Notes under the pieces: model-generated
The model's database searches: none
The model's input: only the letters and a program-made list of their open reading frames with translations
What the model was told of the DNA's origin: nothing
DNA from: a virus
Reading direction: 5' to 3' (one strand)
IMG/VR virus record: IMGVR_UViG_3300028197_001695
Coordinates: 1-64,000 of that record
DNA: 64,000 nt
In this document: positions 1 to 64,000 of the stretch, piece after piece
Layout of the letters: every line of letters begins with the position of its first letter
Position numbering within the stretch: position 1 is the first letter of the stretch
Position numbers and translations under genes: made by a program

Positions 1-346
1 AATGTTTCCTTATAGCCTCTAGTTGATAAAGAACAGCCATTGCGTTTGTCTCCATATGATTAACTGGCATCTTCCAACTCACACCAACAAAAGAATTAGC
101 AGCGAAATTGATGAAGTAATCTGGCTTCTCCTCTTCTATCACTGCCTCTGTATTAGCCTGATCTGCAACGTCTAAGTCAATAAGCTTGAAGCGTGGATTA
201 TCTACCAGATGACTAATATTATCATGGTTTTTAACACTTAATCGTCGAACTCCAGCGACAATAGTATGTTCAGTATTCTTCAAAAGGTAGTCTGCCATAA
301 AACTACCGTCTTGACCTGTGACTCCTGTGATTATTACTTTTTTCAT
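1..346 (-). CDS. gmd: GDP-mannose 4,6-dehydratase (runs off the left window edge; not in ORF track)
   Basis: Hand translation from ATG at 346: MKKVIITGVTGQDGSFMADYLL...PDYFINFAANSFVGVSW; the ITGxTGQDG and AAxSFV motifs are typical of Gmd. Confidence 0.9.
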   Translation of the reverse strand, partial: MKKVIITGVTGQDGSFMADYLLKNTEHTIVAGVRRLSVKNHDNISHLVDNPRFKLIDLDVADQANTEAVIEEEKPDYFINFAANSFVGVSWKMPVNHMETNAMAVLYQLEAIRKH

Positions 347-349
347 TTT

Positions 350-1018
350 TTAATTCCAATTAACGGTTTTTTGAGGGGCGAGAATATACCCAGTATGATC
401 TCCTTCAGATGGGTTCCAATCAACATCTAAATTTAAAAGCCCATGTTTCTCTGAAAAAATTTCGTAATTAAAGTCTTTCAATTTATTAAAGTCGAACCCC
501 CCATCTTCTGGCCAAACCCAATGAGGGCAGTCTTTATAATCTTGAACATCTAAATCTCTAGGTTTTGCATGAATCTCGACATACATAATTGGCCTTGCCA
601 TTCTAAAGATATTTGTGAAGGAATTTAAAACCAAAGACTCCATGCCTTCAATGTCAATTTTCATAAAAGTTGGACGCTCTAAATTCTTTTCATTTATAAA
701 ATCATTAATATCAACATACGTAATCTGTTGTTCTGCATCCTGTTCTTCTGTTCTGCAATCTCTAAACTTAGTCTCGCAGGAATATGCCCTATCAAGAAGA
801 GCTACATCGAAATATTGAACATTACCAAACTGAGAAGTATTATTTTTTAAATCTTCAAAGTTTTTAAGGCAGGGTTCGAATGCATATATTTTTTTAGGGG
901 ATGTTGCATTATTAAAAAAAGTAATCGTTTCTCCAATATGCGCTCCAATGTCATACACGACAGAAGAATCATTAATAAAGTTTAAATAAGCTAATTTTTC
1001 TATATTTCTAAAATTCAT
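350..1018 (-). CDS. FkbM-family SAM-dependent methyltransferase
   Basis: VVYDIGAHIG, IYAFEP and FMKIDIEGME motifs. Confidence 0.85.
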   Translation of the reverse strand: MNFRNIEKLAYLNFINDSSVVYDIGAHIGETITFFNNATSPKKIYAFEPCLKNFEDLKNNTSQFGNVQYFDVALLDRAYSCETKFRDCRTEEQDAEQQITYVDINDFINEKNLERPTFMKIDIEGMESLVLNSFTNIFRMARPIMYVEIHAKPRDLDVQDYKDCPHWVWPEDGGFDFNKLKDFNYEIFSEKHGLLNLDVDWNPSEGDHTGYILAPQKTVNWN

Positions 1019-1025
1019 TTTTAAC

Positions 1026-2441
1026 TTAAGGGTAAATAAAGTTAATAATATCTTTATGAGTCATGCTTTCCTTCGGCTCTAAAGTAGTATTTAAAAGTTC
1101 AGGGTTTATCCACCAATCTTCAAAAGGTTTTCCTATATGTTCGCTATGAGCCAAAGTAACGTCTTTGAATAAAACTTTGTAACCGAATAATTCCAATAAA
1201 TCTCTAGACTCTTGAACGCAATTTTCTGTTTCTGGATTATGCAAATCCCAAGTGTGTTCGAACGTCATGCACTTAAATGAGAAACCAGATTCTAGCAAAT
1301 TCTTCAAGCATTTTAAAGAGGCTCCATCAACATCCATAGAAATATAATCAATAACTTTAGGGCATCCGTTCCGCTTTAAGATTTTAATAAACTCTCCAGA
1401 ACTCACATCAATACAGAAACTTTGATTTAACCTTTGCTTCTTGCATTGCTCCGCAAAATTTTCATCTATATCAAAAAGCATTCCTGACCAACCAGATAGC
1501 TCTAATAGTTTAGTATTATTCTCTTCGACAGGAGTTCTACAACCAATGTCTAGAAAAAATCCATGTTCGCCAATTATCTTCTTGGCAAACAAGTCTTGTT
1601 GTTCTTTGCTATATGTCCTTTCGAGTATTGTCTTTTGTAAATACTCTGATACAGGTACATTAATATTAGAAATATAATCAGACTCTATTGAAATTTGATT
1701 TTTATTTCTAGGAGTCCAATTTTCAGAAGTGGAAGAATTTGGATAAAATTTGGTAGAGTAAAAAACTAAGCTTGGGTGAGAAAAAGCAGAAGCTGCCCAA
1801 ACCATCCCAGTATCTGCACTAACTAAAGCCTTACTCCCCAACATCTTTATAAGAGACTCATAATAAGTCCCACTAAATTTTTCAACACCGCTTATACACG
1901 GATCATCTGAGCCACCTAATTGAATTAATTCTAAGTCATTCGAATTACAAAAGCCCTTGACTTCTTCAATCATTCCTTCAGTCAAATTTTTAGCTCTGCC
2001 AAAGCTTGTATATGGAGAAATGCAAATGTAGTTCCCTTGCTCGACCTTTGGGTGGTTTAATTTAAAATCTTGTAATTCTTTAGGAGGTCTTGGCAAACCG
2101 TGCATTAAGCAAAACTCTTCAGTCTGATGCCAGTAATTATACCAATCTGGTATAACGTGTTTTGGCATTGGATTAAAGAATTTAACGTCCCCGTATTTCA
2201 ACTTCAGCCCTTCTATTTTTAACTTATCATTTTCAGTGGGCCAATCATCATAACCATCCCAAATTACAACTTCATCAATATCTTCACTGAGATTAAAAGC
2301 CTCTGCGACATCTTTGTATTTTTTGTTTATTCCATAAAGAAGTCTACAGCTAGGATCAAGAGATTTTACAACTCTTGCCGCAGTCAAACAAATAAAAAGG
2401 TCTCCATATTGGCCTTGATGAAATCCAATATAAGTATTCAT
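1026..2441 (-). CDS. Fusion of GT9-like glycosyltransferase (N-term) and FkbM-like methyltransferase (C-term)
   Basis: N-term GQYGDLFI...LVSADTGMVWAASAFSHP is GT9-like; C-term YSKEQQD...FFLDIGC...NNTKLLE...IDYISMDVDG is FkbM-like. Confidence 0.7.
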   Translation of the reverse strand: MNTYIGFHQGQYGDLFICLTAARVVKSLDPSCRLLYGINKKYKDVAEAFNLSEDIDEVVIWDGYDDWPTENDKLKIEGLKLKYGDVKFFNPMPKHVIPDWYNYWHQTEEFCLMHGLPRPPKELQDFKLNHPKVEQGNYICISPYTSFGRAKNLTEGMIEEVKGFCNSNDLELIQLGGSDDPCISGVEKFSGTYYESLIKMLGSKALVSADTGMVWAASAFSHPSLVFYSTKFYPNSSTSENWTPRNKNQISIESDYISNINVPVSEYLQKTILERTYSKEQQDLFAKKIIGEHGFFLDIGCRTPVEENNTKLLELSGWSGMLFDIDENFAEQCKKQRLNQSFCIDVSSGEFIKILKRNGCPKVIDYISMDVDGASLKCLKNLLESGFSFKCMTFEHTWDLHNPETENCVQESRDLLELFGYKVLFKDVTLAHSEHIGKPFEDWWINPELLNTTLEPKESMTHKDIINFIYP

Positions 2442-3088
2442 ATATTAACAAAGAAATGAGGTGGAATGTTTTTAAATTTATCTTCAGATTTAGGCCAGAC
2501 CATTTTTGAATGCGACCACTCTTTGTTAATCAAAGTAAAGACAACTTGTACAAAAGCCTCTTTGTGAATCCTTACATCTTTAACTTCAAAAGCCATTTGT
2601 TCTAAGAATACTTTAAAGTTTTCAGGAGGATAAATTAAACTTGGATAAATTGTATTGTGAGTTATTGAAGAGTGAGGAATTGTTAAATATAGTAAGCCAT
2701 CTTGTTTGAGAATCTTTTTGATTTCGTAAAGAAGATTGTAGGGGTTTTGAACATGTTCGATGACCTCAAGGCATGTGGCTACATCAACTTGTTTTTCATT
2801 CTTTAGGAAAGAATCTGAGAACTTTTGGTCTAAGTCTACCATTGTATAATCACAATAACTCGTGGCTGCTTCAGAGTCATATCCATCAAAACCAAAAAAC
2901 TTGTTTTTGTCAGAATCTAATCTTTTGAATAAACATCCATAACCACACCCAAAATCTCCAATCCTTTGATTTTTGATCTTTTCCAACTCAAAATCTTTTA
3001 CGAAAAAATCTAATCTAGCACCATGATCACGTTCATAGTTTTCTTCTGGTTGCCTATCGAAAAAATCACAAAAATTATTGTCCTTCAT
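2438..3088 (-). CDS. Class I SAM-dependent methyltransferase
   Basis: IGDFGCGYG motif I; DVATCLEVIEHVQNP; LKQDGLLYLTIP. Confidence 0.85.
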   Translation of the reverse strand: MKDNNFCDFFDRQPEENYERDHGARLDFFVKDFELEKIKNQRIGDFGCGYGCLFKRLDSDKNKFFGFDGYDSEAATSYCDYTMVDLDQKFSDSFLKNEKQVDVATCLEVIEHVQNPYNLLYEIKKILKQDGLLYLTIPHSSITHNTIYPSLIYPPENFKVFLEQMAFEVKDVRIHKEAFVQVVFTLINKEWSHSKMVWPKSEDKFKNIPPHFFVNI

Positions 3089-3900
3089 ATCTTAAAAGTC
3101 CTTTCTATCGAATTATTATAAGGAAATATCGAAGAAATTCTATTCTCTAAAATATTTTTTAACCCAATTGCGAAATATTGAGGATCAGAGTAAAGAGGTA
3201 AACCCCTCTCTTGGAATGGTAACCACCTCGCTTTAATCATCGGATTAGTTACTCCCACTTGTGAATAGTAGTCAGCAGTTTCTATTGTAGGAACTCCATT
3301 GGCATAAGCCATATACTTAAAACCAGAATCAATGGTTACAAAAACTTTAGCCCCCATTACGGTAATACATGCCTCCTCAATACTAGAGCAAACTATTTTA
3401 ACTTTATCCAAAACATCAGAGTAACGTTCTTTTTCTTTCTCTGTGCAAATCGCGACTAGCTTATTGCCAGTATCATAAAGAGAGTTGACCAGTTTGGTGA
3501 TATAATCCTTCTTAAGATTTTTTGGCTCCCATAAATTATGAGTCAAGTGCAAACAAACATAATCTCCTTTTGGGGCTGTGATCTCTGGTTTTGGGAAGTA
3601 ATAGAATCTACTCAACCAATCAAAATCATAAGTCGTCCATTCCATTTTGTCGATATGGAGATCATAAAAGAAATCATAATCACTCTTATCAACCTCCCCC
3701 AAAAAACAATATCTGTCAGACATGCTTGGATAAAACCTCTCTAAAACATCTAGTTGGTAAGTCTCTCCTCTATTATTATCAAAAGCGAAAGTAATATGAC
3801 AATCAGAGTTATGTTCTCTGATAGCAGGAATAAATCTATTAGACAAAAGACAATCTCCTAACCCGCCCTCTACCCTAACAAGGACTTTAGATTGTGTCAT
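3085..3900 (-). CDS. GT9-like glycosyltransferase (start moved from 3972 to the ATG overlapping the upstream gene end)
   Basis: EGGLGDCLL and FVTIDSGFKYMAYANGVP motifs. Confidence 0.7.
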   Translation of the reverse strand: MTQSKVLVRVEGGLGDCLLSNRFIPAIREHNSDCHITFAFDNNRGETYQLDVLERFYPSMSDRYCFLGEVDKSDYDFFYDLHIDKMEWTTYDFDWLSRFYYFPKPEITAPKGDYVCLHLTHNLWEPKNLKKDYITKLVNSLYDTGNKLVAICTEKEKERYSDVLDKVKIVCSSIEEACITVMGAKVFVTIDSGFKYMAYANGVPTIETADYYSQVGVTNPMIKARWLPFQERGLPLYSDPQYFAIGLKNILENRISSIFPYNNSIERTFKI

Positions 3901-4498
3901 AGAGGTCATTTTGTTTTTCTTGCTTCTGAATGTCCTTAACATGAAGGATGCAAAAATGCTCAATAGGATCACTAGATAATTTAGCTTGATTATTTGCTCC
4001 AGCTAAAACCTCATGAACTTTATTCTGCCACTTAACATGACCTTTGGTAGAAACAAAGCGAGATTGAAAATCAGGGAATCCCTCCCAACCCATTTCGTTT
4101 ATGGTCCAGTTATATTTTTTGATGTGTTCTCCTGTCGCCCCGCGAACGATATTAATCCTTGGAATCCAAAGCAGATCAATACCTCCTTTTTGAACAACTG
4201 ACCTTAATGCATTTAATAAAGACGGTGGTATTTGTTCATCAGCGTCAATCTGCATCAAGTAGTCTTTTGTAGATAACTCAAATAATGTATTCTTAAACTC
4301 AGAAAAATCTTTATTAAAATCAAAGTAGTTTACCTTCAATCCGCAAAGTTCGCAGAACTCTTCAATCTCTTTAGTTACTTTGTTCTTATCTGCCAAGATG
4401 ACAATCTCTTCGTCTGGTAAAACATATGGCTCAAGTGAATTAATTAATCTTTTAAATTCGAAAAGCTCGTCTGCTACCGTTATCCCGTAAGTGATCAT
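3887..4498 (-). CDS. GT2-family glycosyltransferase (start moved to ATG 4498, downstream of the terminator)
   Basis: ITYGITVADE...DEEIVILAD...YLMQIDADE (DxD motif). Confidence 0.8.
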   Translation of the reverse strand: MITYGITVADELFEFKRLINSLEPYVLPDEEIVILADKNKVTKEIEEFCELCGLKVNYFDFNKDFSEFKNTLFELSTKDYLMQIDADEQIPPSLLNALRSVVQKGGIDLLWIPRINIVRGATGEHIKKYNWTINEMGWEGFPDFQSRFVSTKGHVKWQNKVHEVLAGANNQAKLSSDPIEHFCILHVKDIQKQEKQNDLYDTI

Positions 4499-4536
4499 AA
4501 AAAAACTCCTTCTAGGTAAGCACAACCTAGAAGGAG
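4499..4536 (-). terminator. Rho-independent terminator after hsp20
   Basis: Perfect 11-bp stem CTCCTTCTAGG/CCTAGAAGGAG followed by a T7 tract on the minus strand. Confidence 0.8.
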
Positions 4537-4558
4537 CGATATAAGTCACTTCAAAGCT

Positions 4559-4984
4559 TTACTTAACTTCAATCATTATATCTTTTTTCTCCTCTTTTTC
4601 TAGAGGTATTTTGACTCTCAGTAGGCCATTCTTGTATTCTGCCTGAATGGAGTCCTTATCAACGTTCTGGTGCAAGGTAAAGTGCTTCTTGACAGATCGT
4701 CGAGATATTTTTCTATGGTAGAATTCAGCATCATCATCTTTTTGTTGAGATCCCGCCTCAATCTTTAAGGTTTGGCCAGATACAGATACAGAAATATCTT
4801 CCTGATCTAATCCAACTAATGCAAACTCAAGAATAAAATTATCATCCTTGTCCTTGTAAGCATCGTAAGGCTCTGAGCCTGAATACAATGGAGTATTAGC
4901 TTCATTAGCTAACAACTGCATACGCTTAAAGATATCTCCCTCGAAAACCAAGGGAGCCAACATTTTATTTATCATCATTGTCAT
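4559..4984 (-). CDS. Small heat shock protein (Hsp20/IbpA family)
   Basis: PYDAY...FILEFALVG...YHRKISRR...AEYKNGLLRV alpha-crystallin motifs. Confidence 0.9.
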   Translation of the reverse strand: MTMMINKMLAPLVFEGDIFKRMQLLANEANTPLYSGSEPYDAYKDKDDNFILEFALVGLDQEDISVSVSGQTLKIEAGSQQKDDDAEFYHRKISRRSVKKHFTLHQNVDKDSIQAEYKNGLLRVKIPLEKEEKKDIMIEVK

Positions 4985-5064
4985 ACTACTATTTTTAGTT
5001 AGTTTTTGTTTTTCTAGCCCCGTTTTGGGTGCTGGAAATTCTCAGACAATAGAGGTATACTAAA

Positions 5065-5166
5065 TCAATCCTCGTCGAATTGTGCTTCGTCAATACGATC
5101 TAGTATAAATGCTATTGTTTCGTCGAGTTCTACCTCGTCTGTAAAATTAATTTCTGGTTCGGTCAT
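5065..5166 (-). CDS. 33-aa highly acidic micropeptide (not in ORF track)
   Basis: MTEPEINFTDEVELDETIAFILDRIDEAQFDED*; GTGTA motif upstream at 5179-5183. Confidence 0.5.
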   Translation of the reverse strand: MTEPEINFTDEVELDETIAFILDRIDEAQFDED

Positions 5167-5178
5167 AGTGCATGTATA

Positions 5179-5183
5179 TACAC
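5179..5183 (-). promoter_or_regulatory. GTGTA candidate late-promoter motif
   Basis: GTGTA-TATACATGCACT-ATG(5166). Confidence 0.4.
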
Positions 5184-5204
5184 AATCCAGAACCTTGGGG
5201 AAAT

Positions 5205-6851
5205 TTACCCTTCGCAAGATTTACATTCCATCATAGATCTTGCTAACTCTTGGCTAGGATTAGCACTTCTTTGATAATAGAAGCCTTTAATTCCATTCTG
5301 CCATCCATAAATCAAAAGCTGATTCACTTCTTTAGCAGGAGCTTTAGGGGCGACCATGATATTTAAAGATTGACCTTGATCGATATACTTTTGTCTTTGG
5401 GATGCTTGGATAACAATTTCTTTTTGACTGATTTCTCCAAAAGTTTTAAATACCTCCTTCTCATCATCAGACAAGAAGGATAAATGCTGCACTGACCCTC
5501 CTTTCCCTAGAACACTCATCCAAACATCATCATTATCTTTACCCTTCTCGACTAAGAGGGTTTTGAGGTAAGGATTTCTAAAGGTAAATTTACCTTTGGC
5601 GAGATCTTTAGTAAAATAATTACCATTGAGAGGTTCGATAGATGGAGAAACCTGACCTAAAATAAAGGAACTACTAGTGGTTGGCGCAATAGCTAGAGTG
5701 GTGGTATTTCGACGACCATAACCCTCACAATGCATAGGCTCCCCTAAACCTTCAGCCATTTCTGCTGTAGCATTATCCGCACGTTGACGAATGGTTTTCC
5801 AAATAGAACTATTCTGCATCTTAGCCTCCATACTCTCAAAGCTAATCATCTTACTTTGTAGGTAAGAATGCCAACCAAGAACCCCCATGCCCAAAGCCCT
5901 ATGACGCTTGGCGAAGTTATGAGAAGACTCCATGAATGGGATATTTTTCGTCTTTAGGATATACTCCTCCATTACCGCATCAAGGAACATCACTAGGGTC
6001 TCAACAGCATCAGTCTTTTCTATCTCTTCCCATCTTACAAGATTCAAAGAAGATAAACAACAAACAAAAGACTCATCTTCTTTAGACGGTAAGCTAATCT
6101 CGTTGCAAAGATTAGAAGCGTAAATCTTCATATCTTTATCTTTGTAGCAGTCAGGAGCATTCTTATTTGCTGTATCTTGGAAAAAGATATATGGATATCC
6201 AGTCTCAAAACGCTTTCTAATTACAGAAGCCCAAAGCTGACGTTTTTCTGTATCACCATCAATCATGCTTTGCATCCAATCATCAGTTACAGTAAGGGCG
6301 AAAGACATATCTTGAATGGCGTTACCCTCACTCTTAATGCGGAGAAACTCTTTTACATCAGGATGTTCGATAGGGAGATAAGCCGCGAAAGAACCACGAC
6401 GAACATTCCCCTGAGAAACAACAGCAGCAACTTTATCAAACAGCTCCATAAAATGGACTGCTCCAGATGATTCGCCACCAGAATTGATTGGTGCTCCACG
6501 CTCGCGAAGATCACCAAAATAAGCAGAAGTCCCTGACCCGTGCTTAGTCTGCATTCCTACCTCAGACTGTTTGGCTAAGATGCCATCCATTCTGTCAGGA
6601 ACGTAGACTCCGTTACAGGATATCGGTAGACCACGATCACGACCAAAATTAGACCAAACAGGGGAAGCTAAGGAATAAAATCCCTGCTTCATATAAGACT
6701 CAAACTTGTCAGCAAACCCGTCCATGCTTAGATACGCTTCAGCAGTATCTGCAATATCACGAATCCTCTGCTCTGGAGTTTCACCCTTCTTTAGATATCC
6801 CCTCTCAAGAAATAACCTTGAGTCATCATTTAGCCAATAGTAGTCTGTCAT
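5205..6851 (-). CDS. nrdA: Ribonucleotide reductase class I alpha subunit, without ATP cone
   Basis: SNLCNE catalytic motif, IAPTTSSS, YYQRS, C-terminal CKSCEG. Confidence 0.95.
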   Translation of the reverse strand: MTDYYWLNDDSRLFLERGYLKKGETPEQRIRDIADTAEAYLSMDGFADKFESYMKQGFYSLASPVWSNFGRDRGLPISCNGVYVPDRMDGILAKQSEVGMQTKHGSGTSAYFGDLRERGAPINSGGESSGAVHFMELFDKVAAVVSQGNVRRGSFAAYLPIEHPDVKEFLRIKSEGNAIQDMSFALTVTDDWMQSMIDGDTEKRQLWASVIRKRFETGYPYIFFQDTANKNAPDCYKDKDMKIYASNLCNEISLPSKEDESFVCCLSSLNLVRWEEIEKTDAVETLVMFLDAVMEEYILKTKNIPFMESSHNFAKRHRALGMGVLGWHSYLQSKMISFESMEAKMQNSSIWKTIRQRADNATAEMAEGLGEPMHCEGYGRRNTTTLAIAPTTSSSFILGQVSPSIEPLNGNYFTKDLAKGKFTFRNPYLKTLLVEKGKDNDDVWMSVLGKGGSVQHLSFLSDDEKEVFKTFGEISQKEIVIQASQRQKYIDQGQSLNIMVAPKAPAKEVNQLLIYGWQNGIKGFYYQRSANPSQELARSMMECKSCEG

Positions 6852-7823
6852 TTAAAACAAGTCTTCTGCGTTGAACGTCTGCGAATTTTTTGAATACTCG
6901 ACTGGTCGAGCATAAAAGAAGTCAGTAGCATTATTGCCAAGTAACTCCTCTTCAAACCAGATGGTATCTTTCAGCAGATTTTTGTCAACATCAAAAGCTT
7001 GTTTAAAGCCGATTCTTTCCATAGAATCGTTGATTCTATTTTTAATGAACTCCTTGAGGACAATTCCATTCAATCCCTTCTCACGTATGCCATTAATCAT
7101 CCAATCTACGATTTTACTCTCAGCATTAAATGCTTGTTGAGCTTCGTCAAGAACTCGTTGTTCCAATTCCTCGTCAAAAAGCTCAGGATGCTCTTCGCGG
7201 ATAGTATTAATGATCTTCATTCCAACGAGAGCATGGAGGTTCTCTTCATTACGAGTATACTTAACTTGTTGATCAGTGTCCTTTAGAACATTTTTGTTTC
7301 TAGCAAACCAGTTTATTACGTAAAATTGGGAAAACAGCGACACGTTTTCTACAAAAAGGGTGAACAGGATTAAAGCATAAACATATTGCTTCTTGCTATT
7401 CTTATAAAACTTATGCGTATATTTACGAAGGTAGTTCACTCGACCCTCAATGAAGTCAAGCTTCAAATTTTCCTCAAATACATCTTCTAGACCCAATACC
7501 TCAAGCAAGCGTTCATAGGCGTTATTGTGAATAACCTCTACGTTTGCCATAACGAACCCCAAATCACTCAATGATGGGTGTGGCAAATTATCACCAAGCT
7601 TACTCCAGAACTTTTTAACAGCAACTTCGATCTGCCCAATAGCAGAAAGTGTTCTAACGATTATCTCTTTCTCCCTCTCATCAAGCGAAACATTGAAGTC
7701 CTGAATATCAGAAGAAAAGCTAAATTCTTTATCGGTCCAGAACCCATTATGCATTGCCTCAATAAACTCTCCTGCCCACGGATAATGGTCAGGCTTCCTC
7801 GATATTTGCTCTTCAAAAATCAT
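6852..7823 (-). CDS. nrdB: Ribonucleotide reductase class I beta subunit (start moved to ATG 7823)
   Basis: FWTDKE, EVIHNNAY and RNEENLH metal-ligand motifs. Confidence 0.95.
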   Translation of the reverse strand: MIFEEQISRKPDHYPWAGEFIEAMHNGFWTDKEFSFSSDIQDFNVSLDEREKEIIVRTLSAIGQIEVAVKKFWSKLGDNLPHPSLSDLGFVMANVEVIHNNAYERLLEVLGLEDVFEENLKLDFIEGRVNYLRKYTHKFYKNSKKQYVYALILFTLFVENVSLFSQFYVINWFARNKNVLKDTDQQVKYTRNEENLHALVGMKIINTIREEHPELFDEELEQRVLDEAQQAFNAESKIVDWMINGIREKGLNGIVLKEFIKNRINDSMERIGFKQAFDVDKNLLKDTIWFEEELLGNNATDFFYARPVEYSKNSQTFNAEDLF

Positions 7824-7835
7824 TGTGTATCTATT

Positions 7836-7840
7836 TACAC
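7836..7840 (-). promoter_or_regulatory. GTGTA candidate late-promoter motif
   Basis: GTGTA-AATAGATACACA-ATG(nrdB). Confidence 0.5.
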
Positions 7841-8068
7841 GGTTGTCAAAAATGGGCAATGAAAAAATGAAAAAAGTTGGCAAAGCCATTATATTAATGC
7901 GAACGCAGTGAGTATTAATATAATACGAATCCTAACAGCACTGTAAGGATACGTACCCTTACTACTGCGGCTTCCAATACGTCCATTATAATTACTGAGA
8001 AAAATCCGTCAACAAAAAAGTTTTAGTTGATTTTTTGTAGATTTTTCCTAGCATAATCGTAGTTAGGT

Positions 8069-8656
8069 ATGGACAATCAAGCTACTGACCCCGAATTAAC
8101 AAATTTGATCAAAGAGGAGGATCATGAGGAGGCATTAAATGTTTTAATATGCAGACACTCTGGCATATACATTGACATGGTTAGGAGGTATGCGTCGAAG
8201 TCTCTCCCCACAAATGACATAGCGGATATTATCAATGACAAAGATTATATTATCTACAAGGCAGCTTTAGATTACGATGAACTTAAAGCTAAGTTCTCAA
8301 CTCATGTTGGTAACAAAGCCAAATACCTTTGTTTAAGCAGAAAGACTGCTCGAAAGAAAAACAAAACCACATTGTCCTTCGATTCTATTGACTATGCAGA
8401 GGAGTCAAAAGATTTACACCCAGATCAAAGCTGTGAAATCAGAGAAAGCTTTTCCTCAATCATTGATTTGATCAATAATCATCGCGACGAAAGAGTAAAA
8501 ATTATTTTTAAAGAAAGATATTTTGGAGGAGAGGGAAGCAAGCTCAACACTTGGAAGAATATTGGAGACAAGATTGGCATATCTGCTCAAGGATGCATAA
8601 ACATACATGACAAGTCTTTAGAAGAATTTAAAAAACAAATTAAAAAAAATGCATAA
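8069..8656 (+). CDS. Sigma-70-family phage sigma factor (region 2 and region 4 like)
   Basis: ALNVLICRHSGIYIDMVRRY...KAALDYD...KFSTHV (region 2); IIFKERYF...TWKNIGDKIGISAQGCINIHDKSL (region 4 HTH). Confidence 0.75.
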   Translation: MDNQATDPELTNLIKEEDHEEALNVLICRHSGIYIDMVRRYASKSLPTNDIADIINDKDYIIYKAALDYDELKAKFSTHVGNKAKYLCLSRKTARKKNKTTLSFDSIDYAEESKDLHPDQSCEIRESFSSIIDLINNHRDERVKIIFKERYFGGEGSKLNTWKNIGDKIGISAQGCINIHDKSLEEFKKQIKKNA

Positions 8657-9731
8657 ACTGAATTTTGATGCGCCATTTAACTCCTTAAGCTTAGGGAACG
8701 TTTCTCTAAATTTCCTAAGAGAATTAAAGAAAAAAGATTTAGACTTAAATATTTTCTCGATAGGGAACTTAGATTTCTCTGCATTTGATAAATTGTCCGA
8801 CGAAGACGGTCAATATATTAAGGAAAACTCAAACAATTCCCTCAAACGATTTGAAAGATCAACTCCGACTTTAAAGGTATGGCACATCAATGGTTCAGAA
8901 AAAAAGATTGGGGATAATCAATTTCTGTATACTTTTTATGAAGTAGACTCTCCGACAGAGGAAGAGATTAGTATTGTGAAAGCTCAGAATCATGTTTTCT
9001 TTTCTTGTTCTGAAGCTGCTCAAGTATTTAAGGATAAGGGGTGCGACAATGTGTCCTATGTCCCCCTTGGTTTCGATCCAGATTTCTGTAAGACAAATAA
9101 AGAATACCTTGGTGACGATGTAATTCATTTTGGCCTTATTGGGAAAATGGAGCGAAGGAAAAATACTCAAGCTCTCATACAACTATGGTGTAATAAATTT
9201 GGCAACAATCCAAGATATCAACTAACCTGTTTGGTAGGCAACCCTTTCTTGAAAAACGAGCAAATGAATCAAATGCTTTCCCAAGCTATGAATCATCAAA
9301 AGTATTCTAATGTAAACTTTTTGCCTCGACTTAAGACAAATAGCGAAGTCAATGATTTAATCAACTCAATTGATATTGACTTGTCTGGTTTGTCCAATGG
9401 AGAAGGTTGGAATCTTCCAGCATTCAACGCTACAGCCCTTGGTAAGTGGTCTATAATTAGTAATTGTAGTTCTCATAAGGATTGGGCTAACGAAGGCAAT
9501 TCTTTACTTTTAAACCCTATCGGCAAACAACCTTGCTATGACAACATCTTTTTCCACGAAGGATCTAAGTTTAACCAAGGAGAATATTATCGACTCCACG
9601 GAGATCAGATTTCAGCGGCAATTGATCAATCTGTTCAGATGGCGAAGTCAGAAAATACAGAGGGTTTAAAATTGCAAAAAAAATTCACATACGAGAAAAC
9701 CATTGAAAAAATTCTAGAAAAAATCTACTAA
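8649..9731 (+). CDS. GT4-like (GT-B) glycosyltransferase
   Basis: YVPLGFDP, FGLIGKMERRKN, EGWNLPAFNATALGK. Confidence 0.8.
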   Translation: MHKLNFDAPFNSLSLGNVSLNFLRELKKKDLDLNIFSIGNLDFSAFDKLSDEDGQYIKENSNNSLKRFERSTPTLKVWHINGSEKKIGDNQFLYTFYEVDSPTEEEISIVKAQNHVFFSCSEAAQVFKDKGCDNVSYVPLGFDPDFCKTNKEYLGDDVIHFGLIGKMERRKNTQALIQLWCNKFGNNPRYQLTCLVGNPFLKNEQMNQMLSQAMNHQKYSNVNFLPRLKTNSEVNDLINSIDIDLSGLSNGEGWNLPAFNATALGKWSIISNCSSHKDWANEGNSLLLNPIGKQPCYDNIFFHEGSKFNQGEYYRLHGDQISAAIDQSVQMAKSENTEGLKLQKKFTYEKTIEKILEKIY

Positions 9732-9732
9732 T

Positions 9733-10116
9733 ATGTCCATTTACATCTACAAACACCCAGAGACAGGAGAACACAAAGAAGTAGTTCAAGGAATGAATGA
9801 AGAACATATTCATATTGATGAGTTCGGCTTAGAATGGAAAAGAGTATTTACAGCCCCTCATGCATCAATTGACACTAAAGATGACGCTTGGGACCACAAT
9901 GGGTTTGTAGAGAAAACTGGCAAAATGAAAGGAACTGTAGGCGATGTTCTGGATTATTCCTCAGAATTGTCTGCTAGAAGGGCAGAATCTAAAGGTGGAG
10001 AAGATCCAGTCAAAAGAAAGGCTTTCGATGACTACGAGAAGAACGTGGGCAAAAAGCACATCTCTGATAAAAAGAAGACCATTGAGACTTCCAAGATAAA
10101 GGTAGATCTAGATTGA
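9733..10116 (+). CDS. Hypothetical protein with FmdB-like N-terminus lacking the cysteines
   Basis: MSIYIYKHPETGEHKEVVQGM resembles the FmdB zinc-ribbon start PIYEY.C..CG..FE. Confidence 0.35.
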   Translation: MSIYIYKHPETGEHKEVVQGMNEEHIHIDEFGLEWKRVFTAPHASIDTKDDAWDHNGFVEKTGKMKGTVGDVLDYSSELSARRAESKGGEDPVKRKAFDDYEKNVGKKHISDKKKTIETSKIKVDLD

Positions 10117-10118
10117 TT

Positions 10119-11066
10119 CTAGACATGTCCAGTTTGGAAATCGTCAAAATTAATTACTCCTGTAAATCCATTTGTAGTAAATACTAATCTTGCCCTGTCT
10201 GGATTACTTACCGTGTCAACCAACATATATCCTGTTGTCATATCATTGGCTGGTAGCTTATTAAAAGAATTAGTGCCAAAACTATTCCCCACGACACTAT
10301 TCAAATAAGTGCCTAAAGGTGCTGGTGATCCCGGTCCATACATCGACATCCTAACTCCCGTTTCGTCAACCCAAGTCTGTGATGCTGCTTCAGAATTATC
10401 ATTTAATACTACGCTACCTTGAAATTCAGCTGAAGTTACGAACTCAGCGTACCCACCAACTTTTAAACTAGATTCAATACCTACGCTGCCACTAAAAATT
10501 CCAGAGTGAGTTGAATTTACATTTAGATGAGAGTTAAAGTAAGTATCATCACCATTGAATTGGACATCACCATTTTGAAAGTTAACTCCGCTCCCGAAAG
10601 AAACCAATAAAGAATGGTTCGTACTATTAGTTACAGCTGTTTCGTGATCAGCTAATATCACCGACCCTGTGACTTGATCATCGAAGGAAACTCCGTTTCC
10701 ACCTAAAATTGTATTTTTTTGTCCACTCGCCCCAAAACCAACTGATTCTCCGTTAACAAGGGTATTGAACGATCCTGAAAAATCAGTTATGGACTTGCCA
10801 TTTAGTAAAACATTGTTGACCCCTGAAACGGTATTGTTTTCTCCAGCTAAACAAATTGAGTCGTTCGAAAATGAATTATTATTCGGAACAGTAAGAATAG
10901 TCGATTCTGCACTGGTAGCGAGATCACTAATAATCATTGGGCCAACGATATCCCTATCTAAATTAATCTGAATCCCAGTGGAGAGATCAGTAAATGTAAA
11001 ATCACCACTAGGACTTGTAAAAGTAGGTAATTGTAATTGTTGTGGTTGAATTTTAGTAAATGCCAT
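10119..11066 (-). CDS. Putative tail fibre or adhesin-like virion protein
   Basis: Gly/Asn/Ser-rich short beta repeats (NNVLLNG, NTLVNG, NTILGG); own GTGTA motif. Confidence 0.45.
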   Translation of the reverse strand: MAFTKIQPQQLQLPTFTSPSGDFTFTDLSTGIQINLDRDIVGPMIISDLATSAESTILTVPNNNSFSNDSICLAGENNTVSGVNNVLLNGKSITDFSGSFNTLVNGESVGFGASGQKNTILGGNGVSFDDQVTGSVILADHETAVTNSTNHSLLVSFGSGVNFQNGDVQFNGDDTYFNSHLNVNSTHSGIFSGSVGIESSLKVGGYAEFVTSAEFQGSVVLNDNSEAASQTWVDETGVRMSMYGPGSPAPLGTYLNSVVGNSFGTNSFNKLPANDMTTGYMLVDTVSNPDRARLVFTTNGFTGVINFDDFQTGHV

Positions 11067-11092
11067 GCTACAATAGATTATCTAAATAAGAA

Positions 11093-11097
11093 TACAC
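11093..11097 (-). promoter_or_regulatory. GTGTA candidate late-promoter motif
   Basis: GTGTA 26 nt upstream of ATG 11066. Confidence 0.45.
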
Positions 11098-11104
11098 TTT
11101 TTCC

Positions 11105-11683
11105 ATGAAATTTACACTTTACAAGCCAAACGCGAAAAATACTGGATCTGCATTTACATTCGATTGCACTAAAGATAGAAAAGGCAAGCCTGTTCTCTTC
11201 GTTTCCATGATCCTTCAGCATAGCTGGAATAATGAGCGCAAAACAGGATCTTTCAAGGAGAATGCGAAAAATCCAGATAAGTCTACCACAATTAAGCTGA
11301 CAGAAATTGAAGCTGGCGAATTCATCTCTTCAATGAAAACTAGGATTCCATTTCTAGGTTTCCATAAAACAGAAGAAAAAACAACAATCATCAAGTTCAC
11401 CCCTTGGGACAAAAATCGCGTTATCAAAAATAAAGATGGCGAAGAAACATTTAAATCACCAGCTTGGGGTCTTACAGTTACAAAAAACTCTTCTCAATTC
11501 TTCAAACTCCCAATTGAAGCGGGAGAAGCTGAGTGTCTAGCTGTTTTGCTTGAGGGTTATATCAAAGAGGGCTTAACTGCTCAAGCTGAAGCCTACAAAC
11601 AAGATCAGCCACAAAAAACTTACCAAAAACCCACTCCCAAAGCGTCTGTAGCTGAAGACGAAGATGACGATGTCCCGTTCTAA
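11105..11683 (+). CDS. Putative single-stranded DNA-binding protein
   Basis: Beta-rich core, Pro/Gln/Lys linker and acidic C-terminal tail EDEDDDVPF typical of SSBs. Confidence 0.55.
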   Translation: MKFTLYKPNAKNTGSAFTFDCTKDRKGKPVLFVSMILQHSWNNERKTGSFKENAKNPDKSTTIKLTEIEAGEFISSMKTRIPFLGFHKTEEKTTIIKFTPWDKNRVIKNKDGEETFKSPAWGLTVTKNSSQFFKLPIEAGEAECLAVLLEGYIKEGLTAQAEAYKQDQPQKTYQKPTPKASVAEDEDDDVPF

Positions 11684-13376
11684 AATTAAAGTATTAGTTC
11701 AGTCTAATTACTCCCGTATGGTGACGGGGTTTGGGAAGAATATGAAGAACATTCTACTGGCTCTTTATAATGACCCAGACATTGAAGTAGTAGAAGCTGC
11801 CAATGGAGTACCATATGGCAGAGATATTAATACTCCTTGGGAGTCTTATGGGACATATCCTTCGGACCAAAAAACTTTAAGTGAGATAGAGAAAGAGCCA
11901 GTAAGAAAAAGAGCTGCTCAATATGGATTCTATGCAATCGACAAAATTGTAGAAAAAGTCAAACCAGATGTATTCCTAGGAATTGAAGATGTCTGGGCAT
12001 TTAGAGAATACGAAAAAAAACATTGGTGGAATAAAACAAAAAAAATAATTTGGACAACTTTAGATAGCTTGCCTATCTTAGATCAAGCTATCGATATGGA
12101 GCCTAAATGTGATCAAATGCTAGTTTGGGCTAGCTTTGCTGAAAAGGCAATGAAAGAGCTTGGTCATGAGAAAGTAGAGACTGTCCACGGAGCTGTAGAT
12201 TACAGCCACTTTAAACCTTTAGAAAATAGGAATGAACTACGAAATTTACATGGTCTTGATGGTGATTTTGTTATTGGTTTTGTATTCAAAAATCAACTAA
12301 GAAAATCAGTACCAAACTTACTAGAAGGATTTAAAAAATTTAAAAATAAGAACCCAACGGTCTCTGCGAAGCTCCTACTGCATACAGACTGGGCAGAGAT
12401 CCAACATGGATGGGATATTCCAAGATACTTAAAAGAAAAAGGTCTTGAAGATGGAAGTGTTTTAGCAACTTATGTTTGTCATAAATGCGACGATTACTTT
12501 GTTAAACCATACTTCGGAGAAGATAAAGATTGTTCTTCTTGTGGATCAAAAAAATCTGTAAAAACCAAAAATAGTGGAAAAGGAGTTGGGGAAAAAGAGC
12601 TTAATGAAATCTATAATCTAATGGATGTTTATTGTCATCCATTTACGAGTGGAGGGCAAGAACTGCCGATTCAAGAAGCTAAAGCCGCTGGGCTTATTAC
12701 TCTCGTTACAGACTACTCTTGTGGGACTGACTCCGCATATGAACATCAAGGTGGGATTCCTCTAGATTGGAACGAATATAGAGAACCAAGCACTCAGTTT
12801 ATAAAAGCCACAACTTGTCCAGATAGTATTTGTGAGAGACTAGAGCAAGTTTACGAAATGGACGAAGAGTCTAAATATAAATTAATAGAAACTGGCAAAA
12901 AATATGTGCAAGAAAATTTCTCAGTTCAAAACACAGTACAGAGATTGAAGCACTTGATCAAATCAGTTGAATTAAGAACGAAAAAGGAGGTCGATGAACA
13001 ATCAAAAAAGGCTACTCCAAAACTTCAAGATTTCTTAAAAGATGTACCTTTAAAAGATAGAATCGCTGTAGTTCTTCCAAGGTCAGCAGGAGATGTATTA
13101 ATGGCGAACTCTCTGATGGAAAACCTTCACAACCTCTATCCTGATAAAAAAATATTCTTCGTTACTCAGCCAGAATTTTATGACCTCATAAATGACAACC
13201 CTTTCGTCCACAAAGTAATACCATATTCTGATTCTCTTGATAATATGTACGTTCTTGAGGGAAGAGGCGACCACGAAGGTCTTTTCGACATTGCTTTCTT
13301 GCCACACTGCATGACTCAAAAAACATACAGTTACAATCACAACGGGAAAGATAAAACTCAATTTAGATTAAGATGA
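11664..13376 (+). CDS. GT4-like glycosyltransferase with Zn-ribbon insertion and C-terminal GT9 N-domain
   Basis: TGFGKN, QLRKSVPNL, GGQELPIQEAKAAG; CHKC...CSSC; C-term LPRSAGDVLMANSL...YPDKKIFFVT. Confidence 0.75.
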   Translation: MTMSRSKIKVLVQSNYSRMVTGFGKNMKNILLALYNDPDIEVVEAANGVPYGRDINTPWESYGTYPSDQKTLSEIEKEPVRKRAAQYGFYAIDKIVEKVKPDVFLGIEDVWAFREYEKKHWWNKTKKIIWTTLDSLPILDQAIDMEPKCDQMLVWASFAEKAMKELGHEKVETVHGAVDYSHFKPLENRNELRNLHGLDGDFVIGFVFKNQLRKSVPNLLEGFKKFKNKNPTVSAKLLLHTDWAEIQHGWDIPRYLKEKGLEDGSVLATYVCHKCDDYFVKPYFGEDKDCSSCGSKKSVKTKNSGKGVGEKELNEIYNLMDVYCHPFTSGGQELPIQEAKAAGLITLVTDYSCGTDSAYEHQGGIPLDWNEYREPSTQFIKATTCPDSICERLEQVYEMDEESKYKLIETGKKYVQENFSVQNTVQRLKHLIKSVELRTKKEVDEQSKKATPKLQDFLKDVPLKDRIAVVLPRSAGDVLMANSLMENLHNLYPDKKIFFVTQPEFYDLINDNPFVHKVIPYSDSLDNMYVLEGRGDHEGLFDIAFLPHCMTQKTYSYNHNGKDKTQFRLR

Positions 13377-14482
13377 GCCACCTAGTAGAAGTTTACGCAA
13401 AAGACTTAGGGGTTAAGATTGGTAAACCATATTTTAAACCTCACTTTTTTCCTATTCTTGAAGAGAACTATATTACCATTCATAATGATAATAAGGTTCA
13501 ATCTAAAGAATATGATTATTGGGAAGATGTTATTTCTTTGGTAAAAAAACAAGTTCCAGACATTAAGTTTATTCAGGTGGGTTCTGGGAAAGAACCAAAA
13601 ATTAAAAACGTTACAAAATTTTTAAAGACTACTAGCATTAAACAATCAGCTTATATAATTAAAAATGGGTTGATGCATGTTGGGACAGATAGTTTACCAA
13701 TTCACATCGCTTCATCTTTTGACAAACCTATTGTCGGAATATACGCTCATACACATGCCTCTACTTGTAACCCAGTCTGGGGTTCGAAAAAGAAACATAC
13801 AATAATTGAATCTCATAGAAATGGTAAGAAACCATCTTACTCTTTAAAAGAGACCCCTAAACAGATTAACTTAATTAAACCAGAGGAAATAGCTAACGCT
13901 ATTCTGAAAAAATTAGGCGAAAACAAAAGTTCTAGGAAAACAATTTTTATTGGAAATAAATACAAAGAAGAATTTATTCATATTATACCAGATAATAAGT
14001 ATAGTTCCTCTTCAAAGAAAATAGTCATCAGGTTTGATTTACTACACAATGAAGAAAATACTCTTCATTTATTCAAAGATAATCTAGTCTCGATAGTTAC
14101 CAACAAGCCATTAGGAGATGAAATTTTAATTCAGGAAAACATAAATTGCATCAATTATTTCTCTGATCACTTTGATTCAGATTTTATCGAACGGTCCAAA
14201 AAGAAAGGGGTTGCTTTACGCTTGTTCTGTACAAATGAAGAAACCCTCAAGGAAGAAAGGTATAAGTTTTTTGATGATCAGGTTTTCTTAATGAATGAAT
14301 CTAAGAAAATAGAAGAAGCGAAAAAATTAGTAAAGCTCCCTAAAAATAAATTAAAAATAAAATCTTATTCGATTTATTTCAAAAATGATCAAGCGTATCA
14401 CTCTCTTTTCGAGGCTAACGGCAAGCAAAATTTAGACGATATTTTCGTTGACTTAGATAAGCTTATGCTCTATACTCAGTGA
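13373..14482 (+). CDS. GT9 C-terminal (donor-binding) domain protein with extension
   Basis: YITIHN...KEYDYWEDVI...IQVG...HVGTDSLPIHIASSFDKPIVGIY. Confidence 0.65.
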   Translation: MSHLVEVYAKDLGVKIGKPYFKPHFFPILEENYITIHNDNKVQSKEYDYWEDVISLVKKQVPDIKFIQVGSGKEPKIKNVTKFLKTTSIKQSAYIIKNGLMHVGTDSLPIHIASSFDKPIVGIYAHTHASTCNPVWGSKKKHTIIESHRNGKKPSYSLKETPKQINLIKPEEIANAILKKLGENKSSRKTIFIGNKYKEEFIHIIPDNKYSSSSKKIVIRFDLLHNEENTLHLFKDNLVSIVTNKPLGDEILIQENINCINYFSDHFDSDFIERSKKKGVALRLFCTNEETLKEERYKFFDDQVFLMNESKKIEEAKKLVKLPKNKLKIKSYSIYFKNDQAYHSLFEANGKQNLDDIFVDLDKLMLYTQ

Positions 14483-14483
14483 A

Positions 14484-15257
14484 ATGAGCGATAAAAAAAT
14501 TTACGGACCCGACATTTACAAGCGTAATGAGCACGGACTTTTAGAAGATGCAGAATACGAATTTAATGAGGATGGCTCTGTAAATTGGAGAGCTATGATT
14601 AAGCCAGAGTTTCTTTATCCGAATAAAGACTGGTTTGAAGCTCGCAAAAAAGATGTGCCTACTTCTCCAGAGGGCTTGGATGATAAACAGCTTTTAATCA
14701 TGCTGGGGGGTATTAAGGAGTTGGCTCGACTTAGAGGGTTCCAGAGTGTTTCATTCAAAACCGACCACCTTAGTGATACTTATGTTGTGGCTAATTGTGA
14801 AATTGTTTGGTCTCCTAATTATGAAAGTCATAATCAAAGTGTTGTTTACCAAGATGTCGCAAATGCGACACTACAAAATACAGGTTCTTTCGCGGCTAAG
14901 TTCTTAGAAACTATCGCTTGCAATAGAGCTTTTGTAAGATGTGTTCGAAATTTTCTAAACATTCACATTGTCGGGGCTGACGAAATTGATAAATCCAAAG
15001 GAGCTGTCAATTCGCACTCGGTTGAATCTTCTAACGATGAAAATATAGGTAGGATTCTTTCTCCTCACGCAAGACTATTCCAAGATTGGCAAGATCACGG
15101 TGGTGGAGGTGGCAATTTTGACGACTTCAAAGAAACTCTTCGCTCCTTATGGAAACAAGATATTTATCAAAACGAAGATACTCAAAATTGGAATGACTTT
15201 AATGACATCCCAGTAAAAGAGGTCCGTAAGCTAAGGGCTGCAATCAGGAAACTATAG
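14484..15257 (+). CDS. Putative single-strand annealing protein (Rad52/Erf-like)
   Basis: GIKELARLRG...VVANCEI...VANA...FLETIACNRAFVRCVRNFLNI resembles the annealase A(E/C)xRAxxRAxR motif. Confidence 0.45.
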   Translation: MSDKKIYGPDIYKRNEHGLLEDAEYEFNEDGSVNWRAMIKPEFLYPNKDWFEARKKDVPTSPEGLDDKQLLIMLGGIKELARLRGFQSVSFKTDHLSDTYVVANCEIVWSPNYESHNQSVVYQDVANATLQNTGSFAAKFLETIACNRAFVRCVRNFLNIHIVGADEIDKSKGAVNSHSVESSNDENIGRILSPHARLFQDWQDHGGGGGNFDDFKETLRSLWKQDIYQNEDTQNWNDFNDIPVKEVRKLRAAIRKL

Positions 15258-17774
15258 GCCCAAGAAGTTTTTCTGTTTCGCAGAAAAATTAATATTAGAA
15301 CCTGATGTTAAGGCTGTTCTAAAACCAGCATTGACGATCAATTCTTCGTCAGGCTTCAATAATTTAACAGTTGATTCTTGAATTGTTGTCGTTACTCCAG
15401 AAGAAGTCAACTTAAGACTTACACCAGAAAGTGTTATAGAAAAAACAGTTGGCAAACTAATGCCTACGATAGTCCTACTAGAAGATTTGTTTGTTTGAAC
15501 ATTGGATTGTCTTGCTGAAAAATTAGCTGCTTCTAAAGCTTTAATATCAGAGATCTTTCCATTCTTTGTATCGAGAGTTATAGGGAATAATGGATCACCT
15601 GAAGCTCCGTTTGTTTTAATATTAAAATATTTTACATCAAATCTTTCTGCAATTTCTGAGAGCTTTTCAGCAGCGGAGTCAAGCTTTGCTTGCCTTCTAT
15701 TTCTTGCTTCCTCTTTCTTCCTAGTCTCGTCTGTTTCTTCTTCATCTGTTGGTCTCTTTACCCTAGTGTAGTAAGCTTTTAATGTGTTTGGAGCGTCTTT
15801 ACTAATCTCAGAAATGTTGCCATATATTGCTTTAGATTGCTGTATTAAATGGGCGACCTTTTCTGCAAACTTCTTAGAGTAAGCAAAAAAGTTTTCCCCA
15901 GTATGAGGATTTTTTATAAAAATAAAGTTTTCGTCATTAACAATCTCGTAATCAAAATCTTCTTTCTTTTTCCCCGCAGATATTCTTTGGTTCCCCTTCA
16001 CTACACCAATAAAACCATAATTCCCTCCTATCCCAGAAGAGTCTGATTTACCAAATATATCTTTTAGCGATTTATCTCCGTGTCCATTTAATTCTAATAC
16101 AGTTTGCAACGATTGAAGTCCATCTACATCTTCGACTTTAGTTTTCGCAATGTCATAAGGGCCAGAGATGCTCATGTCTGAGCTTCCCCACTGCATTCTT
16201 CTAGATTTATATCTTGAGAACTTATTAGATACAAAGATAGAACTAGAGGCTAAATCGAAAAAATCTTGTAGAGATTTGAATATTTTATTCCTAGATGGAT
16301 TACTCAACCTCCCTCCATCAGTTTTACCCTCAACTTGGTTCCGAAACGTTACATATGTACCATTTTTTAAATCAAAATCTCCATCAAACTCTTTCTCCAT
16401 ATATTTCAGAACTGTCTCACCAGCGACGAATTTTCCCCATTCGCCTGATTTTGCGTCATTAAGCTTACTTGAATTTTTCCAATCTTCACCCCATTTAACG
16501 TTTTTCCCCCCTTTGTCTTTATAGGTAGCATAATGAGCTATAGCATCAAAAGTAAATGAATCAAATTTACCAGAGAGATACAACCCATAAAACAACTTTA
16601 ATAAACTTTGATCAAATTTAAACAAAGCACGTACAGCTTTCATTTGCAGCTTGTGAAAACGAACATACCTTTGCCCTGAACCGAACTCGAAAGTTTGAGT
16701 TTGTTTCTCAATTGTCGAACCAAAGGCATTAACGATCTTCGGAGATAGCTTATCATCCGTAAAGGAAGCATTTAAATATTTTTTTTGTACATCTCCTGAT
16801 TGAGTGAATGGATTTGTAATACTCAATTGAGAAGCAGAAGCAGAGTTTACGAATTTTATCACTCCAAAATGGAATGGGTCAACAAACCAATAATAACCAT
16901 ATTTAGAAGCAATGCTCGATGCTACTGAATCTAAAGTCCCAGACTCTCCGAACAAGACTTCATCTGTTGATGATTCCGGTAGTCCTACCAAGCTAATCCC
17001 AGCCAAAGCGAAACCCTGTTTTGCTTCCTGTAAAGTATAGCCAAAATTTAAGTCGTAGTTTGCTAAATCTGGATTTTTTTTATAAAAAGGATTTACCTCT
17101 TCTTCGTTGTAACTGAGCTTTCCTTTCAGCTCTCCATTTTGATAGGCTAAAGAAGTTTTCTTGCCCTCAGAATTCACAGAACTTTCTTCATTATAAACAT
17201 TCCCAATTGCTATAACTCCAGTGCCATTTAACCTTTTGGGCCTCTTAAATGGAAATTTTTGTTCAGTATTTGTTATTGGGCTATTAGGTAATTCACTAAA
17301 ATAAGGCATAGTTACTTCTGATCCAGATCCAGAAGAGAATCTAGGATTAGAACGTCCTAATCCGTCCATCATCCTTCCAGAGCCAGAAGTCAATACATTC
17401 CTAGATCGTCTTGCAGCACTTACCCCAGAAACTCCTTTGTCATGAGGATGGCAATCCCGACCTCTAACAACGAAACAGTGAGACTTTAACCTTAGAGATG
17501 TTGAATCTTCATATTTTCTAGAAAATGTCTTCTGGTTTCCATCTTGCTGTATGGTTTTTTGAACTACTATAAAATTCTTCATCAAATTTTGAATTTTATC
17601 ATTAGAAAATGTAGTGCGATTAGAACTAGAGCCAATTAATGTCCCAAGATCCTCCTCATCTGCTAAATCGATAGCGTTAGCAACACTTTGAATAGATACA
17701 GAATGACTACCTCCTGAACTGGAAAAATTGAAGTCCAAGGATGTTAATGTTTCTTTGTCACTAATAATAGCCAT
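15252..17774 (-). CDS. Putative tail tip or baseplate protein
   Basis: 840 aa, last gene of the tail operon downstream of the tape measure. Confidence 0.45.
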   Translation of the reverse strand: MAIISDKETLTSLDFNFSSSGGSHSVSIQSVANAIDLADEEDLGTLIGSSSNRTTFSNDKIQNLMKNFIVVQKTIQQDGNQKTFSRKYEDSTSLRLKSHCFVVRGRDCHPHDKGVSGVSAARRSRNVLTSGSGRMMDGLGRSNPRFSSGSGSEVTMPYFSELPNSPITNTEQKFPFKRPKRLNGTGVIAIGNVYNEESSVNSEGKKTSLAYQNGELKGKLSYNEEEVNPFYKKNPDLANYDLNFGYTLQEAKQGFALAGISLVGLPESSTDEVLFGESGTLDSVASSIASKYGYYWFVDPFHFGVIKFVNSASASQLSITNPFTQSGDVQKKYLNASFTDDKLSPKIVNAFGSTIEKQTQTFEFGSGQRYVRFHKLQMKAVRALFKFDQSLLKLFYGLYLSGKFDSFTFDAIAHYATYKDKGGKNVKWGEDWKNSSKLNDAKSGEWGKFVAGETVLKYMEKEFDGDFDLKNGTYVTFRNQVEGKTDGGRLSNPSRNKIFKSLQDFFDLASSSIFVSNKFSRYKSRRMQWGSSDMSISGPYDIAKTKVEDVDGLQSLQTVLELNGHGDKSLKDIFGKSDSSGIGGNYGFIGVVKGNQRISAGKKKEDFDYEIVNDENFIFIKNPHTGENFFAYSKKFAEKVAHLIQQSKAIYGNISEISKDAPNTLKAYYTRVKRPTDEEETDETRKKEEARNRRQAKLDSAAEKLSEIAERFDVKYFNIKTNGASGDPLFPITLDTKNGKISDIKALEAANFSARQSNVQTNKSSSRTIVGISLPTVFSITLSGVSLKLTSSGVTTTIQESTVKLLKPDEELIVNAGFRTALTSGSNINFSAKQKNFLGL

Positions 17775-18574
17775 TACAATACATAAGTTTCTAGTTGTTC
17801 ATCTGTCAAAGTGAACGAAGAGTTTATTCCTGTCTCTATCATATACACTCCAGTATAGGTTTGAAGAAAATCTTGGGGATCTTGTTCCATTCCATTCAAG
17901 TAAAAGTCAATATGATGCTCTACAAATCCTGATCCAAATAAATCAGGTCCATCAGAAAATACCTCATTTATTTTATCTTTTTTTGGGATAGCAAATAAGT
18001 GTCCTGTAGTACCGTAAGCAGGTTGCTCAGAATATTTTAGTTTTTGCCCGTTTAAAAAAACATCGTAATTTTCGAATAAAGCATCTTCGGTTCCAGCATT
18101 AGAATAAGCAGTGTGGACCTTAGATCTAAGGCCATCAACATCTAAAGCGGAAAGAGGTGAGTGAATTGAAACCCCAGCAGCGAAATCTCTTTTATCGTAA
18201 AATACAATATCTTCACTACCTAAAGTTAAACTCGGATCAAAAATAATATTGCCTTTTGAATTATCTATATCAATAGCATAATTCCCAGAGTCACTTACGC
18301 TATAATAATATTGGTTTAATCCATCGGTAATAGAAAACCCTCCTTCAAGAAGAGTCTGAGAATTTAAAGAAGCTAAAGAACAATTTGAACCTGTAATTAC
18401 AGAATCATCAAAAGCTAATGAGTTTTCTTTTTTTCGACCGTTCGCATCTAAAACTAAGTATTCGGCTTCTGAATATTGTTGTAAAGAATATGCTAACTGG
18501 TTTTTATGCAGGATGTCCAACATACTCCCTGACATAGTAGAGTCTCCAGTAGATAATATGTAATTATAAGTCAT
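17774..18574 (-). CDS. Putative tail-associated virion protein
   Basis: Position in tail operon; repeated VFLNGQK and FYLNGME beta motifs. Confidence 0.4.
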   Translation of the reverse strand: MTYNYILSTGDSTMSGSMLDILHKNQLAYSLQQYSEAEYLVLDANGRKKENSLAFDDSVITGSNCSLASLNSQTLLEGGFSITDGLNQYYYSVSDSGNYAIDIDNSKGNIIFDPSLTLGSEDIVFYDKRDFAAGVSIHSPLSALDVDGLRSKVHTAYSNAGTEDALFENYDVFLNGQKLKYSEQPAYGTTGHLFAIPKKDKINEVFSDGPDLFGSGFVEHHIDFYLNGMEQDPQDFLQTYTGVYMIETGINSSFTLTDEQLETYVL

Positions 18575-19953
18575 GACCTGCCTCCCATATAATAAATAAA
18601 ATTTTTCTTAAAATCTTCGCTATCTTCTGAGAAAGTTGTTCCAGAAGAAGCTGGAATAGATATAGAATAAGATTCTTGCAAAGGAGTTTGGGTAACTCCA
18701 CTAACCTCAGAAAGTGTTCCAGTCAAAGGTGTTTTCCCAAACAAATCAATAGTTATTTTTTCTTGAGTTATACCAGTTGTTTCAGTATAAGTTTCTATTG
18801 ACTCAGAAATGTCATTTAATCCCAAAGTATCATAAGCATCTTCTCCAGTAGGATAATAAATATATCCAGAGTTTGAATGCAGTTGACCTAATTCTTCTTT
18901 ATAAAATGTCTTAACATTTCCATTATTTAAAGTATAATACTTGTAATAACGTTCTCCCTCTTTCTTGTTTTCTGACGAAGATAGTACTGCTCTGCCAGTA
19001 AACTCTTCTCTCCCTGTAATTATCTCTAATGTACCAGTAGAAACATAATCATAACCAGTTATTCCAGTTTTATAAATAATTGTATTAGCGTATCCTGTAA
19101 GTCTTTGCTCTGTTGTTGTAGACCCACCGTTAAAAACGTAATTACTAATCATTCCTTCGCCCAACTCTTTTAAAAACTCTTCTTCAATGTAACCAGAGAA
19201 GATAGCTAGATTGTTCAAGCTCCCACTAAATGTTGTATCATAATGATTTGTTGATCTGAAATAAGTATCGCTACCTCCGAAATTTAATACTGAAGTGGAG
19301 GAAATATAATTTTTATCAACAGGTATCTCCAAGCTTCTCACTAAGCTATTGAAATAATCAAAAACACTCAGTGTGATAAAAGATTCTGTTGCAGATACTG
19401 CGATTAAATTTCTTTTAGATAGCTCTATAGAATGAGCAACATCAATTGCATCACCATTAGGGCCAAAAGTTTGACAAAATAAATGACCCCTATCAGTAAT
19501 TCCAATATTAAATCCTTCAGACGTTTCTATATTAAAGGAATCAATGGTTTCCTCTCCAGTCGCGAAACAACCCATTATAATTCCATCATCAATATCCCCA
19601 TCAGCAAGCTCAAAATCAATCAAAGTAGATATATTGCTTGTGTTTAATCCATCTAAAGGTACTTGAAAATTTCCAGAAATTAGATTTAATTTATCTCCAT
19701 TTAATATACCGGAAGCCTTCATTAGAGCTGCGCCTTCACTACTGTCTCTCGCTCCAAGTAAAAATCCAGTATGCGTGGAAGGATCATTAGTATAAATAGA
19801 GTTAACTCGCACTCCTGTGTAATCTGAAGAGCTACTATTTCCCTGCACATTCACTTCATCTGAAGAGTCAAATACAAAATCGTAAAAAGCTGAGAGTCTT
19901 TGATTAGACCCCAGACTGTTTTTCAACTTAAAATATAAACCCTTATCGCTCAT
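18571..19953 (-). CDS. Putative tail protein with LamG/ConA-like domain
   Basis: FNIGITDRGHLF...LNFGG...FSGSLNNLAIFSG; C-terminal TG-rich repeats. Confidence 0.5.
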   Translation of the reverse strand: MSDKGLYFKLKNSLGSNQRLSAFYDFVFDSSDEVNVQGNSSSSDYTGVRVNSIYTNDPSTHTGFLLGARDSSEGAALMKASGILNGDKLNLISGNFQVPLDGLNTSNISTLIDFELADGDIDDGIIMGCFATGEETIDSFNIETSEGFNIGITDRGHLFCQTFGPNGDAIDVAHSIELSKRNLIAVSATESFITLSVFDYFNSLVRSLEIPVDKNYISSTSVLNFGGSDTYFRSTNHYDTTFSGSLNNLAIFSGYIEEEFLKELGEGMISNYVFNGGSTTTEQRLTGYANTIIYKTGITGYDYVSTGTLEIITGREEFTGRAVLSSSENKKEGERYYKYYTLNNGNVKTFYKEELGQLHSNSGYIYYPTGEDAYDTLGLNDISESIETYTETTGITQEKITIDLFGKTPLTGTLSEVSGVTQTPLQESYSISIPASSGTTFSEDSEDFKKNFIYYMGGRS

Positions 19954-21566
19954 TAATAATACTTTGCTAAATTATATGATATTGAATTTTGCCCTGTTGA
20001 GTAAGACTCTGATATAACATGGTCCCCAGTACAATAAACAGAGACTAATTCTCTCAAGGTATCTAATTTACTACCATCATTATTACAGGTCGCTGAAATA
20101 GAATACTGCCCCAAACTTCTAGATATAACTTCAGCAGCTTGGAACCCACTTATTGTTTCTTGAACACTGTTAATAACAAGAGGTTTTTTATCCTGAATAT
20201 TAAAAGATAAATTTTTTAATTTCCCTGTAGAATAATCTATTTGATTATTATAATTATAGTTATATGAAATGGTATTCTCAACAGGATCTTTCGATATAGA
20301 AAAAGATTCTGGCTCGACGTTTATATAAGACGAATTAAGTTCATAACCAGTTGCTACTCCAGAAAAGTCTTGAATAGCCGATACAGCTATCGAATATTGA
20401 TCGACTTCACTAAGGGCTGATTCTATAGCCTGAAAGCGAGCGTTGTTTTCAAATTCTCCTGTTGAGTCAATAAGTAAAGTCCCAAAATATTTTAGATCTC
20501 CTTGGATGGAGACAGAAGATACAGCAGCATCTTTTGACAAACGAATGGAAGAAACGTAGGAATGTAATACATTACCATTTATTAAATCTACTTTATCTGA
20601 GTCCGTGAAAGTGAATGAAAATTCAAGTAAATTAGATCCAGTATTTAAATTGTAATTAAATGCAGTTGGACCCTCTTGAACAAAACTATAAACACCTGAT
20701 TCATAATCAGAGTAAGAATTAACCAACGCATTTATTGCGACATCAGTCGCTTGTGCTGGAGTGAAGTTACCAGTAGTTAATAATCCAACTTGAGTGCCTG
20801 TATTCGCGTCTATACTGCCCCGTACGCTTCCATCAACAGTAATTGAAAGTTGACTATCATTACTAAAGCTAATAGAAGTGGAGAGATCTACAATGCCACT
20901 ATCAGAATAAGACCTAGCAGAGTTATCTCTATCAGCAGCAGAATATGAGTATACCTCAGTTACTCCATAAACATTAGATTTTTTATCGACATTTTCCGTC
21001 CTAGACCTCAAGAAAGCATTGTCGCCACTATTGAACAAAGCAATATTTTCAAATCCATAAGCAAGTTTTCCTGTAACAAATTTACGAGCATTATTAAAAG
21101 GATCTTCAGAATTTACTTTTAATCCTTTCGCTGAAACAGTATGAGTAGCGTTTATGATTTTGTTGTCTCCCTCTTCATAAGACCATGAATTTGCTGGCTC
21201 TGTAATTCCGAAATATTCTGAAAAAGTTTCTCCAGAATAATATAGCGCAGTTAAGTTGTATGGGAGGACTGTGGTAGAATCACTATTGCCAAAATCAATA
21301 CTTTCCACGAAGGAACAAGGACAAGTTTTAGTCTCATTTTCAATTGTAATAGTTAAGTCTTCATATTCATTTAGAAAACCACTAACCATTTGCATTTTTT
21401 GTGCATCTAATCCGCTTAAATTACTCCCAGTAAGAAAACCGACCAAGTTGACTCTAATTGCGCTATGATCTAAAAGTCCACCCAATTTCACAACCTCATC
21501 TTCTTCAGAAAAAAGAGGTATTGGTTCTGGGAAAGAGTAGCTCCCGTATGTGATAGAAGTTGCCAT
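19953..21566 (-). CDS. Putative distal tail or hub protein with internal repeats
   Basis: Position after tape measure; repeating beta-hairpin units similar to 21568-23112. Confidence 0.45.
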   Translation of the reverse strand: MATSITYGSYSFPEPIPLFSEEDEVVKLGGLLDHSAIRVNLVGFLTGSNLSGLDAQKMQMVSGFLNEYEDLTITIENETKTCPCSFVESIDFGNSDSTTVLPYNLTALYYSGETFSEYFGITEPANSWSYEEGDNKIINATHTVSAKGLKVNSEDPFNNARKFVTGKLAYGFENIALFNSGDNAFLRSRTENVDKKSNVYGVTEVYSYSAADRDNSARSYSDSGIVDLSTSISFSNDSQLSITVDGSVRGSIDANTGTQVGLLTTGNFTPAQATDVAINALVNSYSDYESGVYSFVQEGPTAFNYNLNTGSNLLEFSFTFTDSDKVDLINGNVLHSYVSSIRLSKDAAVSSVSIQGDLKYFGTLLIDSTGEFENNARFQAIESALSEVDQYSIAVSAIQDFSGVATGYELNSSYINVEPESFSISKDPVENTISYNYNYNNQIDYSTGKLKNLSFNIQDKKPLVINSVQETISGFQAAEVISRSLGQYSISATCNNDGSKLDTLRELVSVYCTGDHVISESYSTGQNSISYNLAKYY

Positions 21567-21567
21567 C

Positions 21568-23112
21568 TTAAGCGATTATATATTGTATTACACGAGTTGT
21601 AGTACCATCTGACAAATTAGATTTCATAACATCACTCGCAGCATAAAAAGTTGTCTCTTGTAAAAATGCATTCATTTCTGAGGTCTTCCCATTTAAAAAG
21701 TCTTTCCCATAAAATTTTCCGTATGCTGGGTCTGAAGTGACGGTAGCTGTGACAGTAGCTGAACCCAACTTATTTAAATCAGAAGTAACGAGCTTTTCTT
21801 TTAGATTCGTTAGATCAAGAACAACAGAACTTCTTTTAACTTTATCTTCCTTCTGAATCGAAATGTTAAATTTCAAGATGCCTTTTGGCAAAGGACCAGA
21901 GTCATATGAGTCATCAGTAATATATTTTATCTCTTCTGTTACTGATCCTTGTGGTTTATCAATTGTAGCCGATCTTGATTTTTCATATATATCTGTAGCT
22001 TCTGAAAACAAACCTAAAACCTTGCTTTCATTTTTATCTTTATAAGAGGTCCATAAAGCTATAACGCTATCATATCTTGTTTGAGAGTTCTTATCTTTAG
22101 CTTTATATGTAACACTCAAATCGTATTCAAGAAATGTTCCATTTTTATTTTTGGAGCAATTATATATAATACTATTATCTTGTGATAATGCTGGGTTAGT
22201 AGAAAACTCAAGAGATAAATTCCCTTTTCTTGAATCTTTAGTAATACCTTTTTCTATTGAAAATGGCTTTCCAAATTTAGTCTGCTCATCAGAAATTATG
22301 CTATCTATTGTTGACGCTATAGCAGACTCCAAGACATTAGACGAATCATACTTTAGAGAAGTGAATTCAACATTAATTCTTTTACTTAAATAACCTATTT
22401 CATCAACAGAAATTGAGCTAGTGATTTTCTTCGATACGTTCTCTGAATCAACAATAAAGGAAGAATCAAAACTTTCTTGTAATTCTACAGATAAGTTTAT
22501 TAAATCAATAGTTTGATTTAGTTTGCCATTGTAGTTATCATTAAATCTAGCATTCTCAGATATACCATCCTCATAGTATCCTAAGTTGGGTCTATTAGCG
22601 TAGTAATAATTAGTTAAAAATATCTTGACATTCGTCAAAAACTGATTTCCTGCATCTTGAGAATACTTAATAGATACATTTCTTGAATATGAGTAATCTG
22701 CATCAGACCTGCCGAATGTATAATTTTCTGAAAAGCTTTCTAGTAAATGAGGGTTTGGTATGTATTTCGCAAAAGTCTTTGAACTATAGTCATCCAACCT
22801 CCTCCTTTCTTGAATTCCAATGTTAACTGTATCCTCACCATTGAGAGATCCTTCTTCAAAAGAAACACTAGTTACTAATCCATTAAGTATTTCATCACCA
22901 GCGATCCTTGCTGTTATATTCCTTCTTTTATAAGCTGCTCTAATTGCCGATCTACCAGAAAGAAGAACTCCATCGTTATTATCGAAAAGAACATCTTCTA
23001 CCTTTAAAGAATAATTTAAAGCAACTACATACCCAAATATCTCTTCACTCTCTAAATAGGAGTAAGATATTTGCGAGCTAGAATTGATTACATTATTTAC
23101 TAAAAGACTCAT
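21568..23112 (-). CDS. Putative distal tail or hub protein, probable paralogue of 19953-21566
   Basis: Immediately downstream of tape measure; similar length and repeat pattern. Confidence 0.45.
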   Translation of the reverse strand: MSLLVNNVINSSSQISYSYLESEEIFGYVVALNYSLKVEDVLFDNNDGVLLSGRSAIRAAYKRRNITARIAGDEILNGLVTSVSFEEGSLNGEDTVNIGIQERRRLDDYSSKTFAKYIPNPHLLESFSENYTFGRSDADYSYSRNVSIKYSQDAGNQFLTNVKIFLTNYYYANRPNLGYYEDGISENARFNDNYNGKLNQTIDLINLSVELQESFDSSFIVDSENVSKKITSSISVDEIGYLSKRINVEFTSLKYDSSNVLESAIASTIDSIISDEQTKFGKPFSIEKGITKDSRKGNLSLEFSTNPALSQDNSIIYNCSKNKNGTFLEYDLSVTYKAKDKNSQTRYDSVIALWTSYKDKNESKVLGLFSEATDIYEKSRSATIDKPQGSVTEEIKYITDDSYDSGPLPKGILKFNISIQKEDKVKRSSVVLDLTNLKEKLVTSDLNKLGSATVTATVTSDPAYGKFYGKDFLNGKTSEMNAFLQETTFYAASDVMKSNLSDGTTTRVIQYIIA

Positions 23113-23129
23113 TTAAATATTTTATAATC

Positions 23130-26100
23130 TTAATTCGCAGCCTCTCCTTTTAAAGCCCCAACAACGTCGTCCAACTCTGATTGCTCTTTACCGCGAGCTG
23201 CTTCAAGTTTAGCTATTCTTTTATCTTGTTCTTTAAGATTCACATCAACCCTAGACACTAATCCATTAACCGTTTCTGCTATACCAGTGACTACACCTGT
23301 TGCCTTAGCTAATATTTTTGTGTCTCCAGCTGCTTTTTCCAATGAAGTACGAATTTTCTGCATCTGAGCTGTTACATTAGATTTGCCGAATGCGTCTCCA
23401 AAATCGTTCATTTTCCTTTCTAATTCTTCGCCTTGTTTCGCTAATGCTGCTGCGACCATATCTAAATCACTCCTTCTTTTGTCATTAGCTCTTGATGGAA
23501 GATATTGAGAATAACGTTCTCTTTCTTCAGCAGTTCCCCCTTCGATACGAGACTTACCTTCAATTCTTCTTAAACCTGCTTCATCTATTAGTTGCCTACT
23601 ATCTCCAGAAGCTAATCCAGCAGCTTTTCTTAAAGCATCTTTCATTGCTTCAGATTGACCAGAAAGTGTCGTTCCTTCAAATTCAGCAATACGCTTGGCC
23701 CTTTCTTCGTCTGTCTTCGCTGACTTAAAATCTTTTCGGAAAGCTCCTATTGAGTCGAGGTCAATTTTGTCGCCTTGGACTCCTTTGGAGATACCTGATA
23801 TAGCGGTCTGAATAGCTTCACTTTGTAATTTGGCAGACTCTTTAGCAACTTCCGCTTGTCTGTTCAATATTTCTGTTTGCTTCTGCGCCATGAAAATAGC
23901 AGCATCTTTGACTTTTTGGTTAAAGTTTTCTGAAGCCTTCTTTATAGCTTCACCAAGCTCTTTTCTTTCTGCTGGATCTTTCGATACTCTAAGCTGAGTT
24001 TTTAAATCTTCAAGATCCCCCTTTGCAATACCTGCCTCTGCTTGTTTTGAACCAATAGCAAGATCTCTTTTTAAAACACCTGCCAATGGCCCTTGAACTC
24101 CTTGCATTAAAGCTGACGCAGTATCAAGGTTCCCTTTCTTTTCCTTTACTGTTTCTTTTAGTTTTATTCCTTCGTTTTTGCTTTTAAATCTTAATATGTC
24201 TGCTTCAATGCGTTTTAATGCATTTACTTTTGCTTGGATTGTCGCAGTTTTCGCTGCTATTTCACCTGCTCTGGCTGTCGCCTTTTCAAATTTAGCCATG
24301 ACTTCTTCAAAGTCACTATTTATCTGTTCCTGTGTCCTGTCTTCTGAAGGATCTTCTAGAGTTAATGCAGTTAGTTGAGCTTGCATTCCCTCGATTGGTC
24401 CTGAAATATCAAGGTTGCCAAAACCTAGATCAGTTAATTTCTTTAACTTGGCAGTTATAACGCTTGCGTCCAGACCACCAAAGCCTTTTTCCATAGCGTC
24501 TTCAATAGATGCTCCCTTCCTTTGCTGTTCAGCAACTTTCGCCTGTGCTTTTTCGTATGCTTCAGCAGCTTTTTTATTTTTAAATAAGCCTATTCCCAAA
24601 CCAACTAAAGCTCCAGCAGCTGCGCCAATCGGACCTCCTATCGCTGCTCCAGTCGCAGCGAAACTAGCCATCTCAGTTCCGACAGTCAAAAGACTTTGCT
24701 TGGTAGTTACCGCTTCACCTTCTATTGCTTTGTTCGCCTCTTGCAGTTGGGTTGACATCATGCTTAAGCCAATACTCGCGGTTATCCCCCCTTGTCCTTC
24801 CATCCTCCCTTGTACCCCCCTTTTTACTTTGTGAAACCTGCTATTTATATTGCTTGATCCGGGTGTTGGCTTGAGTTTAGAAGCCTTTCCCCCTACTTTT
24901 GAGAGAAGACCTAGTAAAGGTTTTATTAGACTACCAGCTGCGTAATTAGGGACATGTCTGTTTAACTTTAAATTTGGTAATGAACCTTTCGCCTTAAATG
25001 GCAGTTTCAGCCCCCTACTAGCTCTTTGTGCGCTAGTTGCCTTCCTCCTTTCAGATCTAAGGCTCGTTCCTTTTTTTCCAGCTGCTTTCGCAGTTTGTCT
25101 ATCAACCTCTTTCTGAGTAAAAGCTCCAGCACCAGTCTCTCTTCTTGCTTTTCTGATAAATGACCTCTTGTTTCCACTAGAGCTAGAATTTTTAAAATCA
25201 CCAATAGTCTGACGTATCCCAAAAAGCTTTTGAATTCTGCTGATATTTGGCCCTCCTCTAACATCAAAATCACCACCCGCATCCCTCTCTCTAGCCTCAT
25301 ATTTTAAAGACTTACTTATGCCCACTTCAAATGCAGATCCAACAGCAGCGTTCAAAGCTCCTTTGGCTCCACGGATAGAGTCAAATCCTTTTGCTATTTC
25401 AGATACTGGTGCAGATTTATCTAATGGCTTTATCCTTGAAGTCCAATCAGCAGCTTCCTTGAATAGATTGTCTTTAATTTTCTTTTCTAAAGAATCTTCT
25501 TCATTGTCAGATGCTTTTTTAATTTGAGAGGACTTTATTCCATGAATTTGATGAGTCGCCTTGTAGGGTTTCTTATCCACCGTCATTGGTTTGCCAAAAG
25601 AACTTCTTTCGTCTATTTTTGGAGTCAACATTACAAAACGGTCTCCCGATTGTTTCTCACTAAATGAAGTTCCTTCGGCTGACCCTTTTTTCCCTTTAAA
25701 TAGGTTTCTCTTCCCGCTACCTTTGTTAAATCTAGGGATTTGATCTTCGCGTAAAATTTCTTCTCTTCCATTAATGCGAACTTGCATTTCGGAAGTGTTC
25801 ATAACAGCAGGTCTCCCTCTAAAATCAGTCAAATAAGGCGATGCTCCTTTAGGAGCTTCTCTAGCCTCATTCATCATTGCTGACATCAAGTTTGGCTCCA
25901 TTTCCCCTTCTCCTCCAGCAGCGTAACGCTTCCCTCGCTTACCTGTGAAACCTCCTGACCCACTAAATCCTCTAACTCCTTTTGCAGATGCTTGCGTAGC
26001 AATCCTTCTTACTAGCTGCTCTTGTTGAGTTAATAACTGATTTTCTCTCTTAATGGCCGAGATTACAGCTTGTTCTTTTTCAGCTTGTGTCGCTGTGGTG

Positions 26101-27503
26101 CTTGCAAGTTTTTTTCTTAAGTTAGCGTCTTTTTGCAATAAGCCAATAATACCACCTTCAATATTCTTGATTCTTTCGGCAGCAGAACCCATCTGCATTA
26201 CTGTCTTGAATCCTTCTTTAGCGAATCTAAGAACAGTCCGGAATATCTTAACAAAAGCTACTGTAAACAACGCTAACCCCGGACCAGATATAAACCCTCC
26301 AATAATTTTGAATAATCCTTGAACAAATTTATTACCTTTTTCTGGATCAAGGGCTTTATCTAATCCTTCTGCTAAGGTTGTCGCAATCCCAACTAGACTT
26401 CCCAACAAGGGAGCAAAAGTAAGCTGGCCAACCTTCTCTCCAAGACTTGTCGCGCTAACAATAAGAGAATTCAAGTTTGCTTTCAATGTCTCATTAAGAG
26501 CGTTATTTTTTATCGTAGCTTCGTTTATAGCCTGAAAGGAAGTTGTAGTAGCCTCCCCAAAAACAGAAGCATCGTTACCAATATCTTTTAACGCAGCACT
26601 AACAACGTTAATTTGGAACACACCACCAGCGAGTTCTTTAATTTGACTTGCTACAGTTGGATCAGATATTTTTTGTAATGCATCAGATAAGGCTTTTAAT
26701 TTTTGAACGCCAGACTGGTTTGCATCTATCGCAACTCCCAACGATTGAAGATCTTCAATTGTAGAACCCCTACTCAAGCGAGTAAAAATTGATTTAAAAG
26801 CGTTACCAATAACAGCACCACCACGCGCAGTCCTCTGCTCAACAGCGGTAATTAAACCAAGCAGTTCATCGAAAGAAACTCCCGCATCTTCTGCTGTAGA
26901 ACCAGCTCGACTAAAACCATCTGCGAGGTCTTGAGCAGATACCGCGAAAGCGGTATCAACAGCGACAATTTTGTTAACCACTTGTTCCGCAGTTAACCCA
27001 GCAGAAGTGAAACCATTCATTGCTGCTGTTAAAGCCTTCACTGATTGCTCCGCTCCAAGTCCAGAAATCCTAGTAAGAACAAGAGCTGCCTCTAATCTTT
27101 TAGCACTCTCTGTAGCACTAAGACCTTGCCTAGCAAGTTCAGCAGCACCTTCGGCTACAGTGTCAAACGATTGACCTGTGCTTTTAGCTACCTGAAAAAT
27201 TGAGTTTCTATATTTGTTGAACTCTGAAGCTCCTGCGCCCAAGATGGAGTTAATCTCTTTTAATTTTGCTTCTACATTAATGGTGGTTGTGACTAATGCC
27301 CTAAAAGATTGAGTAATCCCGTTAATAACAGTAGTAGTGGCTCCAAAAGCAAAAACACGAGCAGTAGATGCATCTAAAGATTTCTGGAACTCAGAAGCTT
27401 GTCCTGTAATTCTACCTAAAGCTTGTTGCACCTGCTTCGCAGAGGCATTGATACTAGCTGGATTTAGGTTTAAATTAGCATTAATGTTAATTGGAGCAGC
27501 CAT
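23130..27503 (-). CDS. Tail tape measure protein
   Basis: 1457 aa, Ala/Gly-rich helical; TP901-like core (EINSILG...FQVAKSTG...AELARQGL), hydrophobic segments, coiled-coil C-terminus; follows two chaperone-like genes. Confidence 0.9.
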   Translation of the reverse strand: MAAPININANLNLNPASINASAKQVQQALGRITGQASEFQKSLDASTARVFAFGATTTVINGITQSFRALVTTTINVEAKLKEINSILGAGASEFNKYRNSIFQVAKSTGQSFDTVAEGAAELARQGLSATESAKRLEAALVLTRISGLGAEQSVKALTAAMNGFTSAGLTAEQVVNKIVAVDTAFAVSAQDLADGFSRAGSTAEDAGVSFDELLGLITAVEQRTARGGAVIGNAFKSIFTRLSRGSTIEDLQSLGVAIDANQSGVQKLKALSDALQKISDPTVASQIKELAGGVFQINVVSAALKDIGNDASVFGEATTTSFQAINEATIKNNALNETLKANLNSLIVSATSLGEKVGQLTFAPLLGSLVGIATTLAEGLDKALDPEKGNKFVQGLFKIIGGFISGPGLALFTVAFVKIFRTVLRFAKEGFKTVMQMGSAAERIKNIEGGIIGLLQKDANLRKKLASTTATQAEKEQAVISAIKRENQLLTQQEQLVRRIATQASAKGVRGFSGSGGFTGKRGKRYAAGGEGEMEPNLMSAMMNEAREAPKGASPYLTDFRGRPAVMNTSEMQVRINGREEILREDQIPRFNKGSGKRNLFKGKKGSAEGTSFSEKQSGDRFVMLTPKIDERSSFGKPMTVDKKPYKATHQIHGIKSSQIKKASDNEEDSLEKKIKDNLFKEAADWTSRIKPLDKSAPVSEIAKGFDSIRGAKGALNAAVGSAFEVGISKSLKYEARERDAGGDFDVRGGPNISRIQKLFGIRQTIGDFKNSSSSGNKRSFIRKARRETGAGAFTQKEVDRQTAKAAGKKGTSLRSERRKATSAQRASRGLKLPFKAKGSLPNLKLNRHVPNYAAGSLIKPLLGLLSKVGGKASKLKPTPGSSNINSRFHKVKRGVQGRMEGQGGITASIGLSMMSTQLQEANKAIEGEAVTTKQSLLTVGTEMASFAATGAAIGGPIGAAAGALVGLGIGLFKNKKAAEAYEKAQAKVAEQQRKGASIEDAMEKGFGGLDASVITAKLKKLTDLGFGNLDISGPIEGMQAQLTALTLEDPSEDRTQEQINSDFEEVMAKFEKATARAGEIAAKTATIQAKVNALKRIEADILRFKSKNEGIKLKETVKEKKGNLDTASALMQGVQGPLAGVLKRDLAIGSKQAEAGIAKGDLEDLKTQLRVSKDPAERKELGEAIKKASENFNQKVKDAAIFMAQKQTEILNRQAEVAKESAKLQSEAIQTAISGISKGVQGDKIDLDSIGAFRKDFKSAKTDEERAKRIAEFEGTTLSGQSEAMKDALRKAAGLASGDSRQLIDEAGLRRIEGKSRIEGGTAEERERYSQYLPSRANDKRRSDLDMVAAALAKQGEELERKMNDFGDAFGKSNVTAQMQKIRTSLEKAAGDTKILAKATGVVTGIAETVNGLVSRVDVNLKEQDKRIAKLEAARGKEQSELDDVVGALKGEAAN

Positions 27504-27513
27504 TGTAATTTAA

Positions 27514-27518
27514 TACAC
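27514..27518 (-). promoter_or_regulatory. GTGTA candidate late-promoter motif
   Basis: GTGTA-TTAAATTACA-ATG(tape measure). Confidence 0.55.
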
Positions 27519-28378
27519 TAAAAGTCTTCGGCTGTCAGCTTTCCTCCATTTTGTGCCATTTTAGCTCTCAGATCAGACACTCCTTCTGTAACCTTGTCTT
27601 CTCTTGAAGAATTTTCTTTCTGGCTAAAATTGTATAATTTTAAGGCATCATCTTTGATATCATCAGGGATATCCAAATTTTGCAGTTTATTTAAAAGAAC
27701 AGAAGCATAAGATAACAAATTTTTCTGCCAAAGAGTTATGTCATAAATATTTTTGTCTATTATCTTGCTAGGTTGCCTATAATTTAAACAATAGAAATCA
27801 AAAAAAGAAGGGTCGTAAGAAACCTGAATTATCTTTTCAGAATTGCTTAGATTATCTATCAATAAATTGACTTCAGGAATTAGTAACATTAGATCTTCTT
27901 CACTAATAATCTCTGACATCTCTTCATCATAAAAAAGACTCAAACTAATTTCTTTATTTATCCTTTTTCTTTTCGCTAAATTTTCAGCACTGTGAAGAAT
28001 AAATTGATTCTTTTTTGTTTGTAGTTCTGTCAGTTCATCTACCTGTTTCTGAATAGAACCCTCAAAAGCTTTTTTGGTATTATCATCTATTATCTTTGAA
28101 GCAGCTTTTCTTGATTTGTCGATCATCCACTTCAAATCTTTCATTGAAGCTTCTTCCTGCTTTGACCAATTGCCTCTTTTGATAGCTTGTTCTAAGAGCT
28201 GTTCCTCACTCTTAATTCCTTGCTTCTTAGCTTGATGTACACAATCCAACTCAAACTCTTCAAGTTTGAGACCATCATAAATCTTGAAGTGTTTAAAATA
28301 GTAATTCTTATATTTGTGGGTTATTTTACTATAACCCCTTAATATATCTAAGAGTAGTAATGAAAGTTGTTGTCTCAT
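27518..28378 (-). CDS. Putative tail assembly chaperone
   Basis: Helical, between tail tube and tape measure; ATGA-coupled to the upstream gene. Confidence 0.45.
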   Translation of the reverse strand: MRQQLSLLLLDILRGYSKITHKYKNYYFKHFKIYDGLKLEEFELDCVHQAKKQGIKSEEQLLEQAIKRGNWSKQEEASMKDLKWMIDKSRKAASKIIDDNTKKAFEGSIQKQVDELTELQTKKNQFILHSAENLAKRKRINKEISLSLFYDEEMSEIISEEDLMLLIPEVNLLIDNLSNSEKIIQVSYDPSFFDFYCLNYRQPSKIIDKNIYDITLWQKNLLSYASVLLNKLQNLDIPDDIKDDALKLYNFSQKENSSREDKVTEGVSDLRAKMAQNGGKLTAEDF

Positions 28379-29157
28379 TCATCACCGAATACTTCCTTAA
28401 TCTTCTCTTCAATTTCTTTTTGGCTTGAACCCATTTTGTTATACCACAGGTTAGCAACTTTAGCCAAAGTCTCGAAAGAGAGGTCAAAAACACCTTTATT
28501 CTTCAAGAGAGTTGAGTCTTCTAGATCCTCCTCATCTTCACACAGTTGCAAGTAATGCAATCTTTTTTCTTTGAAATCATCTCCTACAAAAAGTGGGAAA
28601 GTCTCAGTGGAGTCTTCTATTTTATCTTCGTAGTAAGAAAAATTAAAAATAAACCATTCAATAAGCTTTTGTTCTGCTTTCGCTTCTGCTGTCTGATTAT
28701 ACTGAATTCTATGGAACTCTTCGAAATCTGCTACAGTTTTTTGAGTTTCAACAAACTTTTCTCTAGCTGCCACTAATTTTTTATTTTGCTCCTCATCTAG
28801 ACCCTTCTGACCTTCATAAAACTCAATAACTTTAGCAGCCTCCATGTTATCAACAAAAGCCTTATTAATTAAATCATTGCTCGCTTTAGAAGAACCTCCT
28901 CCAGCGTCCTCAATTTTCTTATTCAATAAGTACCTAGTGAGATATCCAGCATTAATTAAATCATTATATTGCTGCCCATAAAAGAATTCTGCATTTTCAA
29001 TTTCTGCGTAAGACGGTTTAGCGAAAATAACTTTGTGAGAAATTGTTTTGGTTTTAGTCTTGGCCGATTCTACGATCTTTCCTTTCGCATTCTCTTTCTG
29101 AATAACAATTTTTTGCTTTACTTTCCTTTTGATTGGGAATGAATACAGTTCTTTCAT
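28375..29157 (-). CDS. Putative tail assembly chaperone
   Basis: Helical and charged, between tail tube and tape measure. Confidence 0.45.
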   Translation of the reverse strand: MKELYSFPIKRKVKQKIVIQKENAKGKIVESAKTKTKTISHKVIFAKPSYAEIENAEFFYGQQYNDLINAGYLTRYLLNKKIEDAGGGSSKASNDLINKAFVDNMEAAKVIEFYEGQKGLDEEQNKKLVAAREKFVETQKTVADFEEFHRIQYNQTAEAKAEQKLIEWFIFNFSYYEDKIEDSTETFPLFVGDDFKEKRLHYLQLCEDEEDLEDSTLLKNKGVFDLSFETLAKVANLWYNKMGSSQKEIEEKIKEVFGDE

Positions 29158-29208
29158 ATGCTTTTTAACGATATATTATCGTAAAAAAAAGAAATATATC
29201 AACAAATA

Positions 29209-29595
29209 CTAAAAAATATACTCAATATCAAGCGAAGCATCCCCATGCTTTTCAAACTCAATGTAATCAAAACCAGTCGAACCAGAAATGTTATTGGCAA
29301 TCAATACGTCATCAAGAAAGTAAGAATAAGTGTTATCATTTTTCATGTGAACAGATATGTTAACTGGGATATTTGGTGCATAGCCACCAACAAAATTTCC
29401 AGACTGATCAAACACATATCCCTCATATCCAGAAAAAACAAAGCCACTGTTAAGTAATCCTGTACTGCCTCCTTCTCCAGTGACGACATCTCCAGTGCCA
29501 GCAGCTACATAGAATCCAGAGTAAGTATTCTCGACTAATATATCTAAATTAACAATCGACTCTTCTTTACCTGTTACTTGTTGATAAACCTTCAT
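29209..29595 (-). CDS. Hypothetical beta-rich protein, probably structural
   Basis: 128-aa ORF with its own GTGTA motif 11 nt upstream. Confidence 0.5.
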   Translation of the reverse strand: MKVYQQVTGKEESIVNLDILVENTYSGFYVAAGTGDVVTGEGGSTGLLNSGFVFSGYEGYVFDQSGNFVGGYAPNIPVNISVHMKNDNTYSYFLDDVLIANNISGSTGFDYIEFEKHGDASLDIEYIF

Positions 29596-29606
29596 TCTCT
29601 ATATAT

Positions 29607-29611
29607 TACAC
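29607..29611 (-). promoter_or_regulatory. GTGTA candidate late-promoter motif
   Basis: GTGTA-ATATATAGAGA-ATG, directly after the tail-tube terminator. Confidence 0.55.
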
Positions 29612-29642
29612 AAAAAAACAGCCCCACCTTTCGGTGAGGCTG
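29611..29642 (-). terminator. Rho-independent terminator after tail tube gene
   Basis: CAGCCTCACC-GAAA-GGTGGGGCTG followed by T7. Confidence 0.85.
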
Positions 29643-29672
29643 CTTTGTGAGTTTTATAGTTTTTTATTGATC

Positions 29673-30917
29673 CTATAAGCTGAGGAAAGAGATCGGCTGC
29701 TGACGAGGGTTTTGCGCTCCACTTACAACTGTAAAGTCGGGCGCATCCGCTTCTGGGAAGAAGAACAAGCCTTGGTCAGTGGTAGAAGCACCACCAATCT
29801 GAGCAGAGAAGGTAAGATCAACAGTCTCGTTATCATCAAGTCCTTGCGAGAATGACTGATTATCAAGAACAGCTCCTTTGAGAAGGTATTTTAGCTTAGG
29901 ATTTCCCTCTTCTTTAATATCCAACGTAATGTCAGTTTTATTGTTTTCAGCGGTTCCAGTCAAAGCATACTCAAGCGCACCTGAAGCAAAATTCCTAGTA
30001 AGTGAACTAACATTCATAGTTACGTCAATTGGGAATTCAAGGAGTTTAGCGTAAGCAAGCTCGTTACCAAGAGCCTCAATAACTTCACGAGCCAATGGCA
30101 GTTCAATAGAAGCACTTTGAATTGGCAGCGCACTAAATGAAGGCCCACCAACTTCGGAAACACCATCACTTGTATCAGCAAAACTGACAGTAACATCTTG
30201 AGGACGGAGAACCAATGGAAGATTAGCGACATCAGAACTTGGAGGAGGAAGTCTGGTAATACCAGAGTCGGTTCTCTGTCCTTCTAGGTTAAGTGATGGA
30301 TTAATGAGTCCAGAATTAACACCAGTGTAGAAAACAACATTAGAGGCTTGCATCTCAATATCAGCCCTTGGAATTTCTCCAACGCTAAAGTTTGCACTGT
30401 AGCTGGAGACGAAGCAGTTTCCAAACCCGACAACATCATGCTTGTCTTTTTCTGACTTCATTTTCGCGTCGTTCAATGTGAAAGAATCTTCCCCTTCTTC
30501 AACTGTTAAAAGGAAAACATTACGCTCTTTTAAAATTGGGTCTTCTTTTAATTGGCCAGAACACATTTGACCTGTCCTTAGCGCGTTATTCGCTGTAGCG
30601 AGAACGCCAGTTACTGATTTTTGGAATCCCAGAGCTAATTCATTTTCTCCGTCTCCCAAAAAGTATCCGAAACTCAAAGTCGGATTAATTTCGGTAAGGT
30701 TAACAGTTCCGATTCGTGCTAACTGACCAAACTCTCGTACGTCTTGACGCGCTCCAGCGAGATCCATCTCGAATGAAAAAGTGTCAACACGGTGCAAATG
30801 ATGAGCATCTATCTGACTCATGCCCGTTACAGGGGTCAAGTCGGTGTGTGAATCCCATCCAGTAGGAGCGACATAGACTGCTTTGTTTTGTGAAATTACT
30901 CTTGTTCTTGTAGCCAT
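29673..30917 (-). CDS. Major tail (tube) protein
   Basis: After neck genes, before chaperones and tape measure; flanked by own promoter motif and terminator as expected for a highly expressed gene. Confidence 0.7.
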   Translation of the reverse strand: MATRTRVISQNKAVYVAPTGWDSHTDLTPVTGMSQIDAHHLHRVDTFSFEMDLAGARQDVREFGQLARIGTVNLTEINPTLSFGYFLGDGENELALGFQKSVTGVLATANNALRTGQMCSGQLKEDPILKERNVFLLTVEEGEDSFTLNDAKMKSEKDKHDVVGFGNCFVSSYSANFSVGEIPRADIEMQASNVVFYTGVNSGLINPSLNLEGQRTDSGITRLPPPSSDVANLPLVLRPQDVTVSFADTSDGVSEVGGPSFSALPIQSASIELPLAREVIEALGNELAYAKLLEFPIDVTMNVSSLTRNFASGALEYALTGTAENNKTDITLDIKEEGNPKLKYLLKGAVLDNQSFSQGLDDNETVDLTFSAQIGGASTTDQGLFFFPEADAPDFTVVSGAQNPRQQPISFLSL

Positions 30918-30943
30918 ATTTATATAAAAAGGTTTATTTTAAA

Positions 30944-30948
30944 TACAC
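30944..30948 (-). promoter_or_regulatory. GTGTA candidate late-promoter motif
   Basis: GTGTA-TTTAAAATAA, 26 nt upstream of the tail tube ATG. Confidence 0.5.
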
Positions 30949-30952
30949 TCAT

Positions 30953-31831
30953 TTAAGACCTTGGGAAACGATATGTCGATAAATCGAAATCTAAGAATGC
31001 TATAGAGAAGTCTTTGTTTAGTTTTTCTCTCAAAGCTTCAGAGACAACTTTTGAAGCTGTGACATTATTAATGTAAGAACATAAGGGTTTACTACCTTGG
31101 TCTCCTACAACGCCAGTATAGGTATAGGGGAAATCTTTTACAGAGTAAGAATAAGCGTATGGGAAATTCTCATAAGGAATATGAGTAACCTTCTCTCTTA
31201 CTGTGTCTCTAAGCTTAGAAATAACAGAATCCAAAATATAAGAATCCTTGGTCAGCACCATCACACGAACTCTACTTTGAGTGTTCTCCTCTCCACCAAA
31301 TGAAAACTCCTCATTCTGAGAAGATGCTAGGGAAACAAAACAGGCTGGGAGGAAATAAGACCCTTGATCAAGAATTCCTGTTTCATTATAGAAGTAGGGG
31401 GAATCTTGCCCATTTTCTAAGAAATCAGAATGAACTAAAAATTCTACATCATCATCGTGAGAGATGTAAGTATTTACTTCTTTTACAGAATAGGTTCCAG
31501 ATATATTTAACCCAGTCCCAGAAGCCGAAGGGAATAAGATACGGCCATTGTTGTAATCTGTATACACATTTCCATTTGTGCTTGAATCTCCCGTAATAAA
31601 ATCATCTCCAACAAAAAAACCTGAATTAACTGTATCTATATTATGTTCAGCTACAAGCTGACGATACTCTCCTTGATACGCGACCATGTCCGAAGGAATA
31701 TCATCAAAATCAACATAACGAAAATTATTGTCTAATCCAGTAAGATAAGCTTTTGTGTCAGATTTTAACAAACGGTTCTCTAACCATAAGTAAAAGCTGG
31801 ATAATAAATTTTGATCAAATTGAGCCTTCAT
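30953..31831 (-). CDS. Putative tail terminator or completion protein
   Basis: Synteny directly upstream of tail tube; LPACFVSL...QSRVRVMVL beta pattern. Confidence 0.5.
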   Translation of the reverse strand: MKAQFDQNLLSSFYLWLENRLLKSDTKAYLTGLDNNFRYVDFDDIPSDMVAYQGEYRQLVAEHNIDTVNSGFFVGDDFITGDSSTNGNVYTDYNNGRILFPSASGTGLNISGTYSVKEVNTYISHDDDVEFLVHSDFLENGQDSPYFYNETGILDQGSYFLPACFVSLASSQNEEFSFGGEENTQSRVRVMVLTKDSYILDSVISKLRDTVREKVTHIPYENFPYAYSYSVKDFPYTYTGVVGDQGSKPLCSYINNVTASKVVSEALREKLNKDFSIAFLDFDLSTYRFPRS

Positions 31832-31834
31832 GTT

Positions 31835-32461
31835 TTAAAAATTTGTAACGTTTTTGTAGAATCTATTTATAATTTTAGAGATATAAGGTTGAGTTTTAAA
31901 ATTAGTAGATCTTAAATCTCTTAACACTTGTATGCCTGTCCCAGACCTAGATTTAGGTATGCCCTTATTGCTATATAAAAATGAACCAAGATTAGAGAGT
32001 CCATTCTCTATGCCTTCTGCCCAACTAGAACCGCTAGCCCAAGGTATTTGAGATACGCTAAAAATCTCACCTTTTGATGCGGCATTTAAAATAGATATCC
32101 TAAATCTACCATTAGATATAGCCCTGACTGTAACAGAGAGTTTTTGTTTTAAAATATTTTCAATCCCTTGGGTGGGGTTATCACCACTATCGAAACCAAT
32201 GAATGCAAAAAGGTTCCCGTAACCACCCAGAGTGCCAGAGCTATTTGAAGCATTTGCGCCAGCTTGAACTTCTTTTGTAACAGGGTGATTGTAAAAATCT
32301 CTAACCAACTCTCGCTGCGCTTTTTCAATGATAGGAAGAACATAACTTCTTACTTCTCTCCCAGTAACCTTGCCATTTCGACCACCAGTTACCTCATTTA
32401 AAAGAGCGGCTTTATTTATAGTTACTTTAAACTTAGTTGCTGATATGAATGCTTTGGACAT
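31835..32461 (-). CDS. Putative neck or tail-completion protein
   Basis: Synteny; basic protein with GNLFAFIGF and PWASG motifs. Confidence 0.45.
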   Translation of the reverse strand: MSKAFISATKFKVTINKAALLNEVTGGRNGKVTGREVRSYVLPIIEKAQRELVRDFYNHPVTKEVQAGANASNSSGTLGGYGNLFAFIGFDSGDNPTQGIENILKQKLSVTVRAISNGRFRISILNAASKGEIFSVSQIPWASGSSWAEGIENGLSNLGSFLYSNKGIPKSRSGTGIQVLRDLRSTNFKTQPYISKIINRFYKNVTNF

Positions 32462-32910
32462 TAGTTTTCTCGTTTAAGGAATACAGTATAGTATTGAGTC
32501 GAGAATGGTCCCACATTTTTAGCATCAGTATCTACAGAGAATAAAACATCATCAATTTCAATCCTACTAGAATCTTTTACCTTATCGTAACCATCTGAAT
32601 CAACTTTGATTCTCACCTTCCCATGAGAAGCAGTTAAATTAAATTGCGCTCCACCATCTACTAAAGACTCACCCTGATTTGGTGCGTAGCTGACCCTAGC
32701 TTGCACCGTGTGCTTCACTAGCGTAGTTTGTGAACTCAACCTAGAGTCGTCCTTAGTTCGACCGTACAGTGGATTGTAGTTTAAATTAGAGGGTCTTGTG
32801 GCGACCTTCTTTTCAATATAAACATAAATATCTCTAGCGAAGGTATCATGAACTTCACTTAAAGCACTTTGGATTGCCGCTTTTTGAGCTGATGTAATTA
32901 ATGAAGCCAT
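32461..32910 (-). CDS. Putative head closure (stopper) protein
   Basis: 149-aa beta-rich protein in neck position. Confidence 0.45.
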   Translation of the reverse strand: MASLITSAQKAAIQSALSEVHDTFARDIYVYIEKKVATRPSNLNYNPLYGRTKDDSRLSSQTTLVKHTVQARVSYAPNQGESLVDGGAQFNLTASHGKVRIKVDSDGYDKVKDSSRIEIDDVLFSVDTDAKNVGPFSTQYYTVFLKREN

Positions 32911-33431
32911 TAAAAGGATCTGTAGGAACTTGTTGGTTGATAGGAGTCAATACTGTCAATGGGGGTGACCCCGTCTCGACCGAAGACTTGAAGTGGAGAA
33001 GACTTGTATTGATTGTATTTGCCAACTAAGTCATTCAAGCGATCAGTAGCATCCACCTTCAAATCTCTAAAGGTTTTAGCAACAGAGTTTTTGTTTTGCC
33101 TTTGGATAGTTGTATCTCCCTCTTTTAAAGTAATCCAATCCGTATCTCCTCCATAAGTAAATCCGCGCAGAGAGTCTCTAGCTGCCTTCTCGTAGTAGTG
33201 GATCTCATAAAGGGTTGAGAAAATATTTTCTTCAATTGGCAATAAACCAGAACTAGTGTCAATCTCTATAGCTCCAGTATCATTAACATAAAATTCTTCA
33301 TTGGTAAGTCCATTAAGCTCACCAATATTAACCTCAAGCCAACCAGAAACATAAGACACAGGAAATCTCTGCCTATCTTCTGAAAACTCGTAATTTACTA
33401 TTTTTGTTGCTAGTGAGCCAAGATCGTTCAT
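32910..33431 (-). CDS. Putative head-tail adaptor
   Basis: Helical N-terminus then DWITLKEGDTTIQRQN; first neck position after the capsid region. Confidence 0.5.
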   Translation of the reverse strand: MNDLGSLATKIVNYEFSEDRQRFPVSYVSGWLEVNIGELNGLTNEEFYVNDTGAIEIDTSSGLLPIEENIFSTLYEIHYYEKAARDSLRGFTYGGDTDWITLKEGDTTIQRQNKNSVAKTFRDLKVDATDRLNDLVGKYNQYKSSPLQVFGRDGVTPIDSIDSYQPTSSYRSF

Positions 33432-33468
33432 TAAATAATCTTACAGCAAAACTAGCCTTTAGGGAACT

Positions 33469-33852
33469 CTACAGCTCAAACAGCTTCTTTACTTCATCGT
33501 AATTTTCAGCCTTTGGATCAATAGCAGGTTCTGCTTGCCCAGCCACTGTTACGTTATTTTGTTGAACGTAAATATCAAATGACTTAAGTAAATTCTTTTT
33601 TAATACTGACGGAGTGTCGATAGAGGAAGCTGGCAAACCAACCCTCTGAGCAAGAGTTGTCATTTCTCCTACAGACATGCTGCCAAGGTTGCTAGCGAAA
33701 ACATCCTTGTTATTCGTACCATATGGATTAACATCCTTAATACCCAAAAGATCTTCTAGTTCTTTTGTTTTTCGAATCTTATCTTCTCGCTCAGAACGTT
33801 CTTTACCATCAATAACATTGAACTCTTCTAAAAATTCCTTCTTATTAGCCAT
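33469..33852 (-). CDS. Hypothetical protein
   Basis: 127-aa ORF after the capsid terminator with own GTGTA motif. Confidence 0.55.
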   Translation of the reverse strand: MANKKEFLEEFNVIDGKERSEREDKIRKTKELEDLLGIKDVNPYGTNNKDVFASNLGSMSVGEMTTLAQRVGLPASSIDTPSVLKKNLLKSFDIYVQQNNVTVAGQAEPAIDPKAENYDEVKKLFEL

Positions 33853-33869
33853 ATCTTATCATAATAGAT

Positions 33870-33874
33870 TACAC
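33870..33874 (-). promoter_or_regulatory. GTGTA candidate late-promoter motif
   Basis: GTGTA-ATCTATTAT, 17 nt upstream of ATG 33852. Confidence 0.5.
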
Positions 33875-33884
33875 TAAAAAAATC

Positions 33885-33913
33885 AAAAAAAAAGAGTCGC
33901 CCCGTAGGGCGAC
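33885..33913 (-). terminator. Rho-independent terminator after major capsid gene
   Basis: GTCGCCC-TACG-GGGCGAC followed by TC and T9. Confidence 0.85.
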
Positions 33914-33935
33914 CCTTAAATTTAGGAAACCTCGA

Positions 33936-35039
33936 TTAGAGGATGATTCCACAAAGAGCACGGTCGTCAATACAGACGCGACCCTCTTCGACTTTACCGT
34001 AGTAACCAATCTTGTTCTGACGGACGGAGAACTGGTCATCAACGAGAACGTTGAGTTCACCAGTAGAACCTTCATCAAGAACGACAGGACGGAGAAGAGC
34101 GTCACGAGAACGATCAACACCGATAAGGATCTGTTCAGAAGCTTCAGTGAAGCTCACGCCACCCTTAACCGCATCAAAGATCTTATTGAAACGCTGTCCA
34201 CTACCCAACTCAAGAACCTCAATGATATTAATACCATAGAAGCTTGGAAGTCCTGCACCACTGTAAAGCTGAGAACGAAGTTCTTCAGGAGCAGCAATGC
34301 TAGTCTTAAGAGCTGAAGACATAGGAGCAGCAGCAGTGTTAATTGGGTTGTATGCCATAGCACGGATATCTGCGATAACTTCAGGAGAAACTAAAAGATC
34401 AGTAACTCCAGCTTTGCTACCACCAACAGGAGTACCACCAACAAAAGAGCTGTTGATACGCTTAGAGGTTGTAATAAGCTGATTCAAGTCATCAAGGACA
34501 AGGCTAGTGCCAGCAGCAGCGATGATATGATCACCAGCAGCAGCAGTTAAGCTATCTCCAGCAACAAGAGCGGAAGCGAGCACGTTAAATGCGGTGCGCT
34601 CCTGCTTAAGCATAACTTCCTGAGCCATACGAGTGAAGGTTTTGGAGACAACGTCAACGCGAGCCTTCTTAGCATACTTACGGTCGAAAGCGAGTGCGCT
34701 ATCAAGAGTGTAAGTGCTAAACTTCAGCTCGTTATGAGCAGGAAAGACTTGGTTGTAAGGAAGTCCACCAGCAACTTGCTGGGAGTAAACCTGAACATAA
34801 TCTTCATCAGTTACATCGTGGAAGAGATCGAGAGGAAGGGAAGGATTATCATCAGCCTGATAAGTCAGAGTGGTGAAAAGATTTCCAACGGTCACAGCGT
34901 TGTTGATAACTTCAGTGACCACAGGTCCGAGAAGTTCTGCAACAGCGGCCTGAGCCTCGTAAGCCTCCTCACGATTATTCGAACCCATTGCGCGAACAAG
35001 GGCTAACTGATCTTCAGTTTTTTTAATAGTAATTTTCAT
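33936..35039 (-). CDS. Major capsid protein
   Basis: 367 aa; follows portal, protease and decoration genes; strong terminator; codon usage biased as for highly expressed genes. Confidence 0.8.
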   Translation of the reverse strand: MKITIKKTEDQLALVRAMGSNNREEAYEAQAAVAELLGPVVTEVINNAVTVGNLFTTLTYQADDNPSLPLDLFHDVTDEDYVQVYSQQVAGGLPYNQVFPAHNELKFSTYTLDSALAFDRKYAKKARVDVVSKTFTRMAQEVMLKQERTAFNVLASALVAGDSLTAAAGDHIIAAAGTSLVLDDLNQLITTSKRINSSFVGGTPVGGSKAGVTDLLVSPEVIADIRAMAYNPINTAAAPMSSALKTSIAAPEELRSQLYSGAGLPSFYGINIIEVLELGSGQRFNKIFDAVKGGVSFTEASEQILIGVDRSRDALLRPVVLDEGSTGELNVLVDDQFSVRQNKIGYYGKVEEGRVCIDDRALCGIIL

Positions 35040-35054
35040 AATCTGTGAGTAAAA

Positions 35055-35633
35055 TTAGAAGTTAATGCTGACAATTGCGTATTCTCCTGCGTGGGTATCA
35101 CCAGCAGCACGAGTTCCAGTAGCAAGGACTTTACCGACAACAGTGTCAGCGGCAACAGCAGTAGCAAGCGTACCACCAGCACGAACTCCAAGCTCCGTAT
35201 TAGGAGCAGGAACAAGTGAGCCAGAGAAAGCTCCTTCCATAAAGGTAAATACACCCTTAGTAGCTACAGGAACAGATTCTCCAGAGAGAACGCACTGAAG
35301 CTCTTCTTTTTTCTGAGGGTAAAAGCGAAGCTTTTCTCCATTCTCATCAGTTTCGCGAACGTCACGGACGATAATCCCGAGGGAAGCATCTCCAGAACCA
35401 GCAGCACCAATTTTAAGAGGGTTAACAGAAAGAGGGGAATAAGCATTTCCTTGAGTAGTAAGGAACGCAGATCCACCGTCTACGAGATCTACAAGATCAT
35501 CGTCAAGATTAGCAGCAGAAACCTTTACGATGGTTCCAGCTGCCTTATCGGTCCCATCGAACGCAAACATGTTGATAACATCGTTATCATCATATTGACG
35601 GAAGGGCAATAGTTTAGTAATTTCACTAGCCAT
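35055..35633 (-). CDS. Putative capsid decoration (cement) protein
   Basis: 192 aa, Gly/Ala/Val-rich, between scaffold and capsid genes. Confidence 0.55.
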   Translation of the reverse strand: MASEITKLLPFRQYDDNDVINMFAFDGTDKAAGTIVKVSAANLDDDLVDLVDGGSAFLTTQGNAYSPLSVNPLKIGAAGSGDASLGIIVRDVRETDENGEKLRFYPQKKEELQCVLSGESVPVATKGVFTFMEGAFSGSLVPAPNTELGVRAGGTLATAVAADTVVGKVLATGTRAAGDTHAGEYAIVSINF

Positions 35634-35659
35634 AATATTATATTAGTTAGAATTTTTTT

Positions 35660-37183
35660 TTAGTTTGTAACTTCTACAGAGAAGTTCTCCTTAAGTTTTT
35701 CAACCAAAGAAATTTGTTCACAGGCTTCAGCGTTATTGTTAGGCATAGAAGGAGCTTCCACCTCTTCAACTTCTAACTCATCTTCGCTAGCCTTAACTTC
35801 TTCCTGCTGCTCAGGAGCCTCCTCCGCCATCTTGGAGGCAATAGCCTCTTCGATTTTAGCTTTGACTACCTCTTCTTGAGCTGCAATAGACTCTTTGGTC
35901 TTGCTTGCAAAAAGAATAGAAAGTTTTCCTTTGAAGGTGTCGAAAGCCTCATCAGAAGCTTCAACAACCTTCAACTCATCTACGACCAACTTAAGCTCTG
36001 CTTCAGTAAGTTCGTATGTGGAGTCAATAAAGTTCATCCGAGAGTTAAATAACTCAACAGCAGCTTGAGCTTCCATCTCAGATTTGAGAGCGGAGAGTTC
36101 TGTCTGAACAGCATCAAAAGAGGCTTTCATTTCAGTCAGATCTGCTTCTACCTTCTCACGAGCTTCGGCTTCAAGTTGAACTTTAGATTTCCAGTTTTCG
36201 GAATGCTCATTCAGGGCATCACGCATAATCTCGCCAACAGAGCTGGCTTGATCGTCCTTCTTGACTACTGAAGCTACGCTTTCGGCAACTTGTGTCATTA
36301 GTGTTTCGAATTGTTCTTTATCCATATCAAAAATATCGAATTTGTTATCTGTTACAGTGGTTTTTCCTTTTAGGGAATTTTTAATAATAATATTATCTTG
36401 TTTTGCTAAAGAATTATCAACAGACTTTTCATTTTTTTGTTGTTCTGATGTATAAACTCCTTTAACCCTAGCTGCGGGTTTATATGTTAATGCGGCTCCT
36501 AAAGGATAAGTTTCACCATGTATCAGTCGATGAACTGGTGTGCCATCTTCATCTATACCTTTACCGCCAAAGCCTTTTACATATTGCTTAAGCTCCTCCT
36601 TCTTTGAACCTTCGGCAACTTCACACTCATCCAATCTATCCGATCCATAGACGACTTTATAGTTCTTAAATGCAAGCTCCCAGCTAGTAGCAATACTCTG
36701 ATATTCTTCATTCTCTTCTTTCGCGGCTGTTTCAATAGCTTCCGCTAACTCTGGAAAAATATTTTTATAAATTAAACCAGCAGCGTTAATATAAAATGGC
36801 TCCTCTTTGTTAACATATGATTCAATAGCATTATCTTTAAAATCATACTCCTCCATAGAGAAAGAAGCATTGATCATGTGGCCTACGATCTTATGCTTCT
36901 TGTGTTCAATGTTAATTGGCTTATTGATAAATCTTTTTACGGCTGCTACTGCTGTTTTAGAATCTATGCCATCACCGTTTTTGTTAAATTCGTTGACGAG
37001 GGCCAAGTTAAATACTACGGGCAATACATCTACATTCGCGGATGGGTCAAAGTCGTCAGGCAGTAAAGATTTAGCAGCTTCTGCAATAGATCCTTCTGAT
37101 ACTCCAAACTTTTCGTAATCAGCTTCTTTGAGAGCCTTGATGTTGCAATCAAAGCTACTTACCTCAAAATCTTTTAAATCCAT
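35660..37183 (-). CDS. Prohead protease and scaffold fusion
   Basis: N-term NKNGDG...PINIEH...VGH...TSWE protease-like domain; acidic coiled-coil C-terminal half. Confidence 0.65.
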   Translation of the reverse strand: MDLKDFEVSSFDCNIKALKEADYEKFGVSEGSIAEAAKSLLPDDFDPSANVDVLPVVFNLALVNEFNKNGDGIDSKTAVAAVKRFINKPINIEHKKHKIVGHMINASFSMEEYDFKDNAIESYVNKEEPFYINAAGLIYKNIFPELAEAIETAAKEENEEYQSIATSWELAFKNYKVVYGSDRLDECEVAEGSKKEELKQYVKGFGGKGIDEDGTPVHRLIHGETYPLGAALTYKPAARVKGVYTSEQQKNEKSVDNSLAKQDNIIIKNSLKGKTTVTDNKFDIFDMDKEQFETLMTQVAESVASVVKKDDQASSVGEIMRDALNEHSENWKSKVQLEAEAREKVEADLTEMKASFDAVQTELSALKSEMEAQAAVELFNSRMNFIDSTYELTEAELKLVVDELKVVEASDEAFDTFKGKLSILFASKTKESIAAQEEVVKAKIEEAIASKMAEEAPEQQEEVKASEDELEVEEVEAPSMPNNNAEACEQISLVEKLKENFSVEVTN

Positions 37184-37192
37184 AAAATGATA

Positions 37193-37197
37193 TACAC
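37193..37197 (-). promoter_or_regulatory. GTGTA candidate late-promoter motif
   Basis: GTGTA-TATCATTTT-ATG. Confidence 0.55.
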
Positions 37198-39159
37198 TTA
37201 AATTTTAGTTGAGTGATATAAAATCGCAGAAGACATGTCATCGAGTTGATGTTTAGATCCTACATCTAGCACATCTGGAGAAACATTTAGTTCAGAAAGA
37301 TTATCTAAATTTTCCACAATGCTAGATAAAGTCTCGTCCCATTCACCTATCGGCTTAGAGACAATGATTGACTCACAAGCCTGAGAAACTAAATCTTTCC
37401 GCTCCTCGTCGAGTTCTTCTAAACCAAACTTAAGGGCAAAGTCGCGATAAGCTCTAAACTCAAATTCGCTAACCATTTGGGTGGCTTCAACAATATGTTT
37501 CTTTGAAAAGCTTGAGTTGGAAACTCCTATTGGGCGACCACCAGAAGGAGCTACAGGAGCAGCTTCGGGTTTAGCTTCTGGGGCAGATTCTTCTTCATTT
37601 TGGAAAAGGTTAATGCTATTTACTAGAGGCATGTAATAACCATCTTCCCTCTGCTCTTTAAACTTATCTTGAGCTGAAATTAATTCTTCTGCTTTGGGGA
37701 ATATTCCATTATGGACAACACTCATACCTTGTTCTGGCGTAAGAACTCCAAGTTCCATCATGCGAGTAGCAAGCTTGGTCATGTCAGAATTATCAAGAGT
37801 ATCTGTTTTAACAAACTTAACTTCTGGCCAAGAACGCATACCCGCAGCTTTGCAAATACGGCGTACCTCTGGCTGTAGGAAATCTTTAATAAATTGGCTA
37901 CGAGACTCTTCAAGACGCTGAATGAATATCTTCATCTTAAGTTGTCCATCTGCATATTTGTTATCTCCAAGGAGAACATTCTGAAGCCCTTCTTGAATGT
38001 CGCGGTTTAAAATTTCATATTTTTCCGGTCCAATTACTTTGCGAAGATCAGGAATAACAAAGTCAGCTTTTGTGGTATAATCAGATACAAGAACTCGCCC
38101 AACGCTTTGATTCTTGAAAATGTTTTGCATTGCAGCCAATGCTTTATGATTAACCCCACCCTTGTCTGGCTCTGCGCCCATCGTAACTAACAAAACAACA
38201 TTCTCAATAGAACGAGAAATGGCTTGGTCAATTTTTTTAAGTTCTAGTTTTTTATTGATGTCATCAAGGACAGAAAAAGCATATGGAACAGAAAGTGGCT
38301 CATAGTCCTGCTTCTTAGCAAACACAACATGTAATAGATCCGAAGATAATTTAATATAAAGACGCTCAGTAGTAGTGGCAGTATTATTTTGTATTCTTAC
38401 CTGAACATCTTCTGGCAAAGAGTTATACATCTCAATCTCATGGTCAGTTTTAGGGTCTTTAAGCCTAGAGATCTCATAAGGAGTAAGAACTTTAAAGTAT
38501 TGGAAGTCGTTAAAAGAAATAGAACCCTTTGTCGCAATATCAGTTGGGTTCATGATCAGATACTTGATTGGAATAGGCACACTCTTAGTCGCTCCATAAG
38601 TTTCCAAGATCCTTCCTGTATCAGCAGTTTTAATCTTACCGTCTAAACGATACATGAAGACGTTACCTGAGCGGTAGTATTCGCGGAAATATTGTGACTT
38701 AATATCGTGGATTTTAATTCTTTTAAACCAAGCGTTCACGAAGTTCCTAGCTTTTGCAGAACCCCCTTCTAAAAACAAATCAGAATCAGCGAAGTCAGAG
38801 AGCATGTCAATGGTACTTCTAAATGCTGGAACATTAAAGTAAGCCTTCTGACATAATTGAATAGCGTCACGGACATCCACAGAGTCACGAGAGTAATCAA
38901 ACGGAAGAAGTCCATCGTCGATATTTTTAAATCTATTTTTTGTATAGCTTTGAGAAATACTATTGGTTCTTGAACCTGAACGTTTTGTTGGCTCAGAAAG
39001 GCGAGAAGCAGTAGTTTCGTATAGAGACTCTCCGACTAACTCTGGAGAGAACTCCTCTGCTAAAGACTGATTAGTAATGTCTTCTAAATTGTGATTGAGG
39101 ACGGTGCTTTTAAACTTATTCCAATATTCAGACCGTTTTGTATACTTACGCTTTGCCAT
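37198..39159 (-). CDS. Portal protein
   Basis: 653 aa between terL and protease; VPAFRSTIDMLSDF, YYRSGNVFMY, PLSVPY motifs typical of portal cores. Confidence 0.75.
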   Translation of the reverse strand: MAKRKYTKRSEYWNKFKSTVLNHNLEDITNQSLAEEFSPELVGESLYETTASRLSEPTKRSGSRTNSISQSYTKNRFKNIDDGLLPFDYSRDSVDVRDAIQLCQKAYFNVPAFRSTIDMLSDFADSDLFLEGGSAKARNFVNAWFKRIKIHDIKSQYFREYYRSGNVFMYRLDGKIKTADTGRILETYGATKSVPIPIKYLIMNPTDIATKGSISFNDFQYFKVLTPYEISRLKDPKTDHEIEMYNSLPEDVQVRIQNNTATTTERLYIKLSSDLLHVVFAKKQDYEPLSVPYAFSVLDDINKKLELKKIDQAISRSIENVVLLVTMGAEPDKGGVNHKALAAMQNIFKNQSVGRVLVSDYTTKADFVIPDLRKVIGPEKYEILNRDIQEGLQNVLLGDNKYADGQLKMKIFIQRLEESRSQFIKDFLQPEVRRICKAAGMRSWPEVKFVKTDTLDNSDMTKLATRMMELGVLTPEQGMSVVHNGIFPKAEELISAQDKFKEQREDGYYMPLVNSINLFQNEEESAPEAKPEAAPVAPSGGRPIGVSNSSFSKKHIVEATQMVSEFEFRAYRDFALKFGLEELDEERKDLVSQACESIIVSKPIGEWDETLSSIVENLDNLSELNVSPDVLDVGSKHQLDDMSSAILYHSTKI

Positions 39160-39171
39160 GCTAACAATTGT

Positions 39172-39176
39172 TACAC
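39172..39176 (-). promoter_or_regulatory. GTGTA candidate late-promoter motif
   Basis: GTGTA-ACAATTGTTAGC-ATG(portal). Confidence 0.55.
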
Positions 39177-39205
39177 TAAAGTTATAAAAGTTACTTTATA
39201 ACTTT

Positions 39206-41110
39206 TCAAATAGTAAACGGTATAAATGTAGCGGTAGGTTTTTTCTCAGGTTTAATATGCAGAGAGTCGAAATAAACTTTGGCGAACCAATTCCCCAGAA
39301 TCAAAGCAGAATAAGAGTCTTTACGTGCTCTATTCGGTCCTTTTTGTCTTCGGATGTTTTGGGGTAGGTTAAATGACTGCGAACCTTGGGGGTTTGTAGT
39401 AACCTCAATGTTAGCACATTCTGACTTTGTAAGTTCAATGTTACTTTTTTGTTGATCAAGAAGGTCGATCATTTTTGCTCCTCTAGAAGTGGCTGTAATT
39501 TTATTATCCCACTTTATTTCATCAATAGGTAAATTCTTTTTCCTTTGCTGGTCGAAGTGATCGTCCACCGCTCTGGAAGCAAACAGTATTCTTTTATGAT
39601 CTATAGCTGCTTGTAACATCTCATTACCACTTCGAATCCAGTTAACTGTAGGTTTTCTTAAGATGCAGTATTTTCTTTCTTTCTGATTATATTGGTTCTT
39701 AAAACTAAGTATATCGTTATGCCATTGATCAGGTTTTTCCAAGTCTACTTCTATAACACCGATATCAACCTTCGCTGTTTTAAACAATTGGCTCTCATTA
39801 CAAGAATTGATGAATTGGACTCCTCCGTTATAGTCACCACATATCCCAACGATGTTAAAAGATTCTATAAGGTACAAGAAATACTTCATATGGTCTTTTA
39901 AGGACACTCCAGCCAAAGCGTAGCTATGGACAAGGCAAACCTTCTGTTCGTCCCTCAGAACCTTAAATACGTGCATAGCGAAGTGGTCAGCACTTGTGTT
40001 GCCAGCCCAGTTAGGGTCAAAAGCAAGCAAGTAGTCATCGCTTGGGTTCCCTACAACTTCAACAGCAGGAAATTCTCCATCAGCAATAGTGCAAGCTGCC
40101 ATCTTAGATAATCTAAAGTAACCGTCACTCTCGTCTACAAATTGAGCACCAAACTCTCGTTTGAACTGCATTTCGGACATAGTTTCTTTCGCTTGTTTGA
40201 GTAGGTTTTGATCGTACAATCTAGTAGGAGCACAATCATAACTTAATTGCATTATTAATCTATAAGCATCATCAGCAGCTTGCTCTTCATCATCATCATC
40301 ATCATGTCTATTTAAATCAAATTCTCCAAGAATAAGCCCCTCATACTTCTTGTAGAGCTTAAACATATACTCAAATTTGAAGGATGGAGATGAAAGTATT
40401 ATAAGTTTGTTATTGGGCCATACATACCTCTCATTCTCTTTCAGCTCGCCTTTGTCGATTAGGCGGGATTCTAGTTTATGTAGTTCCTCCCTTTCAATTG
40501 GATTTTCCACCACGCCAAGGAATGGAATAATAACTTCATTAAATATCTTTTCTGGTATTGTTAAGAACTCATCCAACACTATCCTATTAAATCGAAATCC
40601 ACGTAATCGTTCTCCGTTAGCTAACGGAAGGGCTATCGCGCGGCTATTACCAATTCTGAGGGTCCACTGGTCAGTTCCTTTCGTGATTTTCACCCCGCAT
40701 TCTTTTACAAGCTTTGCCTCTGGCTTGCTAAGGATGTCTTCCATCTTCTGGAAGATTTGTTTTGATTGCCTAAAGCTACCTGCAATAACACCAATATTAG
40801 CATTGGGATTCAGTAGACATTCAAGTAGTACATAAATAGCTGTAGAGAAAGTCTTCGACATACCCCGTGAGAATACGAACATCGAATAGTCCGATACCAT
40901 CATCCCCTTAATGGCCATAGCCTGAAATGGGAATAACTTTACTCCTAAAAATAACTCAGTGGTAAATGCAATATTAGCCCTTAAGAATTTATACAATAAA
41001 TACTTTGCTTCCTCGTCAGGCAAGTCGCCTTCAAGTGTTTTTAAATAATTATTAAATTCCGTAGCGGAGTAATCATTTCGATACCGCTGTTTTCCTTTCT
41101 GCCATGCCAT
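39206..41110 (-). CDS. terL: Terminase large subunit
   Basis: Walker A SRGMSKT, LRGFRF, Walker B IVLDEF, RNase H-like nuclease LAFDP...KDSYSA. Confidence 0.9.
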   Translation of the reverse strand: MAWQKGKQRYRNDYSATEFNNYLKTLEGDLPDEEAKYLLYKFLRANIAFTTELFLGVKLFPFQAMAIKGMMVSDYSMFVFSRGMSKTFSTAIYVLLECLLNPNANIGVIAGSFRQSKQIFQKMEDILSKPEAKLVKECGVKITKGTDQWTLRIGNSRAIALPLANGERLRGFRFNRIVLDEFLTIPEKIFNEVIIPFLGVVENPIEREELHKLESRLIDKGELKENERYVWPNNKLIILSSPSFKFEYMFKLYKKYEGLILGEFDLNRHDDDDDEEQAADDAYRLIMQLSYDCAPTRLYDQNLLKQAKETMSEMQFKREFGAQFVDESDGYFRLSKMAACTIADGEFPAVEVVGNPSDDYLLAFDPNWAGNTSADHFAMHVFKVLRDEQKVCLVHSYALAGVSLKDHMKYFLYLIESFNIVGICGDYNGGVQFINSCNESQLFKTAKVDIGVIEVDLEKPDQWHNDILSFKNQYNQKERKYCILRKPTVNWIRSGNEMLQAAIDHKRILFASRAVDDHFDQQRKKNLPIDEIKWDNKITATSRGAKMIDLLDQQKSNIELTKSECANIEVTTNPQGSQSFNLPQNIRRQKGPNRARKDSYSALILGNWFAKVYFDSLHIKPEKKPTATFIPFTI

Positions 41111-42026
41111 GAACTTTTTTTTCTAAATGATATTGAACGTCAACGTGCCAAAGACTCTGCCCGTGATATAGTATTTTAGGTATAATCTTCTTCGCCCCCG
41201 CTCTTGAGTAAGCAAAAACAAACTGTATGTTTTCTGGGTAGTCTATCATAAGACTACGGACGTTGTGCCACAAGTAACCTAAGTTCGATTTAAACTTCGA
41301 TACTTTGTTGTCTTCTTCGATTTTCCCAATAGATGACTCGACAACAATGAACATGTAAGAATTAAACTTGACACAACGATCCATTTCACGCCTGAATCTT
41401 TCAATATCTTTTCCGAAAGTTTGTCTAAAATCATCTTGAGCTTTTCTATCTACAAAGGTTTTTGAATAATATTCTCCTGCTGCGGTGTAATCACCGAAGT
41501 CTAACTTGTTCTTCATACTATTATCGAAGTTAAGAGGCTTTTGTTCTCTAGTATCGACAAATATTTGCATATCTTTATTTTCTTGCTCCCAGAAGTTCTT
41601 GGGTAAATTTTTGGTGAACCAAGATTTTATGCCCAAGTCCTCAGAGAACTCAGAGTAAGATGTCCACATTTTTCGATAGTAATCGATGTTAGGCATTTGA
41701 GCCAACATATAGTATAAATCTGGTGGGGTAAACTTAACATCTTTCTTCTCAAACCTTTCGCGGATATATTTGATTAAGTAATTTTTTGCTTTGATAGGAG
41801 AAGTCGTTTTCAGCCAAGATAAATAATTATCTACATTGTTAAAATCTTCTGAGAAGTATTGGTCATAGTTTTTGAACTGTAACAATTCTTTTGTGTAAAG
41901 ATCTCTTTTGGCATAATGCTCCACATAATACTCCCCAATAGAAGTACTATGCGCTTTAAGATGGGCATGGAAGCTTCTGCGATTATCAAAAGGCTTCCCA
42001 CACACTCTGCAAACAAATTCACTCAT
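41073..42026 (-). CDS. C2H2 zinc finger plus ERCC4/XPF-type nuclease
   Basis: CRVCGKPFDNRRSFHAHLKAH; FVDTREQKP...LDFGDY...VDRKAQDDF (ERCC4 DxRE, GDY, (E/D)RKxxxD). Confidence 0.75.
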   Translation of the reverse strand: MSEFVCRVCGKPFDNRRSFHAHLKAHSTSIGEYYVEHYAKRDLYTKELLQFKNYDQYFSEDFNNVDNYLSWLKTTSPIKAKNYLIKYIRERFEKKDVKFTPPDLYYMLAQMPNIDYYRKMWTSYSEFSEDLGIKSWFTKNLPKNFWEQENKDMQIFVDTREQKPLNFDNSMKNKLDFGDYTAAGEYYSKTFVDRKAQDDFRQTFGKDIERFRREMDRCVKFNSYMFIVVESSIGKIEEDNKVSKFKSNLGYLWHNVRSLMIDYPENIQFVFAYSRAGAKKIIPKILYHGQSLWHVDVQYHLEKKVHGMAERKTAVSK

Positions 42027-43081
42027 AATAATTCTTTTTTGGATATCCCCAAGATTCTTGCTTTATAATCGTCCATACTTTCCAATCTGTCAGCTTCTTC
42101 TTCAATTAATTTGTTTTGAAGTTCGGCCATCATGATCATACGGTCTCTTTCTTCTCGTTCTTGGAATGCTTCAACTAAAGCGAAGATAGAACCATTCTCC
42201 TCGCCCTTAGATTTCAATCTCGCAGTTCTAGATCCGTTCAAGTCTTTCGTCAGGGATTCAATGCGCTTCTCGCACTGGTTAAGCTCTTCACTGGTAGCCT
42301 TGATAATCTCCGTCAGACGCATTGTGATGTCCCTTTCGTTGTCTTGGTCGTCCAGTAGTGCATTAAGCTTGTCAATACGCATCTGGATGTGTTTCTGGCG
42401 CACGTAGTTAGCACATACAGTCACATATAGATTCAATTCGTCGTTAGTGAGGTCAGGCTTATCCCAAACAGCACGAACGAACTCGCTTTCGAATAAGTTT
42501 CTGTCAGCTAGAGTCGCATACTGATTAATAAAATGATTGAAGCGAGGGCTTTTAAAATAAAGAATTAATTGCTCTACTAGTTTCTTTTGTTTTGTTTGGA
42601 GGTTTAGTTCCTCTAGACGAGTGCCGCAGAAGTTGTTGATCTTGACAATCGCTCTGTTTATAGATTTAGGTGGAGTCCATTTCTCTTTTGTAACAATTTC
42701 ATTATCGTCTACAATCTCTGGTCTGTAAGTTCTTAAGAAATCAACAATAACCCTATGCTTCATACTCAGGGGCTGAACATCACGATCCTTGAAGGTGAGT
42801 CGAGCAATCTCTAATGCATTCATCCCAACCTCAATATTGTCAGTCATCAAGAACTCTTTTTGTTCTTTGTCCAAATGAATCTGCTCTACTTTCGGGGCAA
42901 GGGATGTTTTTGCTTTTTTATCTTGTTCAGCTAAGAACTTCCTAACTGCACGACCCTGTTTCGATCTCCCATCAATATCTTCGTCATTAAATATCTTTCG
43001 GGTTATATACATTAAGTCAGGGTTCTTTTTAAACAGTTTTAAAATCTGCTCTTTCTGCTCTTCTGTTAAATCGTATATCAT
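42023..43081 (-). CDS. Hypothetical protein, possible terminase small subunit
   Basis: Two HTH-like N-terminal repeats (LTEEQKEQI, LDKEQKEFL) and coiled-coil C-terminus, two genes upstream of terL. Confidence 0.35.
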   Translation of the reverse strand: MIYDLTEEQKEQILKLFKKNPDLMYITRKIFNDEDIDGRSKQGRAVRKFLAEQDKKAKTSLAPKVEQIHLDKEQKEFLMTDNIEVGMNALEIARLTFKDRDVQPLSMKHRVIVDFLRTYRPEIVDDNEIVTKEKWTPPKSINRAIVKINNFCGTRLEELNLQTKQKKLVEQLILYFKSPRFNHFINQYATLADRNLFESEFVRAVWDKPDLTNDELNLYVTVCANYVRQKHIQMRIDKLNALLDDQDNERDITMRLTEIIKATSEELNQCEKRIESLTKDLNGSRTARLKSKGEENGSIFALVEAFQEREERDRMIMMAELQNKLIEEEADRLESMDDYKARILGISKKELL

Positions 43082-43755
43082 TATATATCTTCCTCTTTTA
43101 CTAGCTTAGCTGCTATATTATAAAACTTCTTCTTCAGGTTATTTATTTGTTTGTATCTAGGTGTCTTTCTTTTACTTGTATCTCTCTTGAACCCAAACTT
43201 ATTAGCAACCTCTACTTCATCTACATGATCTATAAACAAAAGCTTGTATATCTCTTTATGCTTTTCGTTTAACTGACCCATAACCAAAAGATGTATCTTC
43301 ATCGATTTCTTATCATAATCTAATTCATCTTCGTTTATCCTGTCTTTAACAGAGATTAAAGAATCTAAAGAGACTGGCATCTTTAAATTAAATGCATTTT
43401 GTTTTTTGCTTTTCCATTTCATGAAGTCATCACACTCTTCATCCTGCTCTTTACTCTTAGTAAAACCACACTCATCACCTCCTAAATAAAAAGAACACCG
43501 CAAACATGGTTTAGCAAAGTTCCCATAATGATTCCTTATCAGATTTTTTATCTGATTACTAATCAACATAGAAGCCCAAGGCTTAAACGCTCTCTTCTGG
43601 TCCCACAAATGCCACTTTTTATAGATATGGATACGGATTATTTGAGACACATCGTCATAATCCAACCAAGCTATGGAATTAAGCTGCCACTTAGCCCTAT
43701 ATCTACTTAAAAGTTCTTCAATTTCTTGGACAAGGTCTTCGTAACTTTTATCCAT
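43081..43755 (-). CDS. ECF-like sigma factor with Cys-rich insertion (start moved to ATG 43755)
   Basis: DYDDVSQIIRIHIYKKWHLWD...FKPWASMLISNQIKNLIR (region 2); PCLRC...C...C; LNEKHKEIYKLLF...EVANKFG (region 4). Confidence 0.6.
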   Translation of the reverse strand: MDKSYEDLVQEIEELLSRYRAKWQLNSIAWLDYDDVSQIIRIHIYKKWHLWDQKRAFKPWASMLISNQIKNLIRNHYGNFAKPCLRCSFYLGGDECGFTKSKEQDEECDDFMKWKSKKQNAFNLKMPVSLDSLISVKDRINEDELDYDKKSMKIHLLVMGQLNEKHKEIYKLLFIDHVDEVEVANKFGFKRDTSKRKTPRYKQINNLKKKFYNIAAKLVKEEDI

Positions 43756-44122
43756 CAATATCTTGGACTCTTGATGAAGCGCAATCTGCTTGACTTTGTT
43801 TGAGCATATCCTCTCCATTAGGTAGATTTGATGCTCGTCTAGAAGTCTTATCTCTATTAGCGTCTTCAGGAGTCGCAGACTTCCAAAGATCAGTTAAGGT
43901 TGTTTGTTGCGAGTTAGCCTCTGCGATAATATCATTCTTCATTTTGTTCAAATCAAAGGAGCGAGGACTTTCTTCCTCACGTTCAATTTCAGCAACAGCT
44001 TCTTCGCGAGCTGGCGCAGGAGCAGCCGATCCAATCGTCGTACCACACGACGAACAAAACTTGGGTTTAGTCACCTCGTACACGTTTTTGTGGCCGCAGG
44101 AAGAACAGAAAACTTTATTCAT
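43748..44122 (-). CDS. Double zinc-ribbon protein
   Basis: FCSSCGHK...FCSSCGTT. Confidence 0.7.
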   Translation of the reverse strand: MNKVFCSSCGHKNVYEVTKPKFCSSCGTTIGSAAPAPAREEAVAEIEREEESPRSFDLNKMKNDIIAEANSQQTTLTDLWKSATPEDANRDKTSRRASNLPNGEDMLKQSQADCASSRVQDIDG

Positions 44123-44130
44123 ATCAAATT

Positions 44131-44805
44131 TTATTGATTTTGGGCTAATAATTCAATTTTTTCTACAAGATAACTGATAATTTTATCTCTTATCACATCT
44201 TCTTTCCCAAATTCTACACTATACACCCCTTTTTTGGAACTCTGCTCGTCTTCAAACAAAGACTTAAGCCTATCAAAACCACTATTCCTAATATCACTCT
44301 GCAAACTATCCCCACACACAAACAACTTACTGCCACGACCTATCCTTGTAAGCACTGTAGTCAATTCTCTCACACTCATATTCTGAGCCTCATCCACAAT
44401 AACCACTTTCTCCCTCCAAGTACATCCGCGCAAAAAGTTTATCGGTTCCGCTTCTAGTACCTTTTTATTTTTTAATTGCTCTTTCTCTGGCTTATTTAAT
44501 AACTCATCAATCTTATCTAAAAGCGGAGCCATATATGGCCCAAACTTATCATCGATGTCTCCTTTCAGAAAACCTATCCCCCTATCCGCACTCTCCACAA
44601 CACTACGCAAATACAATATTTTTAAGTTTTTGTCATTATTATACAAATCTAACGCAGAATAAACAGAAAGAAATGTCTTAGCTGTCCCCGCTGGACCCCC
44701 AACAAACACAATCCTTGTTTTATCATCAGTCATGATGTCATAGAATTCCTTTTGTTTCTTTGTCAATTCAATATGACCCAACAATAAGCTATTATCTTTT
44801 GCCAT
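44131..44805 (-). CDS. phoH: PhoH-family ATPase
   Basis: GPAGTAKT, GFLKGDIDDKFGPY, FLRGCT, IVDEAQN, TRIG, GDSLQSD. Confidence 0.92.
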   Translation of the reverse strand: MAKDNSLLLGHIELTKKQKEFYDIMTDDKTRIVFVGGPAGTAKTFLSVYSALDLYNNDKNLKILYLRSVVESADRGIGFLKGDIDDKFGPYMAPLLDKIDELLNKPEKEQLKNKKVLEAEPINFLRGCTWREKVVIVDEAQNMSVRELTTVLTRIGRGSKLFVCGDSLQSDIRNSGFDRLKSLFEDEQSSKKGVYSVEFGKEDVIRDKIISYLVEKIELLAQNQ

Positions 44806-44819
44806 TTGTTTTTATCTAT

Positions 44820-44824
44820 TACAC
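44820..44824 (-). promoter_or_regulatory. GTGTA candidate late-promoter motif heading the phoH-terL operon
   Basis: GTGTA 14 nt upstream of phoH ATG. Confidence 0.5.
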
Positions 44825-44994
44825 ACCAAAGCATGTAGTTTCATATTATTATATGGCGCATCCTCCATTAGTTATAAAAAAACTTTACTTATAGTGTTCA
44901 CCACCCCCCCGCTGTGTGTGTGTCAAGCACAAAAGTAAAAACTTTCAGAAAACCCCTCCCCTTTGCAAAAATGTCAGGTAATACAAAAAAAAGC

Positions 44995-45023
44995 TTTTAA
45001 TTGTCAGGCATCTGTGTTATACT
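44995..45023 (+). promoter_or_regulatory. Extended -10 early promoter, leaderless
   Basis: TTTTAA-17-(TGn)TATACT; ATG 45030 after a 6-nt gap. Confidence 0.6.
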
Positions 45024-45029
45024 ATGCCC

Positions 45030-45281
45030 ATGAAAGAAATTACCTCAATCACCACCAAGTCAGTCCAAGATCTAGAAATCAGTGATGATATGCATGACAC
45101 GGTTGAAATGGGATATATGGAAGCAGATAAGTGTTTCTACTACTGCGAATTCTCTCACAAAGGAAAGTCTTACGAGGGAGTCATTGAAGCAGTTAGGGTT
45201 TGGGACGAAGGTTCTGAATGCGCTTTCGTAGAATGGGAAGGCGATACCATTAATAACGTCGAAGAAATCGCTTGCGCTTAA
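45030..45281 (+). CDS. Small acidic early protein (start moved to ATG 45030)
   Basis: ORF track frame; second ATG fits promoter geometry. Confidence 0.65.
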   Translation: MKEITSITTKSVQDLEISDDMHDTVEMGYMEADKCFYYCEFSHKGKSYEGVIEAVRVWDEGSECAFVEWEGDTINNVEEIACA

Positions 45282-45300
45282 TTCTTTTTTCTAGTATACT
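45272..45300 (+). promoter_or_regulatory. Sigma70-type early promoter, leaderless
   Basis: TTGCGC-17-TATACT; ATG 45307 after a 6-nt gap. Confidence 0.7.
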
Positions 45301-45306
45301 ATGCTC

Positions 45307-45510
45307 ATGACAAAGATCACCTATGGCGAAGTTAAAGACTCAATAGAGTTTGGAGAAGTAGTTGAGCAAGATGGTTGCTGGGCTACTCACTTGGTAGCTT
45401 TCACCTATGAGGGTAAAGAATATACTGGTGCTATACAGTCAGACCCAGAACTGAACGGCAAAATCTATGATGACGAGGCTATCGAATACCCTGAAATTAA
45501 TTCAAAATAA
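45307..45510 (+). CDS. Small acidic early protein, possible paralogue of 45030-45281
   Basis: Shares F..EGKEYTGAI vs FSHKGKSYEGVI with its neighbour. Confidence 0.65.
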   Translation: MTKITYGEVKDSIEFGEVVEQDGCWATHLVAFTYEGKEYTGAIQSDPELNGKIYDDEAIEYPEINSK

Positions 45511-45523
45511 TAGCAAAGAAAGC

Positions 45524-45552
45524 TTGCACCACTCAGAAAAATAAAGTAAACT
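45524..45552 (+). promoter_or_regulatory. Sigma70-type early promoter, leaderless
   Basis: TTGCAC-17-TAAACT; ATG 45559 after a 6-nt gap. Confidence 0.7.
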
Positions 45553-45558
45553 CCTCAC

Positions 45559-45885
45559 ATGACCGCGACACAAGAAGCACTAGCAGCAATGGCCAAAGCA
45601 GAGCAAGGCATGAATAGCATGATCGATGACATCGTTAAATCTTCAGAAACTTTCACGCAGGATTGCAAGGAGCAGAAGGAGAAACTTTCTGACGCTCCAG
45701 CCTTTGAGCAAGCGCAAGAGAGAGCGCATGAAAACTTTGAGAACTTCATGCAGGAGAGACAAGCAGGGAGAGACTTGGATTACGTAGTGTCGGAAGCCAT
45801 CTGGCTCCTTCAGAAGACTGACCCTTTCCTAGCCAAGCACCTAAACAAAGCTCTAGGAAAATACAGAAATAATCGCGTAAAGTAA
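45559..45885 (+). CDS. Hypothetical helical early protein
   Basis: 108-aa ORF with dedicated promoter. Confidence 0.7.
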   Translation: MTATQEALAAMAKAEQGMNSMIDDIVKSSETFTQDCKEQKEKLSDAPAFEQAQERAHENFENFMQERQAGRDLDYVVSEAIWLLQKTDPFLAKHLNKALGKYRNNRVK

Positions 45886-45895
45886 CAAATAAAGC

Positions 45896-45924
45896 TTGTA
45901 GCCAACCCAAAAATAAAGTAAAAT
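45896..45924 (+). promoter_or_regulatory. Sigma70-type early promoter
   Basis: TTGTAG-17-TAAAAT; ATG 45934 after a 9-nt gap (ACTCTCGTT). Confidence 0.65.
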
Positions 45925-45933
45925 ACTCTCGTT

Positions 45934-46278
45934 ATGAAAAACACCACTACCACTACCACTACCCGCTTCGATCACGCCCTCTATGGCCTTGGAGAACAAG
46001 CATTAAAGCGCAAGCTTACCAATCGCGTTGTGACTTACCTCAATGAAGGCGAGTCTACAGTTAAGGCTGACGGGGAGCGTCAGTTAGTAATCCAAAAAGA
46101 TTTTGTGGATGGCTTTGCCAAAGGTACGGGTCGTCGCTACATCCAAGGATATGTTGCAGACCTCGACGATGGGGGTAAGATCAAGCCCCGCACCCTGCAC
46201 GTTGCAGGGATCAGCGAAGTGAAAGGTCGCTTGGCCACCGCTTGGGCCTTGGCCATGTCAGTCTATAAGAAAATCTAG
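45934..46278 (+). CDS. Hypothetical early protein
   Basis: 114-aa ORF with own promoter and terminator. Confidence 0.7.
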   Translation: MKNTTTTTTTRFDHALYGLGEQALKRKLTNRVVTYLNEGESTVKADGERQLVIQKDFVDGFAKGTGRRYIQGYVADLDDGGKIKPRTLHVAGISEVKGRLATAWALAMSVYKKI

Positions 46279-46298
46279 TTTCTGTGTGTGTGTTATTG

Positions 46299-46336
46299 GC
46301 CCGTCAGTCTCTGCGGAGGCTGGCGGGTTTTCTTTT
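46299..46336 (+). terminator. Rho-independent terminator
   Basis: GCCCGTCAGTCTC-TGCG-GAGGCTGGCGGGT followed by TTTCTTTT. Confidence 0.8.
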
Positions 46337-46446
46337 GCGGCTGGTCCCTTAGGATGAGGGTGTCACCTCATCTTAAAATAAAAAATAAAAGTGTCAAGCG
46401 TTTTACCTAAAAAAAAGTGAAATAAAATAATTAAAAAAAAGCCTCC

Positions 46447-46521
46447 TAAGTCGTTGAGTCTCAAGGAGTTAGGACGACGCGCCCCGCCCCCGCCCGTAAC
46501 TCGTTGAATACAAGTGAGTTA
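46447..46521. repeat. 75-bp double-palindrome element, copy 1
   Basis: TAAGTCGTTGAGTCTCAAGGAGTTA / GGACGACGCGCCCCGCCCCCGCCCG / TAACTCGTTGAATACAAGTGAGTTA (25+25+25). Confidence 0.85.
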
Positions 46522-46627
46522 CAAAGGTTTTTTCTATACCATAATCGCGAGGCAATGCAAGCATTAAAACAAAAAAATAAACCTGTCTGACAACTTAAAA
46601 AAAAATCATTTAATATGCAAAAAGAGC

Positions 46628-46656
46628 TTTTAATACACTCTAATCTGTGCTAAAAT
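46628..46656 (+). promoter_or_regulatory. Extended -10 early promoter, leaderless
   Basis: TTTTAA-17-(TGn)TAAAAT; ATG 46663 after a 6-nt gap. Confidence 0.6.
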
Positions 46657-46662
46657 ACACGC

Positions 46663-46938
46663 ATGACAACGAACAAAGAACACCAGTCAGCAAACTACAA
46701 TAGCAGCGTAACTTGGGATGATGGCCGCACAGTTAAATTCAACGAATACTTTGAGGTCGAGGGCTTCACCAAAGTCCTTTCTGTTTCTCCTTCTGAATAC
46801 TCTATAGAAGAAAACCTTAAGCAGCGCAAGGCTTTAGGCGGTGGCAATTCTTATGGCTACCGTTACAAGTCTATGCAGAGAGAAGAGTGGTATGTAGACT
46901 TCGAGGCAAAAGCTTTCTGGTCTTCTGACAACTGCTAA
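46663..46938 (+). CDS. Hypothetical early protein
   Basis: 91-aa ORF with own promoter. Confidence 0.7.
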   Translation: MTTNKEHQSANYNSSVTWDDGRTVKFNEYFEVEGFTKVLSVSPSEYSIEENLKQRKALGGGNSYGYRYKSMQREEWYVDFEAKAFWSSDNC

Positions 46939-46958
46939 AAAAAAAGAATAAAAAACCC

Positions 46959-46987
46959 TTGCACAGAATTAAAAAATAAACTATACT
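46959..46987 (+). promoter_or_regulatory. Sigma70-type early promoter, leaderless
   Basis: TTGCAC-17-TATACT; ATG 46994 after a 6-nt gap. Confidence 0.75.
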
Positions 46988-46993
46988 TCCCAC

Positions 46994-47185
46994 ATGACCA
47001 AGACAAACACCACCGAACGAACCGACCTAGCGAGATTCTTCAAAGAGCGCAACGCAGCAAGCGATATGCGTTTAGAGATCTCCTATCTCACTGGCCTTGC
47101 AAAATACGATAACCCTGAGATCTCAGAGAGACTTGAGAAGATTCTCGAAAAACATGACCAAGAGAGAGAACAGAACTGGCTTTAA
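46994..47185 (+). CDS. Hypothetical early protein
   Basis: 63-aa ORF with own promoter. Confidence 0.7.
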   Translation: MTKTNTTERTDLARFFKERNAASDMRLEISYLTGLAKYDNPEISERLEKILEKHDQEREQNWL

Positions 47186-47218
47186 TTCACCCGCACCCAA
47201 ACACTAACAAAAAAAATT

Positions 47219-47554
47219 ATGAATCACCGTTTAAACTACCTAAAAAACTTCGTTTCCATCGTAATGGTCACTCATCTTGCTGTGCTCGCCATCTTCGGCT
47301 TGTTGGCATACTTCGTTGGCTTACCTCAAGCCATTGACAACATAGGAGGATGGTATGAAACAAAAGCGAATGGAGAGGTATACTATCATGCGTATAACTT
47401 CCTTCACTTCATGGCTCTCACTTACCTCCCTGCTATGGTGCTGGCTCCTTGCATCACTGTAATCGACTGGATCAATGACGCACCCGCAAGACGCAAGCTC
47501 AAGCGCACACCTAACACAATCACAGGAAAAGAATTAGTTGACATAAAACTCTAA
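47219..47554 (+). CDS. Hypothetical membrane protein, two hydrophobic segments
   Basis: FVSIVMVTHLAVLAIFGLLAYFVGL and FLHFMALTYLPAMVLAPCITVI. Confidence 0.7.
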   Translation: MNHRLNYLKNFVSIVMVTHLAVLAIFGLLAYFVGLPQAIDNIGGWYETKANGEVYYHAYNFLHFMALTYLPAMVLAPCITVIDWINDAPARRKLKRTPNTITGKELVDIKL

Positions 47555-47562
47555 AATAATCT

Positions 47563-47590
47563 TTGCAATAAACTCAAAATACACTATACT
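47563..47590 (+). promoter_or_regulatory. Sigma70-type early promoter, leaderless
   Basis: TTGCAA-16-TATACT; ATG 47597 after a 6-nt gap. Confidence 0.7.
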
Positions 47591-47596
47591 AACATC

Positions 47597-47950
47597 ATGA
47601 CCGTTAAGAAACCAGCATTCATCTACTCCGTAATTGTTAAAGCCCTCAAAGACTGTCGCTTGAGAGAAGATCACGCCAAATTAGAAGATCCATCAATTGA
47701 CAACTACACTGAAGCTGTAATCATTGATATGTGCAGGGCAGCAGTTGATAATAATCGCGACATCCGTGACTTTCGCGCAGTGTGCGAGGAAACACTAAAG
47801 GTGATCCTCCGCTTGCGTAGAGATTCAATACCAATGATCGGACCGACTTGTCATAATAATCTCGTCAAGGAAGGTCTCATGATCGAAAGCGATGATCTTG
47901 AGTCGCGCCCCAAGGAGATGCTTGGCGCAGCATTCACTAAAAATAATTAA
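47597..47950 (+). CDS. Hypothetical early protein
   Basis: 117-aa ORF with own promoter. Confidence 0.7.
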   Translation: MTVKKPAFIYSVIVKALKDCRLREDHAKLEDPSIDNYTEAVIIDMCRAAVDNNRDIRDFRAVCEETLKVILRLRRDSIPMIGPTCHNNLVKEGLMIESDDLESRPKEMLGAAFTKNN

Positions 47951-47969
47951 AAAAACATTTAAAAAGGGC

Positions 47970-47998
47970 TTGCATCTAATTCTTTTCTGGAGTATACT
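47970..47998 (+). promoter_or_regulatory. Sigma70-type early promoter, leaderless
   Basis: TTGCAT-17-TATACT; ATG 48005 after a 6-nt gap. Confidence 0.75.
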
Positions 47999-48004
47999 AT
48001 CGGC

Positions 48005-48238
48005 ATGGCAACAATAACAGCAGACCAGTTAGCACTATTCGGATATGAAGCGGCCCTCAGAGGAGATGAGAGCGCGACTTGTCCAACCTCTTACCTTGGG
48101 TATGTAATCCCAGACGTATTCCCCGACGGGGAATCAGCTCAGGCAGTTTGGCGGGTAGCCTACCGTGATGGCGTAGAGTGTCGCGCAACCTACGAGGTAG
48201 AAGGCAGACAAGACGCAGCGCGAGACTGGCAAGACTAG
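48005..48238 (+). CDS. Hypothetical early protein
   Basis: 77-aa ORF with own promoter and downstream terminator. Confidence 0.7.
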   Translation: MATITADQLALFGYEAALRGDESATCPTSYLGYVIPDVFPDGESAQAVWRVAYRDGVECRATYEVEGRQDAARDWQD

Positions 48239-48261
48239 CCGCTTCCCGCACTCCCCGCAAG

Positions 48262-48286
48262 GCTCCCGAAAGGGAGCTTTTTTTTT
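48262..48286 (+). terminator. Rho-independent terminator
   Basis: GCTCCC-GAAA-GGGAGC followed by T9. Confidence 0.85.
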
Positions 48287-48345
48287 GCTTTTGTGCCTTT
48301 TTTAGCTTTACATCCCGAAAAAATCATTTTTAAATAAAAACGTTG

Positions 48346-48420
48346 TAACTCGTTGAGTATCAAGGGGTTAGGGGCCGCGCCCCCGCCGCGCCCCGTAAGT
48401 CGTTGTTAATCAGTGACTTA
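48346..48420. repeat. 75-bp double-palindrome element, copy 2
   Basis: TAACTCGTTGAGTATCAAGGGGTTA / GGGGCCGCGCCCCCGCCGCGCCCCG / TAAGTCGTTGTTAATCAGTGACTTA. Confidence 0.85.
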
Positions 48421-48439
48421 GAGCGTTTTTGATGAACTT

Positions 48440-48464
48440 TAACTCATTGAGTACCAGTGGCTTA
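48440..48464. repeat. Solo 25-bp palindrome of the same family
   Basis: TAACTCATTGAGTACCAGTGGCTTA. Confidence 0.65.
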
Positions 48465-48469
48465 TCTCT

Positions 48470-48497
48470 TATAGATCTGGGCCTATAGATCTGGGCC
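48470..48497 (+). repeat. Tandem 14-bp direct repeat
   Basis: TATAGATCTGGGCC x2. Confidence 0.8.
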
Positions 48498-48641
48498 TAT
48501 ATATTTGGCTTATTTGCTTTTAACCTTAGTGACCTTAGTGCATTATTTGCTTAAATATCTGGCGATGTTTGTCAAGTTTATTTGCAAAAATATTTGGCAT
48601 TGTTGGCCCAAAAAAAAATCACTTTAAACGCAAAAAAGGTA

Positions 48642-48670
48642 TTGCGCTTCATAAAAAAATACTTTAGACT
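48642..48670 (+). promoter_or_regulatory. Sigma70-type promoter with a leader, for the DUF932-like gene
   Basis: TTGCGC-17-TAGACT; ATG at 48726. Confidence 0.6.
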
Positions 48671-48725
48671 CTCACCAGTTCAGAGGCAGTTCTCTGACAA
48701 TAACCAACTAGAAACTACTACTACC

Positions 48726-49523
48726 ATGAAAAACCTAATCTACTCATCCAATAAAGTCAGCTATGATCAACTCAAAGAAGTTGAAAAGCCTGAGCCTATG
48801 GGTTCGCGTCACTTCCCAATCGACCATCACGAGTTGGTCGATATCGCGAAGCGCGAATTACGAGGCGCAGGTTTTGAGGTCGTGCAAGAGGAGCACGGAC
48901 TTTCCGAGAAAGGTATGAATTGCTTTTCTGGTTTTGCTATCCGCAAGGAAGACATTGAGAACAAAGACCGCGAGCTTGTCTTCGGTCTTCGGAACTCTCA
49001 CAATCAAAAGTTCGCTAGTTCTGTGGCGGTTGGCTCTTCGATGCTTGTTTGCGAGAATCTTTGCTTCTCTTCTGACATTACCCTGTCACGCAAGCACACC
49101 CGCAACATTTTTCAGGATCTCCCTCTCGTTATGGGTGAGGCGATTGGGTCTATTCAAAAGACTTGGAAAAATGAAGGTAAGCGCATCGAGACTTACAAAA
49201 ATACCCAAGCTGATGAGATCGAGGTAATCAATCAGCTAATCAAAGCTGGCTTGATCAAGCCCACCAAGATTGAAAAATTCTTGGATCTTGTTCAGAATGG
49301 CGGGGTCGATGTCAACGGCACAAAGGGAGCCTTCCACGAACATCGCGGAACACTCTGGAACATCTTCAACGCTGTTACAGAATCCTACAAGGATTTGACT
49401 GCTAACAATGTCATGCACCTCCCACGCATGACAATGCAGACTCAAAGTATTCTTGACAGGGTCGCAAGCCCCTCTTTAATTACTGCGGAAGATAAAAATT
49501 CAGCCCTAGTGCTTTCTGCTTAA
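48726..49523 (+). CDS. DUF932-like protein (start moved to ATG 48726)
   Basis: RHFPIDH, VFGLRNSHNQ...AVG..MLVCENL...RKHT pattern of DUF932/DUF945 proteins. Confidence 0.65.
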   Translation: MKNLIYSSNKVSYDQLKEVEKPEPMGSRHFPIDHHELVDIAKRELRGAGFEVVQEEHGLSEKGMNCFSGFAIRKEDIENKDRELVFGLRNSHNQKFASSVAVGSSMLVCENLCFSSDITLSRKHTRNIFQDLPLVMGEAIGSIQKTWKNEGKRIETYKNTQADEIEVINQLIKAGLIKPTKIEKFLDLVQNGGVDVNGTKGAFHEHRGTLWNIFNAVTESYKDLTANNVMHLPRMTMQTQSILDRVASPSLITAEDKNSALVLSA

Positions 49524-49541
49524 ATTTCCTTGACATAGCAA

Positions 49542-49580
49542 GCCCCGTCCCCTCTGCATGGGGGGCGGGGTTTTTCTTTT
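49542..49580 (+). terminator. Rho-independent terminator
   Basis: GCCCCGTCCCC...GGGGGGCGGGGT followed by TTTTCTTTT. Confidence 0.75.
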
Positions 49581-49602
49581 GTCAATAATAAAAAAAACGC
49601 TC

Positions 49603-49677
49603 TAAGTCGTTGAGTATCAATGAGTTAGGGGCCAGCCCCCCGCCGCGCCCCGTAACTCCTTATCAATCAGTGACTTA
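49603..49677. repeat. 75-bp double-palindrome element, copy 3
   Basis: TAAGTCGTTGAGTATCAATGAGTTA / GGGGCCAGCCCCCCGCCGCGCCCCG / TAACTCCTTATCAATCAGTGACTTA. Confidence 0.85.
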
Positions 49678-49789
49678 CGACGATTGTTTCCATATCACAA
49701 AAAACTAAGAGTGCAAGCGCAAATTAAAATAATAAAAAACATTAAAAAAGCCTTGTCTCGCATAAAAATCCTGTCACAATACTTTCGTT

Positions 49790-50140
49790 ATGGGATTAGA
49801 TCAAAATGCATATAGACAGGACTCCAACGGGGAAGATGTAGAACTCGCCACTTGGAGAAAGCACAACGCCTTGCAAGGCTGGATGGAAAAACTCTGGACT
49901 CTCAAAACGGGAAAGCCAGCAAATGAATTGAATTGTGAGGTCATGCAATTGACTGCGGAGGATTTAGAAAGTCTGTGGGCAGTGGTTAAAGCTGACGATT
50001 TGCCAGTAACGCAAGGTTTCTTTTTCGGTGCTGATAGCAGTCAGGATGAAACAAGGAAAGAAAAGGATCTTCGGTTTGTTGATGATGCTCTAAAGGCCAT
50101 TGATGATGGGGAAAAAGTTTTTTATTCTTGCTGGTGGTAA
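49790..50140 (+). CDS. Hypothetical phage protein
   Basis: MGLDQNAY...WRKHNALQGWM; upstream TTGTCT-16-CACAAT-ACTTTCGTT-ATG mirrors the 45934 leader. Confidence 0.7.
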   Translation: MGLDQNAYRQDSNGEDVELATWRKHNALQGWMEKLWTLKTGKPANELNCEVMQLTAEDLESLWAVVKADDLPVTQGFFFGADSSQDETRKEKDLRFVDDALKAIDDGEKVFYSCWW

Positions 50141-50164
50141 ATCTTTACCCAATAATTAAACACT

Positions 50165-50869
50165 ATGAAATTACTTAATCAAGGCAATGCCAAAACACTC
50201 AAGGGAGAAAAGGTTGGATTCCGCACGTTCGGTCTCCACCTTTCCCCTGCTACTAAATCAGGATACAACGTCTGCCAATGGGCAAGCGCGGGATGTCGTG
50301 CCGCTTGTTTAGATACAGCGGGGCGCGGTTGTATGTCCAACGTGCAAAATTCTAGAATCGCTAAAACTCAAAGGTTCTTCAAAGATAACTTTGGCTTCAT
50401 GTCGGATCTTCGAATTGAAATCGGTAAGGCTATCAAAAGCGCGGCAAGAAAAAGTCTTACTCCTTGTTTTCGTCTTAACCTTACAAGCGATATCCCTTGG
50501 GAGAATATGAAAAAGGGCGGTAAGACAAGTGTGATTGAAGAGTTCCCAAATGTGAATTTCTACGATTACACTAAAGGGTTTTATAGAATGAGGGCTTGGC
50601 TTGATGGCAAAATGCCTGACAACTACCATCTTACCTTTTCTCGCAGTGAGGAGACTAGTGATAACAAAATGAAAACAATCCTTGAGTTAGGAGGCAACGT
50701 CGCCGTTGTCTTCCGTGGTTCACTTCCTAAAACTTATCTTGGCTTTCCCGTCGTCGATGGTGACGAGAATGATCTGCGCTTCAAAGATAAAAAGGGCGTG
50801 ATCGTTGGATTGGTCGAGAAAGGTCTTGCAAAGAAAGACGAAACAGGTTTTGTTGTGGAGCCAAAATGA
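50165..50869 (+). CDS. Gp88-like phage protein with Cys cluster
   Basis: LHLSPA...NVCQWASAGCRAACL..AGRG; FRLNLTSDI; FYDYTK; NYHLTFS; DGDENDLRF. Confidence 0.6.
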   Translation: MKLLNQGNAKTLKGEKVGFRTFGLHLSPATKSGYNVCQWASAGCRAACLDTAGRGCMSNVQNSRIAKTQRFFKDNFGFMSDLRIEIGKAIKSAARKSLTPCFRLNLTSDIPWENMKKGGKTSVIEEFPNVNFYDYTKGFYRMRAWLDGKMPDNYHLTFSRSEETSDNKMKTILELGGNVAVVFRGSLPKTYLGFPVVDGDENDLRFKDKKGVIVGLVEKGLAKKDETGFVVEPK

Positions 50870-50940
50870 TCAAAGGAGAATTAGAAACAGCGATAGTGCT
50901 TATAATGACGATTCTCGCCCTAATATTCAAAAAAAGATAA
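50866..50940 (+). CDS. 24-aa single-pass membrane micropeptide (not in ORF track)
   Basis: MIKGELETAIVLIMTILALIFKKR*; ATGA overlap with upstream stop; next ATG 1 nt after its stop. Confidence 0.55.
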   Translation: MIKGELETAIVLIMTILALIFKKR

Positions 50941-50941
50941 A

Positions 50942-51163
50942 ATGCAGCAAAAAAACATTACTTACAGTGGAATGCCCGACAAGGCATATCGGGAAATCGT
51001 AAAGCAAGCGACAGGCTCAGGCCATTGCAACGTTTACCCAAAGAGGTTATCAAACCAAGTAAGCGAAGCTTGCGATGATTTCTTTAAGTCGAGGAATATA
51101 AAATATGGTTCCTCTTGGTTTCATAAACAAGCAGATAGGAAACAAGAACAAGCAAAAAGATGA
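50942..51163 (+). CDS. Hypothetical protein
   Basis: Tightly packed operon ORF. Confidence 0.6.
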   Translation: MQQKNITYSGMPDKAYREIVKQATGSGHCNVYPKRLSNQVSEACDDFFKSRNIKYGSSWFHKQADRKQEQAKR

Positions 51164-51402
51164 ACCAAACACCAACAGTTAAATTGACAGGAGTATTCCC
51201 TAAAACATTTAGAGCAACTAAGTGTGAGACGGGGAGAGCAGATTGCAACTTTGAATATACTGACGAAAAGAAACAAGTTTTCTTTGAAGTGTGCTTACAT
51301 GGAGCGGTTTCACTGCATGAACATTTCACAGAGCTAGGTTATACAGAATTGGCCCCAAAATTAGAATTCCCAACTTGGCATCCTAACTACAAAAAAAGCT
51401 AA
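51160..51402 (+). CDS. Hypothetical protein
   Basis: ATGA-coupled ORF. Confidence 0.6.
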   Translation: MNQTPTVKLTGVFPKTFRATKCETGRADCNFEYTDEKKQVFFEVCLHGAVSLHEHFTELGYTELAPKLEFPTWHPNYKKS

Positions 51403-51406
51403 AACT

Positions 51407-51589
51407 ATGACAATAGAGGTAGAAAGAAAAGAAGTTTACGGTAATACCCTAACTTATGTAAAAAAAGAATCTGTCAGGAATTCTATAAAGAAACTAACAG
51501 GAAGAAAAACTTTAACTCACTATGACATTGAGGCTCTAAAAGAGTTGGGCTTTATCTTAGTCATTGAACAAGTAACAGAAAGAATTTAA
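51407..51589 (+). CDS. Hypothetical protein
   Basis: Tightly packed operon ORF. Confidence 0.6.
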   Translation: MTIEVERKEVYGNTLTYVKKESVRNSIKKLTGRKTLTHYDIEALKELGFILVIEQVTERI

Positions 51590-51592
51590 ATT

Positions 51593-51883
51593 ATGATTAA
51601 AGAACACACAATGCCGTGCATCCACATGAATGGATCGGGCGAAGATAGTCTACGCAGACAATACAATGAATTGTTTTGCGCTGTAAGCGACGCTCAAGTC
51701 AAACTCCTTTATGATACAGACTTCCATGAGAGAGATTACTACCCTCTTGGGGATGAAGCTTGGGATAAAGCTTATCAAGAAAGAGAAGAAGTGAAGGAAG
51801 CCATGAACAAGGTTTACCAGTATGTCAAGCAGCATATGCACTTTCTCGACTATGGAAAGGAGCCGTTGCCAGATGAAAGTTAA
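51593..51883 (+). CDS. Hypothetical protein
   Basis: PCIHMNGSG...DFHERDYYP; ends 12 bp before element copy 4. Confidence 0.65.
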   Translation: MIKEHTMPCIHMNGSGEDSLRRQYNELFCAVSDAQVKLLYDTDFHERDYYPLGDEAWDKAYQEREEVKEAMNKVYQYVKQHMHFLDYGKEPLPDES

Positions 51884-51895
51884 ATAAAATGCTCC

Positions 51896-51970
51896 TAACT
51901 CGTTGACTATCAGCGAGTTAGAGGGCCGCGCCCCGCCGCGCCTCCTAAGTCCTTACTAATCAGTGGGTTA
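51896..51970. repeat. 75-bp double-palindrome element, copy 4
   Basis: TAACTCGTTGACTATCAGCGAGTTA / GAGGGCCGCGCCCCGCCGCGCCTCC / TAAGTCCTTACTAATCAGTGGGTTA. Confidence 0.85.
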
Positions 51971-52115
51971 CAGTGCTTTTTTTCAATCCCTTTCACTTGC
52001 TGATAATTAGTTAGTTGTGTAATCGGGTTTTGTTTATTTGTTGCTCACCAAAAAAACGGGCATCTGAGGCTTGCTTTTATTTGCTTATATTTGGAATAAA
52101 ATTCGACATCTTTGC

Positions 52116-52143
52116 TTGCTTTATTACTATACACTACTATAAT
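52116..52143 (+). promoter_or_regulatory. Sigma70-type promoter, leaderless
   Basis: TTGCTT-16-TATAAT; ATG 52150 after a 6-nt gap. Confidence 0.6.
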
Positions 52144-52149
52144 GAACAC

Positions 52150-52266
52150 ATGAGAGATCGAGAACGCGCTTTCTTTGAGAATGTAGTATTTACCTGCTTA
52201 GTTTTATTAAGTTGTATTATTTCAACCTTCGGGGTTTACAAATTTTTTGGTTTATTTGTTAACTGA
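52150..52266 (+). CDS. 38-aa membrane micropeptide (start moved from 52015)
   Basis: MRDRERAFFENVVFTCLVLLSCIISTFGVYKFFGLFVN*. Confidence 0.55.
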   Translation: MRDRERAFFENVVFTCLVLLSCIISTFGVYKFFGLFVN

Positions 52267-52286
52267 TCTTGCTGACATAACATAAT

Positions 52287-52328
52287 ACCCGTCCTCCTTT
52301 TTTTGGTTTCTAAGGGGGGCGGGTTCTT
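52287..52328 (+). terminator. Terminator-like hairpin between convergent micropeptide genes
   Basis: ACCCGTCCTCCTT...AAGGGGGGCGGGT followed by TCTTT. Confidence 0.6.
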
Positions 52329-52419
52329 TATTTGGCACTTATTTAGCCCAAAATCCTACAACCTTGGGGCTTATTATTTAGAATAATATTTGGCAAACTT
52401 GCCTCTTCTAGCAGTTAGC

Positions 52420-52515
52420 TCATGTATGACCACAGCCAATTAAACAAAGAATAATCAGTATTCCACTACAAGCTACTAGCCCCAAAAGTACCAATTTATT
52501 TATTTTATGTTGCAT
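52420..52515 (-). CDS. 31-aa hydrophobic micropeptide with lipobox-like motifs (not in ORF track)
   Basis: MQHKINKLVLLGLVACSGILIILCLIGCGHT*; GTGTA motif 10 nt upstream. Confidence 0.5.
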   Translation of the reverse strand: MQHKINKLVLLGLVACSGILIILCLIGCGHT

Positions 52516-52525
52516 GCAATAATAT

Positions 52526-52530
52526 TACAC
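52526..52530 (-). promoter_or_regulatory. GTGTA candidate late-promoter motif
   Basis: GTGTA-ATATTATTGC-ATG. Confidence 0.45.
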
Positions 52531-52542
52531 AGTAAGCGGGGC

Positions 52543-52731
52543 TTATTTGTTTTTATTCTTTTTTGCCTGTAGCTTCTTTATCTTACTATAGAATTTTCCT
52601 TTATTTGAGTTATCAACCATGCAGTCTCCAAAGGGTTGCTTATTATTTAATCCAAATATTTCTCTTAGCCTCTCTGTTTGTGCCTCATCTAGATTTACAT
52701 CGAATTTATTTTGTTCGCTATCTTCTTGCAT
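52543..52731 (-). CDS. Hypothetical charged protein
   Basis: 62-aa ORF with protein-like composition. Confidence 0.5.
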   Translation of the reverse strand: MQEDSEQNKFDVNLDEAQTERLREIFGLNNKQPFGDCMVDNSNKGKFYSKIKKLQAKKNKNK

Positions 52732-52780
52732 ATAGTATTATATAAAAAGCAGCAGGGCGGGGCTATTGTTATTTGAAAAA

Positions 52781-52830
52781 ATATTTGGTAACCTTCTGCA
52801 ACCTTTGGTAACCTTTTGCAACCTTTTGGT
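52781..52830 (+). repeat. 10-bp period tandem repeats (iteron-like)
   Basis: ATATTTGGTA ACCTTCTGCA ACCTTTGGTA ACCTTTTGCA ACCTTTTGGT. Confidence 0.75.
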
Positions 52831-52837
52831 ATCGCGC

Positions 52838-52865
52838 TTGACATTACTAGCTTATTTGCTATGAT
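52838..52865 (+). promoter_or_regulatory. Near-consensus promoter with no convincing downstream ORF
   Basis: TTGACA-16-(TGn)TATGAT directly after the 10-bp repeats. Confidence 0.55.
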
Positions 52866-53317
52866 GTAACCAAATTGTGCTTGGTTTGGGGCCAGCTTTT
52901 ATTTGCTTTTATTTGCTTAAAGTTACAGAAACGGGCTTTTATTTGGTTTTTTTTAGAAAAATAGGTGTTTGCTTTGTGTCTGACTAGGGTAAAATATTAC
53001 TTATTATAAAAAAATATTACAAGCGGGGCTAGTTTTATAAAATTTTGTTTGCTCAGAGGCCATTTGGGTTGCTTTTGTTTGTTTTTGTTGGCTATTCGGG
53101 GGCAAAATATACCAAGCTTACCATTATTTATTATTTAGAGCAACAGCCACTATCCTATTATCCATTCCTATATCCATTAATATCTGGTATAACCCTTATT
53201 TTATCTTGTTTTCTTATTGTATTTGTATTATGTATTACTCTATGTATTACCTTGTGGTATACTGTATAAAAAGGAATAAAAACTAAGGTATAAATAAAAA
53301 GAATAAATTATTATAAT

Positions 53318-53962
53318 TTATTGTAAATTATACTTATCTACCCAACCTAGTCTCTCTATTCTATCTTCAAGATATTGTTTGGCCCAGACTAACATCTCTG
53401 GGGAAGGAGCATGTTCATCGTTGTGGGAATGTCTGAATTCTTGGTCTTTGAGTCTGGGATCTGTTTCTGCTGCTATACGGACTGCTACAGCTTTATCTTT
53501 GTCAGATTTATTGAAATGACCAAGGTTAAGAAGCTTGCTATTATGTTTAATACCCGACTTATACTTCTTTTCTGTTTTGCACCAATAAACCCCAATTACC
53601 CCGCTAGTATTATCTTTTCGTTTCTTAGCATTATCTTGGTTTTGTTTATAGGTAGCTAGCCTAAGATTCCAAATCTTATTGTTTGCTGCATCCCCATCTA
53701 TATGATCAACAAACTTTTCTTCTGGATCTATCCCCTTACATAAAAAGTAGACTACTCTATTCACACAATATTTTTTACCATTAAACTCAACTCTAAAGTA
53801 TCCTGTTTCTAAGAGAGTGCCAGCTTCTTTGCCTTTTACAAAGTTGTTCCCCCTATTACACCTCCAAACAAGCCCAGTTTTTGATTCTTCACTGTAAGCA
53901 ACATAATCTCCTATGTCTTTGGGGATTGGTGTGCATTTTTTTCTTGATGTTCCCGTTCTCAT
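53318..53962 (-). CDS. Free-standing HNH homing endonuclease with AP2-like C-terminal domain
   Basis: VDHIDGDAANNKIWNLR (HNH); NTSGVIGVYW...LGHF (AP2-like). Confidence 0.85.
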   Translation of the reverse strand: MRTGTSRKKCTPIPKDIGDYVAYSEESKTGLVWRCNRGNNFVKGKEAGTLLETGYFRVEFNGKKYCVNRVVYFLCKGIDPEEKFVDHIDGDAANNKIWNLRLATYKQNQDNAKKRKDNTSGVIGVYWCKTEKKYKSGIKHNSKLLNLGHFNKSDKDKAVAVRIAAETDPRLKDQEFRHSHNDEHAPSPEMLVWAKQYLEDRIERLGWVDKYNLQ

Positions 53963-54381
53963 ATTTTTTTAAGGTATTTAATAGCACTGTAAAGCAATTC
54001 AACATTATCTTTGAAATTACCTATGCTTCTATTGCAGTTGTGACACAGCCAACCACGAAATTCTTTTGTTTTATGATCGTGATCACAAACCCAAGGCCCA
54101 AGTCTTAATCCACCTTTTCCTTTGACTTCTTCTCCTGTCCCACTGCAAATTGGGCAAGTATGATCTTCTGGAGGGGGAGGAGTGGATATCCGAAGATCTC
54201 TCCTTTCTTTCCCTAACCTTTTTTCACACTCTTTGCATTCAGTTCTTCTATAAGCCCCTCTATCACGGAACCTGAACGAGTCTACAGGTCTATGTTTGCC
54301 ACATTTTTCGCAGAATTTTGTTTCTACATCTGGCTTAACAGAATAAAAACTACGGAAAAACTCCAATTGATCAGAACTCAT
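53959..54381 (-). CDS. Endonuclease VII-family nuclease
   Basis: CPIC...DHDHKTKEFRGWLCHNCNRSIG; N-terminal CEKC..CKEC. Confidence 0.85.
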   Translation of the reverse strand: MSSDQLEFFRSFYSVKPDVETKFCEKCGKHRPVDSFRFRDRGAYRRTECKECEKRLGKERRDLRISTPPPPEDHTCPICSGTGEEVKGKGGLRLGPWVCDHDHKTKEFRGWLCHNCNRSIGNFKDNVELLYSAIKYLKKI

Positions 54382-54390
54382 TGCATTATT

Positions 54391-54747
54391 CTATATCTTC
54401 ACCCAGTTCTTATCAAGAGACAATTTAAATGAACCTAAGTGTTTTTGGCCCCATTCTTCTGGTTTAATCATAGATAATACATTCTTACCCCGAATCTCAT
54501 ATAAATAATAAGTTTCTCCTACTATTGGCTCGAAATTAAATTCTGCTTCATATATTATCCTATCCCAGTTGTATTGATCTATTACTCTATCATACTCTTC
54601 TTTTAGCTGTATCAGCTTCTGCTGAGTGTCTCTCTCTATACTAGAAATCCCCTGCGACTTGAATGAAGTAAGGTCATTCTTGATTATCGGAGGAGATAAA
54701 GTAGAGACTGGATATGATAGAAAAGCTGAACCAGTTACATCGTTCAT
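54391..54747 (-). CDS. DUF2452-like protein
   Basis: LSYPVSTLSPPI...IYEAEFNFEPIVGETYYLYE. Confidence 0.55.
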   Translation of the reverse strand: MNDVTGSAFLSYPVSTLSPPIIKNDLTSFKSQGISSIERDTQQKLIQLKEEYDRVIDQYNWDRIIYEAEFNFEPIVGETYYLYEIRGKNVLSMIKPEEWGQKHLGSFKLSLDKNWVKI

Positions 54748-54757
54748 TCCTTATTAA

Positions 54758-55588
54758 TTATTTTAATTTACAAAAACATCTTGATAGACCTTCTTCAATT
54801 GACACCAAGGGCTTAAAACCTAAATCTTTTTTTGTCTCAGTTATATCTGCCAAAGAGTGCCTTACATCCCCTTCTCTCTTCGGAGAGTTCTCCCATTTAA
54901 CATTATGCCTTTGATTTATAAAATCTCTTATGTAATTCATTGAGACCGATTCTCCAGAGCCTACATCATAAACCTTACCCCCAAACCAATCTTCTGATTC
55001 CATAGCGCAAATATTTGCTAAAACAATATCTTCAACATGAACAAGGTCACGAGTTTGCTCCCCATCTCCATCCATACGCAAAGGCTTTCCTTCTTGTATC
55101 ATTTCCATCCATGCACCAATCGCTGTTGAATAAGATCCACTATAGCTTTGGTCTTCAGAGTAAGCGTTAAAGTAACGAAGACAAACTGTATCTAAACCAT
55201 ATAATTGAGAAAATAACTTACATTCCATTTCTGAAACTAACTTATGTAGTCCATAAGGAGAACAAGAAACACCATCTCTATTGCCATTTGCAGCACTTGA
55301 AGAACTAAAAATAACACGCTTTACATCATGATTTGTCGCCCACTCCAAAAGTGTCGAAGTCACAAGAACATTTTGTTTCATTGTGTAAGACGGATTACGA
55401 ACAGAAAACTCAACTCTTGGCTCAGCAGCAAGGTGGAAGACATAATCAAAATCTTCATCAGGTAAGCAATGAAGGACATCTTCATTATCTTTTTTGTCTA
55501 TACCTCGCACATCATGACCCAAAGATTTTAATTTATGAAATATGTGACCTCCAATATACCCTTTATGACCAGTTACTAATATCTTCAT
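54758..55588 (-). CDS. NAD-dependent nucleotide-sugar epimerase/dehydratase
   Basis: LVTGHKGYIG, FHLAA, FSSSSA, YGLHK (YxxxK), LRYFNAY, RDLVHVED. Confidence 0.9.
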   Translation of the reverse strand: MKILVTGHKGYIGGHIFHKLKSLGHDVRGIDKKDNEDVLHCLPDEDFDYVFHLAAEPRVEFSVRNPSYTMKQNVLVTSTLLEWATNHDVKRVIFSSSSAANGNRDGVSCSPYGLHKLVSEMECKLFSQLYGLDTVCLRYFNAYSEDQSYSGSYSTAIGAWMEMIQEGKPLRMDGDGEQTRDLVHVEDIVLANICAMESEDWFGGKVYDVGSGESVSMNYIRDFINQRHNVKWENSPKREGDVRHSLADITETKKDLGFKPLVSIEEGLSRCFCKLK

Positions 55589-55612
55589 GATTACTCTAAT
55601 AAATATAAAAAT

Positions 55613-56212
55613 TTAAATCGGCCAAGAAAATCCTTTTTCTACATCAATCTTAACTCCAAAAACCCTAGATCTCCATAATACCGATCCAACCTGTGCATCT
55701 TCAAAAATACAATAATCCTCTTTAAGTCCATGATTTGCTACAATAGAAGCCGCTCTTTTGGATAAAAAATACGCTCCTCCCATACAATAGATTACTCTTG
55801 GGACAAAAAACTTCACGTCATTTAATTCTTCACTTTCACATTTCCCGAAATGCCAATCAGAACTGTAATCACCTCGAACTAAGAGGCCAGAATAATCATT
55901 TTTTGAAGCGTCTTTAACAATTTTGTCGAAACCATCTAAGAAAACTACATCGTCATCTGTTTTCAGGAGTAAGTCGAAATCTTTATTTTCAACCGCCCAC
56001 TTTACAGCCATCATGCTTTTTACACTTAGACTTTCATAATTATCTGGGCAAGGCAAATAAACTACTTTCCCTTTAACCAAAGGAGAGGACAATGAAGGAT
56101 CACCAATGAAATACATGTGGTCTCCAAGCCTAGAAGTATCTTGAGACAACATTTTGTGCCTATACTTCTCACAAGATAAAATTATTGTAAATAATCGGTC
56201 CTTTGGTTCCAT
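55613..56212 (-). CDS. GT31-like galactosyltransferase
   Basis: DNYESLSVK...LLKTDDD...YCMGGAYFLS...FEDAQVG. Confidence 0.75.
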   Translation of the reverse strand: MEPKDRLFTIILSCEKYRHKMLSQDTSRLGDHMYFIGDPSLSSPLVKGKVVYLPCPDNYESLSVKSMMAVKWAVENKDFDLLLKTDDDVVFLDGFDKIVKDASKNDYSGLLVRGDYSSDWHFGKCESEELNDVKFFVPRVIYCMGGAYFLSKRAASIVANHGLKEDYCIFEDAQVGSVLWRSRVFGVKIDVEKGFSWPI

Positions 56213-56214
56213 TA

Positions 56215-57507
56215 TTAAAATTTAAGCTTAATCGCTCTGGAAGTCCCTGCTAGCCCAAGGAAAACTTCTTTGCCTTTAACTGTAGCGCAAGTAGAGTAAC
56301 CAGTTCCAAGACTCATTATCCCAGAACCCTCTTTTGCTGTTGGCCAACCATCCATAAACTGATACTCATAGTCTTCCCATTGGATCTCCTGAGTGAGAGG
56401 ATTAACCCTAAAACATTTAGTATCTCCCCAGAATGCGCTGTAAAGCCAACCATCAGGGGCGAGGTAACCGTGGAAGTTTTTATTTTTATTGGCTACCTTC
56501 AAGTATCCTTCTGGCAAGTCTATCTCTTCATAACTATCATCAGCACAATTAATAATTAAAATCTTTTTGCCCGTCCTTGGTAAACAAAATACCTTATTAA
56601 CACTCTTGACATATGTAGCCCCAACATACTTAACACTAAATCCAGAAACCCCAGATTTAATAGGATCACCTTCTAACAAGAAAGAATTACCATTCTTATC
56701 TATCTTGAGAATTTTGCTTCCTAAAGCTGGTGGCATATAAATGTTTCCATCTGGATCTGCTGCTGCTCCCCACACATGACTAAAGAATCCTATTTGTGGA
56801 GGAGTGAATGAACCAATCTCACCCGTTTTAGTATCCAAGGTATAAATTTTTAATGTCTTTGTATAAGATGGCATATAAATAATACCATTTGCTCCCTCTG
56901 CTCCAGATCTAACTTGAGGACAAGAGCTAAATTTCTTTTCTAAAGTAATCTCTCCCGTTGACCTTTTTAACTTAGCTATAGAAGTCGAATACGCTGGTAA
57001 AAAATAAGTATAGCCATCAGAAGCTTCTACATTACCTATAAAGCCATGACTACCTTGAAGGTTTCTCTTAATAGAATCAGTAAGAGTATCTGTCTCAATA
57101 TACATATCGGACTTATAGCCTAACGAATGGATAACCCCGCTGTCATCCATCGCCATCGTGCGAGTCTTTGTCAGATTACCTCTGATCTCGCCTTTTAAAT
57201 ATTCCAGCTTTGGCCAAGATGTTTTTGATGAATCTAAAAAAAAACCTTCCGCACTCGACTCCGCACTCGACTCCGCACTCGACTCCGCACTCGACTCCGC
57301 ACTCGACTCCGCACTGGTTTCCCAAGGTGGTTCAGAACTTGATTCAGCACTAGAAACTTCCGCCTCAGCACTAGAAATAAGCTCAGAGCTTGATAAGTGA
57401 TTTTTTAATTGTTTTAATTGATCCACTGAAGTCTCTAATGAGTCAATTACTGAGGAGATTTGGTCTGAAGTTTTCATGCTAACATATTCTAACAAAAGTT
57501 CGTGCAA
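56215..57507 (-). CDS. Ser-rich repeat protein with probable C-terminal beta-propeller (start may be 57477)
   Basis: Coiled-coil N-terminus, (SAES)n linker, then ~45-aa repeats of the type G..Y.P.....I...D. Confidence 0.6.
   Translation of the reverse strand: MHELLLEYVSMKTSDQISSVIDSLETSVDQLKQLKNHLSSSELISSAEAEVSSAESSSEPPWETSAESSAESSAESSAESSAESSAEGFFLDSSKTSWPKLEYLKGEIRGNLTKTRTMAMDDSGVIHSLGYKSDMYIETDTLTDSIKRNLQGSHGFIGNVEASDGYTYFLPAYSTSIAKLKRSTGEITLEKKFSSCPQVRSGAEGANGIIYMPSYTKTLKIYTLDTKTGEIGSFTPPQIGFFSHVWGAAADPDGNIYMPPALGSKILKIDKNGNSFLLEGDPIKSGVSGFSVKYVGATYVKSVNKVFCLPRTGKKILIINCADDSYEEIDLPEGYLKVANKNKNFHGYLAPDGWLYSAFWGDTKCFRVNPLTQEIQWEDYEYQFMDGWPTAKEGSGIMSLGTGYSTCATVKGKEVFLGLAGTSRAIKLKF
57249..57315 (-). 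repeat. In-frame 12-bp tandem repeat encoding SAES
   Basis: Plus-strand GCACTCGACTCC, five perfect copies plus a partial copy. Confidence 0.95.
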
Positions 57508-57524
57508 TTGTCAAGTTAATTCGT

Positions 57525-57600
57525 TGGTGCGCCCGACCGGACTTGAACCGATAACCAAGGGTTTATGAGACCCCTGCTCTAACCATTGAGCTACAGGCGC
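57525..57600 (-). tRNA. tRNA with CAT anticodon, probably Ile2 (lysidine type) rather than Met
   Basis: GCGCCTGTAGCTCAATGGTTAGAGCAGGGGTCTCATAAACCCTTGGTTATCGGTTCAAGTCCGGTCGGGCGCACCA; G1-C72 (not initiator), C4-G69 and C5-G68, CCA encoded. Confidence 0.9.
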
Positions 57601-57622
57601 ATTATCATTCTGTCTAGTGATT

Positions 57623-58246
57623 TTATTCACCAAATTTATAATTAAAATGTTTTATATCATCTCGATACACTTTCGAGATAATATCCCTAGTCTCATCATC
57701 ATAATACTCTGTGTAATGCCTATGATTACTTTTATTGACATGAGGCAAGTCTTGCTTGGGTATTCCAATATCCTTGCAAATAAAATTAAAATCTTCCTGC
57801 AAACTTTCTATTTTACCCACAAAATCCATTTTTAATTCACCCTTGACGCTTAAAAAACTGTATTGTGTTTTTAAATGAGGCATTTCAACATCAGGTTTTT
57901 GAGTTTGATAGAAGTATGTTTGAGGTTCTGAAACTTTAATTAAAAAATCCTTAAAGCTCATGTCATTGTCCTGTATCTTCCGACAAGCGTCCTTGTCCCA
58001 AAAATAGTGTTGATGATCAGGTCTCATCTGTTCCCAATAAGTATAAACGCTTAGCATACGAGACCAAGGATTTCTCACTATGGAATAGTACTTATAAGAA
58101 TTAGAATTAAAAATATAATTATGATAATTCTCCAAGGTTGCATGGGAGTTGCCCCGCCAACAATTAAAATTGTTACATTTTGTGATTGATGAACCTCCAC
58201 ATTTTGGGATATGTACAAACACAAATTTTTTAGTTTTGTTGATCAT
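57623..58246 (-). CDS. Sulfotransferase (family 2-like)
   Basis: FVHIPKCGGSSI (5'-PSB), SIVRNPWSRMLS (3'-PB), DFVGKIESLQEDF. Confidence 0.85.
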   Translation of the reverse strand: MINKTKKFVFVHIPKCGGSSITKCNNFNCWRGNSHATLENYHNYIFNSNSYKYYSIVRNPWSRMLSVYTYWEQMRPDHQHYFWDKDACRKIQDNDMSFKDFLIKVSEPQTYFYQTQKPDVEMPHLKTQYSFLSVKGELKMDFVGKIESLQEDFNFICKDIGIPKQDLPHVNKSNHRHYTEYYDDETRDIISKVYRDDIKHFNYKFGE

Positions 58247-58269
58247 GTTTCTATTCCGAAAATAAAAAA

Positions 58270-58368
58270 TTAAAATGTATCAAAAATATCTTCCAATAAA
58301 CCAAGGCGATACATCATGAATAATATTACGCCAATAAATATTGCTAAAACAAGTTCGCTTTTGTTCAT
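58270..58368 (-). CDS. 32-aa membrane micropeptide (not in ORF track)
   Basis: MNKSELVLAIFIGVILFMMYRLGLLEDIFDTF*; ATGA overlap with upstream stop. Confidence 0.55.
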   Translation of the reverse strand: MNKSELVLAIFIGVILFMMYRLGLLEDIFDTF

Positions 58369-58607
58369 GACTCTCTTACCCTAACTACTTCTTTCTTGAC
58401 ATTCTTAAAGTCTTTGTCGTATCTATCTGACCAGTGAGGGTCTTTAGCTTGTAGAACCTGTTCATATTCCTTGTCGATAAGTTGATTCTGGACCTGCCTC
58501 TCTATCCAGCTTGGAGGATTCAGAATTTGATTTAAATCAAGATCTGATTCTTCGCCAAACATGGACTTCTTGAGCTTATGCAAGAGTAATTCAAATTTAT
58601 TTTTCAT
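58365..58607 (-). CDS. Hypothetical protein
   Basis: 80-aa ORF in a packed operon. Confidence 0.6.
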   Translation of the reverse strand: MKNKFELLLHKLKKSMFGEESDLDLNQILNPPSWIERQVQNQLIDKEYEQVLQAKDPHWSDRYDKDFKNVKKEVVRVRES

Positions 58608-58608
58608 T

Positions 58609-58772
58609 TTACCAATGTCTAATTGTATTTGCGATAATGAAACCGCAAGTTGTAATATGGATTAACCACCAAAAAGTTCTAATGACTGCTGCAATATCTG
58701 CTTCTGTACCATCATCTGAGATTTTTTGGCCCATTGTCCTAGCCCATATTCTCCAAATTTTTTTTTATTCAT
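58609..58772 (-). pseudogene. Small membrane-protein ORF interrupted by a frameshift in an A9 run
   Basis: ATG AAT A9 is out of frame with IWRIWARTMGQKISDD...TFWWLIHITTCGFIIANTIRHW*; one extra A restores a 54-aa ORF. Confidence 0.45.
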
Positions 58773-58784
58773 AACTTACCCAAA

Positions 58785-58988
58785 TTAATAACCTTCAATA
58801 ATATTATTAATTGTTTCAACTACTTCATTATGATGAGCGATAGTCTCTACTTTCTTTTCGATTTCTACACCCAGATCAGGATGTTCTCCGATAGCTACTT
58901 GATGATTCAAATAGGTTTCCAGATCTGCTCTGGCGATATCTCCAAGAGCTTCGTGTTTTTTCTTAATTGCTTTTAAATGTGCATTCAT
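58785..58988 (-). CDS. Hypothetical protein
   Basis: 67 aa with AIGEHPD motif. Confidence 0.65.
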   Translation of the reverse strand: MNAHLKAIKKKHEALGDIARADLETYLNHQVAIGEHPDLGVEIEKKVETIAHHNEVVETINNIIEGY

Positions 58989-59010
58989 ATTATTTTTTTA
59001 ATAGTTTTAA

Positions 59011-59093
59011 TAGCTCTGGAGGGGATCGAACCCTCACGATCTAGGATCAACGGATTTTAAATCCGCAGCGTCTACCAATTCCGCCACAGAGCC
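59011..59093 (-). tRNA. trnL: tRNA-Leu (TAA anticodon), CCA not encoded
   Basis: GGCTCTG acceptor stem, GCGGA-TTTAAAA-TCCGT anticodon arm, long variable arm, TTCGATC T-loop. Confidence 0.9.
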
Positions 59094-59098
59094 TAAAT

Positions 59099-59518
59099 TT
59101 ACTTAGCTGATACTACAATATATTCGTGATTGTCTTTATAGCTGTGAGCATAGTCGATGCAATCCTTGAAGTCTCCATGATAATCAATGAAAGAAGCATC
59201 GACCACAAAGAACTTGCCATCTGGGAGAGGATAATTCTCTGCACCTTTCGCTAAGTGAGTCGAAGAGATCCTCCAACCAGATCCATCTTTCTTGACTAAG
59301 CTCTTAAATCGTTTCATCTCAGAAGGGTGATCATCTTCTTCGAAGTGACTGAGCATCTTCTCAAGCTGGAACTTAGTGAGAGAAACACAAGCCTCAATTT
59401 TTTCTGGATGAACAATCTCCTTTTCGATCTTGGTTTGAATTATCGGATCTTTAAAGCAATGCCAAGTTGCCAAAGCCCAAAGAGGAATTGATGTAGCTAG
59501 GAATAATTTCGTTCTCAT
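59099..59518 (-). CDS. Hypothetical protein with N-terminal hydrophobic segment
   Basis: 139-aa ORF. Confidence 0.6.
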   Translation of the reverse strand: MRTKLFLATSIPLWALATWHCFKDPIIQTKIEKEIVHPEKIEACVSLTKFQLEKMLSHFEEDDHPSEMKRFKSLVKKDGSGWRISSTHLAKGAENYPLPDGKFFVVDASFIDYHGDFKDCIDYAHSYKDNHEYIVVSAK

Positions 59519-59727
59519 TTTCTTTTTTCAGTAATTTCATTCGGGAATACTTCTGCCTCTGACCCATCTCGGAACATAGCTAATACTTTCCCTTTACATT
59601 GAATAGCATTTTGCTTCGCCATCTCCAAGCAATTAATGGAGGGATTCACTTTCTCAAGGTCAGTTGAATACCCGCCCATCCAATCGCCCTTACGACTGTA
59701 AACATTATATGTTTTGACTTCAGACAT
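59515..59727 (-). CDS. Hypothetical protein
   Basis: 70-aa ORF with overlapping start and stop junctions. Confidence 0.6.
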   Translation of the reverse strand: MSEVKTYNVYSRKGDWMGGYSTDLEKVNPSINCLEMAKQNAIQCKGKVLAMFRDGSEAEVFPNEITEKRK

Positions 59728-59945
59728 TATGCTTCTAGCTTGATGTCAATCTTCGACGCTTCCTCTGTGGGAGTTTCGCTGCTGGTAACTACTGCACTAG
59801 GAGCAGAGTCGATAACAATATCAAGCTTCTCCAACCACACCCTAGAGACAGGGATTGATTGTCTCCGACCGAATAGGTCATTAAGTTGCTCAAGAGTAAG
59901 ATTCACGAATGATGTGCCACCTTTGGGTCTTCCACGTTTTGCCAT
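59727..59945 (-). CDS. Hypothetical protein with AT-hook-like N-terminus
   Basis: MAKRGRPKGG. Confidence 0.6.
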   Translation of the reverse strand: MAKRGRPKGGTSFVNLTLEQLNDLFGRRQSIPVSRVWLEKLDIVIDSAPSAVVTSSETPTEEASKIDIKLEA

Positions 59946-59980
59946 TGTATTAGTTTGTTAGTTTTTTTTGTTGGTTGAAA

Positions 59981-60178
59981 TTAGTATCCGCATTTTGAAA
60001 CAACTGCGGAAGCTTCTCTGGAAAGAACCTCAAGAGTATCGTCATAGTCAATTGCCTCTACCTCTTTGAGAGCTTTCTCCAAGCCACCAATGAGTTCCCA
60101 AAGGTCATCCGCTTTGATCTTGTCGCCGTTGACTGTGATGTCGATCTTAGAAAAGTCGAAGTCTTGTTCGTTGTTCAT
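59981..60178 (-). CDS. Small acidic hypothetical protein
   Basis: 65-aa ORF with leaderless promoter. Confidence 0.65.
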   Translation of the reverse strand: MNNEQDFDFSKIDITVNGDKIKADDLWELIGGLEKALKEVEAIDYDDTLEVLSREASAVVSKCGY

Positions 60179-60184
60179 GCCGCT

Positions 60185-60212
60185 ATAATACTGCTTTTTG
60201 GATTAAGGTCAA
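60185..60212 (-). promoter_or_regulatory. Sigma70-type promoter, leaderless
   Basis: TTGACC-16-TATTAT; ATG 60178 after a 6-nt gap. Confidence 0.7.
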
Positions 60213-60223
60213 GTTTTTTTTCA

Positions 60224-61156
60224 TTAAATTGTTTGAGCAAGTGCCATACCTTCTCTAGTGAGTTTTCTCTTGACATCTATTTCCATGAGGTTCTTCCTAA
60301 CTAAGATCTGCTCGTAGTCTCTCTGAATAGCTTGCTTCTGGTAACCAGTGACAGAGCAGAGTCCATTGAGCGTCATCGCTCCCCTATCCCTCAGAGTCTT
60401 CACGATCTGAATCTCAGAGTTTGATAAGCCCATCGGATTAACCCCCATAGCCTTACAGAACTCAGACCAGAGGGTCTTAGTGAAGACTTTCATCTTAGTG
60501 GCGGAAGCATACGTCTGAACGTCCTGAGCCTTGACTACAGCGTCTCTCGGATTGCCCCTCAATACAGAAACGATCTCTGTCTTCGCATTAGGGTCGATCT
60601 GCACCTCCCCTTCTAGATTAGACTCAAAGATTTTGTAAAGCTCTTCACCAGAGTAATCTTCAAAAGAAATATCTCTAAGTCTATCTCTAAGTGGCTCGCA
60701 AAGCTTTTCTTGATTTGTTGTCGCCATGCAAAGTGAAAGCTTCGAAAAGTCAAAGGTGAATGTCCCCTCCTCTGTAGTAACAGTTCGAACTGGATTTTTA
60801 TCCACGTTCAGTGCTGTCAAGAAAATCTCTTGTAAGTCTTTGGGAATATTGTGTCCCTCATCAATAAAAAGAAAGGCACTATGCTCAACCCACAATGGGT
60901 AAACCTGCTCAAAGAACGCACGAGCGTTTCTGATTGTCTTGCCGTTAATCTCAAGCATTGGAGGACGAGTGCCATCTGGACGCTGAAGAGCTTCGCGGAA
61001 CTTACGAGCAAAGAAAGTTTTGCCTCCACCCTTCTGGGTAGTGAGGTTGATAAACGGCAAACGGTTTGTCTCCTTGTAAGAGTCAATGAACACACTCAAA
61101 GTGCGCTTGACTGATTCTTGTCCAATGGCTTCTTCGAATACCTTGTTGATTTCCAT
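60224..61156 (-). CDS. ruvB: RuvB-like Holliday junction branch-migration ATPase
   Basis: IGQESVK, GGGKT (Walker A), LFIDEGHNI (Walker B), ATTN...PLRDR, RGNPRDA, C-terminal winged-helix pattern. Confidence 0.85.
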   Translation of the reverse strand: MEINKVFEEAIGQESVKRTLSVFIDSYKETNRLPFINLTTQKGGGKTFFARKFREALQRPDGTRPPMLEINGKTIRNARAFFEQVYPLWVEHSAFLFIDEGHNIPKDLQEIFLTALNVDKNPVRTVTTEEGTFTFDFSKLSLCMATTNQEKLCEPLRDRLRDISFEDYSGEELYKIFESNLEGEVQIDPNAKTEIVSVLRGNPRDAVVKAQDVQTYASATKMKVFTKTLWSEFCKAMGVNPMGLSNSEIQIVKTLRDRGAMTLNGLCSVTGYQKQAIQRDYEQILVRKNLMEIDVKRKLTREGMALAQTI

Positions 61157-61162
61157 GTCCGA

Positions 61163-61190
61163 AGAATATCACCATTCTCAGACGAGTCAA
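61163..61190 (-). promoter_or_regulatory. Sigma70-type promoter, leaderless, for ruvB
   Basis: TTGACT-16-(TGn)TATTCT; ATG 61156 after a 6-nt gap. Confidence 0.7.
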
Positions 61191-61209
61191 CCCCTTTCTG
61201 ATTAAAAAA

Positions 61210-61503
61210 TCACTTTTTTCTCAAATCTTTGTGCTTCAATACCCAAGGAATTACTAAATTTTCTACACATCGGACATAAGCTTCTTCATCATTATTCTCC
61301 ATGAAGGCTATCCCTGTCATCTCAAAAATTATGTGGGTGACTTCGTGAACAAGCGTCCACCAGTGCTGCTCTGGATCTTTGAGGCATTTTTTATTCAATT
61401 TAATTAGCTTATCATCCATGAAGCATTCACCCCAATCCTCCATTTCCTCATAAACAATTTTTATTTTTACATTTAAAACCTCAACAAAAGAAAGCCTCTT
61501 CAT
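61210..61503 (-). CDS. Small HExxH metallopeptidase-like protein
   Basis: TLVHEVTHIIFE...EEAYV. Confidence 0.6.
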   Translation of the reverse strand: MKRLSFVEVLNVKIKIVYEEMEDWGECFMDDKLIKLNKKCLKDPEQHWWTLVHEVTHIIFEMTGIAFMENNDEEAYVRCVENLVIPWVLKHKDLRKK

Positions 61504-61513
61504 CTTAAATAAT

Positions 61514-61518
61514 TACAC
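61514..61518 (-). promoter_or_regulatory. GTGTA candidate late-promoter motif
   Basis: GTGTA-ATTATTTAAG-ATG. Confidence 0.5.
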
Positions 61519-61560
61519 TTTGATCTTGACTAAGAACGAAAAACATTGAAAATATTATTG

Positions 61561-61779
61561 ATGACCTCACAAGAAAAATTACAAGCATTAGATAAAGCTA
61601 AGATAGAAATGGGCAGATTAAAAAAAGCTCAAGCTAATCTCTACGCAGAAACCAAAGAAAAATTAGAATTAACTGACAAGTATGATCGTAGTCTTTGGGA
61701 CTTTCTCGTGATTGGACTGCAATTTGCTAGAGGTGAGATTGAGGTAGCCTTACACACAAATGAGGGAAAAGATGCTTGA
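61561..61779 (+). CDS. Hypothetical protein (start moved to first ATG)
   Basis: 72-aa ORF. Confidence 0.55.
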   Translation: MTSQEKLQALDKAKIEMGRLKKAQANLYAETKEKLELTDKYDRSLWDFLVIGLQFARGEIEVALHTNEGKDA

Positions 61780-61812
61780 CTTCAATTTTTAAGCGTTTAA
61801 ATTAGCCCAGAC

Positions 61813-62310
61813 ATGAATATATTCTGCTTAGACAAAGACCCCGAAATTGCTGCTCGTCAGCATTGCGACAAACACTGTGTCAAGATGATTCTTGAATGTA
61901 GCCAACTTCTCTGCACGACATTTTGGATGCAGGATCTTGAAGCACCATATAAGAAGACTCACTACAACCATCCCTCTGCGATCTGGGCTAGAGAGTCTCG
62001 TGGTAACTTTGAGTGGCTCGTTCAGCATACAGCATCTTTACTTAACGAATATACTAGAAGGTATGGTAAACGTCATAAAAGCACAGATACTTTGATTTGG
62101 ATTCTGGAGAACAAACATCGCTTACACTTCGACAAGCAAGAGCAGACAGAATTTGCTGTAGCTATTGCTCAAGACCAAAGGTGTAGAGAGCTTCCGAACT
62201 TTGAGACACTTTCTGTTGTCGAAAAGTATCGAGAGTATTATAATCACGATAAGTCTTATATGGCAAAATGGCAACACAGTGAAACTCCGAAGTGGTATAC
62301 TGTAAAATAA
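61813..62310 (+). CDS. Pyrimidine dimer DNA glycosylase (T4 endonuclease V-related family)
   Basis: MNIFCLDKDPEIAARQHCDKHCVKMILE...YKKTHYNHPSAIWAR. Confidence 0.75.
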   Translation: MNIFCLDKDPEIAARQHCDKHCVKMILECSQLLCTTFWMQDLEAPYKKTHYNHPSAIWARESRGNFEWLVQHTASLLNEYTRRYGKRHKSTDTLIWILENKHRLHFDKQEQTEFAVAIAQDQRCRELPNFETLSVVEKYREYYNHDKSYMAKWQHSETPKWYTVK

Positions 62311-62322
62311 AAAATATTTTAA

Positions 62323-62814
62323 TTGATAATGATTAACGAAGAAATAAAAGATCTGGGGGAGCAAAGACAAAACGCTCACCCTAATGGAACACCGAGGTAT
62401 TATGATGACCCAAACATCGAAGATACGATTGGAGTAAGAGGAGAAGCTGCTTTCGCCAAAAGATACGATTTAAATATCGACAAAAGAATTCTCCCAGAGG
62501 GAGATGACCACATTGATTTTATTGTAGAAATAAATAATCAAAAAGTATCTATTGACATTAAGACTGCTCAAAAAGCCTACAATCTTCTAATTAAAGAATG
62601 GGAAATCGATAAATGCTCAGACATCCTCGTCTTAGCTGAATATACAAATGGGAAAATTAATTTCCTTGGGTGGGAGACTAAAGAAATTATGAAACTCATG
62701 CCTAAGAAAGTTTTTTCTAGACTTAATATAAAAAACTATTATAGAAATAGAAACGATTTAAGACCAATGTCTCAACTAGATAAACTAATCCCAACCCCAT
62801 CATTTTTAATATGA
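62323..62814 (+). CDS. PD-(D/E)xK-fold nuclease-like protein
   Basis: GVRGEAAF...IDF...IDIKT. Confidence 0.5.
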   Translation: MIMINEEIKDLGEQRQNAHPNGTPRYYDDPNIEDTIGVRGEAAFAKRYDLNIDKRILPEGDDHIDFIVEINNQKVSIDIKTAQKAYNLLIKEWEIDKCSDILVLAEYTNGKINFLGWETKEIMKLMPKKVFSRLNIKNYYRNRNDLRPMSQLDKLIPTPSFLI

Positions 62815-63056
62815 GAGAAAAATTTGAGAACTGTTTAATAATAATTGGATCAATTGTAATAGGAATACCTCTTGGTATTATAGTCGGTTTGGTTTGTTGG
62901 TTTAAATTCCCATTCCAAATATATTGGGCAGCAAGAGCGAACTTATCTTTACAAAGAATCGAGCGAGCAAAAGAAGGAATAAAAAAACACGAAACTGTAG
63001 ATATCTGGGAGAACCACATGAAGAAAATGGAAGAAAAAAAATCTTATGACAACTGA
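62811..63056 (+). CDS. Hypothetical membrane protein
   Basis: Single N-terminal hydrophobic helix. Confidence 0.6.
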   Translation: MREKFENCLIIIGSIVIGIPLGIIVGLVCWFKFPFQIYWAARANLSLQRIERAKEGIKKHETVDIWENHMKKMEEKKSYDN

Positions 63057-63378
63057 AGAACTATTAGAACTACATAAAGATACCTGCGATACTTGCAGGG
63101 ATATTATGAGGCGGAAAAATAACGATTATACTGGTGGAGAAAAATCCACTGATCCTTTCGCCAATTTTAACGCTGCGTCTGTGCTTGGCATTGATCCAGT
63201 ACAAGGCTTACTACTTAGAGTAATCGATAAAATTCAAAGAATTAGGTCTTTTACAAACGATAAAGAATTAAAGGTAGCAAATGAAAGTGTTGAAGATGCT
63301 TGTGATGATATCGTAAATTACGCGATATTAGCCAAGGCAATGCTTATGGAGCAAAGAAGCTGCCCAGAAATTAAGTAA
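63046..63378 (+). CDS. Nucleotide-modification-associated all-alpha domain protein (DUF1599/Nmad1-like)
   Basis: RKNNDY...DPFANF...LRVIDKIQRI...ESVEDACDDIVNYAIL. Confidence 0.65.
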   Translation: MTTEELLELHKDTCDTCRDIMRRKNNDYTGGEKSTDPFANFNAASVLGIDPVQGLLLRVIDKIQRIRSFTNDKELKVANESVEDACDDIVNYAILAKAMLMEQRSCPEIK

Positions 63379-63404
63379 AAACGATTAAAAATTCACCCCT
63401 CATC

Positions 63405-63433
63405 AACCTACTCCTACGGGAGTGGGTTTTTTT
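63405..63433 (+). terminator. Rho-independent terminator
   Basis: AACCTACTCC-TACG-GGAGTGGGTT followed by T5. Confidence 0.75.
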
Positions 63434-63438
63434 GTGTA
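63434..63438 (+). promoter_or_regulatory. GTGTA candidate late-promoter motif (plus strand)
   Basis: GTGTA-ACATAAGGT-ATG(63448). Confidence 0.55.
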
Positions 63439-63447
63439 ACATAAGGT

Positions 63448-64000
63448 ATGCCTTCTGTAACGAGAGTCCACTCCCATGAGAGTCAAATATATATTGATAA
63501 TACTTTGATAAAAGGAGTTCAATCTTTTAGCTACGACAATCCAAAAAATGTTCAAGAGCTAAGGCGACTTGGGTCTTACAAACAAGAAGATTATATTTTA
63601 ACAGCAGATCAACCTATTGATACTTCTATAGATTTTATAGTTAATGATCATGTTCTAGACAAGGATGGGAACTACTTGAAGTTTTTGAGTTCAGATGAGT
63701 CTAGTATAAAACTAAAAGATGCTACTGCTGAAACCACTTTCAATAAAGCAAATCTCACAAACTTTTCATTGGATTTTACCGTCGGAGAATTCGCTATAGG
63801 CAAATATGGATATCAGTGTGATTCCTTGTCTGTAGATTCGTCAGAGTCATATGAAGATGCAGATATAGATTCTTCTAAAATAAATATTTTCCGCCCACAA
63901 GATATAACTCTTACCACAAGCCTAGCTGAAGGAATAAATTCTACAGACTATCCCATTCAATCTGCTTCCATTTCCGTAGGTATAGAGAGAAGACCCACAA
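63448..64000 (+). CDS. Tail-tube-like paralogue, truncated by the window end (not in ORF track)
   Basis: Hand translation MPSVTRVHSHESQIYI...GVQSFSY...VQELRRLG...FSLDFTVGE...FRPQDITL...YPIQSASI; open to 64000. Confidence 0.7.
   Translation, partial: MPSVTRVHSHESQIYIDNTLIKGVQSFSYDNPKNVQELRRLGSYKQEDYILTADQPIDTSIDFIVNDHVLDKDGNYLKFLSSDESSIKLKDATAETTFNKANLTNFSLDFTVGEFAIGKYGYQCDSLSVDSSESYEDADIDSSKINIFRPQDITLTTSLAEGINSTDYPIQSASISVGIERRPT

Follow-up and report, generated by a model that had tools for sequence, protein, structure and literature searches.

In L5-like (cluster A) mycobacteriophages, the repressor of the temperate phage binds stoperators, 13-bp sites that are single and asymmetric, occur genome-wide and are oriented with transcription. 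In T4-type phages, the promoter-early stem-loops (PeSLs) are short intergenic repeats associated with the insertion or deletion, replacement and re-ordering of cassettes (PMC2839356, PMC4122927). The BIMEs of enterobacteria have been linked to the binding of IHF and gyrase, and to termination, mRNA stability and topological insulation (PMC3333891). The IHF site itself has WATCAA near its centre, TTR 4 bp further on and, where the proline kinks fall, a pair of ApA steps spaced 9 bp apart (PMC1874591).

Here we analyse a window of 64,000 nucleotides, taken from the 118-kb record (89% complete) of a large uncultivated marine phage in which early gene cassettes are parted by a conserved 75-bp DNA unit. 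The unit is like the stoperators in that many copies of one protein-binding site, putative in our case, stand in short intergenic gaps between transcription units; unlike the stoperators, however, the units consist of paired palindromes and do not occur genome-wide. PeSLs and units both lie in a hyperplastic region of small early ORFans, at cassette indels, replacements and re-orderings, so that the comparison with PeSLs made in a preliminary description of this DNA is a fair analogy for shuffling. It does not extend to anatomy, as the PeSL is itself a strong sigma-70 promoter with a terminator stem-loop, whereas the unit is neither: it sits between a separate terminator and promoter, has no conserved promoter and usually has no T-run. 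REP and BIME elements, especially BIME-1 (or RIP, with an IHF site in its L linker), share with the unit a mosaic of intergenic palindromes with linkers of set length, mostly paired and with a preference for the 3' ends of transcription units. The arrangement is nevertheless the inverse, GC-rich REP palindromes flanking an AT-rich IHF linker in BIMEs and IHF-like palindromes flanking a GC-rich linker in the phage. The phage arms also lack the GTAG/CTAC tag at the foot of the palindrome, the record has no RAYT/Y1 (HUH, PF01797) gene, the units are carried by phages and occupy a single region of the genome, and there is no sequence similarity between the two.

Anatomy and distribution of the unit

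Four units lie on the plus strand of the window: unit 1 at 46447-46521 (left arm 46447-46471, GC spacer 46472-46496, right arm 46497-46521; nhmmer E = 2.6e-23), unit 2 at 48346-48420 (48346-48370, 48371-48395 and 48396-48420, in the same order; E = 1.1e-23), unit 3 at 49603-49677 (49603-49627, 49628-49652 and 49653-49677; E = 5e-24) and unit 4 at 51896-51970 (51896-51920, 51921-51945 and 51946-51970; E = 3.9e-20). These coordinates, the exact 25+25+25 bp layout and the near-pure G/C spacers (92-100% G+C) agree with the preliminary description, which counted the four units correctly and missed a lone ninth arm at 48440-48464 on the same strand. This arm, detected by both pattern and nhmmer, follows the right arm of unit 2 at 44 bp start to start, with an AT-rich gap between. 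The triplet layout of unit 2 and the lone arm was found again in relatives, and third arms in family loci are spaced at 43-44 bp. The arm pattern has 15 matches in the window compared with 0.27 expected from shuffles. Searched by pattern and by nhmmer, the entire 118-kb record yielded only the four units (E 1e-20 to 1e-24) and the lone arm, the next best arm match having an E-value of 6.7.

The arms are AT-rich and begin TAA(C/G)TC, and the immediate flanks of the unit are inverted, not direct, repeats. The unit is polar: at variable positions its two arms agree more when compared directly (54%) than as mirror images (37%). The lengths, described earlier as invariant, are constant within this genome but not across the family: arm-to-arm distances are 50 bp in 288 pairs, 51 bp in 11, 49 bp in two and 53 bp in five, a count biased by the retrieval of loci with a 50-bp pattern. 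Each of the 49-, 51- and 53-bp distances is restricted to one locus or one pair of loci.

Conservation in relatives, which the preliminary description had proposed to check, is extensive: the family occurs in at least 103 IMG/VR contigs. It was not found in GenBank phages, nor in bacterial chromosomes save for three phage-like MAG contigs, and we found no description of it. Its lineage is one of large (85-148 kb) marine siphovirus-like phages, the hosts of which are probably Verrucomicrobiales. In a host-like Verrucomicrobiales MAG of 6.5 Mb the arm palindrome is present only on the two phage-like contigs, and the unit is therefore not an ordinary host motif.

Position relative to genes and transcription units

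The units divide a block of small cassettes on the plus strand (45024-51883), which includes genes for DUF932 (48726-49523) and GP88 (50165-50869) and diverges from a PhoH-sigma-nuclease-TerL block on the minus strand. As reported previously, three copies stand behind intrinsic terminators, all on the plus strand: 46298-46329, in the cassette upstream of unit 1, 48259-48280 upstream of unit 2 and 49540-49573 upstream of unit 3. The fourth, also as reported, begins 12 nt past a stop codon (51881-51883); it has no separate terminator, and is partly covered by a metatranscriptome contig spanning 51607-51943.

Across the family, 285 of 287 units lie outside long ORFs. Gaps with units are co-directional in 138 cases, convergent in 26 and divergent in 14; gene 3' ends are over-represented and divergent gaps under-represented. 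The gap from a unit to the following start codon is most often 60-100 bp, units standing at least 60 bp upstream. About 33% start within 20 bp past a stop codon, and some provide the stop codon; those with no intervening terminator must therefore be transcribed. Of the 134 units whose spacer has a clear bias, 92 (69%) have the C-rich strand as the sense strand. Such positions invite the suggestion that units act as RNA in the 3' UTR of the upstream cassette, as a stabiliser, a factor-dependent terminator or an RNase III-type processing site, with REP hairpins and T7 early R sites as analogues; enrichment at 3' ends, proximity to stop codons, the strand bias and the RNA contig that extends into unit 4 all speak for it. 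Strong terminators, however, already precede three of the four copies here, and T-runs of four or more follow just 37% of co-directional units, or 33% when only units immediately after a stop codon are counted; of 43 stop-proximal units, at most one has a terminator-like end. On the same figures, a general (bidirectional) intrinsic terminator is not supported. In some single copies, for example in locus L110 at 9257, the outer stem and a T-run could terminate transcription.

Conservation and pairing within the arms

Among 264 non-identical units, conservation reaches 99-100% at A2, A3, T9, A17, T23 and T24 of each arm and 90-97% at T5, C6, G20 and A21. Positions 4 and 22 are nearly always C or G, in either order, position 4 being C in 55% of units and G in 42%. 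Watson-Crick pairing occurs at positions 4/22 in 57% compared with 51% expected, at 7/19 in 39% compared with 35%, and at 8/18 in 52% compared with 59%; at variable positions of the long hairpin formed between left and right arms, pairing is no better than in local hairpins. In 114 sense-oriented units, 4/22 is unpaired in 40 left arms and 65 right arms, nearly all of these bases being C or G, and paired cells amount to 72.9% against 70.7% in shuffles. Because the variable positions do not co-vary, six positions are invariant and 4/22 holds C or G either way, the conservation pattern indicates that the arms are read as double-stranded DNA by a dimeric protein, and are not selected as hairpins. 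It also fits the paired operators 50 bp apart that had been listed among the early hypotheses.

The preliminary description proposed that a copy can fold into one hairpin of about 95 nt or into two small ones. Each strand does fold more stably than shuffles (z = -2.6 to -4.4); as covariation gives no support for selected pairing, this stability follows from the palindromes themselves. The folding counts towards a role as 3' UTR RNA, as does the pattern at one pair in sense-oriented right arms, where U-G pairs are many (35/114) and mismatches few (5/114). Against such a role, neither the local nor the long hairpin has compensatory covariation, 4/22 is mismatched in 35-57% of units, and strict invariance of primary sequence is unusual for pure structure; furthermore, the spacer is inverted at orthologous sites and the unit has no Rfam match. 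We therefore regard action as RNA as improbable. A repeated structured ncRNA, one of the earlier hypotheses, is not supported on similar grounds (no Rfam match, no arm covariation, a spacer flipped at orthologous sites) and also since no conserved promoter points into the unit: promoters lie 45-130 bp outside, none at a fixed inward position. The attC-like folded substrate of integrons is not supported. Position 4 is C or G in similar shares, so that the AAC of the attC ends (RYYYAAC ... GTTRRRY) is not conserved, paired positions do not covary, and neither a PF00589 (tyrosine recombinase, as in IntI) match nor a serine recombinase or HUH gene is present in the record.

Similarity to IHF sites and candidate readers

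Each arm matches two inverted copies of the IHF consensus, as known from E. coli, in register; the kink steps, like those of lambda H', are spaced by 9 bp. Arm positions 8-25 share the H' register, TTG-N5-CAA-N4-TTR, and the counterparts of the ApA/TpT kink steps are T8T9 and A17A18, symmetric about position 13. The search consensus, WATCAR-N4-TTR, also picks up lambda H1, H2 and H'. It is matched exactly in one or both arms of 228 of the 264 units, whereas outside units in the same loci it occurs once per 5 kb. The arms thus share with the lambda attP sites H', H1 and H2 the register of conserved bases, a dyad at the central W and flexible steps 9 bp apart, and the unit palindrome of about 29 bp would lie inside a 34-35 bp footprint. 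They differ in that the consensus is symmetrised, being present on both halves, with two extra conserved bases per half (TC/GA), and in that the phage sites, putative as binding sites, come in phased pairs 50 bp apart around a GC-rich spacer and have a host that is not a proteobacterium. T5, C6, G20 and A21 fall in the unspecified N4 of the consensus, and the reader therefore has requirements beyond those of canonical IHF.

Neither this record nor the complete relative G001 has an HU/IHF gene (PF00216), which makes a host DNABII protein the leading candidate for the reader. The Verrucomicrobiales MAG whose phage-like contigs bear units has two DNABII genes, the products of which score far under the IHF equivalog cut-offs.

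The arms might instead be operators of some phage-encoded sequence-specific dimer, a stoperator-like early-region repressor or roadblock that shuts off or partitions the early cassettes later in infection, the likeness to IHF sites being coincidental. The evidence for reading as duplex DNA serves this explanation equally well. Both the conserved T5C6/G20A21 and the arm variant of the diverged lineage L126, in which the outer nine bases and the TT/AA steps are preserved but the inner ATCAA core is not, go beyond the IHF consensus; the motif is restricted to this phage lineage and missing from the host-like chromosome, and genome-specific spacers could match a genome-specific protein. No candidate was found, however: none of the cassette proteins has a DNA-binding Pfam or PHROG domain, and the most conserved neighbour, g45934, is modelled as a WYL/Sm-like barrel with no helix-turn-helix. 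The spacing of the half-site blocks matches that of a wrapped DNABII site and not that of the typical 10-bp helix-turn-helix dyad, and arm identity is about 74-77% across phages whose shared proteins are just 40-60% identical, which is better explained by a slowly evolving host reader. On balance, a phage-encoded dimer seems unlikely, if still to be taken seriously. The sense-strand bias of the C-rich spacer strand is not predicted by a purely symmetric DNA site. Together with the polarity of the unit and the transcription of stop-proximal units that lack a terminator, it counts against arms read by a host bending protein, as do the L126 variant, the restriction of the palindrome to the phage-like contigs of the host-like MAG and the low scores of its DNABII proteins.

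Synteny, recombination and mobility

A link between units and synteny breakpoints, another check that had been proposed, is observed. The neighbour gene is conserved across 13% of unit-bearing gaps, compared with 40-58% of short and middle gaps with no unit, and in locus L038 a permuted module is bordered by units. Alignments to relatives have their starts or ends at unit edges; at unit 3, six blastn alignments (to L017, L038, L065, L106, L110 and L125) begin at 49593-49603. Within one locus, copies agree at 69% of spacer and 80-82% of arm positions, compared with 53% and 76-77% for orthologous positions in other loci; units are thus homogenised within each genome by concerted evolution, the spacers most of all. 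At orthologous sites the spacer is flipped while the arms stay put, and at unit 2 natural strain contigs differ exactly in the spacer, carrying another, G-rich one.

Together with the precedent of PeSL-mediated shuffling and mini-circles in T4-type phages, these observations would suit units that are mainly recombination sites for moving promoter-gene cassettes, PeSL- or attC-like, in which protein binding serves synapsis or strand exchange. Several results argue otherwise. Long gaps with no units break synteny just as often (neighbour conservation 11%), and the only clean strain-level cassette indel (46338-47978) ends at a terminator and a promoter, outside the units. A search of the 118-kb record for tyrosine recombinase (PF00589), serine recombinase and Y1/HUH (PF01797) genes found none. 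Tyrosine recombinases have overlaps of 6-8 bp and serine recombinases of 2 bp; judged by these known families, an odd 25-bp dyad with a 3-bp centre would be a misfit. Any dispersed repeat, moreover, can give shuffling as a by-product. We consider recombination an improbable primary function, although not a negligible one.

A selfish miniature element of the MITE, REPIN or Correia type, transposing within and between phage genomes, would account for a repeated, compact unit of fixed size bounded by inverted repeats, and for the resemblance of copies within a genome. Correia elements carry IHF sites, as do BIME-1 elements. Unit presence or absence was seen in 14 gene pairs, however, and none differs by the 75-bp unit alone, larger blocks being involved every time. 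There is no target-site duplication or direct flanking repeat at the units, and no transposase or RAYT gene in the record. Units are limited to one genome region, and orthologous positions hold units with position-specific arms across distant relatives. A MITE- or Correia-type repeat is therefore not supported, and a mobile element of any such kind is very improbable.

A putative boundary element between early cassettes

From the observed anatomy, conservation, distribution, synteny breaks and concerted evolution we infer, tentatively, that the unit is a phased pair of sites for a bending protein which acts as a boundary element and, secondarily, as a joint for module shuffling; this is the explanation we prefer, although it falls short of being probable. 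The unit would be a polar 75-bp module with two palindromic protein-binding sites of about 29 bp each, counting a flanking C-G, whose centres are kept about 50 bp apart by a stiff 25-bp spacer (approximately 90% G+C). A dimeric DNA-bending protein would recognise each arm as duplex, as a symmetrised IHF site in both sequence and geometry, and the most likely reader would be a host DNABII protein, on hand once the DNA enters the cell. With two dimers bound, every junction of early transcription units would carry two sharp bends in phase, which follow the upstream gene or its terminator and precede the next leaderless start by 60 bp or more; there the unit may act as an architectural or topological insulator and possibly as a roadblock. 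Because the copies are alike they would also recombine with each other, which would homogenise them within a genome and make them joints at which early cassettes may be gained, lost and re-ordered.

Paired palindromes at cassette borders

Four units of 25+25+25 bp had been claimed in the preliminary description of this DNA, and they are present exactly at 46447, 48346, 49603 and 51896, each made up of a left palindromic arm, a GC-rich spacer and a right arm. The arm pattern matches 15 times in the window, against 0.27 matches expected from shuffles. A profile search, proposed earlier as a check, recovered the four units with nhmmer E-values of 1e-20 to 1e-24, and neither pattern nor profile searches found any further unit in the whole 118-kb record; they did reveal a lone arm at 48440-48464, additional to the four units and previously overlooked. 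The G+C content of the unit spacers is 92-100%, compared with about 37% for the genome. Their position relative to genes is also as described: intrinsic terminators at 46298, 48259 and 49540 precede copies 1-3, and copy 4 begins 12 nt after a stop codon.

Distribution of the unit family

Scanning IMG/VR for the arm-spacer-arm skeleton yielded at least 120 loci, and this search among relatives, another of the proposed checks, places the family in at least 103 distinct contigs. Among the matches listed, the loci hold 287 double units and many of the unit-bearing contigs are 85-148 kb long. GenBank phages gave no real match to a 6.5-kb query or to a single-unit query. In 185,579 species genomes only three stretches matched: a Verrucomicrobiales MAG accounts for two and a Flavobacteriaceae MAG for the third. 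All are on phage-like contigs and carry homologues of the window phage's genes, and in the 6.5-Mb Verrucomicrobiales MAG the palindrome is restricted to its two phage-like contigs. As the species-genome matches are confined to such contigs, we reject the reading of the units as a host repeat. The unit family is widespread in an uncultivated phage lineage, and we found no earlier description of it.

The phage looks siphovirus-like from its gene content, with a tape-measure protein and TerL present, and also encodes PhoH, its own sigma-like protein and an ERCC4-type nuclease. Near-identical DNA occurs in marine runs from at least 13 studies. A complete relative of 147.7 kb (G001) has two clusters of units, at 24.1-27.0 kb and 140.3-143.0 kb, among cassettes of the DUF932/GP88 type (in the window, DUF932 at 48726-49523 and GP88 at 50165-50869). 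Diverged DUF932-GP88 modules occur twice on the contig of this relative (locus L131, 269-2399; locus L132, 10993-12728), separated by about 125 kb, and units bracket only one of them.

Anatomy of arms and spacers

The arm consensus is TAA[C/G]TC[G/A][T/C]TGA-NNN-TCA[A/G][C/G]GA[G/C]TTA, usually with G before and C-G after it; A2, A3, T9, A17, T23 and T24 are conserved at 99-100% in the 264 non-identical units among the matches listed. The invariant length claimed for the units holds for the four in the window and fails across the family. Among the matches listed, 288 pairs of arms stand 50 bp apart, a majority that is partly built in, as loci were fetched with a 50-bp pattern while other copies within them were free to vary. 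Other distances are 51 bp (loci L035 and L043), 49 bp (L097) and 53 bp (the diverged L126). In some loci a third arm stands at 43-44 bp, beyond an AT-rich gap, as at 48440 in the window. Some relatives carry runs of four arms, such as L035 2972-3116 with spacings of 34, 51 and 35 bp, which approximate the spacing of adjacent 35-bp footprints of DNABII (HU/IHF-family) proteins. L126 (IMGVR_UViG_3300034102_000815) represents a diverged lineage with arms of the form TAAGTCYTT-N7-AAGGACTTA, 28-bp spacers and a 53-bp distance, and is helpful for deciding which arm bases matter.

The unit is polar: at variable positions left and right arms are alike in 54% of cases when compared directly and in 37% when mirrored. 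The spacer gives little sign of a fold, its folding energy being no better than that of shuffled spacers (z -0.16) and its dyad symmetry weak (6.5 vs 4.8 of 12 pairs). A check for G-quadruplexes or i-motifs found three or more C3+ runs in only 48 of 264 spacers among the matches listed.

Arms as predicted double-stranded DNA sites

The proposed folding into hairpins stands in one respect, in that each strand folds better than its shuffles, as palindromes generally do, and falls in another, in that the variable positions do not co-vary. Inside the arms, positions 4/22, 7/19 and 8/18 form Watson-Crick pairs as often as independent columns would, with no covariation, and at 8/18 the C-G combination is depleted. 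The single long hairpin, in which the left arm would pair with the right, fares no better by covariation than the pairing within arms. In 114 units oriented by their flanking genes, 72.9% of cells are paired vs 70.7% in shuffles, and 4/22 is unpaired in 40 of the 114 left arms and 65 of the 114 right arms. The bases at 4/22 are nearly always C or G and hardly ever A or T. This use of C or G in either order, often unpaired, points to a reading of the duplex, for example through the minor groove, rather than to a selected stem. We conclude that the arms are predicted double-stranded DNA sites for a dimeric protein. Among the earlier hypotheses it is the paired operators about 50 bp apart that gain, as the conserved bases and the lack of covariation favour protein-read sites in duplex DNA.

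A candidate reader of the arms

The arm is laid out as T8-T9-G-A, three bases with a central A/T, T-C-A17-A18, four bases and T-T-A. Its right half is the IHF consensus WATCAR-N4-TTR, derived from E. coli, and its left half is the mirror image. In IHF sites WATCAA begins near the site centre, TTR lies four bases beyond it, and prolines intercalate at two ApA steps nine base pairs apart (PMC1874591); in the arm, T8T9 and A17A18 are the counterparts of these steps and lie at equal distances from position 13. A search of lambda attP with the consensus pattern picks out H1, H2 and H' (TTG-N5-CAA-N4-TTG), which confirms the register. The exact consensus is found in 228 of 264 units, the background in the rest of these loci being one per 5 kb. 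Units with it in both arms have the two copies in tandem in 78 cases and mirrored in 13.

No HU/IHF-family gene was found in the 118-kb record or in the complete relative, and a host-like MAG has two DNABII genes. Together with the IHF-like arms, this makes a host DNABII protein the leading candidate reader. Several observations count against it: T5C6/G20A21 are also conserved and are not accounted for by the IHF consensus, which is itself derived from E. coli; in L126 the TT/AA steps and the nine outer bases are retained but ATCAA is not; and such palindromes are absent from the host-like chromosome. A reader encoded by the phage itself is possible, but no candidate protein was found. The cassette proteins contain no DNA-binding domain, searches for candidate readers by sequence in the PDB and in the ESM Atlas gave no match, and the literature on DUF932 held nothing informative on a reader. 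To our knowledge, the box spacings of FNR, Fur, LexA, ParB and KorB are at odds with the arm.

The small cassette protein most often beside units (32-34 loci among the matches listed) is g45934 (45934-46278, + strand). Its confident structural model (pLDDT 82) comprises a helix and a beta-barrel, with weak likeness only to the WYL/Sm-like domains of BrxR, CapW and DriD (E 0.04, TM 0.35); it might be an early anti-defence protein.

Placement and transcription

Among the matches listed, 285 of 287 units lie outside long ORFs, and the gaps that hold them, judged by homologue-supported genes, are co-directional in 138 cases, convergent in 26 and divergent in 14. As a share of gaps of at least 100 bp, units occupy 40% of the co-directional, 49% of the convergent and 21% of the divergent ones. 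One third start at most 20 bp after a stop codon, and some provide that stop codon; on the start side units lie 60-100 bp from the ATG, which leaves room for a leaderless-mRNA promoter.

A T-run follows only 33-37% of units, a terminator-like end was found in one of 43 units directly behind a stop codon, and a separate terminator stands in front of 41 of 95 distant units. Given the few T-runs and the near lack of terminator-like ends in stop-proximal units, we reject the unit as a general intrinsic terminator. A small antisense RNA is likewise rejected, since a fixed-distance inward promoter is not conserved in 251 units. Nor is the earlier suggestion of a repeated structured non-coding RNA upheld: an Rfam scan of the window returned two tRNAs only and matched no unit, and neither covariation nor a conserved inward promoter was seen.

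Some unit copies must nevertheless be transcribed; a metatranscriptome contig reaches from g51593 into the unit 4 spacer. Units 1-3 are uncovered by RNA contigs, at a coverage of merely 2-6x and from contigs rather than reads. In the marine metatranscriptome run X14, contigs within 45988-51943 are 99-100% identical over g45934, g48005, DUF932, g50942 and g51593. This suggests that the cassettes are expressed in the sea, with DNA carry-over possible.

Cassette turnover and exchange between copies

A shift of gene content at the units, another point proposed for checking, was borne out: the neighbouring gene is kept in 13% of comparisons across unit-bearing gaps, in 58% across short gaps and in 40% across gaps of 60-149 bp. 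It is kept in 11% across long unit-less gaps, a class confounded by unannotated genes. In locus L038, the module g51160-g51593 precedes g49790-GP88 with units at every border, and in the window these two modules are fused in the opposite order. Alignments to relatives break near units, six beginning at 49593-49603 and eight finishing at 48420-48430. A strain variant lacks 46338-47978 (unit 1 and four genes), with its ends at a terminator and a promoter and not in a unit, and one run contains an 'opposite strands' joint of 46463 to 52000. Cassette turnover appears from these comparisons to be concentrated at unit borders, yet not solely inside the units.

Arms are shared at 80-82% within a locus vs 76-77% at orthologous positions of other loci, and spacers at 69% vs 53%. 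At orthologous sites the orientation and type of the arms are kept, while some phages have a C-rich spacer there and others a G-rich one; natural strain contigs of the window phage have a different, G-rich spacer in unit 2. The likeness within loci, the flips of the spacer and the strain spacers indicate that unit copies exchange sequence among themselves.

No gene for a tyrosine recombinase, a serine recombinase or a Y1/HUH protein was found in the record. With these genes absent and the arm pairs without covariation, the proposed attC-like folded substrate finds no support. We also reject a miniature mobile repeat: no case of presence or absence of a unit alone was seen, which argues against transposition. 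Compared with L106, L017 and L065, locus L021 has a 406-bp insertion, which contains a tRNA-like 3' half (2865-2960; T-arm, acceptor end and CCA) immediately upstream of a unit.

Neighbouring sequence features

A second repeat family, WTATTTGSY (for example ATATTTGGC and TTATTTGCT), has 22 matches in the window vs 8.3 expected, twelve of them on the + strand in non-coding 48465-48620 and 52000-53300. The stretch at 48465-48620, upstream of DUF932, is conserved there in L097 and L110. These repeats could be origin iterons or operators. No convincing ORF was seen in the roughly 1.35 kb of 51971-53317, which separates the cassettes on the + strand from the following genes on the - strand. This stretch contains several hairpins resembling terminators and a single strong promoter-like site (52838-52865), and may be an origin or encode several small RNAs. 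It is reminiscent of T5, in which a repeat-rich non-coding region adjoins the pre-early genes.

The conserved neighbours of the element block span 41073-44805 on the - strand. They comprise an ERCC4-type nuclease with an N-terminal C2H2 finger (41073-42026), which adjoins TerL, a sigma-70 region 2 protein that is likely a phage sigma factor (43081-43818), a zinc-ribbon protein (43748-44122) and a PhoH-like ATPase (44131-44805).

Discussion

Our preferred reading, which we hold tentatively and at somewhat less than even confidence, is that the unit is a phased pair of DNABII-type sites over a stiff GC spacer, forming architectural boundaries of early transcription units, with its copies doubling as shuffling joints. 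As a kind of element it would be a variant of the dispersed intergenic protein-binding palindromes found at transcription-unit borders. The nearest known systems are IHF sites, BIME-1/RIP elements (PMC3333891) and the promoter-early stem-loops (PeSLs) of T4-type phages (PMC2839356, PMC4122927). The unit is predicted to work like an IHF site, with added features that are absent from IHF sites. Its layout sets it apart from BIMEs (PMC3333891), and no RAYT gene accompanies it. The comparison with PeSLs (PMC2839356, PMC4122927) drawn earlier holds for shuffling at repeats, but not for function, as the unit is neither promoter nor terminator.

A much less probable alternative is a two-part address within a dedicated boundary-and-exchange system. 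Here a bending protein of the host would use the arms as its universal landing pad, and a phage-specific factor would read the genome-specific GC spacer; early cassettes would be insulated, and frequent register-keeping recombination would be directed between copies, giving a recombinase-free, phage-borne counterpart of integron cassette arrays. It would account for spacers that are homogenised within a genome, or indeed flipped, while arms stay position-specific.

If the phased DNABII-type pair is correct, a whole lineage of abundant marine phages would delimit its early transcription units by strong sites, in pairs, for an architectural protein of the host; this would plainly be viral use of DNA bending by nucleoid proteins as genome punctuation. 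It would open a way to study how transcription is insulated in phages whose early mRNAs are leaderless, and provide a sequence signature for the so far unstudied DNABII specificity of Verrucomicrobia. Whatever the mechanism, the units delimit exchangeable cassettes and are thus a marker for module shuffling and concerted evolution in uncultivated phages, and they tag a phage lineage with hard-to-grow hosts.
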